A stretch of DNA of 64,000 nt, from the NCBI GenBank assembly GCA_045863335.1, contig BTVY01000003.1, positions 140,020 to 204,019 on the forward strand. Direction: 5' to 3'. Under the pieces are notes generated by a model. That model was not told the DNA's origin. It searched no databases and was given only the letters and a program-made list of their open reading frames with translations. Below are positions 1 through 64,000 of this stretch, one piece after another. Source of the stretch: Candidatus Hydrogenedentota bacterium. Its GTDB lineage: Bacteria; Hydrogenedentota; Hydrogenedentia; Hydrogenedentales; SLHB01. A program made the translations under genes and the position numbers. The stretch's first letter is position 1. Each line of letters starts with the position of its first letter.

Positions 1-945
1 GTGTTCGATGGTGTCATTGGGCGTGTGCCACAGATTGCTATGGTCAAGACGGGAGCCCCCGTACTCAAAGTCGATGAGGTTGATGGCCGCGATACCCGCC
101 AGCCGGAACGGCATGTGATCGTCCTGAATGACCGAGGACTGGGCCAGAAAGTGGCCGGAGTACCCGAGCCCGGCCGCGGTCGACCAGATAAGGTTGCTCA
201 GCCAGGCCGGCGCGCCAGAATCCCGAATAATGCCCAGGTACTTGTCGCCGATCATGTCCACGTTAATCATGGCTTCGACGGAATTGAGCTTCCCTTGCGT
301 TCTCAAATCGCGGACGAACTGCCGGCTCCCGTACAGGCTGTCGGACTCCGTCCACTCCTGAAACGCCTCTTCGCCATCGAACCACACCAGCCAGACACTG
401 CGCCCCTCGCGGCGGGGACCCAACGCGCGCGCCATTTCGATCATCCAGGCCGTCGTGGAACCGCCGTCGTTCGCGCCGACGAACCGGAATTCGGGAAAAT
501 ACTTGGTGTCGTAATGGTTCCCGAGAATGATGATGCCGTCCTCGGTGCCTTCCACGTATCCCACCACATTGACCATTTTCTTGGGACCGAGCGGTGTTTT
601 CGCGTCAAAGGGATATTCTTTGGACGGCACGCCGCAGGCTTCCAGTTCCGCGTGGATGAGCGCGCGCAATTGCGCGGCCTCGGGAGAACCGGGTGGACGC
701 GGTCCCAGCGCGCAGATGCGCTCCAGATCGGCAAAGGCTCGCTGCCCATCAAAAGACGACCGCGCCCGTACCGCGTTCGGGACTTGCGAATCGTCCCGAA
801 CCGCAAGTTGCCGCATCCCCGCATTGAACAGCAACAGCAGCGCGAATACACCAACTCCACCAGCCACGATGACCTTGAGCGCGGTCTTTCCCTGGTTTGC
901 TCGCTGCCGTTTGATTGGTGCGTTTGCTCTCTTCGCTTCTTTCAT
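1..945 (-). CDS. M28 family zinc peptidase / glutaminyl-peptide cyclotransferase-like, membrane-anchored; 3' end outside the window
   Basis: Not in the ORF track. Hand translation from ATG 945: MKEAKRANAP...TM...GNHYDTK...GANDGGS...FDGEEA...DMIGD...DDHMPF...WHTPNDT, the M28/QC zinc-ligand motifs. Confidence 0.85.
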   Translation of the reverse strand, partial: MKEAKRANAPIKRQRANQGKTALKVIVAGGVGVFALLLLFNAGMRQLAVRDDSQVPNAVRARSSFDGQRAFADLERICALGPRPPGSPEAAQLRALIHAELEACGVPSKEYPFDAKTPLGPKKMVNVVGYVEGTEDGIIILGNHYDTKYFPEFRFVGANDGGSTTAWMIEMARALGPRREGRSVWLVWFDGEEAFQEWTESDSLYGSRQFVRDLRTQGKLNSVEAMINVDMIGDKYLGIIRDSGAPAWLSNLIWSTAAGLGYSGHFLAQSSVIQDDHMPFRLAGIAAINLIDFEYGGSRLDHSNLWHTPNDTIEH

Positions 946-993
946 GCCGGCATTATGCGCGTCTGAGACTGCAAGGACAACTGTCTGACCGGG

Positions 994-1719
994 TTAGCCA
1001 GGGATACTCGACGCGAGTGAACAGTGCCGGATAAACGCGAGAAGAAGCCAGTTCGGTTGCGAGGGATCGCGTTCCGGATGCCATTGCACTCCAATGACGA
1101 ATTCGCGATCGGTACGCTCCATGGCTTCGATGATTCCGTCGTCGCTTACGGCTGCAAGCCGGAATCCAGAGGGTACTTCACGAATAGCTTGATGGTGCGA
1201 AGACGTGATCGTGATGCGTTCCGATGGCGCCAACGCCGCCAGCCTGGTCTCCCGCTGGATTGCCACCTCGTGGCGAAGCATTCGGGACTCGTCTCCGTGG
1301 GTCCCGCTCCCCGGCCGTTGATCGGGAATGTCCTGAATCATGCCGCCCCCGGCGACGACATTCATGACTTGCATCCCCAGACAGATCCCCAGAATCGGCT
1401 TCTCAAGGGCCATGGCCCCTTCGAGCCAACGCGTCTCGCTTTCCCACCGCTCCATGGGGAGTGGGACCGACGCCGGATGCTGGGGTTCCCCGAGAAGGTG
1501 CGCGGGAATATCGTCATTGCCTCCGGAAAGGATGATCCCGTCCAGGCGATCGAGTATCGGCTCCACGATGCCGGGCTCCGCGGTCGGAAGAATAATGGGC
1601 AGACCCCCTGCATGGATAACGCCGGTGCAATAACTGGAGAGAAGATGGTTTGCGTTCCACGGAACCCCCTGCAGTACGCCGGGCAGAAATTCGCTGGTGA
1701 CTCCGATAAGTGGTTTCAT
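994..1719 (-). CDS. Gamma-glutamyl-gamma-aminobutyrate hydrolase family (peptidase C26, class I glutamine amidotransferase)
   Basis: MKPLIGVT, LDGIILSGG, PILGICLGMQ (Cys nucleophile), GVQWHPE. Start moved to ATG 1719, which follows GAGG. Confidence 0.9.
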   Translation of the reverse strand: MKPLIGVTSEFLPGVLQGVPWNANHLLSSYCTGVIHAGGLPIILPTAEPGIVEPILDRLDGIILSGGNDDIPAHLLGEPQHPASVPLPMERWESETRWLEGAMALEKPILGICLGMQVMNVVAGGGMIQDIPDQRPGSGTHGDESRMLRHEVAIQRETRLAALAPSERITITSSHHQAIREVPSGFRLAAVSDDGIIEAMERTDREFVIGVQWHPERDPSQPNWLLLAFIRHCSLASSIPG

Positions 1720-2110
1720 TTCAGAGGTATCTCCTGGGGGTAACATCCAATTCAAGGGTATCGATACTGAGTGATCGCTGGCCTGCTCAAATCGTCGGCG
1801 CGTCTTGTTAAGCTATTCATAATAAAGTGCTTACATTGGAAACGCATCCCCGCATCGCATCGGCCTGGGCTGAAGTCGCCGGGAGTATACCACGAGGGAG
1901 GATGAAGAACCTCACCCCCGGAGAGGATTCAGAAAGAATTTGTATACAGTTGCGAAACCTGCGGCGGGGCGGAGCAGTCTAAATCCGTGAATTGAAGTAC
2001 GTCACGTCGGCGCGCACTACTTTAGTAGATCGAAGAAATTTTCGTAATCGCTACAGTCCGGATCGCATGGCGTGAATTGTAAGTAGCTTGTTTACAGCGT
2101 TTTGGAGGCT

Positions 2111-3340
2111 ATGATGCAAAGGGTCATTCTTGGGTCGGTTCTCGTGCTCCTCGTCACAGTCCTGACGGGTTGTCCGGATTCGGAGAAGAAGGAAGCCAGT
2201 GCGGCGGCGACCCCACCGGCCGCCGAGAAGCGCACGTCCATTCCGGTTGAGGCCCAGCTGCCCACCCGTGGTCCCGTTTCGGAGTACTTCGAGACCGATT
2301 CCCGCGTCGAGGCGGAACGCAAGGTGACCGCCACCTCCGAAGGCATGGGGAAATGTGTTCGCGTCTTTGTGGACGAGGGCGATCGGGTCAGTTCCGGTGA
2401 CGTGCTTGCGGAGTTGGACAAGGAAGAGTTGAATGCCCAACTTCGGTCTGCCAACGCCCAGCTGCAGAAACTGAAAAGCGACTACGATCGCTCGAAGCAG
2501 CTCTACGAAGAGGGCTTGGCGGCCAAGGCCGAGTACGATAACGCCCGGTACAGCTACGAGCAGCAGCTTGCCTCGGTCAACCAGCAACAAGTCCAACTGG
2601 ATAACATGACGATCCGCGCTCCCATCAGCGGCGTCGTCACGATCCGGCACATCCAGCAGGGTGATTTGGTGTCTTCCGGCGCGCCTGCCTTCGATATCGT
2701 GGACACCAATTCCTACATCCTCACCATCAATCCCCCGGAGCAGTTGCTTCCGCGCGTCGAGAAAGGGCAGAAGGCCCTCGTTAGTATCGACGCCGTAAAA
2801 GGAGATCCTTTTGAAGCCACCGTTCGCCGGATCAACCCGGCGGTCGATCCTGCCACGGGGACAGTGAAAGTGACGCTCGATTTTCGCAAGGACATTATGA
2901 GTCAGCTTCGCGAGGCTGCTTTTGCGCGTGTCCGCTTGGTCATGGATACGCGGGAGAATGCGCTGCTGGTTCCGAAAGACGCGGTCATCGAGGAAAACGC
3001 GCGCAAATATCTCTTCATTGTTGGACCCGAAGAGCAGGTGTCTCCGGAAGGGACCGAGGCATCCGATGCCGCTGCAGATACGATGATTGCAACCCGCGTC
3101 GAAGTGAAAACTGGACTCGAAGACAACGCGAAGATTGAGATCCTTGAGGGAATCGACGAGAACTCCCCGATTGTCACGGTGGGTCAGCAGACCTTGAAGT
3201 CCGGTTCGGAAGTGAAATTGACCACGACCCAGGAAGAACTGCTGGCGAAGGCGGGCCTGAGTGCGGAAGAGGCCCTGGCCGCGGCAGAAGCGGAACGTGC
3301 GCGCGGCGCGAAGAACGTCGATCGTCGAACCGGCTTGTAG
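2111..3340 (+). CDS. RND efflux periplasmic adaptor (MFP), lipoprotein
   Basis: GGAGG RBS, lipobox VLTGC, VDEGDRV..GDVLAELD, IRAPISGVV, INPAVDPATGT. Confidence 0.93.
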   Translation: MMQRVILGSVLVLLVTVLTGCPDSEKKEASAAATPPAAEKRTSIPVEAQLPTRGPVSEYFETDSRVEAERKVTATSEGMGKCVRVFVDEGDRVSSGDVLAELDKEELNAQLRSANAQLQKLKSDYDRSKQLYEEGLAAKAEYDNARYSYEQQLASVNQQQVQLDNMTIRAPISGVVTIRHIQQGDLVSSGAPAFDIVDTNSYILTINPPEQLLPRVEKGQKALVSIDAVKGDPFEATVRRINPAVDPATGTVKVTLDFRKDIMSQLREAAFARVRLVMDTRENALLVPKDAVIEENARKYLFIVGPEEQVSPEGTEASDAAADTMIATRVEVKTGLEDNAKIEILEGIDENSPIVTVGQQTLKSGSEVKLTTTQEELLAKAGLSAEEALAAAEAERARGAKNVDRRTGL

Positions 3341-3404
3341 TACGAGGACGCGGCGTGCGGCGTCATGGATGATGTGGTGTTGACCTACTGCGGATTGAAT
3401 TTCT

Positions 3405-6400
3405 ATGTCTGATCCCCTTTCTGAACCTTCCGAGAAACACTTTAGTTTGCCTGTCCGGCGGCCCGTCACGATGGCGATGCTGTTTCTCACCATCGTCGTG
3501 TTCGGGTGGAAGTCCTACCAGGAACTTCCCATCAATCTGATGCCGGACATTTCCTATCCCACGCTTACGGTGCGCACCGAATACGAAGGCGCCGCCCCGG
3601 AAGACGTGGAGAAACTCGTCACGCGCCCGCTTGAAGAACAACTGAGCATCGTGAGCGGGCTCGTCGAACTCACCAGCACCTCCTCAGCGGGACTTTCCGA
3701 AATCGTGATGGAGTTCACGTGGGGCACGGACATGAATCTGGCCCAGCAGGATGTTCGCGACCGGCTCGACCTCTTCGATCCCCCCCGTGAGGTGACGGAA
3801 AAACCCGTAATCCTCCGCTACGACCCAACCTTAGACCCGGTAATGCGCGTTGCCGTCACTGGCGAGGACCTGTCCCATATTGCGGATCCCGCGGAACGGG
3901 AAGCCCGCAGCCGCGAACAGCTCACGGCCATTCGCGAGGCCGCCGAACGCTACGTGAAGAGCGACCTTGAAGCCGAAATCGGAATCGCCCAGGTGCTCGT
4001 GAAAGGCGGCCGGGAAATCGAAGTCGAGGTCATGGTCGACGCCGCCATCGTGAAGAATATCGGCCTCTCAGTCGAAGGCGTCGTCCAGGCCCTCGCGCAA
4101 CAGAATATTAATCTCTCGGGCGGTATTCTGCGGGAAGGCAAGACTGAATACCTCGTTCGTACCAAGAACGAGTGGCAGGACGTGAACGAAATCCCGGACT
4201 CCGTAATTGGCAGCACCAGCACCGGCCAGCCCGTCCGGTTGTCCGATGTCGCGACCGTGCGTATTGGAGAAAAGGACCGCGAATCCATCGTCCGCATCAA
4301 CGGCAGTGAAGCCGTCGAACTGGACATCTTCAAATGGGGCGACGCCAATACGGTGCGCACCTGCAACACGGTGAAGGATCTCCTCGGCTTCGCGCGCGAG
4401 AAGAATAGCCTGGAACGTTTGCGCGACTACATGAACGAGGCATCCCAGCCGCCGCCCGACGCGGACCTGCCATCGGTCATCGTCATGCAGCAACTCGCGA
4501 AGGAAATGGAAAAGTCGCGTACCCTGCGCAACAAGCTTCCGGACTACGCCCAATTCCACATCGTGAGCGACCAGTCGCGGTTCATTTCGTCGGCAATTAA
4601 AGAGGTCCAGTCGGCGGCGGTGAACGGCGGGTTCCTCGCGATTATCGTGCTCTACTTCTTCCTGCGGAAGTTGAAGCCTACGATCATTATGGGGGTCGCG
4701 ATTCCCATCTCGATCGTCGCTACCTTCATCCCGATGTTCATGCAGGATCTCACACTCAACATCATGTCTCTTGGCGGACTCGCCATGGGTGTTGGCATGT
4801 TGGTGGACAACTCCATCGTCGTTATGGAGAGCATCTCGCGATGCATGGAAGAAGGGGACGATACCTCGGCCTCGGCCAATCGCGGCCGGCAGGAGGTCTT
4901 TGGCGCGCTCATCGCCTCGACACTGACGTCAATTGCCGTTTTCATGCCCCTCGCCTTTGTGCAAGGCGTGGCGGGCCAACTCTTTCGCGACCACGCGCTC
5001 ACAGTAACGTACTCGCTGCTTGCCTCGTTGCTCGTGGCGCTGTATCTCGTGCCTATGATCGCGTCCCGCACGAAGCTCGCCCTCATCGCTTCAGGCGACG
5101 TGGTATGGATCCTGAAAGCTTATCACCAGTCACGCCAGGAAGACGGGAAAGGCCGGCTCGCGTCAGCCCTGGCGATCCCCCTCAACGCGGCGCTGGCTTC
5201 CGCACAATGGCTGATCGATCAGGCAACCGTGAACTACGGCCCGGCCCTTGCCCGGTTGCGCTCCGCCCTATCCGGCGGCGAAGGACCAGCGTTGCTCGGA
5301 CCCCTGCGTAGAGTCTGGAATCTCGTCATTGGCGCGGTCCTGATCGTCCTCGTCACCTTGTTGTTCAGTATTCAATGCGCGCTGCAAGTATTCCTGCAGT
5401 TTCTTATCACGCTGCTGTTTTTTGTCAGCATCTTGTTCGGCGCGCTCTTCGGGCTCGTGGCTGGACTATTGCACGTCATCCTCTGGATTCCCTTGTATCT
5501 CTTCGACCTCCTGTTTGAAACCTTTCGGAGTAGCTACGCCGTGTGGCTCCGGTACGCCCTGCGGTGGAGCCCGGCAATTCTCCTTCTGGTCGCGTTACTC
5601 GCCGTCCACAGCGCGACCCTGGTGCCCACACTCGGCAGGGAGTTGATCCCGGCCATGAATCAAGGGGAATTCGGCGTTCGCCTCGAAGAGCCGCCCGGAA
5701 CCCGGCTGGAAGAAACCGAACGCCGCTCTCTGGATATCGAACGCCTGGCGCTCGCCATGCCCGAAATAGGCAATGTTGCCGTCGAAATTGGCCAGGAGTC
5801 GGAGAAAGCGAACTCCGAACGCGGCGAGAACGTCGCAGAGTTTTCAATTTCCCTCAAGAATCCGAAGGAAGACGTCATCCATCAAGACGCAATCATGAAC
5901 CGGTTGCGCGACGCCATCGCCGGCGTTAGCAGCGGCGAGGTTACGTTCTCGCTGCCGAGTCTCTTCAGTTTCAAAACGGCAATTGAACTGCAGATCCGCG
6001 GTGACCAGTACGACGAGTTGGAACGAATCGGAAAGCGCGTCGTGGACGCCATCGACTCCGTGCCCGGTGTGAAAGACCCCGAACTGAACATGAAGGAAGG
6101 GTCTCCGGAGATCATCATCGAACTGGATCGCGATCTGCTGGCCGCCAAAGGCATCGCGCCGGAAACGGTGGCGCAGCGCCTGCGCACTGAGGTCCAGGGC
6201 GATCTCCCCACCGAACTCAACCGGCAAGGCGAAAAAGTCGACATCCGCGTTCGCACCGATCGAAAGATGCTTAGCAGCGTCGACGACTTGCGGCGCCTTT
6301 CCGTCACGGACGGGTATCCGCCCATTCCTTTGGATTCGGTCGCTCGCATCAGCGTCCAGGAAGGTCCTAACGAAATCCGTCGAATTGACCAACGGCAAGT

Positions 6401-7040
6401 GGCGCTTGTAACCGCAAACGTTACCGGCCGCGACCTTGGTGCAGTCATGGACGATGTGCTCGTGGCAGTCTCGGATGTTGACGTGCCGCGCGGATACGAG
6501 ATTAGCCCGAGCGGCCAGGATCGGGAATTGCGCACGGCCTATTCAAGCCTGCAGTTCGCGCTCATCCTCGCCATTTTCCTCGTATACGTGGTGATGGCCT
6601 GTCAGTTTGAATCGATCTTACACCCCGCGCTCGTCATGACAACCGTGCCGCTTGCGACCATCGGCGTGATCTACACCCTGGCCGCCATGGAAGTCAGCAT
6701 CAGTATTCTCGTGTACATCGGCGTTATCGTGCTCGCCGGTATCGTCGTGAATAACGCCATCGTACTGGTCGATTACATCAATCAACTCATCGATCGCGGC
6801 ATGACCAAGACGGATGCAGTCGTGGAAGCGGGTCGCGTCCGGCTTCGTCCGATTTTGATGACGACGCTCACGACCATTCTCGGCCTTTGGCCCATGGCCG
6901 TCGCCACGGGGGAAGGCGACGAAATTCGCCGTCCCATGGCGCTTACGATCATGGCGGGTCTGGCTTCGTCTACGCTGCTCACCCTCGTCGTGATCCCGAT
7001 GGTCTACCACCTCTTCGGCGGGCGGGACAAGAAAGCATGA
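3405..7040 (+). CDS. RND efflux permease subunit 1 (AcrB/MdtB-like)
   Basis: RRPVT, GMLVDNSIVV, GIVVNNAIVLVD, RLRPILMT. Confidence 0.95.
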   Translation: MSDPLSEPSEKHFSLPVRRPVTMAMLFLTIVVFGWKSYQELPINLMPDISYPTLTVRTEYEGAAPEDVEKLVTRPLEEQLSIVSGLVELTSTSSAGLSEIVMEFTWGTDMNLAQQDVRDRLDLFDPPREVTEKPVILRYDPTLDPVMRVAVTGEDLSHIADPAEREARSREQLTAIREAAERYVKSDLEAEIGIAQVLVKGGREIEVEVMVDAAIVKNIGLSVEGVVQALAQQNINLSGGILREGKTEYLVRTKNEWQDVNEIPDSVIGSTSTGQPVRLSDVATVRIGEKDRESIVRINGSEAVELDIFKWGDANTVRTCNTVKDLLGFAREKNSLERLRDYMNEASQPPPDADLPSVIVMQQLAKEMEKSRTLRNKLPDYAQFHIVSDQSRFISSAIKEVQSAAVNGGFLAIIVLYFFLRKLKPTIIMGVAIPISIVATFIPMFMQDLTLNIMSLGGLAMGVGMLVDNSIVVMESISRCMEEGDDTSASANRGRQEVFGALIASTLTSIAVFMPLAFVQGVAGQLFRDHALTVTYSLLASLLVALYLVPMIASRTKLALIASGDVVWILKAYHQSRQEDGKGRLASALAIPLNAALASAQWLIDQATVNYGPALARLRSALSGGEGPALLGPLRRVWNLVIGAVLIVLVTLLFSIQCALQVFLQFLITLLFFVSILFGALFGLVAGLLHVILWIPLYLFDLLFETFRSSYAVWLRYALRWSPAILLLVALLAVHSATLVPTLGRELIPAMNQGEFGVRLEEPPGTRLEETERRSLDIERLALAMPEIGNVAVEIGQESEKANSERGENVAEFSISLKNPKEDVIHQDAIMNRLRDAIAGVSSGEVTFSLPSLFSFKTAIELQIRGDQYDELERIGKRVVDAIDSVPGVKDPELNMKEGSPEIIIELDRDLLAAKGIAPETVAQRLRTEVQGDLPTELNRQGEKVDIRVRTDRKMLSSVDDLRRLSVTDGYPPIPLDSVARISVQEGPNEIRRIDQRQVALVTANVTGRDLGAVMDDVLVAVSDVDVPRGYEISPSGQDRELRTAYSSLQFALILAIFLVYVVMACQFESILHPALVMTTVPLATIGVIYTLAAMEVSISILVYIGVIVLAGIVVNNAIVLVDYINQLIDRGMTKTDAVVEAGRVRLRPILMTTLTTILGLWPMAVATGEGDEIRRPMALTIMAGLASSTLLTLVVIPMVYHLFGGRDKKA

Positions 7041-10000
7041 AACGGTCCCTCCCCGGTATAGCGCTCAGCCGTCCCATCACGGTGATCATGCTCGTTATCA
7101 CGGTAATCGGATTGGGCATTATTGCGCGCTACCGGATTCCCCTGGAATTCCTGCCGCCTATGGATCTGCCCTTCATCATCTGCCAGATCCCCTATGTGGG
7201 CGCTACACCGGAACAGGTCGAGAAGGAAGTCGCCATTCCCGCCGAAGGCGAGTTCCGCACCGTGTCCAGTCTGAAACGAATCCAGACCACATCGGACATG
7301 AACGGCTGTCTCGTGCGCATGTTCTTTGACATGGGCACGGACATGTCGCTCGCCACAGCGGAAGTGCGGGACCGTATCGAACGGCTCAAGCTAGTCCTCC
7401 CGGACGAGATCGAGCGCGTGGCCCTCAGGAAGTTTAGCGCCAACTCCATGCCGGTCATGGCGCTCGCCCTGTACAGCCCTGAAGACGACGAAGAACTCAC
7501 CTACCGTGTGCGCACCATTCTTCAGCCCCGCATGATGCGCCTCGAAGGCGTCGCGGATGTCAGCGTATTCGGAAAGCCCGAACGGGAAGTCTTGATCGAG
7601 TTTAATCAATCCGAACTCCGCAGCCGCGGGCTGAGCCTCTTCCAGGTCGTGTCGTCGTTGCGCCAGACCAGCATCAATATGACCGTGGGCGACATGGTCG
7701 ACGGCAATATGCGCTACTACGTGCGCGCCATCGATGAGTTCACCACGCCGGAAGACCTCGGCCAGTTGGTAGTCGGTCCCAACTCCCTCCGCCTGCGCGA
7801 CGTGGCCAATGTGGGTTACCGTACGCGCGAAGTGGATTCCGGCTATGCCATCGACGGCCAATCCGGCACCTTCCTGCTGGTGCGCAAGGAATCCGAGGCG
7901 AACGCCATCAACACCTGCGCCGAAGTGCGCGCGGAACTGGCGCGTATGACCGAAGATCCGCTCTTTAAAGACGTTCAGTACTTCATGTTCTTCGATCAGA
8001 GCGAGGTCATTCTCTCCGCGCTCGAGGGCCTCGTCGCGGCGGGCCAATTCGGCGGTGCGCTCGCGGTCGTCGTATTATTCCTGTTCCTCGGCCGCATCCG
8101 GCCAACCCTTATCGTCGCGCTCGCCATTCCCGCATCGGTCGTCGTCGCACTTGTGTTCATGTTTTTCATCGGCATGAGCCTGAACCTCGTCACTATGATC
8201 TCGCTGATCATTGGACTCGGCATGCTCGTGGACAACTCCATCGTCGTGATCGAGAACATCACGCGCCACGTGCAGCTCGGGTACAAGCCGAAGGAAGCCG
8301 CACTGCGCGGCGCCTCGGAAATGGCCATGGCGATCACCGCGTCGACCCTCACCACCTGCGTGGTCTTTATTCCCATCCTTTACATGGGCGTGGGGGAGAT
8401 GTCGACCTACATGCGCGCCTTCGCCGTGCCCATCACCGTATCGTTGGGCGCAAGTTTGGTGATCGCCCTCACCGTGATCCCGCTCGCCGCAAGCCGCATG
8501 AAACCCCGGCATGAGTTGGCCCTCGCGCGCGTATTCAATCGCCCCGCCATGGCCCAAACGCCGGGCAGCGCCGCGGTGACAACCGAAAAGCGCCGTTCGC
8601 GGTTCCCGAAACTCATGCATCCCATTCATTATCTCATCAGCACCTACATCAAATGCCTCGATTGGGTGCTGCGCTGGCGCTTGGCAACCGCCATCGTGGT
8701 TCTCTTTGTGCTGGCGCTCACGTACCTCATACCCTTCAGTCATCTCAAACGCCAGGGCATGCCTACGGTAGACACACGACGGATTTCCATTGAAGTCGTC
8801 TTGGACCAGGGATTCACGTTGGATCAGTCGCGCGCCACTTTCCTCGAAATCGAGGACATTCTCGATGAGCAGCGGGAAGAACTAGGCATCAAGAACGTGT
8901 TCAGCCGCTACGACCCCTCCGGCGGCGAAGTCGATATCTACCTCTACACCGACGAGGATCTCGAGGAATCCGGCGAAGAACTCGCCTACTCCACGGAAGA
9001 CGCCATGGACATCCTCTGGCAGCGTCTCCCGTCCCGCGTGCCCGGCGGCGAACTGCGCTTCTCCATCGCCGAAGCCAGCGAGACGTCGTCCCGATCGTTC
9101 GCGCTGCAGATCCGCGGCGACGACGCACGCACGCTGGCTACCTACGCCGACCGCCTCAAGGTGCTCATGCAGGAGAATATCCCCGAGATTACCGAGGTCA
9201 TCACCGATTCGGAACGGGCCAAACAAGAAGTGCAGCTCGACGTCAACGAGACGCTCGCCGAGTTCTACGGACTCACGCCCCTCGCCATCGCGCAGACTGT
9301 CGATTTCGCCCTCCGCGGCATACAGATCACCAAGCTAAAGCAGGGCGGACGCGAGATCCCCGTCTGGGCCCAGTTCCAGGAAGAAGACCGCAAGTCGCGC
9401 GGCAACCTCGAGAACGTGACCGTCTACGGCGCGAAAGGCGAGCCCGTCCCCATCAACCGCGTCGTGGAGTTCTCCAAGGGACGCAGCCCCCAGGCCATCT
9501 CGCGCGTGAATGGAAAGAACGTGGTGACCGTCACCGCCAAGATCCGCGGCGAGAACCTCGGCGGCGTCCTGGATGAACTCAAGACGATCCTGAACGACTT
9601 CGACATGCCCACCGGATACAGCGTCGAATTCGGCGACGAACTCATGGCCCTCGACGAAAACATGGCCAGCTTCAGCACGGCGCTCTTTCTGGCCGTAATT
9701 CTCATCTACATCGTCATGGGCTCAGTATTTGAGTCCTATCTGCTGCCCTGGTCCATCCTGACCACCTTGCCCCTCGCCGGTGTGGGCGTCGCGTGGTCCC
9801 TCTACATTTTCGACTCCGCCGTCGACACCGTCACCATGATCGGCGTTATCCTCCTCGCCGGCATCGTCGTCAACAACGGCATCGTGCTCATCGACTACAT
9901 CAACCAGATGCGCAAGACCGGCATGGACCGGCACGACGCGATCATCGGATCCGGCCGCGACCGCTTCCGCCCCGTCATGATGACCGCCCTCACCACCATC

Positions 10001-10207
10001 CTCGGCTGCGTGCCCCTCGCCCTCGGCAGCGCCATCGGCGGCGAAGTCTCCTTCGGCGGCCTCGGCCAGGCCCTTATCGGCGGCCTCACCACCGGCACCG
10101 TCCTTACCCTCTTCATCGTCCCCCTCACCTACACCGTCTTCGACGATATCCGCATCTGGTTCCTCGAATTCTTCTCCAACGTCGCCGGCATCTTCCACCG
10201 CGCGTAA
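7037..10207 (+). CDS. RND efflux permease subunit 2 (AcrB/MdtC-like)
   Basis: ATGA overlap with the upstream stop (MKRSLPG). GMLVDNSIVV, GIVVNNGIVLID, RFRPVMMT. Confidence 0.95.
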   Translation: MKRSLPGIALSRPITVIMLVITVIGLGIIARYRIPLEFLPPMDLPFIICQIPYVGATPEQVEKEVAIPAEGEFRTVSSLKRIQTTSDMNGCLVRMFFDMGTDMSLATAEVRDRIERLKLVLPDEIERVALRKFSANSMPVMALALYSPEDDEELTYRVRTILQPRMMRLEGVADVSVFGKPEREVLIEFNQSELRSRGLSLFQVVSSLRQTSINMTVGDMVDGNMRYYVRAIDEFTTPEDLGQLVVGPNSLRLRDVANVGYRTREVDSGYAIDGQSGTFLLVRKESEANAINTCAEVRAELARMTEDPLFKDVQYFMFFDQSEVILSALEGLVAAGQFGGALAVVVLFLFLGRIRPTLIVALAIPASVVVALVFMFFIGMSLNLVTMISLIIGLGMLVDNSIVVIENITRHVQLGYKPKEAALRGASEMAMAITASTLTTCVVFIPILYMGVGEMSTYMRAFAVPITVSLGASLVIALTVIPLAASRMKPRHELALARVFNRPAMAQTPGSAAVTTEKRRSRFPKLMHPIHYLISTYIKCLDWVLRWRLATAIVVLFVLALTYLIPFSHLKRQGMPTVDTRRISIEVVLDQGFTLDQSRATFLEIEDILDEQREELGIKNVFSRYDPSGGEVDIYLYTDEDLEESGEELAYSTEDAMDILWQRLPSRVPGGELRFSIAEASETSSRSFALQIRGDDARTLATYADRLKVLMQENIPEITEVITDSERAKQEVQLDVNETLAEFYGLTPLAIAQTVDFALRGIQITKLKQGGREIPVWAQFQEEDRKSRGNLENVTVYGAKGEPVPINRVVEFSKGRSPQAISRVNGKNVVTVTAKIRGENLGGVLDELKTILNDFDMPTGYSVEFGDELMALDENMASFSTALFLAVILIYIVMGSVFESYLLPWSILTTLPLAGVGVAWSLYIFDSAVDTVTMIGVILLAGIVVNNGIVLIDYINQMRKTGMDRHDAIIGSGRDRFRPVMMTALTTILGCVPLALGSAIGGEVSFGGLGQALIGGLTTGTVLTLFIVPLTYTVFDDIRIWFLEFFSNVAGIFHRA

Positions 10208-10209
10208 TC
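10168..10209 (+). repeat. 42-bp direct repeat, copy 1 (last codons and stop of RND subunit 2)
   Basis: ATTCTTCTCCAACGTCGCCGGCATCTTCCACCGCGCGTAATC, identical to 12451-12492. Confidence 0.97.
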
Positions 10210-10469
10210 AGCACGAACACCGCCCGCACCGCCGTGTTCCCATTCACCACCACATTCACCGGGTTCGCCGTCCCCGACGCCCCGCCTTCCCAATGGTCGA
10301 ACACCGAATTGGTCCCCGCCGCCGCCGTCAACGTAACCGTCGTGCCCTCTGCCACCTCGTAGAACGCGCCCGTCACGCAGCTATCGCTAATCTGATATCC
10401 CGTCACGGGTTGAATCGGCGGCGAGAGCGACACAGTCCCCGTCTCTGCCCCCGGCATGCACGGCGCCAT
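10210..10469 (-). pseudogene. Truncated fragment encoding an InlB B-repeat-like (bacterial repeat) domain
   Basis: GTVSLSPP...EGTTVTLTAAAGTNSVFDHWEGGASGTANPVNVVVNGNTAVRAVF. The frame runs straight into the antisense strand of the RND gene at the repeat junction. Confidence 0.7.
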
Positions 10470-10539
10470 GTCCTTGGATACATCCAGTTCCCGCAGTGGG
10501 TGGAATGCCGCATTGACGGACGTATCGACACGTCTACAT

Positions 10540-11514
10540 CTATTTGTCCTCCGGCTTCTCGGGCGCAATGAAGGTCAGCGAATCCAGCGTAACCTCGGTA
10601 ATCTTCCCCTCGTGCCATATCTTGAATGTATCGCCTTCGATGGGGAAGGTAATCACCTCGCCCGGCAGTACGCATTGTGTGTCCGTTTCAATGTTCAAGA
10701 GTGTGTCGCGGAAGATGCCAGAAGTCTGCGATGGCCTGATCAGAATCGAGTCGTTCAACCATCCTCGTGGCCAGAAGATTGCATCTTCGCCAATACTCGT
10801 CACGCCTTCCGTCACGTCCGTGTCGGATTCCGTCAAGTACAGCACAAATGGACTGCCCTCGTACGACGGCCGAAAGTAATGTCTTCCATTAGGGGAAAAG
10901 AAGATCGCTCGATGAGGAGTTTCTCTGGTTTCCTTGTCGCGCGGGTCATATTGATAGACGTTGACCCCGGTCTTGAATCCGAGATCTCGGACATACAGGT
11001 TTCCATCGTGCTCCGCCCACGCAAGATCGTAGCCTAGGCAGGTCAGTTTGCGCGCTACTGAATCGTCAATCCGATAGACCCAGATACTCGCGGGCCGGAA
11101 TCCCGGGTAGTCTTCATCGTTTATTCCCAGAATGTAAGCAATTGATTTTCCATCAGGTGCCCACGAAAAATGATATACGTCCGGAATTCTTAGCGTGATT
11201 TCCCCCTTCATATCGACAAGTATGAGCGATCTCTGCCCGCCGATGGCTTCTGTGCATGCGACATAGTCGCACCGAGGAGAAAGCGCTACCTCGATAAGCG
11301 TTTCGGCGGCGGTGTACAGCACCTCCTTGTGTCCATCTTCTGGATCGATAATGCACAGTTCCTTCCGGCTAAGGTCCTTATCGTGCAGGCTATAATAGAC
11401 GCCTCCTGCAACGATGAAGTTACACCTACTTTGTGCCGAGATTCCCGATATCTGCCCAAGCGCCGATGCAGCGATAAGCATTGGTGTCAGGATACGAATC
11501 GTCCTCGCGATCAT
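10540..11514 (-). CDS. Secreted TolB/WD40-like beta-propeller protein
   Basis: AGGAG RBS before MIARTIRIL, signal peptide, ALSP/FSWAPDGKSIAY/FFSPNGRH blades; more AT-rich than neighbours. Confidence 0.75.
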   Translation of the reverse strand: MIARTIRILTPMLIAASALGQISGISAQSRCNFIVAGGVYYSLHDKDLSRKELCIIDPEDGHKEVLYTAAETLIEVALSPRCDYVACTEAIGGQRSLILVDMKGEITLRIPDVYHFSWAPDGKSIAYILGINDEDYPGFRPASIWVYRIDDSVARKLTCLGYDLAWAEHDGNLYVRDLGFKTGVNVYQYDPRDKETRETPHRAIFFSPNGRHYFRPSYEGSPFVLYLTESDTDVTEGVTSIGEDAIFWPRGWLNDSILIRPSQTSGIFRDTLLNIETDTQCVLPGEVITFPIEGDTFKIWHEGKITEVTLDSLTFIAPEKPEDK

Positions 11515-11549
11515 CGTTCGACTCCTATCAGTTGTCCAGCCCATCCGGG

Positions 11550-11582
11550 TGCAATAAATGGGGACAGAAACCATTTATTGCA
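11550..11582. repeat. RAYT-flanking palindrome, left copy
   Basis: TGCAATAAATGG-GGACAGAAA-CCATTTATTGCA: 12-bp perfect arms, 9-nt loop. Confidence 0.9.
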
Positions 11583-11638
11583 ACCCTTTCTTCTTTGATC
11601 CCTCGCGGGTAAATCCGTGCTCCCGTGAGCCTTTTGTA

Positions 11639-11667
11639 ATACTAGCACTTCGGCCCGGAATTAGCAA
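11639..11667 (-). promoter_or_regulatory. Putative sigma70 promoter firing from behind the RAYT stop into the cargo
   Basis: Minus strand TTGCTA-17 nt-TAGTAT with a TG extended -10. Confidence 0.55.
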
Positions 11668-11690
11668 TGGAGTCGCGTGCTGGCTCCCAT

Positions 11691-12392
11691 TCACCGGCGT
11701 TTGCGGCGGACGCGGTCTTTGCTGCCGTGGGGGCGGCCGCGGGGGATGGCGCGTACGCGACGGCCCAGGTAGGTCTCGACCTTGCTGAGGAAGGAGCCGC
11801 TGCCGAGAGGGCGCCCCGTGCGCGTGTGCAGGCGAAGGAGATCCACCTCGGGGCCGGAATCTGCAATAGCGGCAAGCGTGGCCTTCCATCTGGCGGCGGG
11901 GATTTCCTCAAACCACGCGCCGAGGTCCAGCAACCGGGCCGGGTCGCCCCCTTCGCCGCAGTGGGCAGCCGCGCTGGACCACGCGTAGTCCCATGCCGAA
12001 GCAGTCATTGCCGCGCGCACGGGATTAAGTTCCACGTACGCCCTCGCATTGTGCGCGTAGGCCTCATCCATGGGGCACGAGTAAAACCGGCTTTGCCAAA
12101 GGTGGCCCAGGCGTCCGTGGAGCCGGTGGATGTACTGGGCGTACATGAGGTGCGTACGCCCCATGGTGTTCGCCAACGATTCTTCCCGCTCCGGCGTGAC
12201 CACGAGGTGGACGTGATTCGTCATGAGGCAATACGCCGACACTGCCAGGCCATGGCGTTGCGCGCTCTCCCGCAGAAAGGACAAGTAGACGCGCCGGTCG
12301 TCATCGGTGAAAAACACGTCTTGCCGGTAGTTGCCCCGCTGCGTGACATGATGAGCCACTCCGGGGAGAACGATTCGCGCCTGTCGTGCCAT
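11691..12392 (-). CDS. REP-associated tyrosine transposase (RAYT, Y1 HUH, IS200-like fold)
   Basis: MARQARIVLPG..HHVTQRG, YCLMTNHVHL (HUH), LWQSRFYS, YVELNPVRA (catalytic Tyr), WSS, basic C-terminal tail. Confidence 0.92.
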   Translation of the reverse strand: MARQARIVLPGVAHHVTQRGNYRQDVFFTDDDRRVYLSFLRESAQRHGLAVSAYCLMTNHVHLVVTPEREESLANTMGRTHLMYAQYIHRLHGRLGHLWQSRFYSCPMDEAYAHNARAYVELNPVRAAMTASAWDYAWSSAAAHCGEGGDPARLLDLGAWFEEIPAARWKATLAAIADSGPEVDLLRLHTRTGRPLGSGSFLSKVETYLGRRVRAIPRGRPHGSKDRVRRKRR

Positions 12393-12398
12393 GATGAG

Positions 12399-12428
12399 AC
12401 GATAGCACGGGGCGGGGAGGGGATGCAA
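12399..12428 (-). promoter_or_regulatory. Putative RAYT promoter, probably giving a leaderless mRNA; -35 lies inside the palindrome arm
   Basis: Minus strand TTGCAT-18 nt-TATCGT with TG extension. ATG begins 7 nt after the -10 box, with no RBS. Confidence 0.5.
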
Positions 12429-12453
12429 TAAATGGTTACTGTCCCCATTTATT
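12424..12453. repeat. RAYT-flanking palindrome, right copy (inverted relative to left copy, outer arm clipped)
   Basis: TGCAATAAATGGTTACTGTCCCCATTTATT: 29/30 match to the reverse complement of the left copy; last ATT shared with direct-repeat copy 2. Confidence 0.9.
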
Positions 12454-12492
12454 CTTCTCCAACGTCGCCGGCATCTTCCACCGCGCGTAATC
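12451..12492 (+). repeat. 42-bp direct repeat, copy 2
   Basis: Identical to 10168-10209. Confidence 0.97.
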
Positions 12493-12529
12493 CACCTTCA
12501 GCGCGAAAGCTGAAGTGCTCCCCCCTCAA

Positions 12530-12704
12530 GTAGGTCGGGAATGATTCCCGACCAGTGCATGCAGATAACCCGCGTCACAACCCAACGCGCTATCCCTGCG
12601 CCAGGCCGCACGAATGACCGTCCCCCTTCCTCAGAACGCGCGCCGCCCCTCGCCGGAATCGAAACCGCCGCCCTGATTCAGGTCGGGAATCATTCCCGAC
12701 CTAC
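12530..12704. repeat. GTAG-family REP doublet (REPIN)
   Basis: GTAGGTCGGGAATGATTCCCGACC (12530-12553) and its exact reverse complement at 12681-12704. Confidence 0.88.
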
Positions 12705-12838
12705 GGGGGCACGCTACCATCTCCCCGTGAACGTCGCTCGGTATGTCGCTGCCTAGGCTAGTCGTCTGTGACCGGAGCGGCTCAGACAGGGGTGACTTGA
12801 GTAGATTGCTGTCAATGACGCTTGGTTTCAAGAGTCTT

Positions 12839-14974
12839 TTATCGGATTGGTAGCTCATCGGCCCCTTGGGAGCCGTCCACAAGCGAAACCGCAACATGGC
12901 TGTCCCCGTCGAGGGCCGCTGTGGCAAACGCTTCGATATCCTGCAAGGAATTGGCGGGCGAGACGGCTTGCCATTCCTCGATGTTCCACACACCATCATT
13001 GTCTGCATCGCGTTCCCATAAGAAGTACACTTGCGACGACCGGTCGTAATTGTTGCGGTCAATGGTAACTCCAGACAACGCGTTCTCAACCAAATCCCGC
13101 ACGCTCTCCACCGTATCAAAATCCCCGAGCGTCATGTATCCGGCAACGATGCGGACAATGCGCGGGTCGTAGCCACTCAGGTCAATGGATGCTCGTGCAA
13201 GGTTGGCGCGCCAGGCCTCCCAAACCGGTTCGTGAGCGATGGCACTCCGTGCGGTCCAATCGAGATGGCGGGTCTTGAGCACCGTTTCGAGGAGGTATAG
13301 TTCCGCGGCATCTAGAATACCGTTGCCCACGTACACGCGCTCCCCGGAATCGAACACCACTTCGTTCCGGTCGAACGTGGCCGACGTCGCACTCTCGCCC
13401 ACGGCCTGAAGGAAATAGTCGAGATCGCCCACCATATCCAGGTCGGTCAATCCCGGCCTCTCGATAAAATGAGCATAGACTTCCAACGCGCCTTCGATGG
13501 TGGCCGAAGTCTTTTCTGAAAGCCAATTCACATGACCGGGAAAGTTTCCAATCCAATAGTCAAAAGCCCAGTTCGGCGCCGGGGTGGCCGTGAACTCCAC
13601 CTTCGTGCCTTCGCGCAAGAGACCTGATTCTGGCGTGATGGTTCCGTTGCCGACAACGCCGGTCCTGACCTGATGGTACCGCGGTCCCGTGTCCGAGATG
13701 TCGGGGCGAGTCGCGGTGCTTGCGTGGATGCGCTGTATCGCTCTCGAAAGCTCCTCATTGATGTATGGAAACAGTTCCGAGCCTGAACCGTTACCGAATT
13801 CGGTCTGAATTACGCTCTGGATACTTCTCAGTAGTCCCTCCTGCACTCCATAGAGGTCTTGTCGCCACTGGCCTTTTTCAGTGGTTTCATAAGCGTGCAA
13901 TGCTGCGTCAAAACATTGCCGGGCCGCTTCTATGTCCGCCGCATCCTCCCTGGCCGCTGCACGCTGGCACACGGAATGCAGCGTGACATCGATTTGGAGT
14001 CCGCGGCGCATCAGATTGACAAGTTCATCTGAAGCAGCGCTCCCGCCGACCTGCGTTCCATCGATGGCGAGCCGTCGAATAGCGGTCTTGGTTACGAGGT
14101 CGCCGTTCGGAAACGCGTCATCCCTGTGTTTCATCGCGATACGCGCCAGCCGCTCCGGCGGCGCGTCCATCAAGGAAAGGAATGTTTCTTCCGCGACCAG
14201 TCTGCGATTCCCTGTAAGCCCTGTCAACGGATCGACTTTAGTTCCGGACAGCGCGTTCTCGTCACGATACAAACGCTGTTCGGGCACGTTTTCTGTAAGG
14301 AATTGTAGAATCTCGTCGTAACGCTCCTGGCAGACAAATCCAATCCAGGAGACTTTGCGGCGTACCAACCAGCGCACCTCTTGATCGGGATGTGCCACGT
14401 ATTCCTTCAGAATCTCCAGAATTGCGCTTGTACCGTCGCGGGGAGTAACCTCCGGCGCATAAAACGTCGTGGCGTACGCGACTTTTAAGATCGCACCAAT
14501 CTCTTCCGGATCCGATGTGGCGCTCAGTTGCGCCTCCAATGCCTTCAGCAAGACACCTCGGTGTCGTGCGCGATCGTCGGGCGACTCAAAGCGCATGCGT
14601 TTGTTGCACTCCGCCAGCCACAACAGAATCTGCAGCTCACCAGACGGTAGATCCTCTGTCCAATCATCTATGAATCGCTCCTCGAATGCGTTGGCGAGTA
14701 GTTTGTCGTCAAGTGGTTGAGTTCGTTCCTCAGCCCGCAGCAGCAAGGTGTCGAAATACCGATCGAGGTTGGTCTCGGACTCGGTGGCGATAATCAAGAG
14801 TTCCGCGCCCTCGGTTGGGTCTCCATTCATGACACGTTCGATGTTAACCGGCCGGCTGCACGCGGCCATGGCGAGTGAGAGAACAACAAGCGCCAATGGG
14901 GCGCTCCTCCGAGTTGATCGCAGGTTGATCCGCTGCGGGTTCCTGCGCGTGCGGTAGTCCTCAATGCCCTTCAT
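12839..14974 (-). CDS. Lipoprotein with helical N-terminal region, InlB B-repeat-like domain and an acidic DxDxDG-containing C-terminal domain
   Basis: AGGAGGT RBS before ATG 14974, lipobox LAMAAC, GNGTITP..EGTKVEFTATPAPNWAFDYW, DADNDGVWNIEEW. Confidence 0.75.
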   Translation of the reverse strand: MKGIEDYRTRRNPQRINLRSTRRSAPLALVVLSLAMAACSRPVNIERVMNGDPTEGAELLIIATESETNLDRYFDTLLLRAEERTQPLDDKLLANAFEERFIDDWTEDLPSGELQILLWLAECNKRMRFESPDDRARHRGVLLKALEAQLSATSDPEEIGAILKVAYATTFYAPEVTPRDGTSAILEILKEYVAHPDQEVRWLVRRKVSWIGFVCQERYDEILQFLTENVPEQRLYRDENALSGTKVDPLTGLTGNRRLVAEETFLSLMDAPPERLARIAMKHRDDAFPNGDLVTKTAIRRLAIDGTQVGGSAASDELVNLMRRGLQIDVTLHSVCQRAAAREDAADIEAARQCFDAALHAYETTEKGQWRQDLYGVQEGLLRSIQSVIQTEFGNGSGSELFPYINEELSRAIQRIHASTATRPDISDTGPRYHQVRTGVVGNGTITPESGLLREGTKVEFTATPAPNWAFDYWIGNFPGHVNWLSEKTSATIEGALEVYAHFIERPGLTDLDMVGDLDYFLQAVGESATSATFDRNEVVFDSGERVYVGNGILDAAELYLLETVLKTRHLDWTARSAIAHEPVWEAWRANLARASIDLSGYDPRIVRIVAGYMTLGDFDTVESVRDLVENALSGVTIDRNNYDRSSQVYFLWERDADNDGVWNIEEWQAVSPANSLQDIEAFATAALDGDSHVAVSLVDGSQGADELPIR

Positions 14975-15121
14975 CCGATTGACCTCCTTTTGAACGCGTC
15001 TGCAATAGAGGTGCGAAAGATTGTAGAGGCTTGTACCCCGGAATCCGCGCTTGACCGCCCGTGGCTGATTTGGTTGAATGGCCGGATGCCTTGACGCGGA
15101 ATGGTTGGGAAGGAGCGGACT

Positions 15122-17254
15122 GTGGAGCGCGCGATTAAAAATCCCCTGTGGAAACCTTCGAGCATCTTTTTGATTGCTTTGTCCTTGTCGATGGGGTGGG
15201 GGATGCGCGGGAACTTTGGACACGAGTCCGGCGCGTGGATCCCGGGGGCCTTGGCGGCCATGGCCATCGCCATCCTGTCGCAACGGGAGGACTGGCGGCA
15301 GCGCGTTCATTTCTTCGCTCTCTTTGGCGGGTTGGGCCTCGGGTTCGGTGGCTCCATTTCGTACATGTACGCCATCTCCTTCACCATGTCCGGACACCTG
15401 CCGTCCATCTGGTATGGCTACCTCCTCACCTTCTTCGAGGGCGCGCTCTGGTGCGGACTCGGCGGCGCGGGCATGGCCCTGGCCGCGACGGCCAAACGCG
15501 AGCGCTTGACCGGCCTCATCGTCCCCATGTGTTACGTCATCGTCGCGCTGGTGGTTCACAAACTCATTGAAGAACCCGTCGCGCGCCTCCTGAATCCGCC
15601 CGCGGCGGAGGCCATGGACGCGGTCTGGCACCGGCAGAAGAGTCCCCTTTACTGGTTCGACGCGGACTGGTTCTCGGCGCTGATGGCCTTCCTCGGCGTG
15701 TGCGTGTACGACCTCGTGAGCCGCGCGCGGGACAAGGCGTTCCCGCTGTCCGCCGCGATCCTGGTCATGTTCCTCGTGGGCGGCGCGGCGCTCGGCTTCC
15801 TCGTGCAGACGGGCGTCCGGGCTGTGGGCGTGGAAGACGCGATCACCAACGCGCTGAACGTGCCCCTTGGCGATCCCGCTGCCATCAATCCCGAAACGGG
15901 CATCGCGTATGGCGACGAGATCGATGAGCGCACGGAAGCGCCCTACGGGCTGACCAACTTCCTGACGAACTGGCCGCAACCCTTCAGCGACTACCCGCAA
16001 CACGTGGGCTGGGTGCTCGGGCTTCTGATCGGTTGGACCCTCTATTTCCTCATTTTCGGCAAGTGGTATAACGACAGCGGGCTCTTCCTCTACATGTCCC
16101 TCGGTTGGCTAGTGAGTTTCATGCTCTTTCCCGTGCTCGGCACGGCCCTGCTGTACCATATCGGCATGGCCCTGCGCGAAGGCGGATCGGACGTGTACGT
16201 CCCGCTCTTCGGCGGGTTCCGGTTGATGCCGCCGCGCAGCGACGATTGGGCCGGCATCTTCGGCGTGTTCGTCGCCGCGATCCTGTACTGCATGCGCAAG
16301 GGTTGGAAACCGGTTGCCCTCGGCGCGAGCCTGAGCGCCCTCATCGGCGGGATCATGTTCGCCACCATGCAACTTATCCGCAGCCTGCTCGTCGCGCCCG
16401 GCAACCAATTCCTGAACGACGGCACGACACCGCCGGAATGGGCCCACTACCAGAGCGCGAACTGGCACAGCTTCCTCGAACAATCCCAGGGCTTCGGCCA
16501 CGGCATGGCCTTCGCCGTCACCGCGGCCGTGTTGTGGTCCGTCGTGAAGACCCACAAGGACGAGCCGCGCGTGCGACCCTGGACCGAGATCTTCGCGGTC
16601 GCCTTCGTGCTGCTCTTCATGGTCTACGCGAACCTCTACAAAAACGTGGCGCAATGGACCGGCGGAGGCAAACCGCTCGTGCCCGAATCCATGAAGCCGC
16701 CGCTGATCGCGGAACTGTTCACGGGGCCGGAAAACCCCGTCACCTTCAGCGCGCTCACGTGGTTCAACCTCGTCTGGATCGCGGCGGGCGCGGCGCTCAT
16801 CGGACTCATGATCGCCCACCTCCGCGGACGCCGCGTGGAGATCGTGCCGTCCAGTTGGGTGGGGAAGGGGCAGCTCCTCTACGTGCTCGTCCTGTGGGGG
16901 ATGGTGATCGGCAACTTCGAACGCGCCCTGCCCGGCTTCGCCGAAGGACGCCTCATCACCGAGTGGGTCATCTTCATCAACGCGGCCCTCGCCACGTTCC
17001 TCCTGGGTTACCTGCCGCGTCCAACGGCGGAGACCCTCACCATCGAAGAGCCGGAACCTTTCCGCCCGCGCCTCGGCAAGGTCTGGGCCATCGGCCTGCC
17101 GGTTGCCATCGTCCTCATGACGCTCTACACCGGCATCATCCGCGGCGTCTACGGCGACGCCTCCGTCGGCCACCCCGACCTCTCCCACAAACGCTTCGGC
17201 CCTGAAGCCGTCTGGGCCGTGAAGCCGATCCTGAAAGAGGGCAAGCACCGGTAG
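15122..17254 (+). CDS. Uncharacterised polytopic membrane protein
   Basis: AAGGAG RBS before GTG 15122, many hydrophobic segments, strong host codon bias. Confidence 0.85.
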   Translation: MERAIKNPLWKPSSIFLIALSLSMGWGMRGNFGHESGAWIPGALAAMAIAILSQREDWRQRVHFFALFGGLGLGFGGSISYMYAISFTMSGHLPSIWYGYLLTFFEGALWCGLGGAGMALAATAKRERLTGLIVPMCYVIVALVVHKLIEEPVARLLNPPAAEAMDAVWHRQKSPLYWFDADWFSALMAFLGVCVYDLVSRARDKAFPLSAAILVMFLVGGAALGFLVQTGVRAVGVEDAITNALNVPLGDPAAINPETGIAYGDEIDERTEAPYGLTNFLTNWPQPFSDYPQHVGWVLGLLIGWTLYFLIFGKWYNDSGLFLYMSLGWLVSFMLFPVLGTALLYHIGMALREGGSDVYVPLFGGFRLMPPRSDDWAGIFGVFVAAILYCMRKGWKPVALGASLSALIGGIMFATMQLIRSLLVAPGNQFLNDGTTPPEWAHYQSANWHSFLEQSQGFGHGMAFAVTAAVLWSVVKTHKDEPRVRPWTEIFAVAFVLLFMVYANLYKNVAQWTGGGKPLVPESMKPPLIAELFTGPENPVTFSALTWFNLVWIAAGAALIGLMIAHLRGRRVEIVPSSWVGKGQLLYVLVLWGMVIGNFERALPGFAEGRLITEWVIFINAALATFLLGYLPRPTAETLTIEEPEPFRPRLGKVWAIGLPVAIVLMTLYTGIIRGVYGDASVGHPDLSHKRFGPEAVWAVKPILKEGKHR

Positions 17255-17488
17255 GGCATGAGTCGGTCGAGCTAGAACTTTGTCTCGCTCCGCAAACGCA
17301 GGGAACGTTCAGAAGTGGCGGACGACCCCGATGCACCCTGGTGATAGGGTGTCCTCTCACCGAGTTCACGATCTGCGCGATTGCATCCTTATCAATGATC
17401 AGTAATTGCAATGCGTGTTCGACTTCATGAAAAGGGGGGTGAGGTGTTTCGTGGAAGTGCGGTGCGATAAATTCGATAATTTACGGGT

Positions 17489-17536
17489 ATTCTAAGATAT
17501 CTTAGAATTGACTTTTCGGGTGTCTTGACGTAATCT
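17489..17536 (+). promoter_or_regulatory. Sigma70 promoter with an abutting 20-bp palindromic operator
   Basis: ATTCTAAGATATCTTAGAAT (17489-17508), then TTGACT-17 nt-TAATCT. Confidence 0.6.
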
Positions 17537-17673
17537 GAACTTGGTGTGGCTGGGCATATCTTGGGACCGTTTTCTGGGACAGCATCTTTGAACTGAACTC
17601 GGTGCAGAGCATCGCTGTGTCTCGCCATCGAGGGTTGGCGCTGCGCCCACCGCGCAGGGAAGGGAGTTTATGT

Positions 17674-20382
17674 ATGTTTGCTTTAATAGCACGACCCGTT
17701 TTTCGAAACCGGGTGGATGGCGTTGGGTACTTAATTTGGCGATCGCGCGTGAAGCGACAACTATTGGCAGTCGGGATGCTAATGATTCTGGTCGCGCCAC
17801 TGGCTGTCTCACAGGACGCCGATCTCGATCTTGATGTTTTCGCCATCGGCACGCCGCGCGCCGGCGGGGCGATGCACTACGAGTACAGTATCAAGAATTT
17901 GGGACCAGATCCCGCTGAGAACGTCACGCTCCGTGATTTCTTACCGGACGAGATTGAGTTCATCGATGCCTTTCTCGATCCGGATGGAGACGGACCGATC
18001 AATCCCCAGCCGCTGGGCATTACGATCGGGTCTGGCGCCATGTTTTGCAGCCTTGGCGATGTTCCCGTGACGGTTGACGTCCCAATATTTGTCTTCCTGA
18101 ACTTCCGGATACTGCCGGACGTTCCCGATGGGACCGCATTCAGCAACAGCGCCGATCTCTTTCTGAGCGATACGAATGATCCCGACTTCTCCAACAACAG
18201 TGACAGTACAAATATCAATGTGCAGACGACTGCCGATGTGGCGATTGCTGCCACGGCTTTCCCCAATCCAGTGGTTGCCGGCGACATTTTGACCTACGAC
18301 TTGGGAGTCTCCAACCTGGGACTAAGTGATGCGCAGGGCGTGGTCGTGTTCGCCGTGCTGCCGGACGAGGCCGAGGCGCTACTTGGCAAGTCCATTCCCA
18401 ATTGCACGCAACCCCCGAATCTGGTGGGACTACGGGCCTTACTGAACGGAGCGAATGAGGTTCCGCCTGCCGTCGCGCCCACGGACCCGACTGGTGTGGC
18501 CACGTTTGTTCTGAATACGGATACGAACGAGTTGATCTACTCGATCGAGGTCTCGGACATTACGAGCGATATCACGCTATCGCATATCCATGCCGCCCCT
18601 GCGGGTGTGAACGGACCCGTCGAGGTCACCCTGTTCAGCGGCGGCCTGGATTTTGATTCCACCAAACCGCTCGTGGATTCCGTCACGATCGCGCCGGCTC
18701 AGACGGCCGACCTGATTGCGAATCCGCAGAATTATTATGTCAACGTGCACACGTCCGACTTTCCCGCGGGCGAGATCCGCGCACAGCTCGCACTGACCAC
18801 GAATTCACCGGTCCGCTGCGAGATCGGCACGGTCGCGGCTGATGGCGAAGTTGCGTTCGAACTCCCGGCCCTCGTCGATCCGAATGCGACACCACTCGGC
18901 GAAATCCACAATGTCGCCATCGTGACGAGCGAGACAGACGACGATTCGGGCACGCACTTCAATGACATCGCCGCAACGGACACCTTGGTCGACACGTTGG
19001 CCGACCTGCAGGTGACTCAAGTCAGCGCGAAATCCACCACCGTTCAAGCGGGTGAAGTGTTCACGTACAGCATCTACGTGGACAACTTCGGGCCCAGCTT
19101 CGCGTCGGGCGTCGCCGTTGGCGCTGTGCTTGAATCGACGGGCACCTTTGACCTCATCGATGTCACCTCCGATCGCGATACCGATGTCTCCCTGACGCCG
19201 GGCGGCGGACCTTTTGCCGTCGCGGGTTCGGCGCTGCCTCCGGCGGCTCCGCCGGCGCCCTTCGGCGTGAACGCGCCGACGGGGATCGCCGACATCGACC
19301 GGCACCTGGAATTCACCTGCGATCTGACCGGCGGCGACGATCCGCTGTTGGCGGGATCGCTCGGGCTGCTGGATTCCGGCACGCCGCCATCGACCGGGCG
19401 TTGGACGCTGATCGTCCGTGCCCGCGCGCGCAGTGCGCAGACGATCAATAGCGTGGTGACCGTGGTCTCGGATACGGCTGAAACCAATACGAGCAACAAC
19501 CAGGCGGTGGACATGGTTTCCGTGCTGAACACCGCCGACCTGGAGATCACGAAGACTGCAACGGCCGGTCCGGTTATCCCCGGCGACACGATCACCTATG
19601 ACATCACCGTGACCAATCTCGGGCCCTCGCCGGCGGCCGATGTCGTCATTCAGGACAATCTGCCCGCGGGCGTAGAGGTCGTGAGCGTGAGCGGCCTGAC
19701 GCCGGGCGGCGGTGCGGCGGCCTGCGTGGGCGGAACGCCGGGGAATCCATTGGATCCCGCAACGTGCTTCCTCGGCACGGTTCTCGCGGGCGAGAGCGGC
19801 TCCATGTCCATCGAAGTGCGCGTGGGCGGAGACATCCCGCTGGATCCCTTGACCGGCGATCGCATTCTTCACAATGCCGCGCGCGTGTCGAGCGCGACCT
19901 TCGATCCGGTCAATGCAAACAACCTCGCGGGCACCTTCACGACCGTCGAATGCGCGATACTCGCCGCTCCGACCGGCTTGACCGCAAGCGACGGCACCGA
20001 GTTCCACTCCGTCATTCTGACCTGGGACGCAGTGCCCGGCGCCGTGGAGTATGCCGTGTACCGGAATAGCATCAACGATTTCGGCACGGCGGACCGCCTT
20101 GCAACCGTTGTGGGGACCACCTATGTGGACCTGGAACCCTTCACCACGGGCGGATTCCTGAGCTGCAACCAGGGCAACCTCGTGGAGTTCACCTACTGGG
20201 TAGCCGCAGTGAACACCTGCGGCGAGAGCGACCCCAGCGCACCGGACGTGGGATTCGAGAATCCGGCCAAGTCCGCTTCGCTCGTTCCGAGCACGGAACA
20301 GGCCGGAGACCTCGCAGTGATCGGCGGTCTTCTCATGGCCCTGGCGCTTTTCCGCGTACGGCAAGTCCGTAGATCCGCATAA
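17674..20382 (+). CDS. Surface protein with DUF11 repeats, a CHRD domain, an Fn3-like domain and a C-terminal membrane anchor
   Basis: Repeated ADL.I.K/PGD.ITY.I.V.NLGPS.A..V.I.D.LP; CHRD motifs LNGANEVP, SHIH, YVNVHT..FP.GEIRAQL; C-terminal TM plus basic tail. Start uncertain (17674 or 17749). Confidence 0.85.
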   Translation: MFALIARPVFRNRVDGVGYLIWRSRVKRQLLAVGMLMILVAPLAVSQDADLDLDVFAIGTPRAGGAMHYEYSIKNLGPDPAENVTLRDFLPDEIEFIDAFLDPDGDGPINPQPLGITIGSGAMFCSLGDVPVTVDVPIFVFLNFRILPDVPDGTAFSNSADLFLSDTNDPDFSNNSDSTNINVQTTADVAIAATAFPNPVVAGDILTYDLGVSNLGLSDAQGVVVFAVLPDEAEALLGKSIPNCTQPPNLVGLRALLNGANEVPPAVAPTDPTGVATFVLNTDTNELIYSIEVSDITSDITLSHIHAAPAGVNGPVEVTLFSGGLDFDSTKPLVDSVTIAPAQTADLIANPQNYYVNVHTSDFPAGEIRAQLALTTNSPVRCEIGTVAADGEVAFELPALVDPNATPLGEIHNVAIVTSETDDDSGTHFNDIAATDTLVDTLADLQVTQVSAKSTTVQAGEVFTYSIYVDNFGPSFASGVAVGAVLESTGTFDLIDVTSDRDTDVSLTPGGGPFAVAGSALPPAAPPAPFGVNAPTGIADIDRHLEFTCDLTGGDDPLLAGSLGLLDSGTPPSTGRWTLIVRARARSAQTINSVVTVVSDTAETNTSNNQAVDMVSVLNTADLEITKTATAGPVIPGDTITYDITVTNLGPSPAADVVIQDNLPAGVEVVSVSGLTPGGGAAACVGGTPGNPLDPATCFLGTVLAGESGSMSIEVRVGGDIPLDPLTGDRILHNAARVSSATFDPVNANNLAGTFTTVECAILAAPTGLTASDGTEFHSVILTWDAVPGAVEYAVYRNSINDFGTADRLATVVGTTYVDLEPFTTGGFLSCNQGNLVEFTYWVAAVNTCGESDPSAPDVGFENPAKSASLVPSTEQAGDLAVIGGLLMALALFRVRQVRRSA

Positions 20383-20402
20383 TCGCAACGACGGTATCGA
20401 CT

Positions 20403-20443
20403 CCGGGCTCCGGCAGGCCACCCGCCCGCCGGAGCCCGGTTTG
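20403..20443 (+). terminator. Stem-loop after the DUF11 gene, possible terminator
   Basis: CCGGGCTCCGGC...GCCGGAGCCCGG followed by a short T run. Confidence 0.45.
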
Positions 20444-20588
20444 GGTTCGGGGTTGACAAAAACGTTGCCCAATTTGCCTCCGCCCCCGGCCTTGTGCTAG
20501 GCTACGTTGTTTGTTTTCAACGCCCGCGCGTTCCTAATTCATGTCTTATTCGGGATCGATGGAAGTGGGGTAGAAAGGGGTAATTGTT

Positions 20589-21344
20589 GTGAGAAGGCCG
20601 CTTGTAGCTGGGAACTGGAAGATGAACCACCTCGTGGGGACGGCGGTGGAGACGGCGAACGCGCTGAAGGCGCTGGTCGCGGACGTGGATTCCGCGGATA
20701 TCGTCATCTGCCCGGTGTTTACGGCGTTGGACGCGGTTGGGAAGGCCCTGGCGGGGTCGAACATCCAGCTGGGCGCGCAGAACTGCTACCTCAAGGAGAG
20801 CGGGGCGTATACGGGCGAGATTTCGCCGCAGATGTTGCTGGACGTGGGCTGCGCGTGGACGATCGTCGGCCACAGCGAGCGGCGTCAGTATTTCGGCGAG
20901 ACGGACGATATCTTGAATCAGAAGCTGAAGTTCGCGCTGGGCGCGGGGTTGAAGGTGATGTTCTGCATCGGCGAGACCCTGGAAGAGCGCGAAGGCGGCA
21001 AGATGAACGACGTGTTGATCCGCCAGGTGACGCATGGGTTGCAGGGCCTCGCGGAATCGGATTTCGCGAATGTGTCCGTCGCGTATGAACCCGTCTGGGC
21101 CATCGGCACGGGCGTGACGGCGACGCCGGATCAGGCGCAGGAAGCCCATGCCTTCGTGCGCGGGCTGGTGAAGGACCAGTTTGGTGCAACCGTCGCGGAC
21201 GGATTGCGGATACAATATGGTGGCAGCGTCAAACCGGACAATGCCGCGGAACTGATGGCGAAGCCGGATGTGGACGGGTCGCTCGTGGGCGGCGCCGCGT
21301 TGAAGGCGGACAGCTTCGCAGGTATTGTTAAGGCTTCGGTTTAG
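20589..21344 (+). CDS. tpiA: Triosephosphate isomerase
   Basis: AGNWKMN, GHSERR, AYEPVWAIGTG, YGGSVKP. Confidence 0.98.
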   Translation: MRRPLVAGNWKMNHLVGTAVETANALKALVADVDSADIVICPVFTALDAVGKALAGSNIQLGAQNCYLKESGAYTGEISPQMLLDVGCAWTIVGHSERRQYFGETDDILNQKLKFALGAGLKVMFCIGETLEEREGGKMNDVLIRQVTHGLQGLAESDFANVSVAYEPVWAIGTGVTATPDQAQEAHAFVRGLVKDQFGATVADGLRIQYGGSVKPDNAAELMAKPDVDGSLVGGAALKADSFAGIVKASV

Positions 21345-21417
21345 TGCCTGGACTCTGGACGACGACTTGGAGTGCGTGACGTTTGACGCTCCGAAGTAAA
21401 GGTAAGAGACATAGCCC

Positions 21418-21696
21418 AAATCCGAAATCCGAAGCACGAAATCCGAAACAAATTCGAAGGACCCAAATTCTAAAGGGTTAGTTCCCACGCGGCGCGTGGG
21501 ATTAATGCGCGGCGCGTCCTGCCGTCATCTGTGGTTGCGCCATAGACTTCGTCGAGGCGCGACCAAGATTGAATTTCGTGTTAAGGGCGTTGATTGGTTT
21601 GGATGGTACGTGTACGTGTCCACGGGACGCGTTTCGGATATTTGAATTTTGATTATTGGTGCTTGTTTCGGATTTCGTGCTTCGGATTTCGAATTT
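21418..21696. repeat. Heptamer-based inverted-repeat element
   Basis: CGAAATCCGAAGCACGAAATCCGAAACAA (21423-21451) and its perfect reverse complement (21663-21691); no ORF inside. Confidence 0.85.
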
Positions 21697-21755
21697 AGCG
21701 CGCCAACGCGGTACTGGCTTGTTGGCAAATACCCCATCGGAGGTAGTTGGTTCTA

Positions 21756-22337
21756 ATGTTAGATGCCATTTTTTCGTGGAACACGCTCTGGATCATCATG
21801 TGGATCCTGTATCTGCCGGCGTGCATCGGGCTTATCGTGATCGTGCTGTTGCAGAAGGGCAAGAGCAGCGGGTTCGCGGGCGCGTTCGGCGTCGGCGGCG
21901 GATCGGAGACGGTGTTTGGACCGCGCGCGCGGAAGAGTTTGCCGGTGAAAATGACCTACGGCATGGCGGCGCTGTTCATGATTCTTTCCATGAGCATGTC
22001 GCTGGTAGCGGGCCGGGTGCATCGTGGCGTCGCGCCGGAAGCGGTCGAGGTGGAGGAAACCGCGACAGCGGATCAGGTTTACAACGAACTGCTGAGCGAT
22101 GTGCCGCAGGCGGAATCGACCGGAGCAGCCGAGTCGACCATGGGACCGGGGGATGAAGCGCCTGCCGCGGAACCCGCGCAAGCAACCGAAACGCCGGCGG
22201 AAACGCCCGAAGAAGCGGCAGCGCCGGAGGCCGAGGCCACGCCGGAACCGGAGTCCGAACCAGCCGAGGCGGCCGCGCCTGCGGCGGAAGAGCCGTCCGG
22301 TGAAGCGCCTGCGGAAGAGGCTCCTAACGCCAGTTGA
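21756..22337 (+). CDS. secG: Preprotein translocase subunit SecG with a long acidic Ala/Glu/Pro tail
   Basis: LIVIVLLQKGK..GFAGAFG, two TMs, conserved position after tpiA. Confidence 0.92.
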   Translation: MLDAIFSWNTLWIIMWILYLPACIGLIVIVLLQKGKSSGFAGAFGVGGGSETVFGPRARKSLPVKMTYGMAALFMILSMSMSLVAGRVHRGVAPEAVEVEETATADQVYNELLSDVPQAESTGAAESTMGPGDEAPAAEPAQATETPAETPEEAAAPEAEATPEPESEPAEAAAPAAEEPSGEAPAEEAPNAS

Positions 22338-22430
22338 CGTGATTCGCGTGTATGACGATTTTGTTCCGGCCCAAGGCGCGCAGAAGGCTTTGGGCCGGTC
22401 GTTTTTGAGGCCCTTGAGCGGGAAGCGAAG

Positions 22431-22590
22431 AACATCCCCCTTGATCCCCCTTCGAAGGGGGAATTGGCGGACATCAAGGTCCGGCAAGGTGGGTACGCGA
22501 TTCGCTCCGAATTGAAGGCCCGACTCCCAATGTGGCAACGCAAAGCGTTGCGTCAAATTCCCCCTTTGAAGGGGGACTAAGGGGGATGTT
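22431..22590. repeat. MITE-like element, copy 1 (CCCCCTT.GAAGGGGG ends)
   Basis: Terminal IRs AACATCCCCC...GGGGGATGTT and internal GCAACGCAAAGCGTTGC; related to 56481-56652. Confidence 0.8.
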
Positions 22591-22661
22591 GTTTGGGGGT
22601 ATGTTTCGCGTAGTGGCTGAAGTCTGACTGGTTTCTGGCACAGGATGAAAGGAAGGACGCG

Positions 22662-23915
22662 TTGGATAGAATCCTGATTCGTGGCGGACGGCCCTTGCGT
22701 GGGGCGGTGCAGGTGCGGGGTGCGAAGAACTCGGCCCTGCCGCTGATGGCCGCGTCCATTCTGGCCGAAGAGGCGTGCACACTTCACAACATTCCCTGCC
22801 TCCACGACGTGTTCACCATGGACAAGCTCCTGTCGTCCTTCGGCGCGAAGATTGAGTTCACCGGGCGCTACATGACCATCGACGCGTCGACCCTCGACAA
22901 CTTTGTCGCCCACTACGACCTGGTGCGGAAGATGCGCGCTTCGTTCTTCGTGCTGGGGCCCATGCTGGCGCGGTTTCACAAGGCGCGCGTTTCCTTGCCC
23001 GGCGGGTGCGCCATTGGCACGCGCCCCGTCGATATCCATCTCAAAGGTCTGGAAGCGATGGGGGCCAACATCGCGATTGAAGACGGCTACGTCATCGCCG
23101 AGGGCGCGTTGAAAGGCGTCGACTTTTCGCTCGACTTTCCCAGCGTCGGCGCGACGGAGAACCTCCTTATGGCGGCCAGCCGCGCGCGCGGCGTGACGCG
23201 CCTGAACAACGTGGCGCGGGAACCGGAGATCGTCGACCTGGCCCACTTCTTGAACGCCATGGGCGCGCAGATTTCCGGCGCGGGCACCGACCTGATCACG
23301 ATTGTCGGCGTGGACGCCCTAGGCGGCACGGAGCACGTTGTGATTCCCGACCGCATTGAGACGGGGACCTTCCTCATTGCGGGTTTGGCGACGGGCGGTG
23401 ATGTGACGGTGCAGAACGCGAACCCGGATCATTTGCCTACCTTCCTGAACAAGCTCCGCGATGCGGGCGGGGAAGTGGAGGTGCACGGGACCCGCATTCG
23501 CGCGTCCGCGAAGAACGGCCTCAAAGGTGTCGATATCACGACGCAACCCTTCCCGGGATTCCCGACCGATCTCCAGGCACAGATGATGTCCATGCTCTGC
23601 CTGGCGCAAGGGGTGAGCGTCATGCGCGAATCGGTGTTTGAAAACCGCTTCATGCAGGTGGCCGAGCTGATCCGTATGGGCGCCGACATTGATCTGGACG
23701 GCAACGCGGCGATCGTTCGCGGCGTGAACGGGTTGAGCGGCGCGCCGGTGATGGCATCCGACCTGCGCGCGAGCGCGGCGCTGGTCGTGGCGGGCCTCAG
23801 TGCGGCTAAGGGCGAAACGTCCATCGCCCGGGTGTATCACATCGACCGCGGCTACGAACGGATTGAAGAGCGTCTCGCGAGCCTCGGCGCGGATATCGAA
23901 CGCGTCCGGGATTAG
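22662..23915 (+). CDS. murA: UDP-N-acetylglucosamine 1-carboxyvinyltransferase
   Basis: GAKNSALP, LPGGCAIG.RP, PGFPTDLQAQ, HIDRGYE. Confidence 0.98.
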   Translation: MDRILIRGGRPLRGAVQVRGAKNSALPLMAASILAEEACTLHNIPCLHDVFTMDKLLSSFGAKIEFTGRYMTIDASTLDNFVAHYDLVRKMRASFFVLGPMLARFHKARVSLPGGCAIGTRPVDIHLKGLEAMGANIAIEDGYVIAEGALKGVDFSLDFPSVGATENLLMAASRARGVTRLNNVAREPEIVDLAHFLNAMGAQISGAGTDLITIVGVDALGGTEHVVIPDRIETGTFLIAGLATGGDVTVQNANPDHLPTFLNKLRDAGGEVEVHGTRIRASAKNGLKGVDITTQPFPGFPTDLQAQMMSMLCLAQGVSVMRESVFENRFMQVAELIRMGADIDLDGNAAIVRGVNGLSGAPVMASDLRASAALVVAGLSAAKGETSIARVYHIDRGYERIEERLASLGADIERVRD

Positions 23916-23983
23916 GTGCGCATGGGAAGTTGTATTCTTGGGAAAACTGAAGATCGCCATTTTCCCAGGACTGGGGAAAGATC

Positions 23984-25284
23984 ATGAAAGTAACCGAGAT
24001 TAAAGACGACGCGACCTTCGCCGCGGTCGTGAAAAGAATCAGCGGCCGGAGCGACGATAGCGACAGCGCGACACAGGAAGCCGAGAAGCTCGCGGCAACG
24101 CAGTCGATCGTCAACGACGTGCGGGACCGTGGAGACGCGGCGGTCGCCGAGTACACGGAACGCTTTGATGGCGCAAAACTCGACCCGGATCAGTTCGAAG
24201 TTACCATCAAGGAAATGGACGTGGCGCTGGGTTCGGTCGACAAGCAGACGCTGGCCGCGCTCGAACGCGCGCACGAGAATATATCCGCATTTCACGAGAA
24301 GAACCTTCGGCAATCCTGGGAGGAGACGGCTCCAGATGGGTCTGTTCTCGGGCAGCGCATCACGCCAATCGATAGCGTGGGCCTTTATGTGCCGGGGGGA
24401 ACCGCCTTCTATCCGTCTTCAGTCCTCATGAACATCGTGCCTGCGCGTGTGGCGGGCGTGAAGGAACTGGTCATGGTGTCGCCGCCCTCGTACGAAGGGG
24501 GCATTCACCCGCTGGTGCTGGCTGCCGCGCGGATCGCGGGAGCATCCCGCGTGTTTCGCGTGGGCGGGGCGCAATCCGTTGCCGCGCTGGCGTATGGGAC
24601 CGAGACGATCCCGTCGGTATCGAAGATCGCAGGACCCGGCAACATTTACGTAACCTTGGCCAAGCGGTTGGTTTCGTCCATCTGCGACATCGACAAGGAA
24701 GCGGGACCATCCGAAGTGGTGGTACTTGCGGACGATCGGTCTGATCCCGACCAAGTTGCGTTGGAGCTGCTGGCGCAGGCGGAACACGATGTCGATGCGC
24801 GGGCCATGCTGGTGACAACGTCCGCGAGACTTTTTGAGTCCGTGAAGGAATCCATTAGCAAACACGTGGAGACGCTTTCCCGGGCCGCGATTATCCGTAA
24901 GGCGCTTGCCGATTGCGGCGAAGTCTTTATCGTACGCACGGTCGCAGAGGCCGTGCAGCTCACAAATGTGATCGCTCCCGAGCATCTTTCCATTCAGGCC
25001 GACGACCCGCGTGGACTGTTCGACGCGATTCAGAACGCTGGTTGCGCGGTGTTGGGCGGCGGGACTTCTGTCGCGGTGGGCGACTATTACGCGGGACCCA
25101 ATCACATTCTGCCGACAGGGCGCCGGGCGCGCTTTGCATCGCCTCTGACAGCGGAGGATTTCCGGAAAGTCACCAGCATCATTTCCTTCTCGCCCGCGCG
25201 CATGAAGGAAGTGGGGGATGACATCATCCGTCTCGCCAAGGCGGAGAAGCTCGACGCCCACGCGCGTGCGGTGGAGATTCGCAC

Positions 25285-25288
<4 letters not shown>
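23984..25288 (+). CDS. hisD: Histidinol dehydrogenase
   Basis: GLYVPGG, GPGNIYV, AGPSEV, QAEHD, APEHL, GPNHILPT. Confidence 0.97.
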
Positions 25289-26397
<1,109 letters not shown>

Positions 26398-26400
26398 GAG

Positions 26401-26509
26401 GGAGCATGGGCTTCCAGCCCGTGTAGTCGTCGCGGTGGCAACGAGGTGCCAGCGAGGTGCCACGGGCTTCCAGCCCGTGTCTTCCCATGGGCATCTTGCC
26501 CATGGAACT
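26401..26509. repeat. REP cluster (CAYGGGC-N-GCCCRTG hairpins) between convergent genes
   Basis: CATGGGCTTCCAGCCCGTG, CACGGGCTTCCAGCCCGTG, CATGGGCATCTTGCCCATG. Confidence 0.8.
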
Positions 26510-26517
26510 CTTACTAC

Positions 26518-28182
26518 CTACGTCCCGCCGCCAGCCGCCATCTCCCGCATCGCCACCAACTCGTCCAACTGACGCTGCAGCAGATCATACTCCGGATTGA
26601 GTTCGATGGCTTGCCGCTGCCATTCAATTGCCTCTTCCAGATTGCCCGTCAACTGGGAAAGACTTGCAAGCACATAGTAGGGCATCCAGTCGTCGGGGGA
26701 CATGGCCAGCGCGCGGTACGCAGCAGTGCGCGCCTCGTCGAATTTGCCTCCCCATAGGTAGACATGTGCGACGGTGAGCAGCGCGCGACCATGTTCGACC
26801 GTATCGATCTCGCTTTCCACACGCGTCTTCACGCGGTCGATGGTTTCACCGTTCCAAGTGGCTGCGGGAGCGGCAATGCCGGTGCGAATGAAGTGTTCCA
26901 CAATCGACAGCGACAGTTGCCGGTTGCCTTCGATGGTTGGATGAACGTGATCGAGAAACCAGTCATTGCCCGGAATGCCGTGTTCGCTGAGGGTGCCTAT
27001 CATCGAATCGAAGTCTATGGCCCCGGCGGCTTCTTTGGAAACTACCTCGTCAATCGCCGCCAGCAGCGGTCCAGTTGCCCGCAGCGGGCACACGTCGTCG
27101 TCACGAGCCCTCTCGAACGACCGGTGCGCGTTCTCGTATTCACCCAGTTCCCAGAAGATACGCCCACGGAGAAAGTGGGCTTCGGCGTATCCGTCGTCGA
27201 TAGCCAGGCAATCGTCCAGGGCAATTAACGCATCGGGTAGCCTGCCTTCGTCAATGAGCATCCGCGCGCGATTCAGGTCGCGCCGGAATTGCGCGTACGC
27301 GTCTTCCGATAGTCCGTCGCTCGATTCACTCTTGAAGGGCGAGCAGTCACGCAGGTTTGACGGGGGTGTGACGAAGAGGATAGGGGCGTCTGCGTCGCGG
27401 GCCAACAGGACCAGTCGTCTCAGATTGTGTTTGAACTGTTCGCGGACCAGGTTCGCGTACGCGTCGTCGCGGTGGTACGCGCTGGGACCGATTGAATTGT
27501 CCAGTATCGTATCGACTTCCGCTGGAAGGACAACTTCAGATGAGGCGGATCGGAACGGGGTGACCCATCGCTGTATGACCGTGTACACGCGCGAGCGCGA
27601 CACGAGCGTTCCGATGCGCCGTTCCAATGGATGAGTATTGAGCACACCTTCGAAGGTGCGTCGCTCCAGGAATTCATTGTGACCCGTATAGACGATGAAC
27701 AGATCCGGTTCGTATTGGCATAACTCTTCCATAACCCGGGCGAGCCGGTAACTGGCATAGCTGATGCCGCCGCAGTTGACCACCTCCCAGTGCCGGGAGG
27801 GATCGACCTCCGGCAGGTACGCGCGCAACCATCCGGAAAAGGACGTCGCGTCGTCGTAGGGATGTCCGAACGTGGTTGACCCGCCCAAGGTGAAGATCCG
27901 GTAGCCGTTCGCCGGTTTCGTCGACCGAAACGATTGCGTGTTGAAGTACTTGCGCTTATTTTCGGCGGTAACCTTGACCGAGTTTCCGTCCGAATCGACG
28001 CCATCGGCGAAGAGGGGTAGATAGGAGGCGAAGCCAATGTACGGGTCCTCGTGCCGGATCATCGGCGTCACCCCGGAAAGTGCCAGAAGGGCCTCCGCAC
28101 CCGCAAAAAGGCACGCTGTGATCAGGACTGGCGCCGCATAGCCCGACAGGCGGCGCAACCAGGACTTTGAACCCTCTGCCAC
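26518..28182 (-). CDS. SGNH/GDSL-like hydrolase with TPR repeats
   Basis: RIFTLGGSTT, VNCGGISY, YTGHNE, FLDHVHP; TPR helices. Confidence 0.85.
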   Translation of the reverse strand: MAEGSKSWLRRLSGYAAPVLITACLFAGAEALLALSGVTPMIRHEDPYIGFASYLPLFADGVDSDGNSVKVTAENKRKYFNTQSFRSTKPANGYRIFTLGGSTTFGHPYDDATSFSGWLRAYLPEVDPSRHWEVVNCGGISYASYRLARVMEELCQYEPDLFIVYTGHNEFLERRTFEGVLNTHPLERRIGTLVSRSRVYTVIQRWVTPFRSASSEVVLPAEVDTILDNSIGPSAYHRDDAYANLVREQFKHNLRRLVLLARDADAPILFVTPPSNLRDCSPFKSESSDGLSEDAYAQFRRDLNRARMLIDEGRLPDALIALDDCLAIDDGYAEAHFLRGRIFWELGEYENAHRSFERARDDDVCPLRATGPLLAAIDEVVSKEAAGAIDFDSMIGTLSEHGIPGNDWFLDHVHPTIEGNRQLSLSIVEHFIRTGIAAPAATWNGETIDRVKTRVESEIDTVEHGRALLTVAHVYLWGGKFDEARTAAYRALAMSPDDWMPYYVLASLSQLTGNLEEAIEWQRQAIELNPEYDLLQRQLDELVAMREMAAGGGT

Positions 28183-28341
28183 GACTACCTCGCCTTTCCT
28201 GAACGCCCGACGTCACCCCCACGGAATGGCCGCTTATGGTACGATGTTACTATATTGAGGGCAAGATCTTCCGTTCTGCAGTCTGACCTGCTGCGAAGAT
28301 CCAACTTGTGGAGTCGTGCCGTGAATACGCTGCTAACACCG

Positions 28342-29148
28342 ATGCGCATTTTGGTTCTTTTCGTTATGGTGTGTGGCCTTTCGCTTCAAGGGTGCGTCAC
28401 GCCCGAGGGGGGACAGCAGCCCAACATACTCTCGACCGAACAGGAGATTGCACTCGGCGACAAGATGGCCACGGAAGTCGAGGCCAACGAAAAGATCCTG
28501 AACGATCCCATCATTGACGACTATGTGAAGGAAATCGGCGTTCGCCTTGCCCGCATTTCGCCAAGGCAAGACGTTCCGTACCGCTTTACCGTCGTCGACA
28601 ACCCAGACACCGTCAACGCATTCGCCCTGCCCGGGGGCCACATGTACATCTACACTGGGCTCATGAAACTCTGTCAGAACGAGGCGCAACTCGCATCCGT
28701 CATGGCCCACGAGATCGGCCACGTGGCCGGCCACCATCATGGAGAAAGCCTCACTCGGCAGTACGGCTACAGTATGTTGATCGGATTCATTCTCGGTGAC
28801 CGGTCTTCGCAGGGCGCGGAAGTGGCGGCCCAACTCATCGGAACCATCGGTGAGTTGCGCTTCAGTCGTGGCCAGGAAAACGAATCGGACCGGATTGGAA
28901 TGGACATGATGTGGCGGGCGGGATACAACCCGGAAGCCATGGTAAGCTTCATGGAGCGCATGCTGCAAAACGAACAGCAGCAGGGGAGGGGGCAACCTGC
29001 GTTGAAGTTCTTGTCTTCCCACCCCGCAACAGCCGAGCGCATTGCCGCGTTGCAGGCACTCGTCGCGCAATACCCCGCCGACCTTCGCGCGACCAGCCCA
29101 GTTTATGCGGAACGCTATCAGGAGAAGGTTCTGAATCGGTTGAAGTAG
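28342..29148 (+). CDS. M48 family metallopeptidase, lipoprotein
   Basis: Lipobox LQGC, NAFALPGG, HEIGH, E.ESD, SSHP. Confidence 0.93.
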   Translation: MRILVLFVMVCGLSLQGCVTPEGGQQPNILSTEQEIALGDKMATEVEANEKILNDPIIDDYVKEIGVRLARISPRQDVPYRFTVVDNPDTVNAFALPGGHMYIYTGLMKLCQNEAQLASVMAHEIGHVAGHHHGESLTRQYGYSMLIGFILGDRSSQGAEVAAQLIGTIGELRFSRGQENESDRIGMDMMWRAGYNPEAMVSFMERMLQNEQQQGRGQPALKFLSSHPATAERIAALQALVAQYPADLRATSPVYAERYQEKVLNRLK

Positions 29149-29256
29149 CACTTTGGAGTGCGACGCCTTGGTGTCACTGAATTCCGGGTCATCGACGCGG
29201 GGAGCGCATTCGAAACGTGGACTTTCGTGATCCGCACGTGACAGATGTGCGGCGAA

Positions 29257-29326
29257 TGTAGCGCAGGCGTCCTCGCCTGCATCTTGCATTGTACCGGGAA
29301 TTGCAGGCGGGGACGCCTGCGCTACA
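29257..29326. repeat. GTAG REP doublet (TGTAGCGCAGGCGTC...)
   Basis: TGTAGCGCAGGCGTCCTCGCCTGC ... GCAGGCGGGGACGCCTGCGCTACA; same family as 61368-61446. Confidence 0.85.
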
Positions 29327-29361
29327 TAACGGAATCCGGCGAGAGCCGTCTCTCGCAGTCA

Positions 29362-29395
29362 GAAGAAAAGACCCCCGGCCTTTCGACCGGGGGTC
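29362..29395 (-). terminator. Rho-independent terminator of ppdK
   Basis: Minus strand GACCCCCGG-loop-CCGGGGGTC followed by TTTTCTTC. Confidence 0.8.
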
Positions 29396-29421
29396 CATTG
29401 TAGCGTCAATGAATCGGCAGG

Positions 29422-32181
29422 TTACTTCTTCTTTTTCTTGCCGCCGGACTTCTTGCCCTTCTTCTCTTCCTTACGCGGCGTTTCGATGGCGGCTTGTGCC
29501 GCGGCGAAGCGCGCGATGGGTACGCGGAAGGGGCTGCAGCTCACGTAGTTCAAGCCGACGCGGTGGCAGAACTTCACCGAGCTGGCCTCGCCGCCGTGCT
29601 CGCCGCAGATACCGACTTTCAGGGCCGGGCGCGCCGAACGGCCGCGTTCGACGCCCATGGCGACCAACTGGCCGATACCTTCCTGGTCCAGCGCCTGGAA
29701 AGGATCCTGCGGCAATATCCCCTGCTCGATGTAGTGCGGCAGGAAGCCGCCCACGTCGTCGCGGGAGTAGCCGAAGCCCATCTGCGTCAGGTCGTTCGTG
29801 CCAAAGCTGAAGAACTCGGCGTCCGCGGCGATCTTATCCGCAACCAAGCAAGCACGCGGGATTTCGATCATCGTGCCGACCATGTAGTTCAGCTTGAGCT
29901 TGAATTCCTTTTCGACCTGTGCCGCGACGTTGCGGACGATGGCGGCCTGATTCTTGAACTCGTTCTCGTGACCCACCAGCGGGATCATGATTTCCGGAAG
30001 CACCTTGACCTTCTTCTTGGTCAATTCTGCGGCCGCTTCCAGGATGGCCCGCGCCTGCATTTCCGTGATCTCCGGATAAGCGACGCCCAGACGGCACCCG
30101 CGGTGACCGAGCATCGGGTTCAGCTCGTGCAACTGGTGGATGCGTTCCTTAATCTTGCTTGCCGGTACGTTGATCTGCTTCGACAACTCGTCGACCTGCT
30201 TGTCCGTCAACGTGACGAACTCATGCAGCGGCGGGTCCAGCAAGCGAATGGTCACCGGTTTGCCGGCCATGACCTTGAGGATGCCGATGAAGTCCTTCTT
30301 CTGGTAAGGAAGGAGCTTCATGACGGCCTTGCGGCGCACGTCTTCGTTCTCCGCCAGAATCATCTCGCGCATGTGCACGATGCGTTCCGGCTCGAAGAAC
30401 ATGTGCTCCGTGCGGGCGAGACCGATGCCTTCGGCGCCGAACTGGATGGCCTGCTCGGCGTCTTCGGGGCGTTCGGCGTTGGTGCGAACGTTGATCTGCC
30501 GCACCTGGTCCGCCCACGTCATCAACTTCTTGTACCACGGGTTCCGTTCAGGCTGTGCAGGAAGGACGCCAACCTGGCCAACGTACACCTTACCGGCCGA
30601 ACCGTTCAAGCTGATCCAGTCGCCTTCCTTCAACACCGTGCCGTTGGCGGAAACCGTCTTCTCTTTGTAGTTAATCGCCAGGGTGCCGCAACCCACGATG
30701 CAGCATTTGCCCCAACCGCGCGCGACGAGCGCCGCGTGGCTGGTCATGCCGCCCTTCGCCGTGAGAATCGCCTGGGCCACGTGCATTCCGTGCACGTCTT
30801 CCGGCGAGGTCTCGTTGCGGACCAGCACGACCTTTTTACCCTGCTTCGACCAGGCTTCCGCCGTGTCGGCGCTGAGCGCGATCTGACCCACGCCACCGCC
30901 GGGACCGGCCGGAAGACCGCTCGCGAGAACTTGCGCCTTCTTCTCGGCGGCCGGGTCCAGCATGGGGTGCAGCAGTTCGTCCAACTGCTCCGGCTTCACG
31001 CGCATGATGGCTTTGGTCTTGTCGATGAGCTTGCTCTCGGCCATCTCGACGGCCATGCGAATCGCGGCCGTACCCGTGCGTTTACCCGTACGGGTCTGGA
31101 GCATCCAAAGGACACCATCTTCGATGGTGAATTCGATGTCCTGCATGTCCTTGTAATGGCTTTCCAACTTCAGGCGGATCTTGTCGAGCTGCTTGTACGC
31201 CTTCGGATTCACTTCTTCCAGCGACTTGTGGCCCTTGGACTCGGCGCGCTTGGTGGCCTTGTTCAGGGGGGACGGTGTGCGCGTACCGGCCACGACGTCT
31301 TCACCCTGCGCATTGACCAGCCATTCGCCGTAGAACTGGTTCTCACCGGTGGCCGGGTCGCGCGTGAACGCCACGCCGGTGGCCGACGTTTCGCCCATGT
31401 TGCCGAAGACCATCGCCTGCACGTTCACCGCGGTGCCCCAGTCGTGGGGGATGCCTTCGATGCGGCGGTAGGAGATGGCGCGCTTACCGTTCCAGGATTG
31501 GAACACGGCCTTGATGCCGCCCCAGAGCTGGGCGTTCGCATCGTCGGGGAATTCCTTGCCCAGCGTCTTCTTGACGATCGCCTTGAACTCTTCACAGAGT
31601 TCTTTCAAATCTTCCGCGGTCAACTCGGGATCCAGCGTCACGCCGCGCTTCTTTTTCAACGCGTCCATGGCATGTTCGTGTTGCTCGCGCACCGAGTGGC
31701 CGTCTTTCGTTTCCACGCCCGCGGCTTTCTCCATCACCACGTCCGCGTACATCGTGATGAGGCGGCGGTAAGCGTCGTAGGCGAAACGCTCATCGCCGCT
31801 TTTGGCGATGAGGCCCGGGAGGGTCTTCGACGACAGGCCGATGTTCAGCACCGTGTCCATCATGCCCGGCATGGACATGCGCGCGCCGGAGCGAACCGAC
31901 ATGAGCAGGGGGTTCTTCGGGTCGTCGAACTTCTTGCCCATGACCTTTTCGGTGCGGGCGAGCGCCTTTTCGACTTCCTTGGTGAGTTCCTTGGGAAGCC
32001 GGCCCTTGTTGTTGTAATACTCGGTGCACATTTCGGTCGTGATGGTGAACCCGGCGGGCACCGGGATTCCCAGGCTCGACATCTCGGCAAGGTTGGCGCC
32101 TTTGCCGCCGAGCAGTTCCTTCATGCCGGCGCGCCCCTCGGCCTTGCCGCCACCAAAGAAATAAACGTTCTTTTTAGCCAT
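29422..32181 (-). CDS. ppdK: Pyruvate, phosphate dikinase
   Basis: LLGGKGANLAEM, SVRSGA..SMPGMMDT, GGMTSHAA, SFGTNDLTQ, GICGEHGG. Confidence 0.98.
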   Translation of the reverse strand: MAKKNVYFFGGGKAEGRAGMKELLGGKGANLAEMSSLGIPVPAGFTITTEMCTEYYNNKGRLPKELTKEVEKALARTEKVMGKKFDDPKNPLLMSVRSGARMSMPGMMDTVLNIGLSSKTLPGLIAKSGDERFAYDAYRRLITMYADVVMEKAAGVETKDGHSVREQHEHAMDALKKKRGVTLDPELTAEDLKELCEEFKAIVKKTLGKEFPDDANAQLWGGIKAVFQSWNGKRAISYRRIEGIPHDWGTAVNVQAMVFGNMGETSATGVAFTRDPATGENQFYGEWLVNAQGEDVVAGTRTPSPLNKATKRAESKGHKSLEEVNPKAYKQLDKIRLKLESHYKDMQDIEFTIEDGVLWMLQTRTGKRTGTAAIRMAVEMAESKLIDKTKAIMRVKPEQLDELLHPMLDPAAEKKAQVLASGLPAGPGGGVGQIALSADTAEAWSKQGKKVVLVRNETSPEDVHGMHVAQAILTAKGGMTSHAALVARGWGKCCIVGCGTLAINYKEKTVSANGTVLKEGDWISLNGSAGKVYVGQVGVLPAQPERNPWYKKLMTWADQVRQINVRTNAERPEDAEQAIQFGAEGIGLARTEHMFFEPERIVHMREMILAENEDVRRKAVMKLLPYQKKDFIGILKVMAGKPVTIRLLDPPLHEFVTLTDKQVDELSKQINVPASKIKERIHQLHELNPMLGHRGCRLGVAYPEITEMQARAILEAAAELTKKKVKVLPEIMIPLVGHENEFKNQAAIVRNVAAQVEKEFKLKLNYMVGTMIEIPRACLVADKIAADAEFFSFGTNDLTQMGFGYSRDDVGGFLPHYIEQGILPQDPFQALDQEGIGQLVAMGVERGRSARPALKVGICGEHGGEASSVKFCHRVGLNYVSCSPFRVPIARFAAAQAAIETPRKEEKKGKKSGGKKKKK

Positions 32182-32803
32182 TCGAATCTTCTCCTTCCGT
32201 GCTGTTCCCTTAAGCACGATACCCCGTTGAGCGCGGGGAGAAACGGTTACGGTGTGCAGTTCTCGTTCAACTGAACCCCCATGCACAAAATCGCCAGATT
32301 ATAGCGGACGGCGTCGTGGGGTTGCAAAGTTTACGCGCGGATGGTGTTGGACAGCCCGTGGGGCTGGCGCGATTTCGCATTAATCCGGTATGCGGTGCGG
32401 ACTGGGAAGACGGGCTGATTGCGTCACGGTACACTTTTGCCCACACTCCGCGCAGTATCGGGGCGCATCAAGCCGTGGCTCCCGTCCAAACGCCCGGAAA
32501 TTGTGTATTATAGGAGTAGCCTACATACATATAATCAGAGACGGCCGCATCTGCGATTGCTCTCGTTTAATCCGGTGCGTTCGGTCGCGTCCCCTGGATG
32601 TTCGCCGGCAGGCATGCCGCCGGTCGATTGAAGGCGTTGACTTGGTCGCGTGCAGTCCGTTCTAATAGGACCGACAAATGACAAAAAACGTCGCTGGGGC
32701 AACGTTTACGTCAGTTCAATTTACAGGAATCGACGATAGCGCGGCCTGCGGATGCAACGTAAGTCCTTGGTTGGCAATCCTCAGGCCTGGATGAGGGGGA
32801 GCA

Positions 32804-32819
32804 TGGCACAAGTCCTGCT
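32804..32819 (+). promoter_or_regulatory. Putative sigma54 (-24/-12) promoter of the pilin gene
   Basis: TGGCACAAGTCCTGCT (GG-N10-GC), about 65 nt upstream of the ATG. Confidence 0.55.
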
Positions 32820-32882
32820 CATGCAAGTCTGCGCGAACGCGGTTGGGCTGGAAATACGAAGTCGGTATACGGGAGTCGCGCT

Positions 32883-33371
32883 ATGAAACGTACACACGGT
32901 TTCACGATGGTCGAGCTGATGATCGTCATGGAGATCATCATGCTCCTGACCGCGCTCGCCTACCCTCAACTTCGGCGGGCGCTGATCAACGCCCGCGAAG
33001 GCAACGCCGTTGGTTCCATGAAGATGATCGTCACCGCCCAGGCTGGGTTCAAGGAAGCGGGATTCGTCGACCTCGACGGAAACGGCGAAGGCGACTATGG
33101 AACCCTTCCACAACTATCCGACCCTGACGGCGCGGGCGCGACCCAGGGGTTCATCGACACCGTGCTCGCTACGGGCGTGAAGTCGGGATACATTTTCACC
33201 ATCGCCGTGACACCCGGCACCGCCACCAACCCGCCCTCGTACACCGTCACCGGAATCCCCACCATACCCGGCAGCACGGCATACAAGATGTACTACGCCG
33301 ACGATACCGGGATCATCCGTTTCACCGGAGACGGAACACCCGTGGGACCCACATCGCCGGTACTGGACTAG
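32883..33371 (+). CDS. Type IV pilin-like protein (prepilin cleavage/methylation motif)
   Basis: MKRTHG|FTMVELMIV with Glu5, hydrophobic helix, KSGYIF, GGAG RBS. Confidence 0.9.
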   Translation: MKRTHGFTMVELMIVMEIIMLLTALAYPQLRRALINAREGNAVGSMKMIVTAQAGFKEAGFVDLDGNGEGDYGTLPQLSDPDGAGATQGFIDTVLATGVKSGYIFTIAVTPGTATNPPSYTVTGIPTIPGSTAYKMYYADDTGIIRFTGDGTPVGPTSPVLD

Positions 33372-33638
33372 CCGATCAAGGTCGTGCTTCCGATTCCGCG
33401 CCACACCACAGCGCAGCCATGCATCGCGTACGTAGCGCCTGGTAGGTCAGACTGAGTCTGCCGGTTCCGGCATCCCGATCATGTCGGCCACAACGGCGTT
33501 CGTGACTTGATAAATCCATTTCCGATCTGAGATCTCAGATCTGGAAATGGCGACGTCAAGGCGTGGCCTGGTTCGAGGGCGAACGCCCGTGCGTTGAGAG
33601 ATTTCTCCGTTCGGATCCACTGCTAACGAAAGAAAGCC

Positions 33639-33717
33639 TTGGCCACAAAGGAACGCATAGAACTCAATTAAGAAAGTACGAGATCTTTTTGTGTTCTATG
33701 CGTTCTTTTGTGGCCAA
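33639..33717. repeat. Short inverted-repeat element
   Basis: TTGGCCACAAAGGAACGCATAGAAC ... GTTCTATGCGTTCTTTTGTGGCCAA; related half-site at about 63897-63922. Confidence 0.75.
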
Positions 33718-33907
33718 TCCATGCATTACGCGAAACGAACGGGATCGCAGAGAGACTTGCACCCAAGAGGCTGGCCGCGCGCACGGTGCGACTTGCCACG
33801 CCTTCCCGCTCCGCGCTACACTACCGCCCATACCGCATCAAACCTGACCAAGCGGGGCTTCGCAATGAAGAAGACATCGAGCTTCCCGTGTGGTTAGCGA
33901 CCTCTTC

Positions 33908-33981
33908 GCGCCTGTAGCTCAGTTGGATAGAGCAACGGCCTTCTAAGCCGTAGGTCGAGCGTTCGAATCGCTCCAGGCGCG
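33908..33981 (+). tRNA. tRNA-Arg (anticodon UCU), CCA not encoded
   Basis: Acceptor GCGCCTG/CAGGCGC, D-arm AGCTCAGTTGGATAGAGC, anticodon arm ACGGC-CTTCTAA-GCCGT, T-arm GAGCG-TTCGAAT-CGCTC. Confidence 0.96.
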
Positions 33982-34247
33982 CTTCTTTTTACAGCCAGGC
34001 CGTCCGCGGCTTCCCGCCGGACAACGGTCGCAACCCCTTGTCCAATGAATTCCGCTGTGCACATGATATTATGTCGTGACAGGATTCGGTACGCTGGTGG
34101 ACACCGGGAGTGGGGCAGCGTGTGAGCCTAACGCGTGGGCAACGGAGTAGGGCGGCATCGCTTGTTGCAGTTGCGGAGACGTTCTTGCGACTACTCAGCG
34201 GGTGCCGGCACGCACCTCGCGCGCGAAGAGCGTGAAAGGAGACGGGT

Positions 34248-37061
34248 TTGGGTATTCTTGGACTGCGAATAGGCCGCACAAACACACACGCAGTAGTCAT
34301 GAAAGATGCCAACGGACCCGTTCCGCTTGGTCACCCGAATGATCCAATTCCCACAATGGCCGTCATTGAAGACGGTCACTGGATCATTGGTGAATCCGCC
34401 CTAAACCTATCAGCGTACCGTCCCGGGTGTATCGCGCGCCTGCCCGCCAGCCTAAGCGACCCGATATGCGCGGGTAACTCGATGTACGATTCGAGTACGC
34501 TATTGACAGGTATCGCAAGTCTCGCGAAGCAGGCCGCCGAAAGAGAGTTGGAAACGCGAATCGAGTCGTGCGCACTTTCCATTCCCACATGCTATACCGC
34601 CGCCGATTTGACTGTCCTTCGCGACGCGTGTATCGCGGCAGGATTCAAAAGGGTGGAGTTCGTCGTCGATCCCATAGCGGCAGTAGCGGATGCGTATCCT
34701 GATCCCGAAGCTGGGCCCGAGTGTATCCTTGTAGTGCGAATGGGCGGTCGAAGCTTCGAGGCTGCCGTGATTAGCTCGCGCGACGGAGAATACTCGGTCG
34801 ATGCCTTCGAAAGCGATTCCTTTCTTGGCGGCGAGGACTTCGATCGCGCCATTGTAAAGTGGTTCATTGAGGGTGCCGAACATGACAATCCGAAGCTGGC
34901 GGAAACCATTCGAAATGACCGCACGGTGTATGATCATTTGACTTGGGCGGCAGTGAGCGCAAAGCATACCCTCTCATCGCGCGTCAGCGCACACCTGATC
35001 CTACCGATCGGAAACGAGTCACTTCACCGCGAGCTTAGCCGGGACGTTTTTAACGATTTGACGCGCCCACTCGTGGACCGAGCAGGAGCAATGGTAGCGT
35101 CCTTGTTGCTGCAAACCAGATGCACAGACGATATAGCGCCGAATTTGATCCTGACGGGCGGCAGTGCGGCAATTCCTGCCCTCGTTGACAGAATACAACT
35201 AGGCGCGAATACCAGGCTTCAGCCGATCCAGAATTCCGCCAATGCCTCTGCCAGAGGGGCGGCCCGTTTTGCGAATCGGATGTTACATCCCGCCACGGGA
35301 GTTGACGCAGCGGCCAACAGACGAGTACTCTACGCGCCTAGAATAGATTTGAGCAGCGATCGTATGCGCCTCTTGCTCGAGGAGATTACGTTGTCGGCCG
35401 CCGCACCGCCGCCACCCTCTCCTCTGCATCTGCCGAAGGCGCTTCATGCCGAGTGTCAAAGACTCGCAGCGTTTCGCGATTCGTTGAGCGCCCGCCTCGG
35501 TTCAGCCCGGTCGGAGTACGCCGCAAAGATTGAGCAGTCCCGAGAGGACCTGGAATGTCTGGCCTGCGACATCTCATCTCTCACGGACGCGCAAATGACC
35601 GCGGAACGCGGACGTGAGTTGTACCTTCGACTTCAGCGCGTTCTCGCCGGGCTTCAGTCCATTTCAACACATCTAGACGAGGGCGGACCTTGCGAGCCTA
35701 CCAAGCCTGCCGTTCCGCAACACGTGGAGGAACCTCTCTCCCACAGCCTGAGCCTGGACGAGAACGTTCAGTTCAGCGTCTACCGGCCGAGGACCGTAGA
35801 GCCATCAAAATGGTATCCGATGCTGGCATTTGCTCATTTGGACGCACTGTCGGAGGATGCGGCGCCTGACGAGGCAGATCCTATCGAGGAAGTCCATCGT
35901 CAGGCGGAATCGATTCTCGGTGAGAAACTCACGGAATACCGGGAGAGCACCCACGATAGCCGAGCTACCGTTCCCCATGAAGGAGAGATTACTTTTCTTC
36001 CGGAGGTTACCGGCATCCAGTTCAATCCTCCGCGCCGCGTATTTCTTTGGGTGGAAAACGTTCACCGTGAAGAATTTCGACTGCGGGCCGACGCTTCCCT
36101 GGAGGGCCAGACCGCGCGTGGATCGCTCAGCGTCTTCCTGGGTAGCATTCTTCTGGCTGAAGTAACACTCGCGATACGCGTCCAAACCGGGGTCAGCGTG
36201 AGTGCAGTCGAGCCGGCGCACCTCAGTACCGCGCGGCCCTATCGGAAGGTATTCGCGTCCTACTCGCATCAGGATACCGCGATTGTCCAAGAGTTCGAAC
36301 GGTATGCCCGGGCCTTGGGTGACACCTATCTTCGGGATTGGATCGATCTTCGTGCAGGAGAGATTTGGAACGACCGCTTGCTCGATATGATTCGGGAGGC
36401 CGATGTCTTCCAGCTCTTCTGGTCTTCGAATGCGATGCGTTCGGAATATGTCGCGCGGGAATACCAGTACGCCTTGGCCCTGAATCGGCCTCACTTCGTT
36501 CGCCCCACCTATTGGGAGCAACCTCTTCCCGAAAACCCATCGGCCGGGTTACCGCCAGAAGAATTAAAGCGGCTCCATTTTCAGTGTCTGACCGTCAGTG
36601 ACGGCGCCTCACATGGTTTGGCCTCTCAAACGCGGAGTGAGTCTCGCGAGGAAATCACGTCACGTTCGGTCTCTTCAGCCAGCCCCAGTGTTCCACCTTC
36701 CCCGGCCCCGCGTCCGCAGAGCAAAGATACAGGCATGACTGATTTTAAAGATGCCTTTGGAGCGCCCACATCGGCACCTAGCGCCGCCTATGATCTGGAC
36801 TTTGATAGCGCTGCTGAGACGTTTGACGATTCCGTTGGCCAGTTCCAATTGCCGGACGAATTTCCTATGCCGGCACCAACAGACGGTTCCCGCGGTCAGG
36901 CCCCCTTCCCAGATGAAATGCCCATGGCGGCACCAGGGTTCGCGCCGCCACCAGCGGCAAGGTCGAGACGCGGTAGACCCATCGAATTGTGGGGCATAGC
37001 AGGGGTGACGATTCTGGTCCTTCTGCTCATCGGGATTATGGCGTACATCGCCATCCGATGA
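34248..37061 (+). CDS. Degenerate Hsp70 ATPase domain - coiled coil - unknown beta domain - TIR domain - Pro-rich linker - C-terminal TM
   Basis: AAAGGAG RBS before TTG. Hsp70-like motifs LSIPTCY, LGGEDFD, AKHTLS, LTGGSAAIP. TIR motifs VFASYSHQD, DLRAGE.W, LFWS.NA..SEYVARE. Confidence 0.85.
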   Translation: MGILGLRIGRTNTHAVVMKDANGPVPLGHPNDPIPTMAVIEDGHWIIGESALNLSAYRPGCIARLPASLSDPICAGNSMYDSSTLLTGIASLAKQAAERELETRIESCALSIPTCYTAADLTVLRDACIAAGFKRVEFVVDPIAAVADAYPDPEAGPECILVVRMGGRSFEAAVISSRDGEYSVDAFESDSFLGGEDFDRAIVKWFIEGAEHDNPKLAETIRNDRTVYDHLTWAAVSAKHTLSSRVSAHLILPIGNESLHRELSRDVFNDLTRPLVDRAGAMVASLLLQTRCTDDIAPNLILTGGSAAIPALVDRIQLGANTRLQPIQNSANASARGAARFANRMLHPATGVDAAANRRVLYAPRIDLSSDRMRLLLEEITLSAAAPPPPSPLHLPKALHAECQRLAAFRDSLSARLGSARSEYAAKIEQSREDLECLACDISSLTDAQMTAERGRELYLRLQRVLAGLQSISTHLDEGGPCEPTKPAVPQHVEEPLSHSLSLDENVQFSVYRPRTVEPSKWYPMLAFAHLDALSEDAAPDEADPIEEVHRQAESILGEKLTEYRESTHDSRATVPHEGEITFLPEVTGIQFNPPRRVFLWVENVHREEFRLRADASLEGQTARGSLSVFLGSILLAEVTLAIRVQTGVSVSAVEPAHLSTARPYRKVFASYSHQDTAIVQEFERYARALGDTYLRDWIDLRAGEIWNDRLLDMIREADVFQLFWSSNAMRSEYVAREYQYALALNRPHFVRPTYWEQPLPENPSAGLPPEELKRLHFQCLTVSDGASHGLASQTRSESREEITSRSVSSASPSVPPSPAPRPQSKDTGMTDFKDAFGAPTSAPSAAYDLDFDSAAETFDDSVGQFQLPDEFPMPAPTDGSRGQAPFPDEMPMAAPGFAPPPAARSRRGRPIELWGIAGVTILVLLLIGIMAYIAIR

Positions 37062-37193
37062 GTTCGACCTCGGTACGCGAGAGCGCCCTATCAAAACGCG
37101 CCCTCAACAATTATGGGCGTGTCATCTTCGAATGGTGGCGACCGTCTCTTGATGTCGGGCCGCCGCCATTCAAGGTGAATCCTTAAGGGACCA

Positions 37194-37295
37194 TTACGCG
37201 AATTCGAAGATGGCGAAGAGTGCGGCGAGGAACTCTTCGATGTCGAGTCCAAAGATTGCCGTGACCAGTCCGAGGATGACCAAGAGGATTTCCAT
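37194..37295 (-). CDS. 33-aa hydrophobic small protein
   Basis: AAGGAG-8 nt-ATG; MEILLVILGLVTAIFGLDIEEFLAALFAIFEFA*; host-like codons; below the ORF-track cutoff. Confidence 0.65.
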   Translation of the reverse strand: MEILLVILGLVTAIFGLDIEEFLAALFAIFEFA

Positions 37296-37587
37296 TTTCT
37301 GTACTCCTTGACGTGTTCGTTTTCGCGGTTGCGTCACCGCGATTCGGGCCAGTTCTCAAGTCAGTAGACGTTTGCGGCGCCCGGCTTATTCATGATACGC
37401 CTGTTGTGGAGTCGGGAAAAGCTTTGCTGAACGAATCCAAAAGCGCATGCAAGGCATGCGTTACATTGTTCTGGGCGGGCGGAAACGCAAAGGGATCGTT
37501 CATGTTTTGTAAGTATTTTTAGAACAGTCTATTACCGCAAATCTGGCGACTAGCAGCCCGTGGCAAGGAACCTGCGTATTCGAATTA

Positions 37588-38063
37588 CGCCCGGCATGGA
37601 AACCGGGCGCTACAGGACTTCTGGCACGGGCTGTTAGGGTTCCCGCAAATTGGATGCATCTTTTCCGAGTCATTGTGGATAGATAAGGGGAGGGGGAGAT
37701 TGTACCCATTGATCTGAACGTATAGGGGGAACTCGATGACAACCCACGCATGCGAAACCTGCCGAATGCGCACCCACTACGAAGAAAACCCGCGATCCTG
37801 GCGGGGACGGCTCTGGTTGTGGCACACCAAGTGGTGTCCCGGTTGGAAGGCGTACGTGAAATCACGCAAACAAGAGATTTCGAAGCAGGAAGCGGGGGAG
37901 CCAGAGGCCTCCTGAGACGATTGGGGGTTCAGTTCAGCGATTGGTTGTTGTTGCGCCGTAGGCAACTTCAAACCGACGCTTCGACGTTGCGCTGTAGCGT
38001 CCGGCTTCCACGCCGGACGTCTTCGACTCCGTCACTCGCCCGGGGTGGAACCCGGGCGCTACA
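37588..38063. repeat. GTAG REP family (TGTAGCG.CCGG...CCGG): singlet at 37588-37614 and doublet at 37993-38063
   Basis: CCGGCATGGAAACCGGGCGCTACA; TGTAGCGTCCGGCTTCCACGCCGG; CGGGGTGGAACCCGGGCGCTACA. Confidence 0.7.
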
Positions 38064-38276
38064 AAGAGGTGCCGCGAGTTAGCCGCATTCCCTCAATCCT
38101 CGAGGTCGGCGACCGTACCGACACGATGGCATGAGGAAGAAGACCCCCTCCCCAGCCTTCACCGAAGACGGGTAGGGCGCAAGATCGCGCAGGTGGGGGA
38201 TGTTCTCCGGATCGTTTTGCTATAGTGCCTTGGCCCACGCGGCAGGCGTGGCAAAACGAATCAAGGAGGTTTCCCC

Positions 38277-39449
38277 GTGCGTCAAGCCCTGATCGGGTGT
38301 CTACTGACCGCCGTCGTTGTGATCCTCGCGCTTGCCGGCGGCGCAGCACTGTATGTATATGCGCCGTTCGGTTTGTCTGAACTCTTCGGGTTTGATGTAT
38401 ACGACGAGGGTCCGCCGGAAGGCGTCCACGTGGGGGAAGGGCTGTTCGCGAAGCAGTCCGTTGAACTCGACGGGCGCATCAACTGGGTGACCGACATCCT
38501 CGACGCGGACCTGGATGGCCAACCTGGCGCCGATCTGGGCATGGCAAGCCCCGAGGGGATTCTTTTTCGCGACAGCGCCTCTAAGCAACTGCGGTACGCG
38601 CCGATTGTTGAGTATGTGGACAACATCCGCTTCGTGCACGTTCCTTCTCTCGGCCAATACGCTGTGTACAACAACCAGTCCTGGTATGAAGAAGACGCTC
38701 TGGCGCTGTTCGATTTGAACGGGAAACAACTCTGGACTTTCGAGAATCCCAACGGACCCGCCGCGATGGTGCCCGGCGACCTGGACGGAGATGGCGAGCC
38801 GGAGTTCTGCGTGATCTATTCGGACGACGAGTCCGAGGAATCCGAAACCCTACTCGTGCTGAACGCATCCGGCAACGAGTTGTGGCGCAAGGCCATACCG
38901 TATACGTGGGATTTTGAAGTGGCGGATATCACCGGAGACGGGCTAGATGACATCTGTGTCTTCGATGAGACCGACGAAGTGTTTATCGAGCGACGCGAGG
39001 GTGAACGCCAACGGGTAACCACTGATCCGGTTATGGAGGCGTCCGTTTTCACGACAGTCGCGTGGCCGGCCAATGAATCTGGCGCCGAGAACATCTGTTT
39101 TGAAGTGTTCGAACGGCTGTCCTTCATCGACTCCGCCGGGAATCCACTGCTGGAACTCGATGCGCCCGGTCTGGACTATCCGGATGACATCCGCGCGGAG
39201 GCGTTTACCGTCGAACCCGGAGGCCCAGCCCATCTCGCGGTGATCGCGAATGCGTTTTACCCCGAGTACACGCAGTTCTACGTCTACGACCCGGACGGGG
39301 CGCTCATGTACTACGAGGTGTTGGGCTCGTATACGTCCGCCTTGACGCCGATCTATACGGAGTCCGGCGAATGCCGCATCCTGGTTGGCGGCGACGACAG
39401 TTTCTACGATTACACGCTCGCCGCCACTCCTCCCGAGGGTGAAGGTTAG
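38277..39449 (+). CDS. Membrane-anchored FG-GAP/VCBS-repeat protein
   Basis: AAGGAGG RBS, N-terminal TM, ADLDG, GDLDGDGEPEF, ADITGDGLDDI. Confidence 0.8.
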   Translation: MRQALIGCLLTAVVVILALAGGAALYVYAPFGLSELFGFDVYDEGPPEGVHVGEGLFAKQSVELDGRINWVTDILDADLDGQPGADLGMASPEGILFRDSASKQLRYAPIVEYVDNIRFVHVPSLGQYAVYNNQSWYEEDALALFDLNGKQLWTFENPNGPAAMVPGDLDGDGEPEFCVIYSDDESEESETLLVLNASGNELWRKAIPYTWDFEVADITGDGLDDICVFDETDEVFIERREGERQRVTTDPVMEASVFTTVAWPANESGAENICFEVFERLSFIDSAGNPLLELDAPGLDYPDDIRAEAFTVEPGGPAHLAVIANAFYPEYTQFYVYDPDGALMYYEVLGSYTSALTPIYTESGECRILVGGDDSFYDYTLAATPPEGEG

Positions 39450-39456
39450 TCCATTC

Positions 39457-42093
39457 CTACTCCGCGGCCTCTATCGATTCGTAAAACGCCTGGCGGTGCC
39501 GCTCGCCCGCTTCCGCAAAGTGGGTGATGCCTTCCCGCTCGACGATGGCCGTGAACCGTGCCAGGGTACCGTCAGCCTTGGCCCGCGCCGGCATGCGTTT
39601 GCACTTCAAGTACATGATCGGTAGGCGCGCCACCTCGACCCGTTCGCGAACTTCCGGCGAATCGGCAACGATCTCCGCCTGATCGAAGATGGCTTCCGCC
39701 TCGCGCACGAAATCATCGCTGAAGAGCGTGTCGTCCGGCTGCAGTCCCAGGTGGATGTGCGTGTTCGGAGTGAGTTGATCGTGGAGCAGATCAAAATACT
39801 GCCGGACGTATTGGCCGCTGCGTCCGTAGTAGCCGTACATGAAGTCGTCGATGGTGGCGTTGACGTCGCAGTTGTCGGGGTCCCAGAGCAGCTTGGAAAT
39901 CACGTAGGCCCGCAATTCCGCGAACTCCCCGCCCCGGCTCTGGTAGGCCGCCTGTTCCATGATGCCAATCGCATTGTGATCCCGGAAGAACTGGATGTTT
40001 GGTTTCAACACGCGGAAGTTGGGGTAGGGCATGATGTAGTGGCTGAAGTTGACCACATAGTCCCAGATGTAAATGTGCGGCGCGATCGCGGCCCAGCCTT
40101 CCATGTCTTCCACAAAGGACGCGTTCTCCGGACACTCCGTGAAGGGGTGTGCGAAGCAGCATTCGATGCTGCAAAAGCGGACGACCACGTTGTGTCGCGG
40201 TTTTAGTGTGGCGCAGGGCTTCCGGGTGTAGCTGTAGGCCAGCGTGCCGATGAACTTATCGGGGAACTCCGCTTCCACCGCTTCAGCAACCTGGTTCACG
40301 AACCAGATGATGGGCCCCGACTGGCTCATCTCGCGATCCACGATGGCCTGACACTGATCGCATTCGCAGGGGTTCGACCAGTCGTTCTGCGACACGGAGT
40401 AGATCAGATAGTGTGGATTCTCGCGCATGACCTTGCGAACGCGTTCGGTGATGATGCGCAGCACGTCCGGGTTGGTCAGGCAGAGCTGGGCATGGTCATG
40501 GACCCGTTCGCCGTCGAGGAGGCTGTAATACTCGGGATGATCCGCGAAGAACTCGTCGGGCGGCATGAGCGGGTAAAACGTATGTACCGCCCAATAGCCC
40601 TCGACGCCGCCGGGCTGTTCGCGGTAGCTCATGGCGCCGTTGATCCGGTTCCGCGCGGCCCAGATGGGCTCGAAGGCCTCGAAATAGAAATCGTTGCGCA
40701 CGCGAATCCCCGGCGCTTCGGAGTGGTTAAGACGCACGAAGCGGTAGTCGGTTTTCTTCGGCGCGACCGTCACGCGGGGGGTGTAGAACCGCAGCCCCAG
40801 TTCCCGCTCGAGGAAGCTCATCACACCGTACATGGTTCCGCGTGCGCGGCCTCCCCAGATTGCCAGGTCCGCGCCGACATTTCTGTAGCGGAAGGACTCG
40901 TCATTGAGATCCGGCTCGGCCGTCTCGGGTAAGGCGTCGAGCAAGGGCTTTCCGTAGCCAAGCAGGATCGCCGGGCCGGACTCGGGCCGTTGGTCGACGA
41001 TCGGAAAGTCCGCGCCGCTGACTTCGGCAAGCCAGTGTTTGAGTTCTTCCGCGGCCCAACGCTCCGAATCCGATGCTTCCTCCGGCAGCACGATGGAGTA
41101 GTCGGTCTTACCATCCTCAAAAAGTGCGTATTCGACGCGGATGCCGGCGCTGAAGGGTTGCTCCATCACGATGCGTTGTCCTCCGGCGAAGGTGGCTTCC
41201 GCCCGCAGGGTATACTCGTCAAACTGCGTTGTATCCACCGGAAGCGCCACGTCGGGTTCCTTCGACCATTCTCCCTGCCAGATCGTGGCGCCGGGATCCG
41301 ATACGGGCGATACAGTCAACGACACGTTCTGCAAGAACCCGTCCAATAGTTTTTTCGTTTGGATGTACTGAAGGTGGGGTACGCCGTTGGTATCTGTGAC
41401 GACCCGGAAGGGTTGAAGGTTGTCACGCACGAGTTTGTCGTCGAAGGGGATCAGCCTGCAGGCAAACTGCCAGAGGTTTCCACGTTCCTCGACTTTCAGC
41501 AAGAGTTGATTGCGGCCCGGTTGGAGGACCACCGGCACGATGTCACCATCGATCCGCAAACCGCGTGCGCCAGGGTGATCCCACACGCGCTCACCGTTCA
41601 TCCAGACCTGCACGCCGTCGTTGGTGCCAAGGGCGAGCGCGCAGGCCAGTGTTTCCGTGCTTTCGATTTCACAGTAGGCATAAGCGATAACGGCATTCTC
41701 TTTGGAGATGGCTTCGTCGAGATCGACATAATCCGCCGGACTCTCGTGTAGAACCCAAGGCAGGGTCGCGCCATCGAGAGAGATGGTTTGCGCAACGTCG
41801 ACCTTACCGGTGGTTTCACCTCCGGACCCGGCGAGGTAGTCCTGATAGAAGGCGTCGATCCGGATCGTGTCGATTGTTTCGTCGGCATCCAACGCCAGAG
41901 GAAATGGCCCGCACAGCGACCACGTGCGAAGAAACTCGCCGGACGGTTGATCGGTGTATACCGGCGCATCTGCAAACGTGAGACTGGCCGTGCAACACAA
42001 AAGCGCCGCGGGAATAGAAAACCGAAAGAGCTGAATTGGCGAATTGCCTTGCGTGCGAAGTACGTCGTGATTCATGGAAGGCTGCTCCTGCAT
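39457..42093 (-). CDS. DUF4838-type secreted glycoside-hydrolase-like protein with an N-terminal carbohydrate-binding-like domain
   Basis: WSLCGPF, GTNDGVQVWMNG, AAEELKHWL, RGTMYGV, HPEYYSL, QLCLTNP, SQND, IWDY. Start uncertain. Confidence 0.8.
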   Translation of the reverse strand: MQEQPSMNHDVLRTQGNSPIQLFRFSIPAALLCCTASLTFADAPVYTDQPSGEFLRTWSLCGPFPLALDADETIDTIRIDAFYQDYLAGSGGETTGKVDVAQTISLDGATLPWVLHESPADYVDLDEAISKENAVIAYAYCEIESTETLACALALGTNDGVQVWMNGERVWDHPGARGLRIDGDIVPVVLQPGRNQLLLKVEERGNLWQFACRLIPFDDKLVRDNLQPFRVVTDTNGVPHLQYIQTKKLLDGFLQNVSLTVSPVSDPGATIWQGEWSKEPDVALPVDTTQFDEYTLRAEATFAGGQRIVMEQPFSAGIRVEYALFEDGKTDYSIVLPEEASDSERWAAEELKHWLAEVSGADFPIVDQRPESGPAILLGYGKPLLDALPETAEPDLNDESFRYRNVGADLAIWGGRARGTMYGVMSFLERELGLRFYTPRVTVAPKKTDYRFVRLNHSEAPGIRVRNDFYFEAFEPIWAARNRINGAMSYREQPGGVEGYWAVHTFYPLMPPDEFFADHPEYYSLLDGERVHDHAQLCLTNPDVLRIITERVRKVMRENPHYLIYSVSQNDWSNPCECDQCQAIVDREMSQSGPIIWFVNQVAEAVEAEFPDKFIGTLAYSYTRKPCATLKPRHNVVVRFCSIECCFAHPFTECPENASFVEDMEGWAAIAPHIYIWDYVVNFSHYIMPYPNFRVLKPNIQFFRDHNAIGIMEQAAYQSRGGEFAELRAYVISKLLWDPDNCDVNATIDDFMYGYYGRSGQYVRQYFDLLHDQLTPNTHIHLGLQPDDTLFSDDFVREAEAIFDQAEIVADSPEVRERVEVARLPIMYLKCKRMPARAKADGTLARFTAIVEREGITHFAEAGERHRQAFYESIEAAE

Positions 42094-42264
42094 TGTGCGG
42101 ATTCCCCGTGACGTCGCCTGCGCTCCCCGCAATGTGCACCCGGTCGGCGACAGTCTTCGATGGTACACGATTGTGGCGGGAGTTTTCCTGTTGGGGTGAC
42201 GGGAGATTTGTCGGCTATGAGAGGGGAAGTAGCGGTGGCTGGCCCTGATCGCTACTTCCAGGTG

Positions 42265-42687
42265 TCAAACGATGCGGCGGCGGCCGCCTATCGCTTTTGC
42301 GACCACCAGCGTGGCGACGGCTCCGGCGGTGGCAACCGCGATTCCGGACGCGACCGCGAGTATGCGATCGACCTGACGGCTCTCGCAGATGCCCGTGGCG
42401 CACCAGCGGGCGAAATGTTCGCAGTTGTTGGCGAAGGCGCAGTACCCGCTCTCGCCCAGGCGCGATTCGGCGCGTTCCACGACCGTGTCGGGGTCGTAGG
42501 TGAAGGACTCCGTCACCGTCCGGACGTCGCCATTCCGCGCGAATTCCCCCATGGTCACCCGCCGAACCTTGGCGAACTTGGCGCGGAACACCTCACCCTC
42601 GTAGTGGATGACTGTACCGTCGCCACAGTCGATGCCGTGGTGCCAATACCCGAACCGCCGGGCCCGAATGTGATCTCCCCGCGCCAT
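42265..42687 (-). CDS. LRAT family (permuted NlpC/P60) protein
   Basis: HHGIDCGDGTVIHY and NNCEHFA.WC, C-terminal hydrophobic helix. Confidence 0.9.
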   Translation of the reverse strand: MARGDHIRARRFGYWHHGIDCGDGTVIHYEGEVFRAKFAKVRRVTMGEFARNGDVRTVTESFTYDPDTVVERAESRLGESGYCAFANNCEHFARWCATGICESRQVDRILAVASGIAVATAGAVATLVVAKAIGGRRRIV

Positions 42688-42852
42688 ATTCCGTTCCCTT
42701 ACACGAGTGTTTTATCCGAGGCACTTATAGAAACGCCCCTGTGCATGGAGATCTTCCCGATACTCCATCCTATGGGATGCTCGCAAGTCCATTATGGTTT
42801 ATATGGGGCGCCCATTCCACAACCGCTGTTTGGGGCTGGCGGATGTCCGGAT

Positions 42853-43836
42853 TCAAAGCAGTGGCGCGATGATTTCCGCCAAGGCCGTCCCGACGCGGCG
42901 GTGTCCTTCCGTCTTGAGGTGGACGCCATCCAGGTAAAGGTCGGGAGTAATCTCAATGCGATCCGCAAGGTTCACGAACGATACTTCATCAGCATCAAGC
43001 GCTTTTTCGATGTCACCAATCCGGTCTGCGTCCTTCGTCCCCTCAGCCGTGGGCATGAGTACGACAAGAATGGAGCCTGCGGGTATTTCAGCGGCAAGCG
43101 CTACGACGGAAGCCACGTTTTCTTCCAACGCGTCGCCCGTGGATTGACGTTCCGGCAGCACGTCAGGCCTGGGTTGCAGCCATTTCCAGCCATAGCGGTG
43201 GGCAGCGGTAAAACGCGCCAGGTTCGCGGCGGCGAGTAAGGCACTCCTGGGGGGCTCTTCGGGAAATGCCACGCCAGTCCCCGTCAGGCGCACCACCGGA
43301 GGTCGAGTAAAATCGCGGGGTATGGCAAAAAACACGACGAAATCGGGATTGAGCAGGGTCAAGTGGTGGCGGTACATCGCGACCATCTGGGTAACGGAGT
43401 ATCCGTTTACGCCGCAATTGATGACTTCGGTGCCCTCTAGCCGGGACTCGGCTACCGACGTGAAGAGATTCTCCTGTTTCTCTCGAATGCCCCCCCAAGT
43501 CACGGAATCGCCCAGGACGAGGATGCGAGGCGTGTCAGGATTCTTGGTTTCCAGCGCGCGCGGTTCGCGGACTCCCCACCGGTTGATCGCGATTTCGTTG
43601 CCGAGGATGGAGACGTGCTGATCCGGCTGCAACCGGTATCCAGCGTGTTCGTCGGCCGTGTACAGCACTGGGTCTGCGAGGCCCATGACGCGAAGGACTC
43701 CTTCCAGGAGCAGGAGCGTCACCAATAGAATCGCGGCAGTTTCAATCATGCGGCGCTTCCAGGTGGGCGGCTTGGGAGTGACTGCGGAATCGCCTCCGTT
43801 CCATGAAGGCGTGGGGGATTCCGCAGACTCGCTCAC
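42853..43836 (-). CDS. SGNH/GDSL hydrolase family protein
   Basis: LVLGDSVTWG, INCGVNGYS, DGVHL. Confidence 0.88.
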   Translation of the reverse strand: MSESAESPTPSWNGGDSAVTPKPPTWKRRMIETAAILLVTLLLLEGVLRVMGLADPVLYTADEHAGYRLQPDQHVSILGNEIAINRWGVREPRALETKNPDTPRILVLGDSVTWGGIREKQENLFTSVAESRLEGTEVINCGVNGYSVTQMVAMYRHHLTLLNPDFVVFFAIPRDFTRPPVVRLTGTGVAFPEEPPRSALLAAANLARFTAAHRYGWKWLQPRPDVLPERQSTGDALEENVASVVALAAEIPAGSILVVLMPTAEGTKDADRIGDIEKALDADEVSFVNLADRIEITPDLYLDGVHLKTEGHRRVGTALAEIIAPLL

Positions 43837-44777
43837 TCACTGGACTCCAGTGGCTGTTCGCGCCAATAGTCGAGCAAGTCCTGAAGCATGGTCTCGAAAG
43901 TTGCCTTCGGTTCCCAGCCCGTAGCCGTCGAGAGCTTCTCGCGTGAACCCCGCACCTCGGGAATGTCGACGCGCCGGAGCCGCTCCGGGTCGACGTGGAT
44001 TTGGACGTCGACCGTCGCCAGCTTCTGCAGCGATTCCAGTGCCGAACCAATGGTCCATGAATCGCCGGAGCAAACGTTATAGGCTTCGCCAGCCTGACCG
44101 TGAAGCGCGATGGCCTCGTAGGCTCGAACGACATCTTTCACGTGCAGGAAATCCCGCGCCACGTCCAAGTTCCCAACCTGAAGTACCGGTTCGGCCAGCC
44201 CCCGTTCGATTCGTGCAAACTGCCGGGCGAAGTTCGACAGCACGAACTGCGGCGACTGGCCGGGGCCTGAATGATTGAAGGGGCGGACGCGAATCGCGTC
44301 CATCCCGTAGTTCCGGAAGAGGTACTCGCAATAGGCGTCCGCGGCGGCCTTGGAAATGGCGTAGGGCTCATTCGGCTGAAGCGGGTGGTTTTCGTCGATG
44401 GGGATAGCGCGGGGGATGCCATAGACGGCGGCGCTTCCGATGTACAGGAAGCGCGCTTTCGGCGTCAATCCGCGAACTGCCTCGGCGAGCCGGATGGTCC
44501 CGTTGAGATTGATGTCCATGGTCCGCGCGGGATAGGCCTGCGACGAGGGGATAAAGGTGACTGCCGCCAGGTGGAACACGTGGGTAACCGGTCCCGCCCA
44601 TTGGACGAGCGCCTCTACTTGGGCATCGTCCGAGATGTCGCACCCAAAGGCCGACTCGTCCTCGGCGGTCCCCGGCAGGACGCTGGACCGCAGATTCCAT
44701 CCCGAAGCGCGAAGATGGCCGGTCAAAAAGCGTCCGACGAATCCATTTGCTCCGGTTACCAGCGCCAATCGTTCCAT
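43833..44777 (-). CDS. rmd: GDP-4-keto-6-deoxy-D-mannose reductase-like SDR
   Basis: TGANGFVG, PYAISK, RPFNHSGPGQS, GNLDVARDF. Confidence 0.8.
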   Translation of the reverse strand: MERLALVTGANGFVGRFLTGHLRASGWNLRSSVLPGTAEDESAFGCDISDDAQVEALVQWAGPVTHVFHLAAVTFIPSSQAYPARTMDINLNGTIRLAEAVRGLTPKARFLYIGSAAVYGIPRAIPIDENHPLQPNEPYAISKAAADAYCEYLFRNYGMDAIRVRPFNHSGPGQSPQFVLSNFARQFARIERGLAEPVLQVGNLDVARDFLHVKDVVRAYEAIALHGQAGEAYNVCSGDSWTIGSALESLQKLATVDVQIHVDPERLRRVDIPEVRGSREKLSTATGWEPKATFETMLQDLLDYWREQPLESSE

Positions 44778-44786
44778 GAGGGAATC

Positions 44787-46094
44787 TTACACGCTGGGAC
44801 GGCCGACACTGAAGTACCGGAAGCCCGCCTTTTCGAGCACGCTCGCCGTGTAGAGATTGCGGCCGTCGAAGATGACCTTCTCCCGCATCAGATCGCCCAT
44901 GCGCTCGTAGTCGGGCCGCCGGAATTCGTTCCATTCCGTGGTAATGACCAAGCCGTCCGCTTCCTGCAACGCCGCGTAGTTCTTCGGCACGACGGTAATA
45001 CGGTCGCCATAGACGTGCGCGAGATTCCGGTCGGCCACGGGATCGTACACCGTGATTGCCGCGCCCGCCTCTAGCAACGCGTCGATAACATGCAACGCCG
45101 GCCCGTCCCTAAGGTCGTCCGTCTTCGGTTTGAAACTCGCGCCCCACACAGCGATACGCTTTCCTTTGATCCTCTCGCCGTAGTGAGCGAGGATCGTTTC
45201 GATGAAGCGTTGCTGCTGCTCGCGGTTTACCGCCGAAACCGCTTTCATGATGTGGGTATCGAGCCCTCTCGCCTCGGCCATCTTCGCGCAGGCCACTACG
45301 TCCTTCGGCAGACAGGAGCCCCCGAAACCAATGCCGGGGAATAGGTACGCGGGTCCGATGCGGGAATCGGCGGCGACGCCTTCGCGGACCTCTCCGATAT
45401 CTGCTCCATAGGCTTCGCACAGAGTCGCCATCTCATTCATGAAGGAAATGCGCGTGGCAAGCATGGCGTTGACGGCGTACTTCGCCATTTCCGCGCTGCG
45501 AATGGACATAAGCAACAGCGGTTTGCCCGTCCGGAGAAATGGCGCATATAGCTCCTTCATGATCTCCTCGACGCGCACGTCGTCGCATCCGACGACAATG
45601 CGGTCGGGCCGCATGAAATCGTCCACCGCCGATCCTTGCCGCAAAAACTCCGGATTCACGACCACGTCGAAGGATTGAGACGTGGACTCGGCAAGCCGGT
45701 CGCGGATTTCTTCGGTAGAGCCGACGGGACAAGTGCTTTTGTTCACCACGATGCGGTACCCGTCGATGGCCTTACCGATGGCGTCAACCACGCTGAAGAC
45801 CTGGGACGTGTCAGCTCCCCCATCGGGAAGAGGAGGTGTGCCCACGCAGATGAAAATCAGGAGTACGTCTTTGACCGCCTCGTCGAGAGCGGTTGTAAAC
45901 TTGAGCCGCTCTTCTTCCATGTTACGAACGACGAGTTCTTCGAGGCCGGGTTCGTAGATGGGCATCTCGCCCGCCTGTAGCATGGCGATCTTGGCCTCGT
46001 CGATGTCCATGCACTTGACGTAGTGGCCGTTTTCGGCGAGACCGGTACCGACGACCAGCCCGACGTGCCCGGTGCCGACAACCGCGATTTTCAT
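44787..46094 (-). CDS. ugd: UDP-glucose 6-dehydrogenase
   Basis: VVGTGHVG, CVGTP, NPEFLR, GFGGSCLPKD, FKPKTDD. Confidence 0.95.
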   Translation of the reverse strand: MKIAVVGTGHVGLVVGTGLAENGHYVKCMDIDEAKIAMLQAGEMPIYEPGLEELVVRNMEEERLKFTTALDEAVKDVLLIFICVGTPPLPDGGADTSQVFSVVDAIGKAIDGYRIVVNKSTCPVGSTEEIRDRLAESTSQSFDVVVNPEFLRQGSAVDDFMRPDRIVVGCDDVRVEEIMKELYAPFLRTGKPLLLMSIRSAEMAKYAVNAMLATRISFMNEMATLCEAYGADIGEVREGVAADSRIGPAYLFPGIGFGGSCLPKDVVACAKMAEARGLDTHIMKAVSAVNREQQQRFIETILAHYGERIKGKRIAVWGASFKPKTDDLRDGPALHVIDALLEAGAAITVYDPVADRNLAHVYGDRITVVPKNYAALQEADGLVITTEWNEFRRPDYERMGDLMREKVIFDGRNLYTASVLEKAGFRYFSVGRPSV

Positions 46095-49000
46095 TAGTTC
46101 TCGCCCCCAAGATATCCGAGTGCGCCAAGTTCTTCTTCGAGAGCGGACGTGTCCGCGACCGCTTGAGGCTCTACCGCGTTCTCCAACGCGGCCGCCTGCA
46201 TCTGATCGATAAGGCCAAACATGGTCTCTTCCAACGTGGGATTCTGCCCGGCCAGGTTGTTGGTCTCACCCGGGTCAGTCGCCACGTCGTACAGCTCCAC
46301 GGGCAACAGTCCGCGTTTGTTGCCTTCGTTCGCTTTGATGAGTTTGGCGTCCATCGTGCGCGCGGCCTGAAGAACGATTCCCTCGAAGTCGAGGTGTGAA
46401 TAGGTAATGCGGCCGTCGGCATTCCCGGCACTGAGATTGTCCGCAAGGAACAACGACTTACCCTGCATGGCCGGTGCGGGAGGCAGCCCGGCGAACTGCA
46501 GCAGCGTGGGGGCGAGATCCACGTGGCGTGTCATGTGCGCGTTGGTTTCGCCGGCCAACTGGTTTCCCGGCAGCTTAATCATCAAGGGAATTCCGATCTG
46601 CTCGTCGTACAAGGTCAGGCCATGCCACCAGCCGCCATGTTCGCAGAACTCTTCGCCGTGGTCGGACGTGAACACGATGACGGAGTTGTCGTAAAACCCG
46701 CGATCTTTCAACTCCTGAACCAAATTGCCAAGAGACGCATCAAAATGCTCGATCTCGCCGTTGTACACGCGCTGGAAGAGTTCCCGGTATTTCGCGGGGT
46801 CCAAATCCGTTCCCAGCCGTACCCGCGCGTAGCCCACGCCAGGGTCGGTGTGATCCATGTAGGGATCATGCGGGTCCATGTAATGCAGGAAAAGCAGGAA
46901 CGGCGCATCGGACGGCCGCGCTTCGCTATCGAGCCAATCCACAGCGCGACTCGTTACGTCCTCCGCGGGCTGATAGAAGTCTCGCACGTTGATACGTCCG
47001 CCGGTCAGTTTGCCCACGAGCATCTGATAAACCTGGCGCAGCGTCTTGTAGAGTACCATTTTCTCAGCGGACTGTCCTGCCCCGAAGAGATACTGCGGCC
47101 GCAGGTACTCGTACTCCACGAACCCCTGGCCATAATTGTAGGTATCGGCGATGTTGGGATTGTTGGCGTAGCCCTGCGTAAAGTAGCCCGCCTCGCGAAG
47201 AACCTCCGAAAACGTCGTCACATCATCCGGCAGCACGGAATCTTTTTGCACCGCCGTATGGGCTTCGGGATACATGCCGGTGAAGATCGTCGCAAAAGAC
47301 GCTTTTGTCCACGACGACTGCGCAAACGCGTTGTCGTAGAGAACGGAATCGGCCCGGAGCGCGTCAATGTTCGGCGTGTTTGCCGCTGCGTCCGGGTTGT
47401 AGGCGCGAAGGTAGTCCGCGCGCAGGGTATCTACCGCGATCAGGATGATGTTGGGACCTGATGCGCCTGCGGTGCCCTCGAAAGACAGCGCCTTCGCGGG
47501 CGGAAGCTTGCTGATGGACAGACCCAAACCAATCAACACGATACCCACAAAAAGCACTGCGGCGGTGATACCGGTCTGCACGCGGGTACGTCCACTGATG
47601 GCCATGATGGCAGCGCCGCCCAGCACACCCAGCACCGCGACGAGCAGAGCCAATCCCCCCAATGCGGCAAAGTTCAGGATCGAGAGCCCGTGTTCCCCGA
47701 GCACGTCCTGGGAGTACCGGAATCGTCCGATAACGATCAGACCTGCTCCGAGCGTGCCGCCGAGACACAAACCGAACGCGATAGCCCTGGAGACGAAGCG
47801 GTCGACGAGAAGGGAAAGGAAACCCAGCGCGCCCGCAATCCCGAGGCCTAGTCCGGTGAATAGAAGCCCATAGACCAGGGGACCCCACCAGAACGCGACC
47901 ATCTCGGTGAGGCCGGCTTGACGGCTGACGAGCCAACTGCCCTCGCCAAGACCCACGATGGCGCCGCCCACGAGCCCGGCCGCCGCACCCGCGACCGCGT
48001 AGTCCGTCAGTTTCTCGCGATAGCCGGCGATCGCCTCCGGCGCGAGGTGGAGACCCTCGCCCTCGATCTCCCTCGCCGCCTCGCGCGCTTCCGCCAAGCG
48101 CTCCTGGACCTGCACTTTGGACGGACGCCGGTGGAAGGGCAGCATCACGATTCCGATGAGAAAGGGCACGAGTTCGCCTATCCACCAGCCCAAGTGTGCA
48201 AAGGTGGCCGCTGTCGCCGCGCCGCTCTTTCCGGACAACAAGGTGACGAACACAATCTCGCGAATGCCCTCGCCGCCGATCGACGGTCCGAGCACGGTAC
48301 CGTAGATCATCAACGGACTGGCGAAAAGGATATCGGTCAACCCGGTGTTCTCGGCGCGAATCGACATCATGGTTCCGAAGTACATAAAACACGTGGCCAG
48401 GTGAACGCCCAAGCCAAAAAGCACCGCCAGCATCAGATTGCGGCGGCTACCGCTGTACGCCGTTACTGCGGCCCCCAGCTTGTCGATCTTGGTCCGGATC
48501 GCTGCGGGCGTGGGGAAGACCGCGACCAGCACTTGGATGATGCGGGGATTCAGAAGGGTTACAAATGCGACCGTCACGAACGATGCCAGAATCAACAGAA
48601 TGATGCCGAGTACGGCAACATTGATATTGAGCAGTGCGAATCCTAGCGGAAATGTGAGAAAAACCAGGAACGTAAGCGCGACGAACCCGATGAGTTTTTC
48701 GACCGCGATGACGGTCGTGCATTTGATCACCTCGCCGGTGTACCGGGACGAGTCGATCAGGCGCCATCCATCGAGCCCAATCGTCCCTGGCAAAAAAATC
48801 CCGATAGTTCGCCCAATGAACCAGCTACGAACCATGTAGATGAAAGGAAGGGAAATACCTTGTCCATGCAGCAACAATCGCCAGCGCATGATGCCGCAGA
48901 GCAGCCCCGAGAGCTTAATGACCGTCGCAAAGGTTAGCCAGAAGGCGATATTGTGCGCCCCTGCGTCGCGCAGTTCTTGAAGCATATCGGCCGGCTTGAC

Positions 49001-49126
49001 GCCGCCAAAGGTATCGGGCGCGAAGCCAAAAGCCTGCGGGTAGAACAATAACGTCAATAGTCCTACCGAGACAATAAGCTTGATGAGAAACAAAACTACA
49101 TGCTTGATCTTCATATTGGTTGTCAC
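46094..49126 (-). CDS. Fusion of an LPG-synthase-TM/flippase-like domain, extra TMs and a sulfatase-like (alkaline phosphatase superfamily) domain
   Basis: RWRLLL, LPGTIGLD, GEGIRE in the N-terminal part; NIILIAVDTLRAD, SWTKAS, HYMDPH.PY, TSDHGEEF, HG.TLY in the C-terminal part. Confidence 0.85.
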   Translation of the reverse strand: MTTNMKIKHVVLFLIKLIVSVGLLTLLFYPQAFGFAPDTFGGVKPADMLQELRDAGAHNIAFWLTFATVIKLSGLLCGIMRWRLLLHGQGISLPFIYMVRSWFIGRTIGIFLPGTIGLDGWRLIDSSRYTGEVIKCTTVIAVEKLIGFVALTFLVFLTFPLGFALLNINVAVLGIILLILASFVTVAFVTLLNPRIIQVLVAVFPTPAAIRTKIDKLGAAVTAYSGSRRNLMLAVLFGLGVHLATCFMYFGTMMSIRAENTGLTDILFASPLMIYGTVLGPSIGGEGIREIVFVTLLSGKSGAATAATFAHLGWWIGELVPFLIGIVMLPFHRRPSKVQVQERLAEAREAAREIEGEGLHLAPEAIAGYREKLTDYAVAGAAAGLVGGAIVGLGEGSWLVSRQAGLTEMVAFWWGPLVYGLLFTGLGLGIAGALGFLSLLVDRFVSRAIAFGLCLGGTLGAGLIVIGRFRYSQDVLGEHGLSILNFAALGGLALLVAVLGVLGGAAIMAISGRTRVQTGITAAVLFVGIVLIGLGLSISKLPPAKALSFEGTAGASGPNIILIAVDTLRADYLRAYNPDAAANTPNIDALRADSVLYDNAFAQSSWTKASFATIFTGMYPEAHTAVQKDSVLPDDVTTFSEVLREAGYFTQGYANNPNIADTYNYGQGFVEYEYLRPQYLFGAGQSAEKMVLYKTLRQVYQMLVGKLTGGRINVRDFYQPAEDVTSRAVDWLDSEARPSDAPFLLFLHYMDPHDPYMDHTDPGVGYARVRLGTDLDPAKYRELFQRVYNGEIEHFDASLGNLVQELKDRGFYDNSVIVFTSDHGEEFCEHGGWWHGLTLYDEQIGIPLMIKLPGNQLAGETNAHMTRHVDLAPTLLQFAGLPPAPAMQGKSLFLADNLSAGNADGRITYSHLDFEGIVLQAARTMDAKLIKANEGNKRGLLPVELYDVATDPGETNNLAGQNPTLEETMFGLIDQMQAAALENAVEPQAVADTSALEEELGALGYLGGEN

Positions 49127-49338
49127 GGGATCCTGATGGTTAAGTCGTCACGCAGATCTCACACCTACAACGGATCCGCGCGAAGCCGAAGTCTAGCACG
49201 TGGGCACCTGCGGCGCAACTGGTGACGTGCTTGATGCGGCGCGACTTACGGTATCGTTGATGCACAGCGGTTGACACGCGTCCTTGTCCCCGGTTAGATT
49301 CTGCGTCGTTACACTCGCGTGGGAAGGGAAGTTGCAGT

Positions 49339-50349
49339 ATGTCTGTGCAGATGTTGTTTGTCATCAGTTCGCCGCGATCCGGGAGCACGATGCTGGAGCG
49401 CATGCTCGAATCGCACTCCATGATCAAAGGCGGACCAGAACCGCACCTGCTCACCCCGCTGGCCCATCTTGGCGTGTGGGATAATGTGCAGAAGGCCCCC
49501 TACGACCACGTCCTCGCCGCGGAAGCGCAGAAGCTCTTCATCGACCAGCTCCCGAACAAGCAGCAGGACTACTGGGACGCCTGCCGCGCCTATTGCGATA
49601 CTTTGTACGGCCGGTACTTGGAAGGGGGTAAGGAAACCATCTGCCTCGACAAGACTCCTGCCTACGGGTTAATCCTGCCCTTCATGATGAAGGTATTTCC
49701 GGACGCCAAGTTTGTGGTTCTTACACGGCATCCGCTGGCGACGTTCTCATCCTTTGCGAACTCGTTTTTCGACGGCGACTACCAGGTCGCCCAGAAGTAC
49801 AATCCCATTCTCAACCGCTACGTCCCGGCGATTGCCGCGTTCTTGCGGCAGGACACCGTGCCCTATTTCCACGTGAAGTACGAGGACCTGGTGAAGGACC
49901 CGGAATTGTGGATGGAGAAGATCTACGGCTACATCGGCGTACCCTTTGAAAAGGACACGATCGATTACGGCAGCAAGGAGCCCGAAACGGCGAAAGGCCT
50001 GGGCGATCCGATCGGCGTCAAGCAGTACTCGCGGCCCACGACCGCGTCGGTGAAGAAGTGGGTGGAAGATCTCGCCGCCGATCCGGCGAAACTGGCGCTG
50101 ATGCAGGAAGTAATCGCCCAGATCGATTCCGAAGATCTGGCGACCTGCGGGTATCCTGCGGACACGATTTGGAAGCCCCTCGAAGAGCTGGGGGACCGCC
50201 GCCCGGAGATGAAGAAAGCGCCCATGAGCCGCTACCGGCTCCAGCGTAAGCTCATCGTGAAACTCCGCGCCATGGCGCAGCGGGGTGGAGCCTTCCGCAA
50301 AGTCCTCCAGAAACTGCGTCTCACCTGCGATGTGCTCCTTAGAGAGTGA
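49339..50349 (+). CDS. PAPS-dependent sulfotransferase
   Basis: SSPRSGSTML (5'-PSB), DKTP, RHPLA..SS, KYEDLV. Confidence 0.9.
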   Translation: MSVQMLFVISSPRSGSTMLERMLESHSMIKGGPEPHLLTPLAHLGVWDNVQKAPYDHVLAAEAQKLFIDQLPNKQQDYWDACRAYCDTLYGRYLEGGKETICLDKTPAYGLILPFMMKVFPDAKFVVLTRHPLATFSSFANSFFDGDYQVAQKYNPILNRYVPAIAAFLRQDTVPYFHVKYEDLVKDPELWMEKIYGYIGVPFEKDTIDYGSKEPETAKGLGDPIGVKQYSRPTTASVKKWVEDLAADPAKLALMQEVIAQIDSEDLATCGYPADTIWKPLEELGDRRPEMKKAPMSRYRLQRKLIVKLRAMAQRGGAFRKVLQKLRLTCDVLLRE

Positions 50350-50371
50350 CCGCGTATTTAAAATAGTGGTC

Positions 50372-50932
50372 TTACCCCTTGTAGGTGAAGTTATACTCGG
50401 CGTCGCGAAGCGAAGGTGCAACCGCATCCTTATCCGAAACCACGGTTGGCTCGAAGGGCCACTCGATCCCGATCTCCGGGTCCGCGTAGTGGAGCGCGCG
50501 CTCGGCTTCCGGTTTCCACGTTGACGTGCACTTGTACAAGACCAAGGTGTCCGGCTCCAGCGCGAGAAATCCGTGGGCAAACCCCACCGGCACCCACAAG
50601 GCCTCTCCGTGTTCGGCGCGCAGAGTGCGGCCAACCCATTTCCCAAAGGTCGGAGAACCCTTGCGAAGGTCTACGGCCGCATCAAAGATGGAACCCGAAA
50701 CGGGCCGCACAAACTTGCCCATCCCGTAGGGATCAATCTGATAATGCATGCCGCGGATGGTCCCCTTCGCGGAGAAGCTGAGGTTGTCCTGTACGAAGGT
50801 CTCGTTAAACCCCGCCGCCTCGTAGTTCGGCTTCGAATGGACCTCCGTGAAGTATCCCCGGCTGTCGCGAAACAAGGGGGACACGACGAACTGAACGGCC
50901 TCGATCTCGGTCGGGGTAATCGTTACAGGCAT
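50372..50932 (-). CDS. rfbC: dTDP-4-dehydrorhamnose 3,5-epimerase
   Basis: DSRGYF, QDN.S.S, RGMHYQ, DLRKGSPTFG, GFAHGF. Confidence 0.93.
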   Translation of the reverse strand: MPVTITPTEIEAVQFVVSPLFRDSRGYFTEVHSKPNYEAAGFNETFVQDNLSFSAKGTIRGMHYQIDPYGMGKFVRPVSGSIFDAAVDLRKGSPTFGKWVGRTLRAEHGEALWVPVGFAHGFLALEPDTLVLYKCTSTWKPEAERALHYADPEIGIEWPFEPTVVSDKDAVAPSLRDAEYNFTYKG

Positions 50933-50948
50933 GAACCACTCGTCTCCA

Positions 50949-51959
50949 TCAAGGAACTGGGGCGGCGCCGGCGTTTTGCTCGTATTGCGCGAGCCGCAGG
51001 TCCGCGTCGGTCATCAATCGCGCCAGTTCTTCAAAAGTCACCTTGGGTTCCCACCCCAATTCCTTGTGCGCCTTGCTCGCGTCGCCGACCAGGACATCAA
51101 CTTCGGTGGGCCGGAAATAGCGCGGATCGATCTCGACGTACTTCTTGTAGTCCATATCGAGGTGGGAAAAGACCACATCCAGGAACTCGCGCACCGTGTG
51201 GGTCTCGCCCGTCGCGATGACGAAATCGTCGGGCTTGTCATGCTGCAGCATGAGCCACATGGCCTCGACATAATCTTTCGCATACCCCCAGTCGCGCTTC
51301 GCATCCAGGTTGCCCAGGTAGATCTTGTCCTGAAGTCCCAACTTGATGCGAGCCGCCGCACGGGTAATCTTCCGCGTGACGAACGTTCCTCCGCGCCGGG
51401 GCGATTCGTGATTGAAGAGGATGCCGTTGCAGGCGAACATGTCGTAGGCTTCGCGGTAGTTCACGGTCACCCAGTAGGAGAATACCTTCGCCGCGCCGTA
51501 GGGGCTGCGGGGATAGAACGGCGTCTCCTCACTTTGCGGCACTTCGCGGGCCTTGCCGTACATCTCGCTGCTGGACGCCTGGTAAAACCGGGCCTTGGGT
51601 GCAACCTTTCGGATTGCTTCCAGCAATCGAATGGTGCCCACACCAGTAACGTCCGACGTGAATACGGGCGCGTCGAAGCTCACACGCACGTGGCTTTGCG
51701 CGCCCAGATGGTAAACTTCGTCCGGCTGAATCCCGCCGACGACGGAAACCAGTCCTGCATCATCCGCAAGATCGCCGAAATGGAGAAAGAGGCGGGTGCC
51801 GGATTGGTGCGGATCCTGATAAATATGATCGATGCGCGCCGTGTTAAACGAACTCGAACGGCGGATCAGGCCGTGGACTTCGTAGCCCTTCTCCAACAGC
51901 AACTCGGCGAGATACGATCCATCCTGTCCGGTGATTCCGGTGATCAGTGCTTTCTTCAC
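50949..51959 (-). CDS. gmd: GDP-mannose 4,6-dehydratase
   Basis: [40 protein letters not shown]; GTG start at 51959. Confidence 0.97.
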
Positions 51960-52125
51960 GTGATGCCTTCCACTGGCCGGCGGGAAATACCTCGGCCGTT
52001 GAGCCCTAGTTGCAGCAGTGGGCAATTATGGCAGATTAAGGAAGCGGCATCAATGGTTTGCGACTGGCATGGAAACGGTCGATCTCGGCACAATGGCGGG
52101 AAGACCGGGTAGGAGGGCAGGGTAG

Positions 52126-53451
52126 ATGAAGGCGGTTATCATCGCGGGCGGGAAGGGAACCCGCATTCGCTCCGTTACGGGCGATGCCCTGCCCAAGGCG
52201 CTACTTCCTGTCGCCGGGCTGCCGATCATCTTCCGGCAGTTTCACCTGCTCAAGCGCTACGGGTTCTCCGAAGTAGTGGTTACCGCGGGATACCTCGCCC
52301 CGGTGTTAAGCGACGCCTGCGCCCGCGAATCAAAACGCCTCGGACTCCGCGTTCAGGTCGTCGTGGAGAACCAGCCCATGGGTACGGGGGGAGGTTTACC
52401 CCTGGCCCGCCGGTATCTCGGCGACGATTCATTCCTCGTACTCTGTGGTGACATCGCTATCGACATGGAGCTGGAACGCCTGGCGAAGTGCCATCGCGAT
52501 ACGAGGGCCGATGCGACGGTCGTGGTTCACCCGAACGATCATCCTCAAACGTCCGACCTTGTCGTGGTGGATGACTCGGGTCGTATCCGCGAATTCCTCC
52601 CGAGAGGAACTCGAACCGGACTGGATCATCGAAACCTCGTGATCGGTTCCGTCTACGTGCTGTCGCCGCGCGTTTTTGATTTCATTCACCCGGACGCGAA
52701 ACAGGACCTGAACAACGAGATCCTGCCGCGCATGGCCGCAGGCGGTGCGAACGTGATCGCGTACAACACGCCCGAGTATCTCCGCGACGTGGGAACGCCC
52801 GAACGTCTGGCCCTCGTCGAGGGCGACATCGCGACGGACCGCATGGAGCGATTGAACTGGTGCAACAAGCGGCCTGCCGTGTTCTTTGATCGGGATGGCG
52901 TCCTGATCGAAGACGCAGGTGAGCGCGGTGTGACTTCGCCCGATGAGGTCGTCCTGCTGCCGGGCGCAGCCGAAGCGGTGCGGGCCGTGAACGAGGCAGG
53001 GTGGTTGGCCGTGGTGATCAGCAATCAGCCGGGCGTTGCGAAGGGGTTTCTTTCCTCTGAACAACTGGATCGCATTACCGGCCGTCTGGAAATGGAGTTG
53101 GGCAAAGAAGGCGCTTGGCTGGACCGGGTCTACTATTGTCCGCACCACCCGGAGACAGGTTTCGACGGCGAACGCCCCGAACTCAAGATGCCCTGCGACT
53201 GCCGCAAACCCGCGCCGGGACTCCTACTGCGCGCCACCGAGGAGCTGCCGCTGGATTTGCACGCGTCCGTCTTCATCGGCGACACGGCGCGCGACGTCGG
53301 CGTGGCCCGGGCGGTGGGGATACCAGCGTTCGGCGTTCGTACAGGTCACGGTTGTCAGGACTGCAACGGCGACTTGCAGGCGGACTGCATGCATGACACG
53401 GTGCTCGAGGCGGTTCAACACGTTCTCGGGCAGCGCGGGTCGAGTTGCTGA
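52126..53451 (+). CDS. Fused NDP-sugar nucleotidyltransferase (HddC-like) and HAD-IIIA phosphatase (GmhB-like)
   Basis: IAGGKGTR..PK; FFDRDGVL, SNQPG, CPHHP..C.CRKP, IGD. Confidence 0.9.
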   Translation: MKAVIIAGGKGTRIRSVTGDALPKALLPVAGLPIIFRQFHLLKRYGFSEVVVTAGYLAPVLSDACARESKRLGLRVQVVVENQPMGTGGGLPLARRYLGDDSFLVLCGDIAIDMELERLAKCHRDTRADATVVVHPNDHPQTSDLVVVDDSGRIREFLPRGTRTGLDHRNLVIGSVYVLSPRVFDFIHPDAKQDLNNEILPRMAAGGANVIAYNTPEYLRDVGTPERLALVEGDIATDRMERLNWCNKRPAVFFDRDGVLIEDAGERGVTSPDEVVLLPGAAEAVRAVNEAGWLAVVISNQPGVAKGFLSSEQLDRITGRLEMELGKEGAWLDRVYYCPHHPETGFDGERPELKMPCDCRKPAPGLLLRATEELPLDLHASVFIGDTARDVGVARAVGIPAFGVRTGHGCQDCNGDLQADCMHDTVLEAVQHVLGQRGSSC

Positions 53452-53542
53452 TACTGCCTGGATTCCTGCTATACTTGCGCCGAATGCCCGCCGACCGTAT
53501 CCGGCCCGCTTCATTCACCGAAACCGAAGGAATTGCACCGCC

Positions 53543-54112
53543 ATGTCGTACGCGCCCGAGATTCAGAGCTATTTGACCGGTCTTGTCGACGTTCTCCAGA
53601 AACTGGACGTCGCCCAACTCGATACCTTCCTGCAATTGCTCGACTCGGCCCGGGAAGAGAAGCGGCAGATCTTTATTTTCGGCAACGGCGGTTCCGGCGC
53701 GAATGCCTCCCACATCACGGGTGATCTCGTTAAAGGCGCGAGCTACGGGAAGGAGAAGCGCTTCAAGGTACTCTGCCTTAACGACAACGACGCGGGAGTA
53801 CTGGCCTACGCCAACGACGTGAGCTACGATGAGGTATTCGTCGAACAGTTGAAGAATTTCCTGAACCCCGGAGACGTGGTCGTCGGCATTTCGGGAAGTG
53901 GCAATTCGATCAATATTCTCAAGGCCATCGACTACGCAAACGCGCAAGGCGCGATTACGGTCGGATTCTGCGGCTACCCTGGCGGCAAGCTCGAAACGCA
54001 GGCCAAGCACGTTGTCCACGCCAACATCCACGACATGCAGTTCGCCGAGGACGTTCATCTCATCGTAGGCCACATCGCCATGAAGATCCTCAGCGGCGGC
54101 GTCTGTCACTGA
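53543..54112 (+). CDS. gmhA: Phosphoheptose isomerase (SIS domain)
   Basis: GNGGSGANASH, AND, ISGSGNS.N, ED.H. Confidence 0.88.
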   Translation: MSYAPEIQSYLTGLVDVLQKLDVAQLDTFLQLLDSAREEKRQIFIFGNGGSGANASHITGDLVKGASYGKEKRFKVLCLNDNDAGVLAYANDVSYDEVFVEQLKNFLNPGDVVVGISGSGNSINILKAIDYANAQGAITVGFCGYPGGKLETQAKHVVHANIHDMQFAEDVHLIVGHIAMKILSGGVCH

Positions 54113-54229
54113 GCACGCCGCGCGCAATTTGCATGGTCAAACGCCGTGTCGTAAACTCCTGCCGTGAATGGCAGCGCCCGCTCTGAAGGCGCTCCTTTAT
54201 CCGATCGAACAGCGGATGGGCACGTCCTG

Positions 54230-55375
54230 ATGGCAACGACAACAACGATACCCTTTAATCGCCCCAGTATGATGGGTGAAGAATTGGCCTTCATCACGGA
54301 AGCCGTCAATTCAGGAAAGATCTCGGGCGACGACCCCTTCACCGGCCGCTGTCAGGAACTGCTGGAGCAGGAATTGGGAGTCGGCAAAGTGCTGCTGACG
54401 CCATCCTGCACGCACGCATTGGAAATGGCCGCCATCCTGCTAAACATCAATCCCGGCGATGAAGTCATTCTGCCCACCTATACCTTCGTGTCGACGGCAA
54501 ATGCCTTCGTGCTTCGCGGCGCGAAACCCGTGTTCATCGACAGCCGCCCTGATACGCTTAACCTGGATGAGACGAAGCTGGAGTCCAGAATCACATCGAA
54601 GACGAAGGCCATCGTCCCGGTTCATTACGCGGGTGTCGGATGCGAAATGGATGCAATCCTCGCGATCGCGGCGAAACATGGCGTGCCCGTAGTCGAGGAC
54701 AACGCCCACGGCCTTTTCGGCAAGTACCGCGGGAAGTATCTCGGTACGCTCGGCGCTTTTGGCACGCAGAGCTTCCACGAGACCAAGAACTTCACCTGCG
54801 GCGAGGGTGGCGCCCTGCTGATCAACGATGCGGCAATGTGCGATCGCGCTGAGATCATTCGCGAAAAAGGCACAAATCGGAGCATGTTTTACCGCGGGCA
54901 GATTGACAAGTATTCCTGGGTCGACCTGGGATCGAGCTATTTGCCTTCCGGAATCGCATCGGCCTTCCTGTACGGACAGCTCATCTGCTGGAAGGACATC
55001 CAGGCCAGCCGAAGGAGAGTATGGGAAACCTATCGCGCGCGTCTGGCAGACTGGGCCGGAGAACATGGCGTAGGGATGCCAACGATTCCGGATGAGTGCG
55101 AGCAGGCGTATCACATGTTCTACATGATCATGCCTTCCCTCGACGCGCGCCAGGCGCTCATCGCGCATCTTCGGCAGGAAGGCGTTCAGGCCGTATTCCA
55201 TTATGTTCCGCTCCACCGATCGAAAATGGGCCGGCAGTTCGGGGGCAAAGAGGGGGATTGCCCCGTCGCGGAGGATCTTTGCGACCGGCTGATTCGGTTG
55301 CCCTTCTACAATACCTTGACCAAATCAGACCAATTGCAGGTCATCGACGCCATCAAGAGTTTTCGATGGACGTGA
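54230..55375 (+). CDS. rffA: dTDP-4-amino-4,6-dideoxygalactose transaminase
   Basis: IPFNRP, TPSCTHALEM, SFHETKN..CGEGG, EKGTNR, AVFHYVPLH. Confidence 0.9.
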   Translation: MATTTTIPFNRPSMMGEELAFITEAVNSGKISGDDPFTGRCQELLEQELGVGKVLLTPSCTHALEMAAILLNINPGDEVILPTYTFVSTANAFVLRGAKPVFIDSRPDTLNLDETKLESRITSKTKAIVPVHYAGVGCEMDAILAIAAKHGVPVVEDNAHGLFGKYRGKYLGTLGAFGTQSFHETKNFTCGEGGALLINDAAMCDRAEIIREKGTNRSMFYRGQIDKYSWVDLGSSYLPSGIASAFLYGQLICWKDIQASRRRVWETYRARLADWAGEHGVGMPTIPDECEQAYHMFYMIMPSLDARQALIAHLRQEGVQAVFHYVPLHRSKMGRQFGGKEGDCPVAEDLCDRLIRLPFYNTLTKSDQLQVIDAIKSFRWT

Positions 55376-55409
55376 CGATCCACGCGTGCCGGGATGGAGC
55401 GGACAGTCT

Positions 55410-56444
55410 ATGACGGGTAGCACTGAGATCCTGCGCAGTAAAGCGCCGCTCCGAATCAGCTTTGGCGGCGGCGCTACGGACGTGGAGCCCTACCGATCCC
55501 TCTACGGCGGATGCACACTCAGCACCACCATCGATAAGTACGCCTACGTGAGTTGCCGTCCGCGCAGGGATAAGGTTATCGAGGTCCAGTCCCTGGATTA
55601 CAACATCGTCGCCAAATACGACACGGCGCAGCCCTTCGTGATGGACGGCGAACTCGATCTCGCGAAGGCCGTGATCGCGGAACTGAAGCAGAAGCGCGCC
55701 TCCCGCGGGTTCGACCTCTTCATGCACAGCGATGCGCCACCAGGGAGCGGGCTTGGATCATCGTCGACGATGGTGGTCGCGTTGGTCAGTCTGTTCAAGG
55801 AGTACTATCGCCGTCCGCTCACGTCGTATGAAGTCGCGGCGTTGGCGTACCACATCGAACGCGACGTGCTCGCGTTGAAGGGCGGCATGCAGGATCAGTA
55901 CAGCGCGACGTTCGGCGGGTTCAACTTCATTGAATACGCCGGCGACAAGGTCATCGTCAATCCGTTGCGCCTCGATGCCGCGACGCTCCACGAACTGCAT
56001 TACTCCCTGATCCTCTGTTACACGGGGCGGACCCGCCAGTCCGCGGGCATCATCGACCATCAGATGCAGAACGTCGAAGAAGGCGACCGTAAGGCGGTAC
56101 ACGCGACCCATGCCCTGAAGGACCTCTGCGTCGAGATGAAGAATGCGCTGCTCCAAGGCGAGCTTCTATCGTTCGGAAAGCTACTCCACGAATCGTGGCT
56201 CCAAAAAAAGAAGATTGCGAACCGGATCAGCAACGCGCGCATCGACAGCCTCTACTCGGAATCGCGCAAACTCGGTGCCGTTGGCGGAAAAATTGTCGGC
56301 GCTGGCGGCGGCGGGTATCTGCTGCTGTTCGCGCCTTTCGATCGCCGCCACGTCATCAAGAAACGGCTCGTCGAACTAAAAGCCCAACCTGTCGACTTTA
56401 ATTTCGACTTCGACGGTGTTCTTACCTGGCGCGCACGAGTGTAA
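55410..56444 (+). CDS. hddA: D-glycero-alpha-D-manno-heptose 7-phosphate kinase (GHMP family)
   Basis: APLRISFGGG.TD, PPGSGLGSSS, GG.QDQY, GAGGGG. Confidence 0.88.
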   Translation: MTGSTEILRSKAPLRISFGGGATDVEPYRSLYGGCTLSTTIDKYAYVSCRPRRDKVIEVQSLDYNIVAKYDTAQPFVMDGELDLAKAVIAELKQKRASRGFDLFMHSDAPPGSGLGSSSTMVVALVSLFKEYYRRPLTSYEVAALAYHIERDVLALKGGMQDQYSATFGGFNFIEYAGDKVIVNPLRLDAATLHELHYSLILCYTGRTRQSAGIIDHQMQNVEEGDRKAVHATHALKDLCVEMKNALLQGELLSFGKLLHESWLQKKKIANRISNARIDSLYSESRKLGAVGGKIVGAGGGGYLLLFAPFDRRHVIKKRLVELKAQPVDFNFDFDGVLTWRARV

Positions 56445-56480
56445 ATGGTCCAGTAATTTCCGCCGTGATACTTCAAGCAT

Positions 56481-56652
56481 AAGAACATCCCCCTTAATCC
56501 CCCTTCGAAGGGGGAAGCGTGCGATTCGATACTTTGGATGCGAACTCGATCAAAAGTGCTCAAGCGCGCCCCCTGCGCTTTTCTTCGCACTGGCGCAACG
56601 CAAAGCGTTGCGAAGAATTCCCCCTTTGAAGGGGGGCAAAGGGGGTGTTCTT
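56481..56652. repeat. MITE-like element, copy 2
   Basis: AAGAACATCCCCCTTAATCCCCCTTCGAAGGGGGAA...GCAACGCAAAGCGTTGCG...CCCCCTTTGAAGGGGGG...GGGGGTGTTCTT. Confidence 0.8.
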
Positions 56653-56663
56653 TGGTGCGGCGG

Positions 56664-57650
56664 TTACATGTGCAGTTCCACGATGTCGCCATCGTGAAGG
56701 ACATGATCCCGGCCGACTGGCTGTCCGTCATGTACGCCTTTGCCCCATACCCGCGCGGTTTTCAGGTGTTCGAGAAAATCTTTGTGCACGCAGGCCGCAA
56801 ATTCCTCGACAGAGTCGCCCTGGCGCAGCACGAACGGCGTCGACCGGTCCACATCGTGGTGCGGCTGTTTGGAATAGACCCGGATCAATCCGAGTCGCTC
56901 GAACACTGCTTCCTTGAACCGCTCCAGATTCCGGCCGGTTTCGAGGGAGATCGCCAGCAGGGGCAGACGATCTTCTTCCAATTCGCATAACACGGCGAAC
57001 TCTTCGTCCCAGAGTTCATCGTCCGTCTTGTTGACCAATACGAGGCACGGCACGTGAAAGTCGCCTCTTTGTTCCATTCGGCCATCCGCTTCCTGCGTAG
57101 CAACGATGCGGTGCTCCTTGAGGATGTCGATTGCATCGTCAAGTTGCAGCATGGATCGCGATTGGATGTCGACCATGATGAGAAGCAGATCGGCCGTACG
57201 AATCAGATTGAACAATTCAGGTTCCACGTGTTCCCGGCTCAACGGAGGCGTGTCGACCAACTGCAACTGAATATCGCGGACCGGCATCATCCCGGGTGTC
57301 GGCGCCCAGGTGGTAAATGGCGCCTCGGACACTGCGGGTGTCGCGTGGGTGACTTTGGCCAGTAGGGCAGATTTACCCACGTTGGGCGCGCCTACGATGA
57401 CAACGCGCGCGGGGCCTTCCTTTTCGATGTGGAAGGCCGACTCCTGCCGGTTGGTTTTTTTGCTGCTCTCGGCGGCGTTCTTGAGCTTGGAGAGTTTTTG
57501 CCGGATACTCGCCCGGAGTTTATCGGTGCCTTTGTGTTTGGGTACGGTGGCGAGCAATTCCTCCGTCAGGGCAACCTTTTCCTCTGGCGTGGCCGCCGCT
57601 TTCAGGCGGGCTTCCACTTCGTAATACTCTGGCGGAAGGTTAGTCGGCAT
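56664..57650 (-). CDS. DRG-like OBG-family GTPase with TGS domain
   Basis: MPTNLPPEY, PKHKGT.KL, GAPNVGKS, PFTT, DTP, NKTD, C-terminal VH..F..ARVWG..DHVL.DGDIVE. Confidence 0.9.
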   Translation of the reverse strand: MPTNLPPEYYEVEARLKAAATPEEKVALTEELLATVPKHKGTDKLRASIRQKLSKLKNAAESSKKTNRQESAFHIEKEGPARVVIVGAPNVGKSALLAKVTHATPAVSEAPFTTWAPTPGMMPVRDIQLQLVDTPPLSREHVEPELFNLIRTADLLLIMVDIQSRSMLQLDDAIDILKEHRIVATQEADGRMEQRGDFHVPCLVLVNKTDDELWDEEFAVLCELEEDRLPLLAISLETGRNLERFKEAVFERLGLIRVYSKQPHHDVDRSTPFVLRQGDSVEEFAACVHKDFLEHLKTARVWGKGVHDGQPVGRDHVLHDGDIVELHM

Positions 57651-57800
57651 CGCTACAACCGCGTTCGCAGTTCCCCGCGTCACAACCTGAATCCAGCATA
57701 CGACGACCGGTGAAACCTGTCAACCGGCGGGTTGCATTTCGTCGAACCGATCTCCTACGCTCGCACCTCATCGGTTTGGGGTTGGTTGTGAGGGAATTCC

Positions 57801-59936
57801 ATGCTTAGACGATGTCACGATATTGTGCTTATCACGATGCTTTCCACATTTGCCGCGCACGCGGGCTGGTGGGGGAAACCCGAACACAAGGAATGGCGTT
57901 GGTACCTCGGCGATCAACAGAGCACCCAATACTCCAAACTCGACCAGATTAACACCGGAAACGTCGCGGAACTCGAGCAAGTCTGGACTTACCATAGCGG
58001 CGGCGAAGCCCAGATTCAGACCAATCCCCTCGTCGTCGATGGCCTTCTCTACGGTGTTTCCGCCGACCGTAGGGTCTTCGCTCTCGAAGCGGATACGGGA
58101 CGCGAGGTTTGGGTCTACGAACCCGAACACGCGGAAGGCAGCGGCGCGGTCGTGCGCGGGCTGCTCTATTGGGAAGACCGGGGCGACCAATGCATCTATG
58201 CGACAATCGAGCATCACCTCTACGCTCTGAACGCACGCACGGGAAAGCGCATCGCCGATTTCGGCAATGGTGGCGCCGTCGATATCAAGTTAGCGTACGA
58301 CCGCGATGTATCGAAGCTGCACATCGGATCGACGTCCCCGGGTGTGATTCATGACGACATCCTCGTCATGTCCGTGCGCCTGTCGGAAAGTCATCCCGCC
58401 GCACCGGGCGACATTATCGCCTTTAACGTGCGAACGGGCGAGCGCGAATGGATCTTCCATACCATTCCCCATCCCGGCGAGTTCGGTTATGACACCTGGC
58501 CGGAGGGCGCCTGGGAAACGGCGGGCGGCGCGAACTGTTGGGCGGGGATGAGCCTCGATGCGAAACGCGGCATCGTCTATATCCCAACCGGATCGGCGGC
58601 CTTCGATTTCTACGGCGCCGATCGCAAGGGCATGAATCTCTTTGCGAACACGCTACTCGCCCTCGACGTCGAAACCGGCGAGCGCATCTGGCACTTTCAA
58701 GCCTTCCATCACGATCTATGGGACCGCGATCTTCCTGCGCCACCAAACCTCGTGACGGTACGGCATAACGGGCGCAAACGCGATGCCGTTGCGCAGATCA
58801 CGAAGTCGGCGCACGTTTTTCTCTTCGACCGGGAAACGGGCGAACCCTTGTTCCCGATTGAGGAGGTCCCCGTACCGGCCAGCGACGTGCCCGGCGAGGA
58901 AGCGTGGCCGACGCAGCCGGTTCCTCTGAAACCGCCGCCCTTCCAGGCGCAGGTCTTCACGGAGGACATGGTCACCACGCGCACACCGGAGGCCCACACC
59001 TACGCGCTCGACCGCCTCCGCCGCGCGCGTACCGGCGAGCCCTTCATTCCGCCGAGCCTGCAAGGGTCGGTCGTCTTTCCCGGTTTCGACGGCGGGGGAG
59101 AGTGGGGAGGCGCGGCCGTCGATCCGGAGTCGGGCATTCTCTACGTGAACGCCAGCGTGATGCCCTGGATCACGACTTTGTATGAAGTGACCGATAGCGT
59201 CGCTGCCGGTCCCAATGGTGCTGCCGCGCGGGTCTATGCGCAGAACTGCATCTATTGCCACGGCCCGGATCTTAAAGGTGATCCCTTGAACGAGTTTCCA
59301 CCCCTGCGCGATCTCAAGACCAAATACACCACCGACGAAATGGCGACCATCGTCCGGCAGGGCCGCGAACGCATGCCGTCCTTCGGGCACCTCACCGACG
59401 ACGAGGTGAAGGCGGTGACCCAATTCCTTTTCGATCTCGATGCGCGTCAGTTGGACGCCGGCCAGCCCATCGTGCAATCCGACCCCGCCGCACCCGAAGG
59501 CGAACGCTGGTTCACTCACACGGGCTACCACCGCTTTGTCGATCCGGACGGCTATCCCGCCATCCAACCGCCCTGGGGTACGCTGACGGCCATCGACCTG
59601 AACGAAGGCGAGATCCTTTGGCAGGTCCCATTGGGCACCTTCCCCGAACTCGCCGAACAGGGACTCGCCAACACTGGAACCGAGAACTACGGCGGTCCCA
59701 TCGTCACGGCCGGGGGCGTCGTCATCATCGCCGCGACGAAGGACAACTGCATCCGCGCCTTCAACAAAGATACCGGCGAAGAACTCTGGAGAGCCCCGTT
59801 GCCTCGCGCCGGATACGCTACTCCCTGCACCTACGAAATCGACGGCCGCCAATACATCGCCATCGCCGCCGCCGGCGGGAAGATCGGCAGCGAAGCCGGC
59901 GACGCCTACGTCGCTTTCGCGTTGCCGGAACGGTGA
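57801..59936 (+). CDS. PQQ-dependent (glucose-type) dehydrogenase with an inserted cytochrome c domain
   Basis: YSKLDQIN..NV, GGANCW, HHDLWDRD, GGGEWGG, CIYCH, PPWG.L.AIDL, ATP.TY. Confidence 0.92.
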   Translation: MLRRCHDIVLITMLSTFAAHAGWWGKPEHKEWRWYLGDQQSTQYSKLDQINTGNVAELEQVWTYHSGGEAQIQTNPLVVDGLLYGVSADRRVFALEADTGREVWVYEPEHAEGSGAVVRGLLYWEDRGDQCIYATIEHHLYALNARTGKRIADFGNGGAVDIKLAYDRDVSKLHIGSTSPGVIHDDILVMSVRLSESHPAAPGDIIAFNVRTGEREWIFHTIPHPGEFGYDTWPEGAWETAGGANCWAGMSLDAKRGIVYIPTGSAAFDFYGADRKGMNLFANTLLALDVETGERIWHFQAFHHDLWDRDLPAPPNLVTVRHNGRKRDAVAQITKSAHVFLFDRETGEPLFPIEEVPVPASDVPGEEAWPTQPVPLKPPPFQAQVFTEDMVTTRTPEAHTYALDRLRRARTGEPFIPPSLQGSVVFPGFDGGGEWGGAAVDPESGILYVNASVMPWITTLYEVTDSVAAGPNGAAARVYAQNCIYCHGPDLKGDPLNEFPPLRDLKTKYTTDEMATIVRQGRERMPSFGHLTDDEVKAVTQFLFDLDARQLDAGQPIVQSDPAAPEGERWFTHTGYHRFVDPDGYPAIQPPWGTLTAIDLNEGEILWQVPLGTFPELAEQGLANTGTENYGGPIVTAGGVVIIAATKDNCIRAFNKDTGEELWRAPLPRAGYATPCTYEIDGRQYIAIAAAGGKIGSEAGDAYVAFALPER

Positions 59937-59948
59937 AGAAGCATAAGC

Positions 59949-60121
59949 GTCCACCGATTTCACCGATACACACCGATTTGCGATATGACAAATCCTTCAG
60001 CACCGCATATCGTGGAGATTGTCCGCAGTTGACGTATCGATTGCATTCCAGAACGGGCGAATGTTCACGTTCTCGGATTTCCAGAATCTTCAATCGGTGA
60101 AGTTCTGTGAAATCGGTGGAC
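59949..60121. repeat. Nonamer-periodic inverted-repeat element, copy 1
   Basis: GTCCACCGATTTCACCGATACACACCGATT ... AATCGGTGAAGTTCTGTGAAATCGGTGGAC. Confidence 0.8.
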
Positions 60122-60300
60122 ACCTCTCATGCGTTCGTCTCCAGCGTTCGCTGTTGTCTCGTATTTTTCCGATTCTTCCTTCCAGTCTCCAGCCTTCTCC
60201 CAATCCCCAATCCGCACTCCGAAATCCGCAATCGTCCTTGATTGCCCCGGCGGCATCCGGCATATTCACAGGGACCGCAGGATAGGGGAGGAGACGCCGC

Positions 60301-61002
60301 ATGGAGTTGGGTTACGAAGCGATTGGCTGGTACTTCGTGTTCCTGCTCGCCATTACGATTCACGAAGCCGCGCACGCGTACGTCGCGTATCTCGGCGGCG
60401 ACTCGACAGCATACGATAACGGGCAGGTCACGCTGAACCCCATTCCCCACATTAAACACGAGCCCGTCGGAACGGTCGTCGTTCCCATCATCGCGTTGTT
60501 CGTCATGGGATGGCCGCTCGGCTTTGCCAGCGCTCCCTACGATCCCAATTGGGCAGGCAGGCATCCATACCGCGCCGGTCTCATGGCCCTCGCCGGTCCG
60601 CTGTCCAATCTGCTCCTCACGATGCTTGCCACGGTGCTCATCTGGATAGGTCTTTTCTCTGGCGTATTCGAATCACCCGAATCGATTCGCGGTCTGGACC
60701 ACGTCGTGACTGCCACAAGCGACGGCTTCTGGGCCAGCCTCGCCAACGTGCTCAGCATCGTGTTTTCGCTGAATCTCCTGCTCTTCGTATTCAACCTGTT
60801 CCCGTTTCCGCCGTTGGACGGCAGCGGCGTGATTTCGCTGCTGCTACCGGAGAAGACGGCGGTCAAGGTTCAGGAGTTCCTCCACAATCCCATGTTCTCC
60901 CTCATCGGACTCCTCATCGCCTGGAAGTCGTTCTGGTATGTCTTCGACCCCATCTTCGTGTTCGCCTTGAACATCCTGCATCCGTTCTCCGGATACGGTT
61001 AG
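60301..61002 (+). CDS. Site-2 protease (M50) family
   Basis: HEAAH, LAGPLSN, FNLFPFPPLDG. Confidence 0.93.
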   Translation: MELGYEAIGWYFVFLLAITIHEAAHAYVAYLGGDSTAYDNGQVTLNPIPHIKHEPVGTVVVPIIALFVMGWPLGFASAPYDPNWAGRHPYRAGLMALAGPLSNLLLTMLATVLIWIGLFSGVFESPESIRGLDHVVTATSDGFWASLANVLSIVFSLNLLLFVFNLFPFPPLDGSGVISLLLPEKTAVKVQEFLHNPMFSLIGLLIAWKSFWYVFDPIFVFALNILHPFSGYG

Positions 61003-61076
61003 AGAGGCCGGAGGAACACGATTGTCGATTGCGGTTTGCGGATTGATAGACGGCCAAACTTACTGTCGCGGAATTG

Positions 61077-61236
61077 TATGGAGTGCGGCCCCTTGGGGCT
61101 GCTTTGGTTCATACAGATTCGTTGGCCCTAAGAAGCTGGAGCGACTTCAAATCCTTCCGAAACTGTACATTTGCCTGCCGTTGCGCCGCAGGCAAGCCCG
61201 CTCAATAAAAGCAGCCCCAAGGGGCCGCACTCCATA
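61077..61236. repeat. GGAG-type REP doublet
   Basis: TATGGAGTGCGGCCCCTTGGGGCTGCTTT and its exact reverse complement at 61208-61236; degenerate relative at about 29154. Confidence 0.88.
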
Positions 61237-61332
61237 AGTGGGAGGTCCGTTTGGGTCCGCGATTCTTGTTGACGCCAACAGCGCATCGGCCTACCATGAA
61301 AGCGGCAAGACCGCCAACGGGGGAGACGTACA

Positions 61333-61848
61333 ATGAACCCGGTAAGCTCGATAACAAACTCCGAAAATGTAGCGCAGGCGTCCCGCCTGCTTCTTCGCAA
61401 AACGCAGCGACCGGCACCAAAGAGCAGGCGAGACGCCTGCGCTACATTTGCCGTTCTACGGTCACGCGTATGCCTGAACGTGCTCTTGATCACCGCAACC
61501 CTTGGCGCCGCGGCGTTGCTCGCCGGTTGCCCGCCGGTCGAGGAACCGCACATCATTCTCGGCACGTGGGACTACATCGAGGATGCGCTCGATGGTTACG
61601 TGCGCTGGGAGATCAAGCCCAACGGCACGATTGAACAGACCGACCTCGGTCACGGTATCCTCGCCGGGAACCTCACCTGGGTATTGACCGGACCTAACGA
61701 CATCCGCATCAGCCAGGACAATGGCGTCAACCAGTGGCTCCTCGAAGGCACCATCTACTCCGAGGACTACATGGCCGGCACCTGGATGCAAGTCGCTGGC
61801 GCCGACACCGGCACGCACGGAACCTGGACCGCGAATCGGTTTCCATAG
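61333..61848 (+). CDS. Small beta-rich lipoprotein
   Basis: GGGAG RBS, lipobox LLAGC, ILGTWDY...GTW motifs. Start uncertain. Confidence 0.7.
   Translation: MNPVSSITNSENVAQASRLLLRKTQRPAPKSRRDACATFAVLRSRVCLNVLLITATLGAAALLAGCPPVEEPHIILGTWDYIEDALDGYVRWEIKPNGTIEQTDLGHGILAGNLTWVLTGPNDIRISQDNGVNQWLLEGTIYSEDYMAGTWMQVAGADTGTHGTWTANRFP
61368..61446. repeat. GTAG REP doublet inside the lipoprotein ORF
   Basis: TGTAGCGCAGGCGTCCCGCCTGC ... GCAGGCGAGACGCCTGCGCTACA. Confidence 0.88.
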
Positions 61849-61901
61849 AGACACAGATCCATCCGCGGACAACTTGCCATGAAGAAATGGGGAGGGGGTC
61901 C

Positions 61902-63188
61902 ATGATTATGCTGTTCCGAGTATTTTGTCCTCTGGCCTTTGTGATCCTGGCAGGGGAGGATACCGCCCCTCCAGTCGATGAAGCCCTCTCGGCGCATTGT
62001 CTGACCAAAGACAAGAAGGTCATTCCCCTCTATTCGAAGTGCGGCCAGTTCTGGACAACGAACGTCAAGATTCCGGACATCGTTCTGACAAACCGGGGCT
62101 CGAGTCCGGTGACGCTGGCCGAAGTGGAGGTCGTGGGGATGGCCGAGGGCCGGCAAGTGGCGACGAACTCCCTCGCCGATGGTCTCGATGAAGTCGTCGG
62201 GCAGACGAACGCACAGTTTGCCCGGCGCCTCGGAAACGACACACTAGACGACGTGGCGGATCCCCACTTGGCAACCGGCTTCGGCACAATGGTATTTGAC
62301 GGCACGAAGCTCAGCAAAGACATCACCATTGACGCAGGCGAAAGCGCCGTTGTCCTGCTTTCTCGCTGTCTGTTCTTCACCTATATGGGCTTCGCCAAAG
62401 TGGATGACCTTCGAATCGCGCTCACCGTCCAAGATGGTGCGGACCGAAAGACCGTGACCTGTCCGGTCAATTTCACGCCGTACGAGACGAAGGGCGACTA
62501 CATCTTTCCGTTGAAAGGAGACCTGTGTGTTTCCAATCTCCCGATGAACCTGACGCAACACCGCATGGCGCTTTCCCAGGAATTTGCCTTCGATGTTATG
62601 GAGGCAGGTCCTATCGTGGATGGACATGGTCCTTTTCTTCGCAGCGAGGATGCGCAGAATCTAACCGACTATCCGATCTTCCATCGTGAGGTTCTGGCAG
62701 CCGGAGACGGTACTGTGGTGGACGTCGGCGCGGCTTTCCCGGAATCACTCATGAGCAACCCGGCGGAATTCTCCGAAGAAAGGTTCCGGGACTTGGGCAG
62801 GGATCTTATCGAGAAGATCGGGTATTTGAACTACCTCTCTGGCAACTACATCGTTATCGATCACGAAAATGGCGAGTTCAGTTTTTACAGTCACCTGAGC
62901 GAAAACAGCATCCGCGTGCAGCCGGGCGATCGCGTGGCGCAGGGGGACGTCATCGCGGCCGTAGGCAATACCGGCCATTCCAGCGAGCCCCACCTGCATT
63001 TTCAACTGATGGATTCCAGCGACTTCCTCACCGCAAACGGCCTCCCCGTCATGTTCACCGACGTGCCCCCGTCCGCGATCAACCAGAACTGCACCGCGTC
63101 CAACGCGCTCACCGGAACCGATTACGTCATCCTGCGGATCTCCGACGGCCGTACCGGGGCTACAGACTCCATTGATACTCTCAGATGA
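61902..63188 (+). CDS. M23 family metallopeptidase
   Basis: GGAGG RBS; H....Q.FAFD, GN.IVIDH, YSHL, GNTGHS..PHLHF. Confidence 0.9.
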   Translation: MIMLFRVFCPLAFVILAGEDTAPPVDEALSAHCLTKDKKVIPLYSKCGQFWTTNVKIPDIVLTNRGSSPVTLAEVEVVGMAEGRQVATNSLADGLDEVVGQTNAQFARRLGNDTLDDVADPHLATGFGTMVFDGTKLSKDITIDAGESAVVLLSRCLFFTYMGFAKVDDLRIALTVQDGADRKTVTCPVNFTPYETKGDYIFPLKGDLCVSNLPMNLTQHRMALSQEFAFDVMEAGPIVDGHGPFLRSEDAQNLTDYPIFHREVLAAGDGTVVDVGAAFPESLMSNPAEFSEERFRDLGRDLIEKIGYLNYLSGNYIVIDHENGEFSFYSHLSENSIRVQPGDRVAQGDVIAAVGNTGHSSEPHLHFQLMDSSDFLTANGLPVMFTDVPPSAINQNCTASNALTGTDYVILRISDGRTGATDSIDTLR

Positions 63189-63309
63189 AGTAGTTTAACC
63201 GTGTGGCATGATGCTGGAAGGCGTGACCCTCACTCGTGATCTTGCTCCGTGCCCTCGTGGTGAGAATTTCCTTAATCCGGAACTGCACTCCGGTCTCCGG
63301 TCTCCAGCT

Positions 63310-63717
63310 TCACGCCTTCTCCAGCTCCGGGTCGTCCAAATCCGTCTGGACCCAGCGGTCGGAGAGATGGATGTCCGTCGTGGTGAGGCGGCCGGGGCCG
63401 AGGTTGTGGAACTTGTGCGGGACGTTCGCGGGGCCGAGCAGGATGTCGCCGGCCTTCGCCTCGATCTTCCGGTCCCCGACGGTGAACAGCGCGTTGCCCT
63501 CGCGCACGACGAAGATTTCGTCGTAGGTGTGCACGTGCCACCGCGGCCCCACGCCGACGTCGTCCGTGGAATAGAAGAGGACCGTCACTTTCGACCCGAG
63601 GTCTTTTCCTTCGAAATAGCCGAACCCGCCCTCCGGCCGCGCCGCGACCTCCGGCCGGTGGATCAGGGCGGGTTTGCGGTCTTCTGTGTTCTGGTTCAAG
63701 GTCTCCTGCTCCTTCAT
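63310..63717 (-). CDS. Cupin domain protein
   Basis: GP.WHVHTYDEIF.V.EG, GD....PANVPHKF.N. Confidence 0.9.
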   Translation of the reverse strand: MKEQETLNQNTEDRKPALIHRPEVAARPEGGFGYFEGKDLGSKVTVLFYSTDDVGVGPRWHVHTYDEIFVVREGNALFTVGDRKIEAKAGDILLGPANVPHKFHNLGPGRLTTTDIHLSDRWVQTDLDDPELEKA

Positions 63718-63742
63718 GGTTGCAGTCGGTCAAGAGGTGTTT

Positions 63743-63884
63743 GTCCACCGATTACACAGATTTTCACCGATGAAGAGTTCCGCCGGATACGAATCAAGTA
63801 CCTGCTGGTGGTAGCCTCCACGGTGGAGCAACCCTGTCAGATCGGCCTCCTAAGAATCTGTGCGAATCGGTGTAATCTGTGGAC
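63743..63884. repeat. Nonamer-periodic inverted-repeat element, copy 2
   Basis: GTCCACCGATTACACAGATTTTCACCGAT ... AATCTGTGCGAATCGGTGTAATCTGTGGAC. Confidence 0.8.
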
Positions 63885-63932
63885 GAGGTATTGATATTGC
63901 CACAAAAGAGCGCAAAGAACACGATGGAAGAA

Positions 63933-64000
63933 GGCTGGAGACCGGAGGCTGGAGACCGGAGGCTGGAGACCGGAGGCTGGAGACCGGAGGCTGGAGACCG
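63933..64000. repeat. Tandem repeat (GGCTGGAGACCGGA)n, runs off the window
   Basis: Four full 14-bp units plus a 12-bp partial; inverted short partner at 63288-63310. Confidence 0.95.

What the first reader, a model, noticed from the sequence alone, without database searches (positions are those of the whole stretch)
10168..12492. RAYT-bounded gene-capture element inserted with an exact 42-bp duplication of a host gene end
Seen: the last 42 bp of the RND gene, including its stop, recur exactly 2283 bp downstream. Between the copies lie [truncated gene][beta-propeller gene][hairpin A][RAYT][hairpin B]. The hairpins are inverted copies. Hairpin B loses its outer arm exactly where repeat copy 2 starts, sharing ATT. 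The other junction has no hairpin and cuts through a gene. Known: IS200/IS605 Y1 transposases make no target duplication, and RAYTs are generally viewed as immobile genes that spread REPINs. Inference: one defined hairpin end plus one ragged end resembles one-ended or rolling-circle HUH transposition (IS91/ISCR-like). The RAYT would move itself with passenger DNA past its second hairpin and restore the target gene's 3' end.
Basis: partly seen in the sequence, partly recalled or inferred. Interest (0 to 1): 0.85.

Follow-up and report, generated by a model that had tools for sequence, protein, structure and literature searches.

The report
RAYT-like unit beside duplicated gene end
A small hairpin-bounded transposase unit and two passenger genes lie between two exact copies of the last 42 bases of an efflux-pump gene; the extra copy keeps the pump gene whole and points to cutting and joining at the hairpin tip, but whether the passengers arrived in the same event is unsettled.

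Summary
An exact 42-bp direct repeat (10168-10209 and 12451-12492) contains the RND gene's stop codon and flanks 2241 bp. That stretch holds a cut Flg_new_2 gene, a beta-propeller-like gene and a Y1 HUH gene between two inverted 27-nt hairpins.

Two corrections:
- Hairpin B is not truncated. In 39 of 39 hairpin ends of this family compared across the genus, similarity stops right after CCATTTATT, so 12453 is the normal terminus of a 901-bp unit (11553-12453).
- The unit fits the published TIRtron/TIRYT kind (RAYT-like, GGGGWSAS motif in the repeats). Here it behaves like a low-copy insertion sequence, with several copies, relics and 392-bp miniature derivatives.

Hairpin ends recur as rearrangement junctions in the genus: tandem duplications of 32, 100 and 183 bp starting within 1 nt of a hairpin boundary, a 563-bp indel flush with one end, and replaced neighbouring DNA.

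I found no empty allele, and no other hairpin in this genome abuts a flank duplication. Three metagenomes from other studies hold the RND-to-passenger junction but not the DNA right of copy 2. One-step one-ended capture (0.33) and a two-step history (0.30) therefore stay close.

Verdict: new variant of a known kind, moderate interest.

The parts
6887..10207 (+). RND efflux transporter gene (AcrB/AcrD/AcrF family). It is intact, and its last 13 codons plus stop lie in repeat copy 1.
   Evidence: Pfam ACR_tran E 2.6e-200. The tail FFSNVAGIFHRA* is kept in G005 and nearly kept in G001 and G002.
10168..10209 (+). Repeat copy 1: the last 38 nt of the RND gene's coding sequence, its stop codon (TAA, 10205-10207) and 2 nt after it.
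10210..10210 (.). Single base A at the left junction. It matches neither the repeat nor the homologues of the cut gene.
   Evidence: Sequence compared with G005:C479 and G000:C77.
10211..10568 (-). 5' part of a small Flg_new_2 (InlB B-repeat-like) gene, cut at 10211. The start codon is uncertain.
   Evidence: Pfam PF18998 E 6.4e-8. It is 92% identical to G005:C479 and 91% to G000:C77 from 10211 on, and those genes continue with a second domain.
10540..11514 (-). Beta-propeller-like gene with a signal peptide. The likely start is ATG 11514 (the ORF finder runs to 11574, inside hairpin A). GC is about 51%, against 60-65% around it.
   Evidence: PD40 below cut-off; single copy in G000; 95% identical to G005:C91
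11528..11548 (-). Relic of the last 6 codons and stop (PDGLDN*) of the gene that lies upstream of the beta-propeller gene in G005. Similarity to G005 ends at 11548.
11553..11579 (.). Hairpin A (AATAAATGG-N9-CCATTTATT), left terminus of the unit. It contains GGGGACAG at 11560-11567. Here the stem extends to 11547-11585.
   Evidence: (ssDNA -13.3 kcal/mol, z -4.8)
11691..12392 (-). Y1 HUH gene, TnpA-REP/RAYT-like of the TIRYT kind, 233 aa. The HUH motif and catalytic Tyr are conserved.
   Evidence: Pfam Y1_Tnp 5.5e-15. NCBIfam REP_Tyr_transpos 65.9 bits (cut-off 80) and IS200 24.6 bits (cut-off 55). Family alignment. PDB profile hit to 4ER8 at E 2e-4.
12427..12453 (.). Hairpin B, right terminus of the unit. 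Its last 3 nt (ATT) are also the first 3 nt of repeat copy 2.
11553..12453 (-). The 901-bp hairpin-to-hairpin unit (TIRtron-like). This is the part that recurs elsewhere.
   Evidence: 88% identical copy at G000:C57 4651-5566, 90% at G005:C90, 85% at G004:C20.
12451..12492 (+). Repeat copy 2.
12496..12515 (+). Small stem-loop (CTTCAGC GCGAAA GCTGAAG) right after copy 2. It may be the native 3' structure of the RND transcript. No T run follows it.
   Evidence: -6.0 kcal/mol, z -2.4; weak

Best explanation
The right-hand junction was made at the normal terminus of a 901-bp IS-like unit: a TIRYT/RAYT-like Y1 HUH gene between two inverted 27-nt hairpins.

Proposed mechanism (inferred, not shown):
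1. The Y1 enzyme nicked single-stranded DNA at the hairpin-B boundary, just 5' of AATAAATGG on the gene's sense strand. It also nicked a look-alike AAT site (GAAG|AATTC on that strand) 39 nt before the end of the RND repeat.
2. It joined the two ends. That gives the hairpin B / CTTCTCC joint and the shared ATT.
3. The transferred strand did not stop at hairpin A. It ran on for 1.34 kb through the neighbouring beta-propeller gene into the small Flg_new_2 gene, leaving a ragged 3' end.
4. That end primed on the target 2 nt past the RND stop codon. Fill-in back to the nick re-made the last 39 nt.

The result is two copies of the gene end (39 nt plus the 3-nt overlap) and an intact RND gene. Selection would keep only outcomes that restore the conserved tail.

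Shown: the anatomy, the normal terminus, the mobility of the unit, and hairpin ends as recurrent junctions in the genus. Inferred: the enzyme's cleavage site, the strand polarity, and that both junctions arose in one event.
For: 1. The repeat is exact and there are only two copies.
2. Copy 2 starts at the family's normal terminus. In 39 of 39 hairpin ends the outer flank diverges right after CCATTTATT, while inner flanks fall into conserved classes.
3. The unit is mobile:
 - G000 has a second full copy (C57, 95.7% aa), a 98.4%-identical half copy (C96) and four 3' relics with a hairpin (C32, C2, C77, C21).
 - G004 has 392-bp hairpin-bounded derivatives at 4 places.
 - Hairpin counts are 11, 13 and 10 in G000, G004 and G005. 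The reversed-pattern control gives 0.
4. Hairpin boundaries are junctions elsewhere:
 - Tandem duplications start within 1 nt of a hairpin boundary: 100 bp with 99 nt identical (G005:C244), 183 bp at 99% (G004:C20), 32 bp with 30 nt identical (G005:C90).
 - 6 of 39 ends carry a repeat of 7 nt or more of the terminal 11 nt just outside. The mirror test on the inner side gives 0 of 39.
 - A 563-bp indel lies flush with a hairpin end (G000:C32 against G003:C32).
 - Similarity between genomes stops within a few bases of a hairpin end at G000:C2/G005:C139, at the window/G005:C91, and on both sides of the orthologous unit G000:C57/G005:C90.
5. The protein keeps HUH and Tyr. Its family profile hits TnpA-REP 4ER8 at E 2e-4 and ISDra2 TnpA at 0.013.
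6. The beta-propeller gene is single-copy. In G005 it sits in another locus, syntenic with G000:C80, so it has moved in one lineage.
7. The RND tail is conserved in the genus, so only events that restore it should persist.
8. No integrase lies in the 10.4-kb stretch between RND and tpiA. No Ku was found in a 99.4%-complete genome.
Against: - It is one event. None of the other 10 hairpins of G000 has a flank duplicated anywhere in the genome.
- The hairpin-flush duplications in relatives are tandem and made mostly of element sequence. They are not target-side repeats split by cargo.
- The insert is a mosaic. Its three blocks lie on three contigs in G005, and nothing carries it as one piece.
- No empty allele (42-mer followed by CACCTTCAGC after an RND gene) was seen in 5 same-genus genomes, in 4 laid runs, or in two exact-pattern scans of each public collection.
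- Runs X2, X24 and X5 (three other studies) cover RND and the insert but have essentially no cover of 12721-14500. The X24 contig crosses copy 1 without the break that a second context would cause. This suggests strains with the left junction but without copy 2, which favours a two-step history.
- The left junction shows no microhomology and no enzyme-like site.
- The RND stop is a breakpoint in every genus member examined, without any hairpin nearby.
- No biochemistry exists for this enzyme.
- The published view is that there is no evidence class 2 TnpA-REP genes are mobile (PMC6006769, passages read).
Confidence: 0.33

Rival explanations
1. Two-step history. The left junction (RND stop | A | cut Flg_new_2 gene, with the beta-propeller gene and the unit already beside it) is older and has nothing to do with the enzyme. 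Later, only the DNA to the right of hairpin B was replaced, as happened at other hairpin ends in the genus. The incoming DNA was the same locus of a strain without the insert. It was joined at the hairpin terminus to an ATT site inside that strain's RND tail and anchored by ordinary homology further right. The 42-bp repeat is then a by-product, and nothing was 'captured'.
For: - Runs X2, X24 and X5 hold RND and the insert but essentially nothing of 12721-14500. The X24 contig crosses copy 1 unbranched.
- DNA next to hairpin ends is replaced at the orthologous locus G000:C57/G005:C90, on both sides, and at other loci.
- The base after the RND stop is a breakpoint in all genus members examined: a VapBC-like pair in G005, G000:C1-like DNA in G004, tpiA in G001 and G002.
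- The insert is a mosaic of blocks that lie apart in G005.
Against: - It also needs an unseen insert-free allele.
- It needs the illegitimate end of the incoming DNA to fall in the last 42 bp of RND. That is possible, but it is one outcome of many.
- Cover in X2, X24 and X5 is low (about 3-7x) and comes from contigs, so absence is weak evidence. Loss of copy 2 in those strains by the same kind of replacement explains the data equally well.
Confidence: 0.3
2. No enzyme involved. The hairpins stall or dislodge the replication machinery, and the nascent strand switches template (fork stalling and template switching). It copied 2.2 kb from another place and returned 39-42 bp behind where it left, with ATT as microhomology.
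For: - There is a 3-nt overlap at the hairpin joint and a 1-nt filler at the other.
- Tandem duplications next to palindromes are a known product of template switching (established knowledge, recalled).
- The hairpins fold as ssDNA.
Against: - The stems are short and AT-rich. Hairpin B gives only -6.5 to -7.4 kcal/mol, z about -2.
- The breakpoints fall at the same base that bounds transposed copies in 39 of 39 ends. A site-specific nick predicts this; a stall does not.
- Terminal repeats occur only on the outer side: 6 of 39 against 0 of 39.
Confidence: 0.12
3. Remnant of an island integrated by a site-specific recombinase into the 3' end of the RND gene. The two 42-mers would be attL and attR.
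For: Direct repeats that contain the 3' end of the target gene and keep it intact are the classical signature of such islands (established knowledge, recalled).
Against: - There is no integrase or recombinase domain in the insert or in the ORFs tested between RND and tpiA.
- The insert is only 2.2 kb.
- One repeat abuts, to the base, the terminus of an unrelated mobile unit.
- The other junction cuts a gene.
Confidence: 0.03
4. Assembly artefact: a 42-bp repeat wrongly threaded, with the insert really lying elsewhere or being a free circle.
For: No Logan contig bridges hairpin B, copy 2 and the downstream DNA.
Against: - An X24 contig from another study spans RND to insert (9953-10505).
- X1 depth is even across RND (18), insert (20.3) and downstream (19.1).
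- X1 contig ends fall where a true two-context 42-mer breaks a k=31 graph.
- 42 bp is shorter than usual reads.
Confidence: 0.03

Closest known systems
TIRtron / TIRYT (Di Nocera et al. 2013, PMC3733652; subclass 2.1 of Quentin et al. 2018, PMC6006769; Group 1 RAYTs of Bertels et al. 2017, PMC5581495). Passages read.
   Same: - The protein is a TnpA-REP-like Y1 HUH protein, longer than E. coli TnpA-REP (233 aa against the 165-aa chain of 4ER8).
- The gene is flanked by terminal inverted repeats rather than GTAG REPs.
- The repeats contain GGGGACAG, which fits the published GGGGWSAS motif.
- The repeat family is small (11 in this genome).
   Different: - Here the whole unit recurs at several loci and has relics and 392-bp miniature derivatives.
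- Its ends are junctions of duplications, indels and replaced DNA.
- The papers describe the structures and state that there is no evidence of mobility for class 2 genes. I did not see their supplements, which list the examples.
REP/REPIN-RAYT systems (E. coli TnpA-REP, Pseudomonas RAYTs)
   Same: - The enzyme family matches (best solved relative 4ER8).
- The gene is flanked by inverted palindromic hairpins.
   Different: - The gene is not single-copy.
- The hairpin is not abundant (11 in the genome, most beside the gene or its relics).
- There is no GTAG tag.
- The NCBIfam score is below the curated cut-off (65.9 against 80).
IS200/IS605 insertion sequences (IS608, ISDra2)
   Same: - A Y1 HUH transposase acting on hairpins.
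- Several copies and short non-autonomous derivatives.
- No short target duplication at ordinary copies of the unit.
   Different: - The ends are a perfect inverted repeat at the very tips, not two different subterminal hairpins on one strand.
- The IS200 model score is far below its cut-off (24.6 against 55).
- On each strand, only one of the two hairpins is in a given orientation.
IS91/ISCR and Helitron one-ended, rolling-circle gene capture (PMC13181058 and PMC4778049: search listing and abstract starts only)
   Same: The outcome resembles these: one defined end, one ragged end, and neighbouring genes carried past a missed stop signal.
   Different: - The enzyme class differs (Y2/Rep with or without helicase there; a small Y1 here).
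- Those elements make no target duplication and end at preferred short sites.
- Here there is a 39-42-bp duplication and no site at the ragged end.
REP sequences at join-points of tandem chromosomal duplications in Salmonella (Shyamala et al. 1990; recalled, not read)
   Same: Palindromic repeats mark the joints of duplications.
   Different: As I recall, those are large duplications by recombination between two REPs. Here the joints link a hairpin terminus to unrelated sequence.

Membership tests
TIRtron / TIRYT | TnpA-REP-like Y1 protein with HUH motif and one catalytic Tyr | tested here: met
   Pfam Y1_Tnp E 5.5e-15. N59, H62 and Y119 are invariant, and H60 is kept in at least 90% of 21 aligned family members. 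The family profile hits 4ER8 at E 2e-4.
TIRtron / TIRYT | Gene flanked by terminal inverted repeats instead of GTAG-tagged REPs | tested here: met
   Arms 11553-11586 and 12420-12453 are 34 nt long and 94% complementary. No GTAG sits at the hairpin foot.
TIRtron / TIRYT | GGGGWSAS motif in the repeats (PMC3733652, passage read) | tested here: met
   GGGGACAG lies at 11560-11567 (plus strand, hairpin A) and in hairpin B on the other strand.
TIRtron / TIRYT | C-terminal helix-turn-helix-like extension (subclass 2.1, PMC6006769, passage read) | tested here: inconclusive
   About 95 residues follow the Y1 domain (Pfam match ends at residue 133 of the 245-aa ORF). Pfam finds no domain there. The profile gives only weak hits of positions 171-224 to MBF1/EDF1 HTH proteins (E 0.2-0.9).
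REP-RAYT system | Single-copy gene per genome | tested here: not met
   There are two full genes (the window and C57, 95.7% aa), a 137-aa half copy at 99% aa (C96), and 3'-end remnants at C32 and C2 by protein search, plus C77 and C21 by DNA.
REP-RAYT system | Flanking palindrome is highly abundant in the genome (tens to hundreds) | tested here: not met
   G000 has 11 hairpins with at most 1 mismatch per arm. About 9 of them lie beside the gene or its relics.
REP-RAYT system | Score above NCBIfam REP_Tyr_transpos cut-off | tested here: not met
   65.9 bits against a cut-off of 80.
IS200/IS605 | Score above NCBIfam transpos_IS200 cut-off | tested here: not met
   24.6 bits against a cut-off of 55.
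IS200/IS605 | Different subterminal left and right hairpins on the same strand, no terminal inverted repeat | tested here: not met
   The ends are inverted copies of one 27-nt hairpin, reaching the last base of the unit.
IS200/IS605 | Insertion next to a fixed 4-5-nt target, without target duplication | tested here: inconclusive
   The 39 outer flanks show no common motif. No short direct repeats flank the two full units in G000. No filled/empty pair for a simple insertion was found.
IS91/ISCR-type rolling-circle element | Y2 HUH Rep-like transposase | tested here: not met
   Only the Y1_Tnp domain is found, in a 233-aa protein. The best solved relatives are Y1 enzymes.
IS91/ISCR-type rolling-circle element | One constant end and variable other ends among copies carrying neighbouring DNA | tested here: inconclusive
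   There is one such case (this window). Other copies end at both hairpins or are 3' relics. DNA next to the ends varies between genomes, but no second cargo-bearing copy was found.
Integrase-borne genomic island | Tyrosine or serine recombinase gene next to one repeat | tested here: not met
   The ORFs tested between 10210 and 20588 have no such domain.

The most novel reading that the evidence does not exclude
A TIRYT/RAYT-like Y1 enzyme, of a class regarded as domesticated and immobile, works here as a nick-and-rejoin engine at its own hairpin tips. On this reading it:
- moves its 901-bp unit;
- makes hairpin-flush tandem duplications by nick-primed strand-displacement synthesis that ends in rejoining;
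- when transfer runs past the far hairpin, carries neighbouring genes into a new site;
- rebuilds the interrupted gene end by fill-in.
This would be a one-ended gene-capture route for Y1 HUH enzymes that leaves a long, variable target duplication.
Probability: 0.3. Interest if true: 0.8.

Novelty: new variant of a known kind. Interest (0 to 1): 0.55.

Why it matters
It has long been unclear how RAYT- and TIRYT-type Y1 enzymes act in cells. Only REP cleavage and rejoining in vitro is known, and the genes are regarded as domesticated. This genus offers a small, tractable family:
- about 10 hairpins per genome;
- an intact gene;
- miniature derivatives;
- recent exact duplications (32, 100 and 183 bp, and the 42 bp here) whose joints sit at the hairpin boundary.

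This gives a concrete cleavage site and polarity to test. It also suggests these enzymes reshape neighbouring genes, here a cluster of variable surface-type proteins next to an efflux operon. If the one-step reading is right, it adds a gene-capture route to Y1 HUH enzymes. If the two-step reading is right, the interest lies in hairpin tips as hot spots for replacing adjacent DNA.

Tried and rejected
- Empty allele. I looked in 5 same-genus genomes. After the RND stop, G005 has a VapBC-like pair, G004 has DNA like G000:C1, and G001 and G002 have tpiA after about 160 bp. G003 gave no RND-end contig in the listed matches. None shows the 42-mer followed by CACCTTCAGC.
- Exact-pattern scans. The 27-nt pattern gave 0 hits in metagenome contigs and 0 in genome contigs. 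The 29-nt pattern gave 0 hits in metagenome contigs and 1 in genome contigs. That hit is L042, the G005 contig already held. Records of the window's own genome may be left out of these scans.
- Laid contigs. Four runs show no joint that skips 10210-12450. Contigs built at k=31 break at a 42-bp repeat, so this says little. The joints 12555/12556 to 12684 and 11727 to 12427 have short sides (22-28 nt), which the tool warns about. I use the second only as a hint of a deletion derivative.
- Loose ends. At 12454 in X2 and X24, contigs run into other DNA. That DNA matches nothing in G000 and is not the continuation of the gene relic next to hairpin A (my own translation). It may belong to other copies or other organisms.
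- Donor locus. No second copy of the beta-propeller gene or of the insert exists in G000. G000:C80, which is syntenic with the G005 locus holding that gene, shows no clear scar.
- G000:C77. It carries a RAYT relic and a Flg_new_2 paralogue 2.4 kb apart. The DNA between them is unrelated, so I rejected it as the source.
- Two enzyme nicks on opposite strands. An ATT on the minus strand lies 3-4 nt inside the left junction, so the geometry does not fit (sequence).
- End joining by Ku. No Ku was found in G000, which is 99.4% complete.
- Solved structures. phmmer with the single protein gave nothing. The family profile was needed.
- G000:C2 locus against G005. The relic lies in a 1.7-kb stretch that differs from G005, but the break is not flush with the hairpin.
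- Supplements. Supplementary files of the papers, which hold the TIRYT lists and alignments, were not seen.

Full report
**1. What is there**

The window is contig C3:140020-204019 of a 6.75-Mb draft genome of 105 contigs. Two RND transporter genes end at 10207 (Pfam ACR_tran, E 2.6e-200 for the second).

The repeat finder reports one exact 42-nt direct repeat, 10168-10209 and 12451-12492, 2283 bp apart. BLAST against the whole assembly finds only these two copies. The repeat contains the stop codon (TAA 10205-10207) and 2 further bases.

Between the copies lie, left to right:
- one unassigned base, A at 10210;
- the 5' part of a small Flg_new_2 gene on the minus strand, 10568 to 10211 (PF18998, E 6.4e-8). 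Its homologues in G005:C479 and G000:C77 read on ('AVFV|PRFTVTV...') where the window meets the RND end;
- a beta-propeller-like gene on the minus strand, 10540-11514. The label is weak (PD40 below cut-off), and GC is about 51% against 60-65% around it;
- the last six codons and stop of another gene, PDGLDN*, 11528-11548;
- hairpin A, 11553-11579;
- a Y1 HUH gene on the minus strand, 11691-12392;
- hairpin B, 12427-12453.

The hairpins are inverted copies, and both fold as single strands. A small stem-loop follows copy 2 at 12496-12515.

**2. The unit and its family**

The protein matches Pfam Y1_Tnp (5.5e-15). It is below both NCBIfam cut-offs: REP-associated tyrosine transposase 65.9 against 80, and IS200 24.6 against 55.

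It belongs to a very large family. 7729 of the 8000 scored candidates have E at or below 1e-5. The 120 best listed hits are mostly 210-250 aa long, and sources name them 'transposase' or 'REP-associated tyrosine transposase'. In an alignment of 21 members, N59, H62 and Y119 are invariant and H60 is kept in at least 90%. A profile of that alignment hits E. coli TnpA-REP (4ER8) at E 2e-4 and ISDra2 TnpA at 0.013.

The terminal repeats contain GGGGACAG. This fits the GGGGWSAS motif that Di Nocera et al. describe for the repeats around 'TIRYT' genes, their 'TIRtrons' (PMC3733652, passages read). Quentin et al. equate these with their subclass 2.1 and with Group 1 of Bertels et al. They state that there is no evidence class 2 genes are mobile (PMC6006769 and PMC5581495, passages read). 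I therefore file the unit as TIRtron-like. I do not file it as a classical REP-RAYT (it is neither single-copy nor abundant) or as IS200/IS605 (it has inverted ends and a low model score).

**3. The unit behaves as a low-copy insertion sequence**

In G000 the hairpin pattern occurs 11 times.

Copies and remnants in G000:
- one more full copy (C57 4651-5566; 88% nt, 95.7% aa);
- a 98.4%-identical half gene (C96), cut by another multi-copy insertion sequence;
- 3' remnants with a hairpin at C32, C2, C77, C21 and C57:6210.

In the genus the pattern occurs 11, 13, 10, 2, 1 and 1 times in G000, G004, G005, G003, G001 and G002. The reversed-pattern control gives 0 everywhere. G004 carries a 392-bp derivative (hairpin, about 340 bp of the gene's 3' part, hairpin) at four places.

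I oriented 40 unique hairpins the same way. One had too little flank. In the other 39, the inner flanks fall into a few conserved classes, and the outer flanks diverge right after CCATTTATT. Position 12453 is therefore the normal terminus, not a truncated arm. The remnants all keep the hairpin-A side. No remnant with only the hairpin-B side was seen among those listed.

**4. Hairpin ends are junctions elsewhere**

(a) Tandem duplications start within 1 nt of a hairpin boundary:
 - 100 bp, with 99 nt identical and one extra base, in G005:C244;
 - 183 bp at 99% in G004:C20;
 - 32 bp, with 30 nt identical, in G005:C90.

(b) 6 of 39 ends carry a repeat of 7 nt or more of the last 11 nt within 25 nt outside the end. 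The mirror test on the inner side gives 0 of 39.

(c) G000:C32 and G003:C32 differ by 563 bp that lie flush with the hairpin end.

(d) Similarity between genomes stops within a few bases of a hairpin end in three comparisons:
 - at G000:C2/G005:C139;
 - at the window's hairpin A against G005:C91;
 - on both sides of the orthologous unit G000:C57/G005:C90, where the unit (89%) and the distant flanks (90-92%) are kept but the adjacent 1-3.5 kb are unrelated.

At G000:C2:159652 the whole 1.7 kb around the relic differs from G005, but the break is not flush with the hairpin.

A nick just 5' of AATAAATGG explains the three tandem duplications. The free 3' end is extended with strand displacement, and the enzyme-held 5' end is then rejoined. 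This is inference.

**5. The neighbourhood**

In G001 and G002 the RND gene is followed after about 160 bp by tpiA, which lies at 20589 in the window. So 10210-20588 is a variable stretch. Its right part, from about 15045, is shared with G003, G004 and G005. In G005 a hairpin with a gene remnant sits about 180 bp left of that shared part.

After the RND stop, G005 has a VapBC-like pair and G004 has DNA like G000:C1. The RND end is thus a breakpoint in every member examined.

The insert is a mosaic relative to G005:
- 10211-10388 matches C479 (92%);
- 10471-11548 matches C91 (95%), inside a locus syntenic with G000:C80 (88%) that lacks the gene in G000;
- 11547-12455 matches C90 (90%).

No integrase domain was found in the ORFs tested between RND and tpiA. 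No Ku was found in the genome.

**6. Reads**

24 runs share words with 9900-12800. I laid the contigs of four runs from four studies.
- X1 (share 0.93; possibly the source sample) matches exactly. Its contigs break at 10197 and restart at 12463, as expected for a 42-mer with two contexts. Depth is even (18, 20.3, 19.1).
- X24 has a 553-nt contig spanning 9953-10505 with 6 differences. The left junction therefore exists in another study's sample and is not branched there.
- X2, X24 and X5 cover the beta-propeller gene and hairpin A. They have essentially no cover of 12721-14500.
- No contig skips the insert.
- Contigs cannot show absence, so these points are hints only.

**7. Explanations**

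Both leading readings place an enzyme-made joint at hairpin B's terminus, joined to an ATT/AAT site 39 nt before the end of the repeat.

Reading A (0.33), a one-ended transfer:
- The transfer starts at hairpin B and runs past hairpin A for 1.34 kb.
- Its ragged end primes 2 nt past the RND stop.
- Fill-in re-makes the gene end.

Reading B (0.30), two steps:
- The left junction is older.
- Only the DNA right of hairpin B was later replaced, by the same locus of an insert-free strain.

The evidence does not separate them:
- The run data and the mosaic nature of the insert lean to B.
- The closeness of the two junctions and the hairpin-flush duplications lean to A.

Other readings score lower:
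- Template switching without the enzyme gets 0.12. The breakpoints coincide with the transposition terminus, and the terminal repeats are one-sided.
- An integrase att relic gets 0.03.
- A misassembly gets 0.03.

**8. Verdict**

The kind (TIRtron/TIRYT) is in print. I did not find three things in the passages I read or in three literature searches:
- the unit's mobility;
- the hairpin-flush duplications;
- the 42-bp gene-end duplication.

Supplements were not seen. I rate it a new variant of a known kind, interest 0.55.

Noticed in passing
G000 contig ends (e.g. C96:4115-4142, C77:20336-20363, and the starts of C2, C10, C17, C20, C23, C46, C81, C93): A multi-copy insertion sequence breaks the assembly. 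A 25-nt end string occurs 13 times, 12 of them within 100 nt of a contig end. One copy cuts the 98.4%-identical RAYT-like half gene of C96, 24 nt after its stop.
   Followed up: partly
window 12530-12553 and 12681-12704: A second palindrome family (GTCGGGAATSATTCCCGAC) forms an inverted pair right after repeat copy 2. G000 has 21 copies with at most 1 mismatch. It also lies about 380 bp past the 10211-equivalent point of the intact Flg_new_2 paralogues in G000:C77 and G003:C790. A distant Y1 gene (30% aa) lies at G000:C26:85896-86213.
   Followed up: partly
window 10210-20588; G001:C230, G002:C105, G004:C14 and C24: RND and tpiA are neighbours in G001 and G002 but 10.4 kb apart here. In G004 the RND end and the tpiA-side block are joined to the two halves of a site that is continuous at about G000:C1:58.8 kb. 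This fits a large inversion with one breakpoint at the RND stop.
   Followed up: partly
window 10471-11548; G005:C91:2276-3353: The beta-propeller-like gene is a discrete low-GC block of about 1.08 kb. It is 95% identical between G000 and G005 (neighbouring genes are 88-91%) yet sits in different loci. In each it lies just downstream of a large Flg_new_2-type gene or its relic.
   Followed up: partly
window 12839-16003 (-) and 15101-17254 (+): Two long ORFs overlap by about 900 bp. The minus-strand one probably starts near 14971 (lipoprotein-like signal; 710 aa with a Flg_new_2 domain). The 717-aa plus-strand ORF has no Pfam match but is conserved in G003-G005.
   Followed up: no
G005:C12:about 2300-2600 (L011): A VapB/VapC-like pair follows the RND stop in G005. 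This is my reading of the translated sequence only, with no family search.
   Followed up: no
G004:C20:152318-152922, C27:217584-218005, C29:11047-11468, C20:1138-1559: A 392-bp miniature derivative of the unit occurs at four places in G004. One copy has a 183-bp tandem duplication ending 1 nt past its hairpin.
   Followed up: yes
window 3405-7040 and 6887-10207: The two RND ORFs overlap by 154 bp as listed. The second probably starts later than the TTG at 6887.
   Followed up: no
Labels disagree. Close homologues of the Y1 protein are named from Candidatus Hydrogenedentes MAGs, while the record title of the G005 contig names another phylum. I did not resolve the taxonomy.
   Followed up: no
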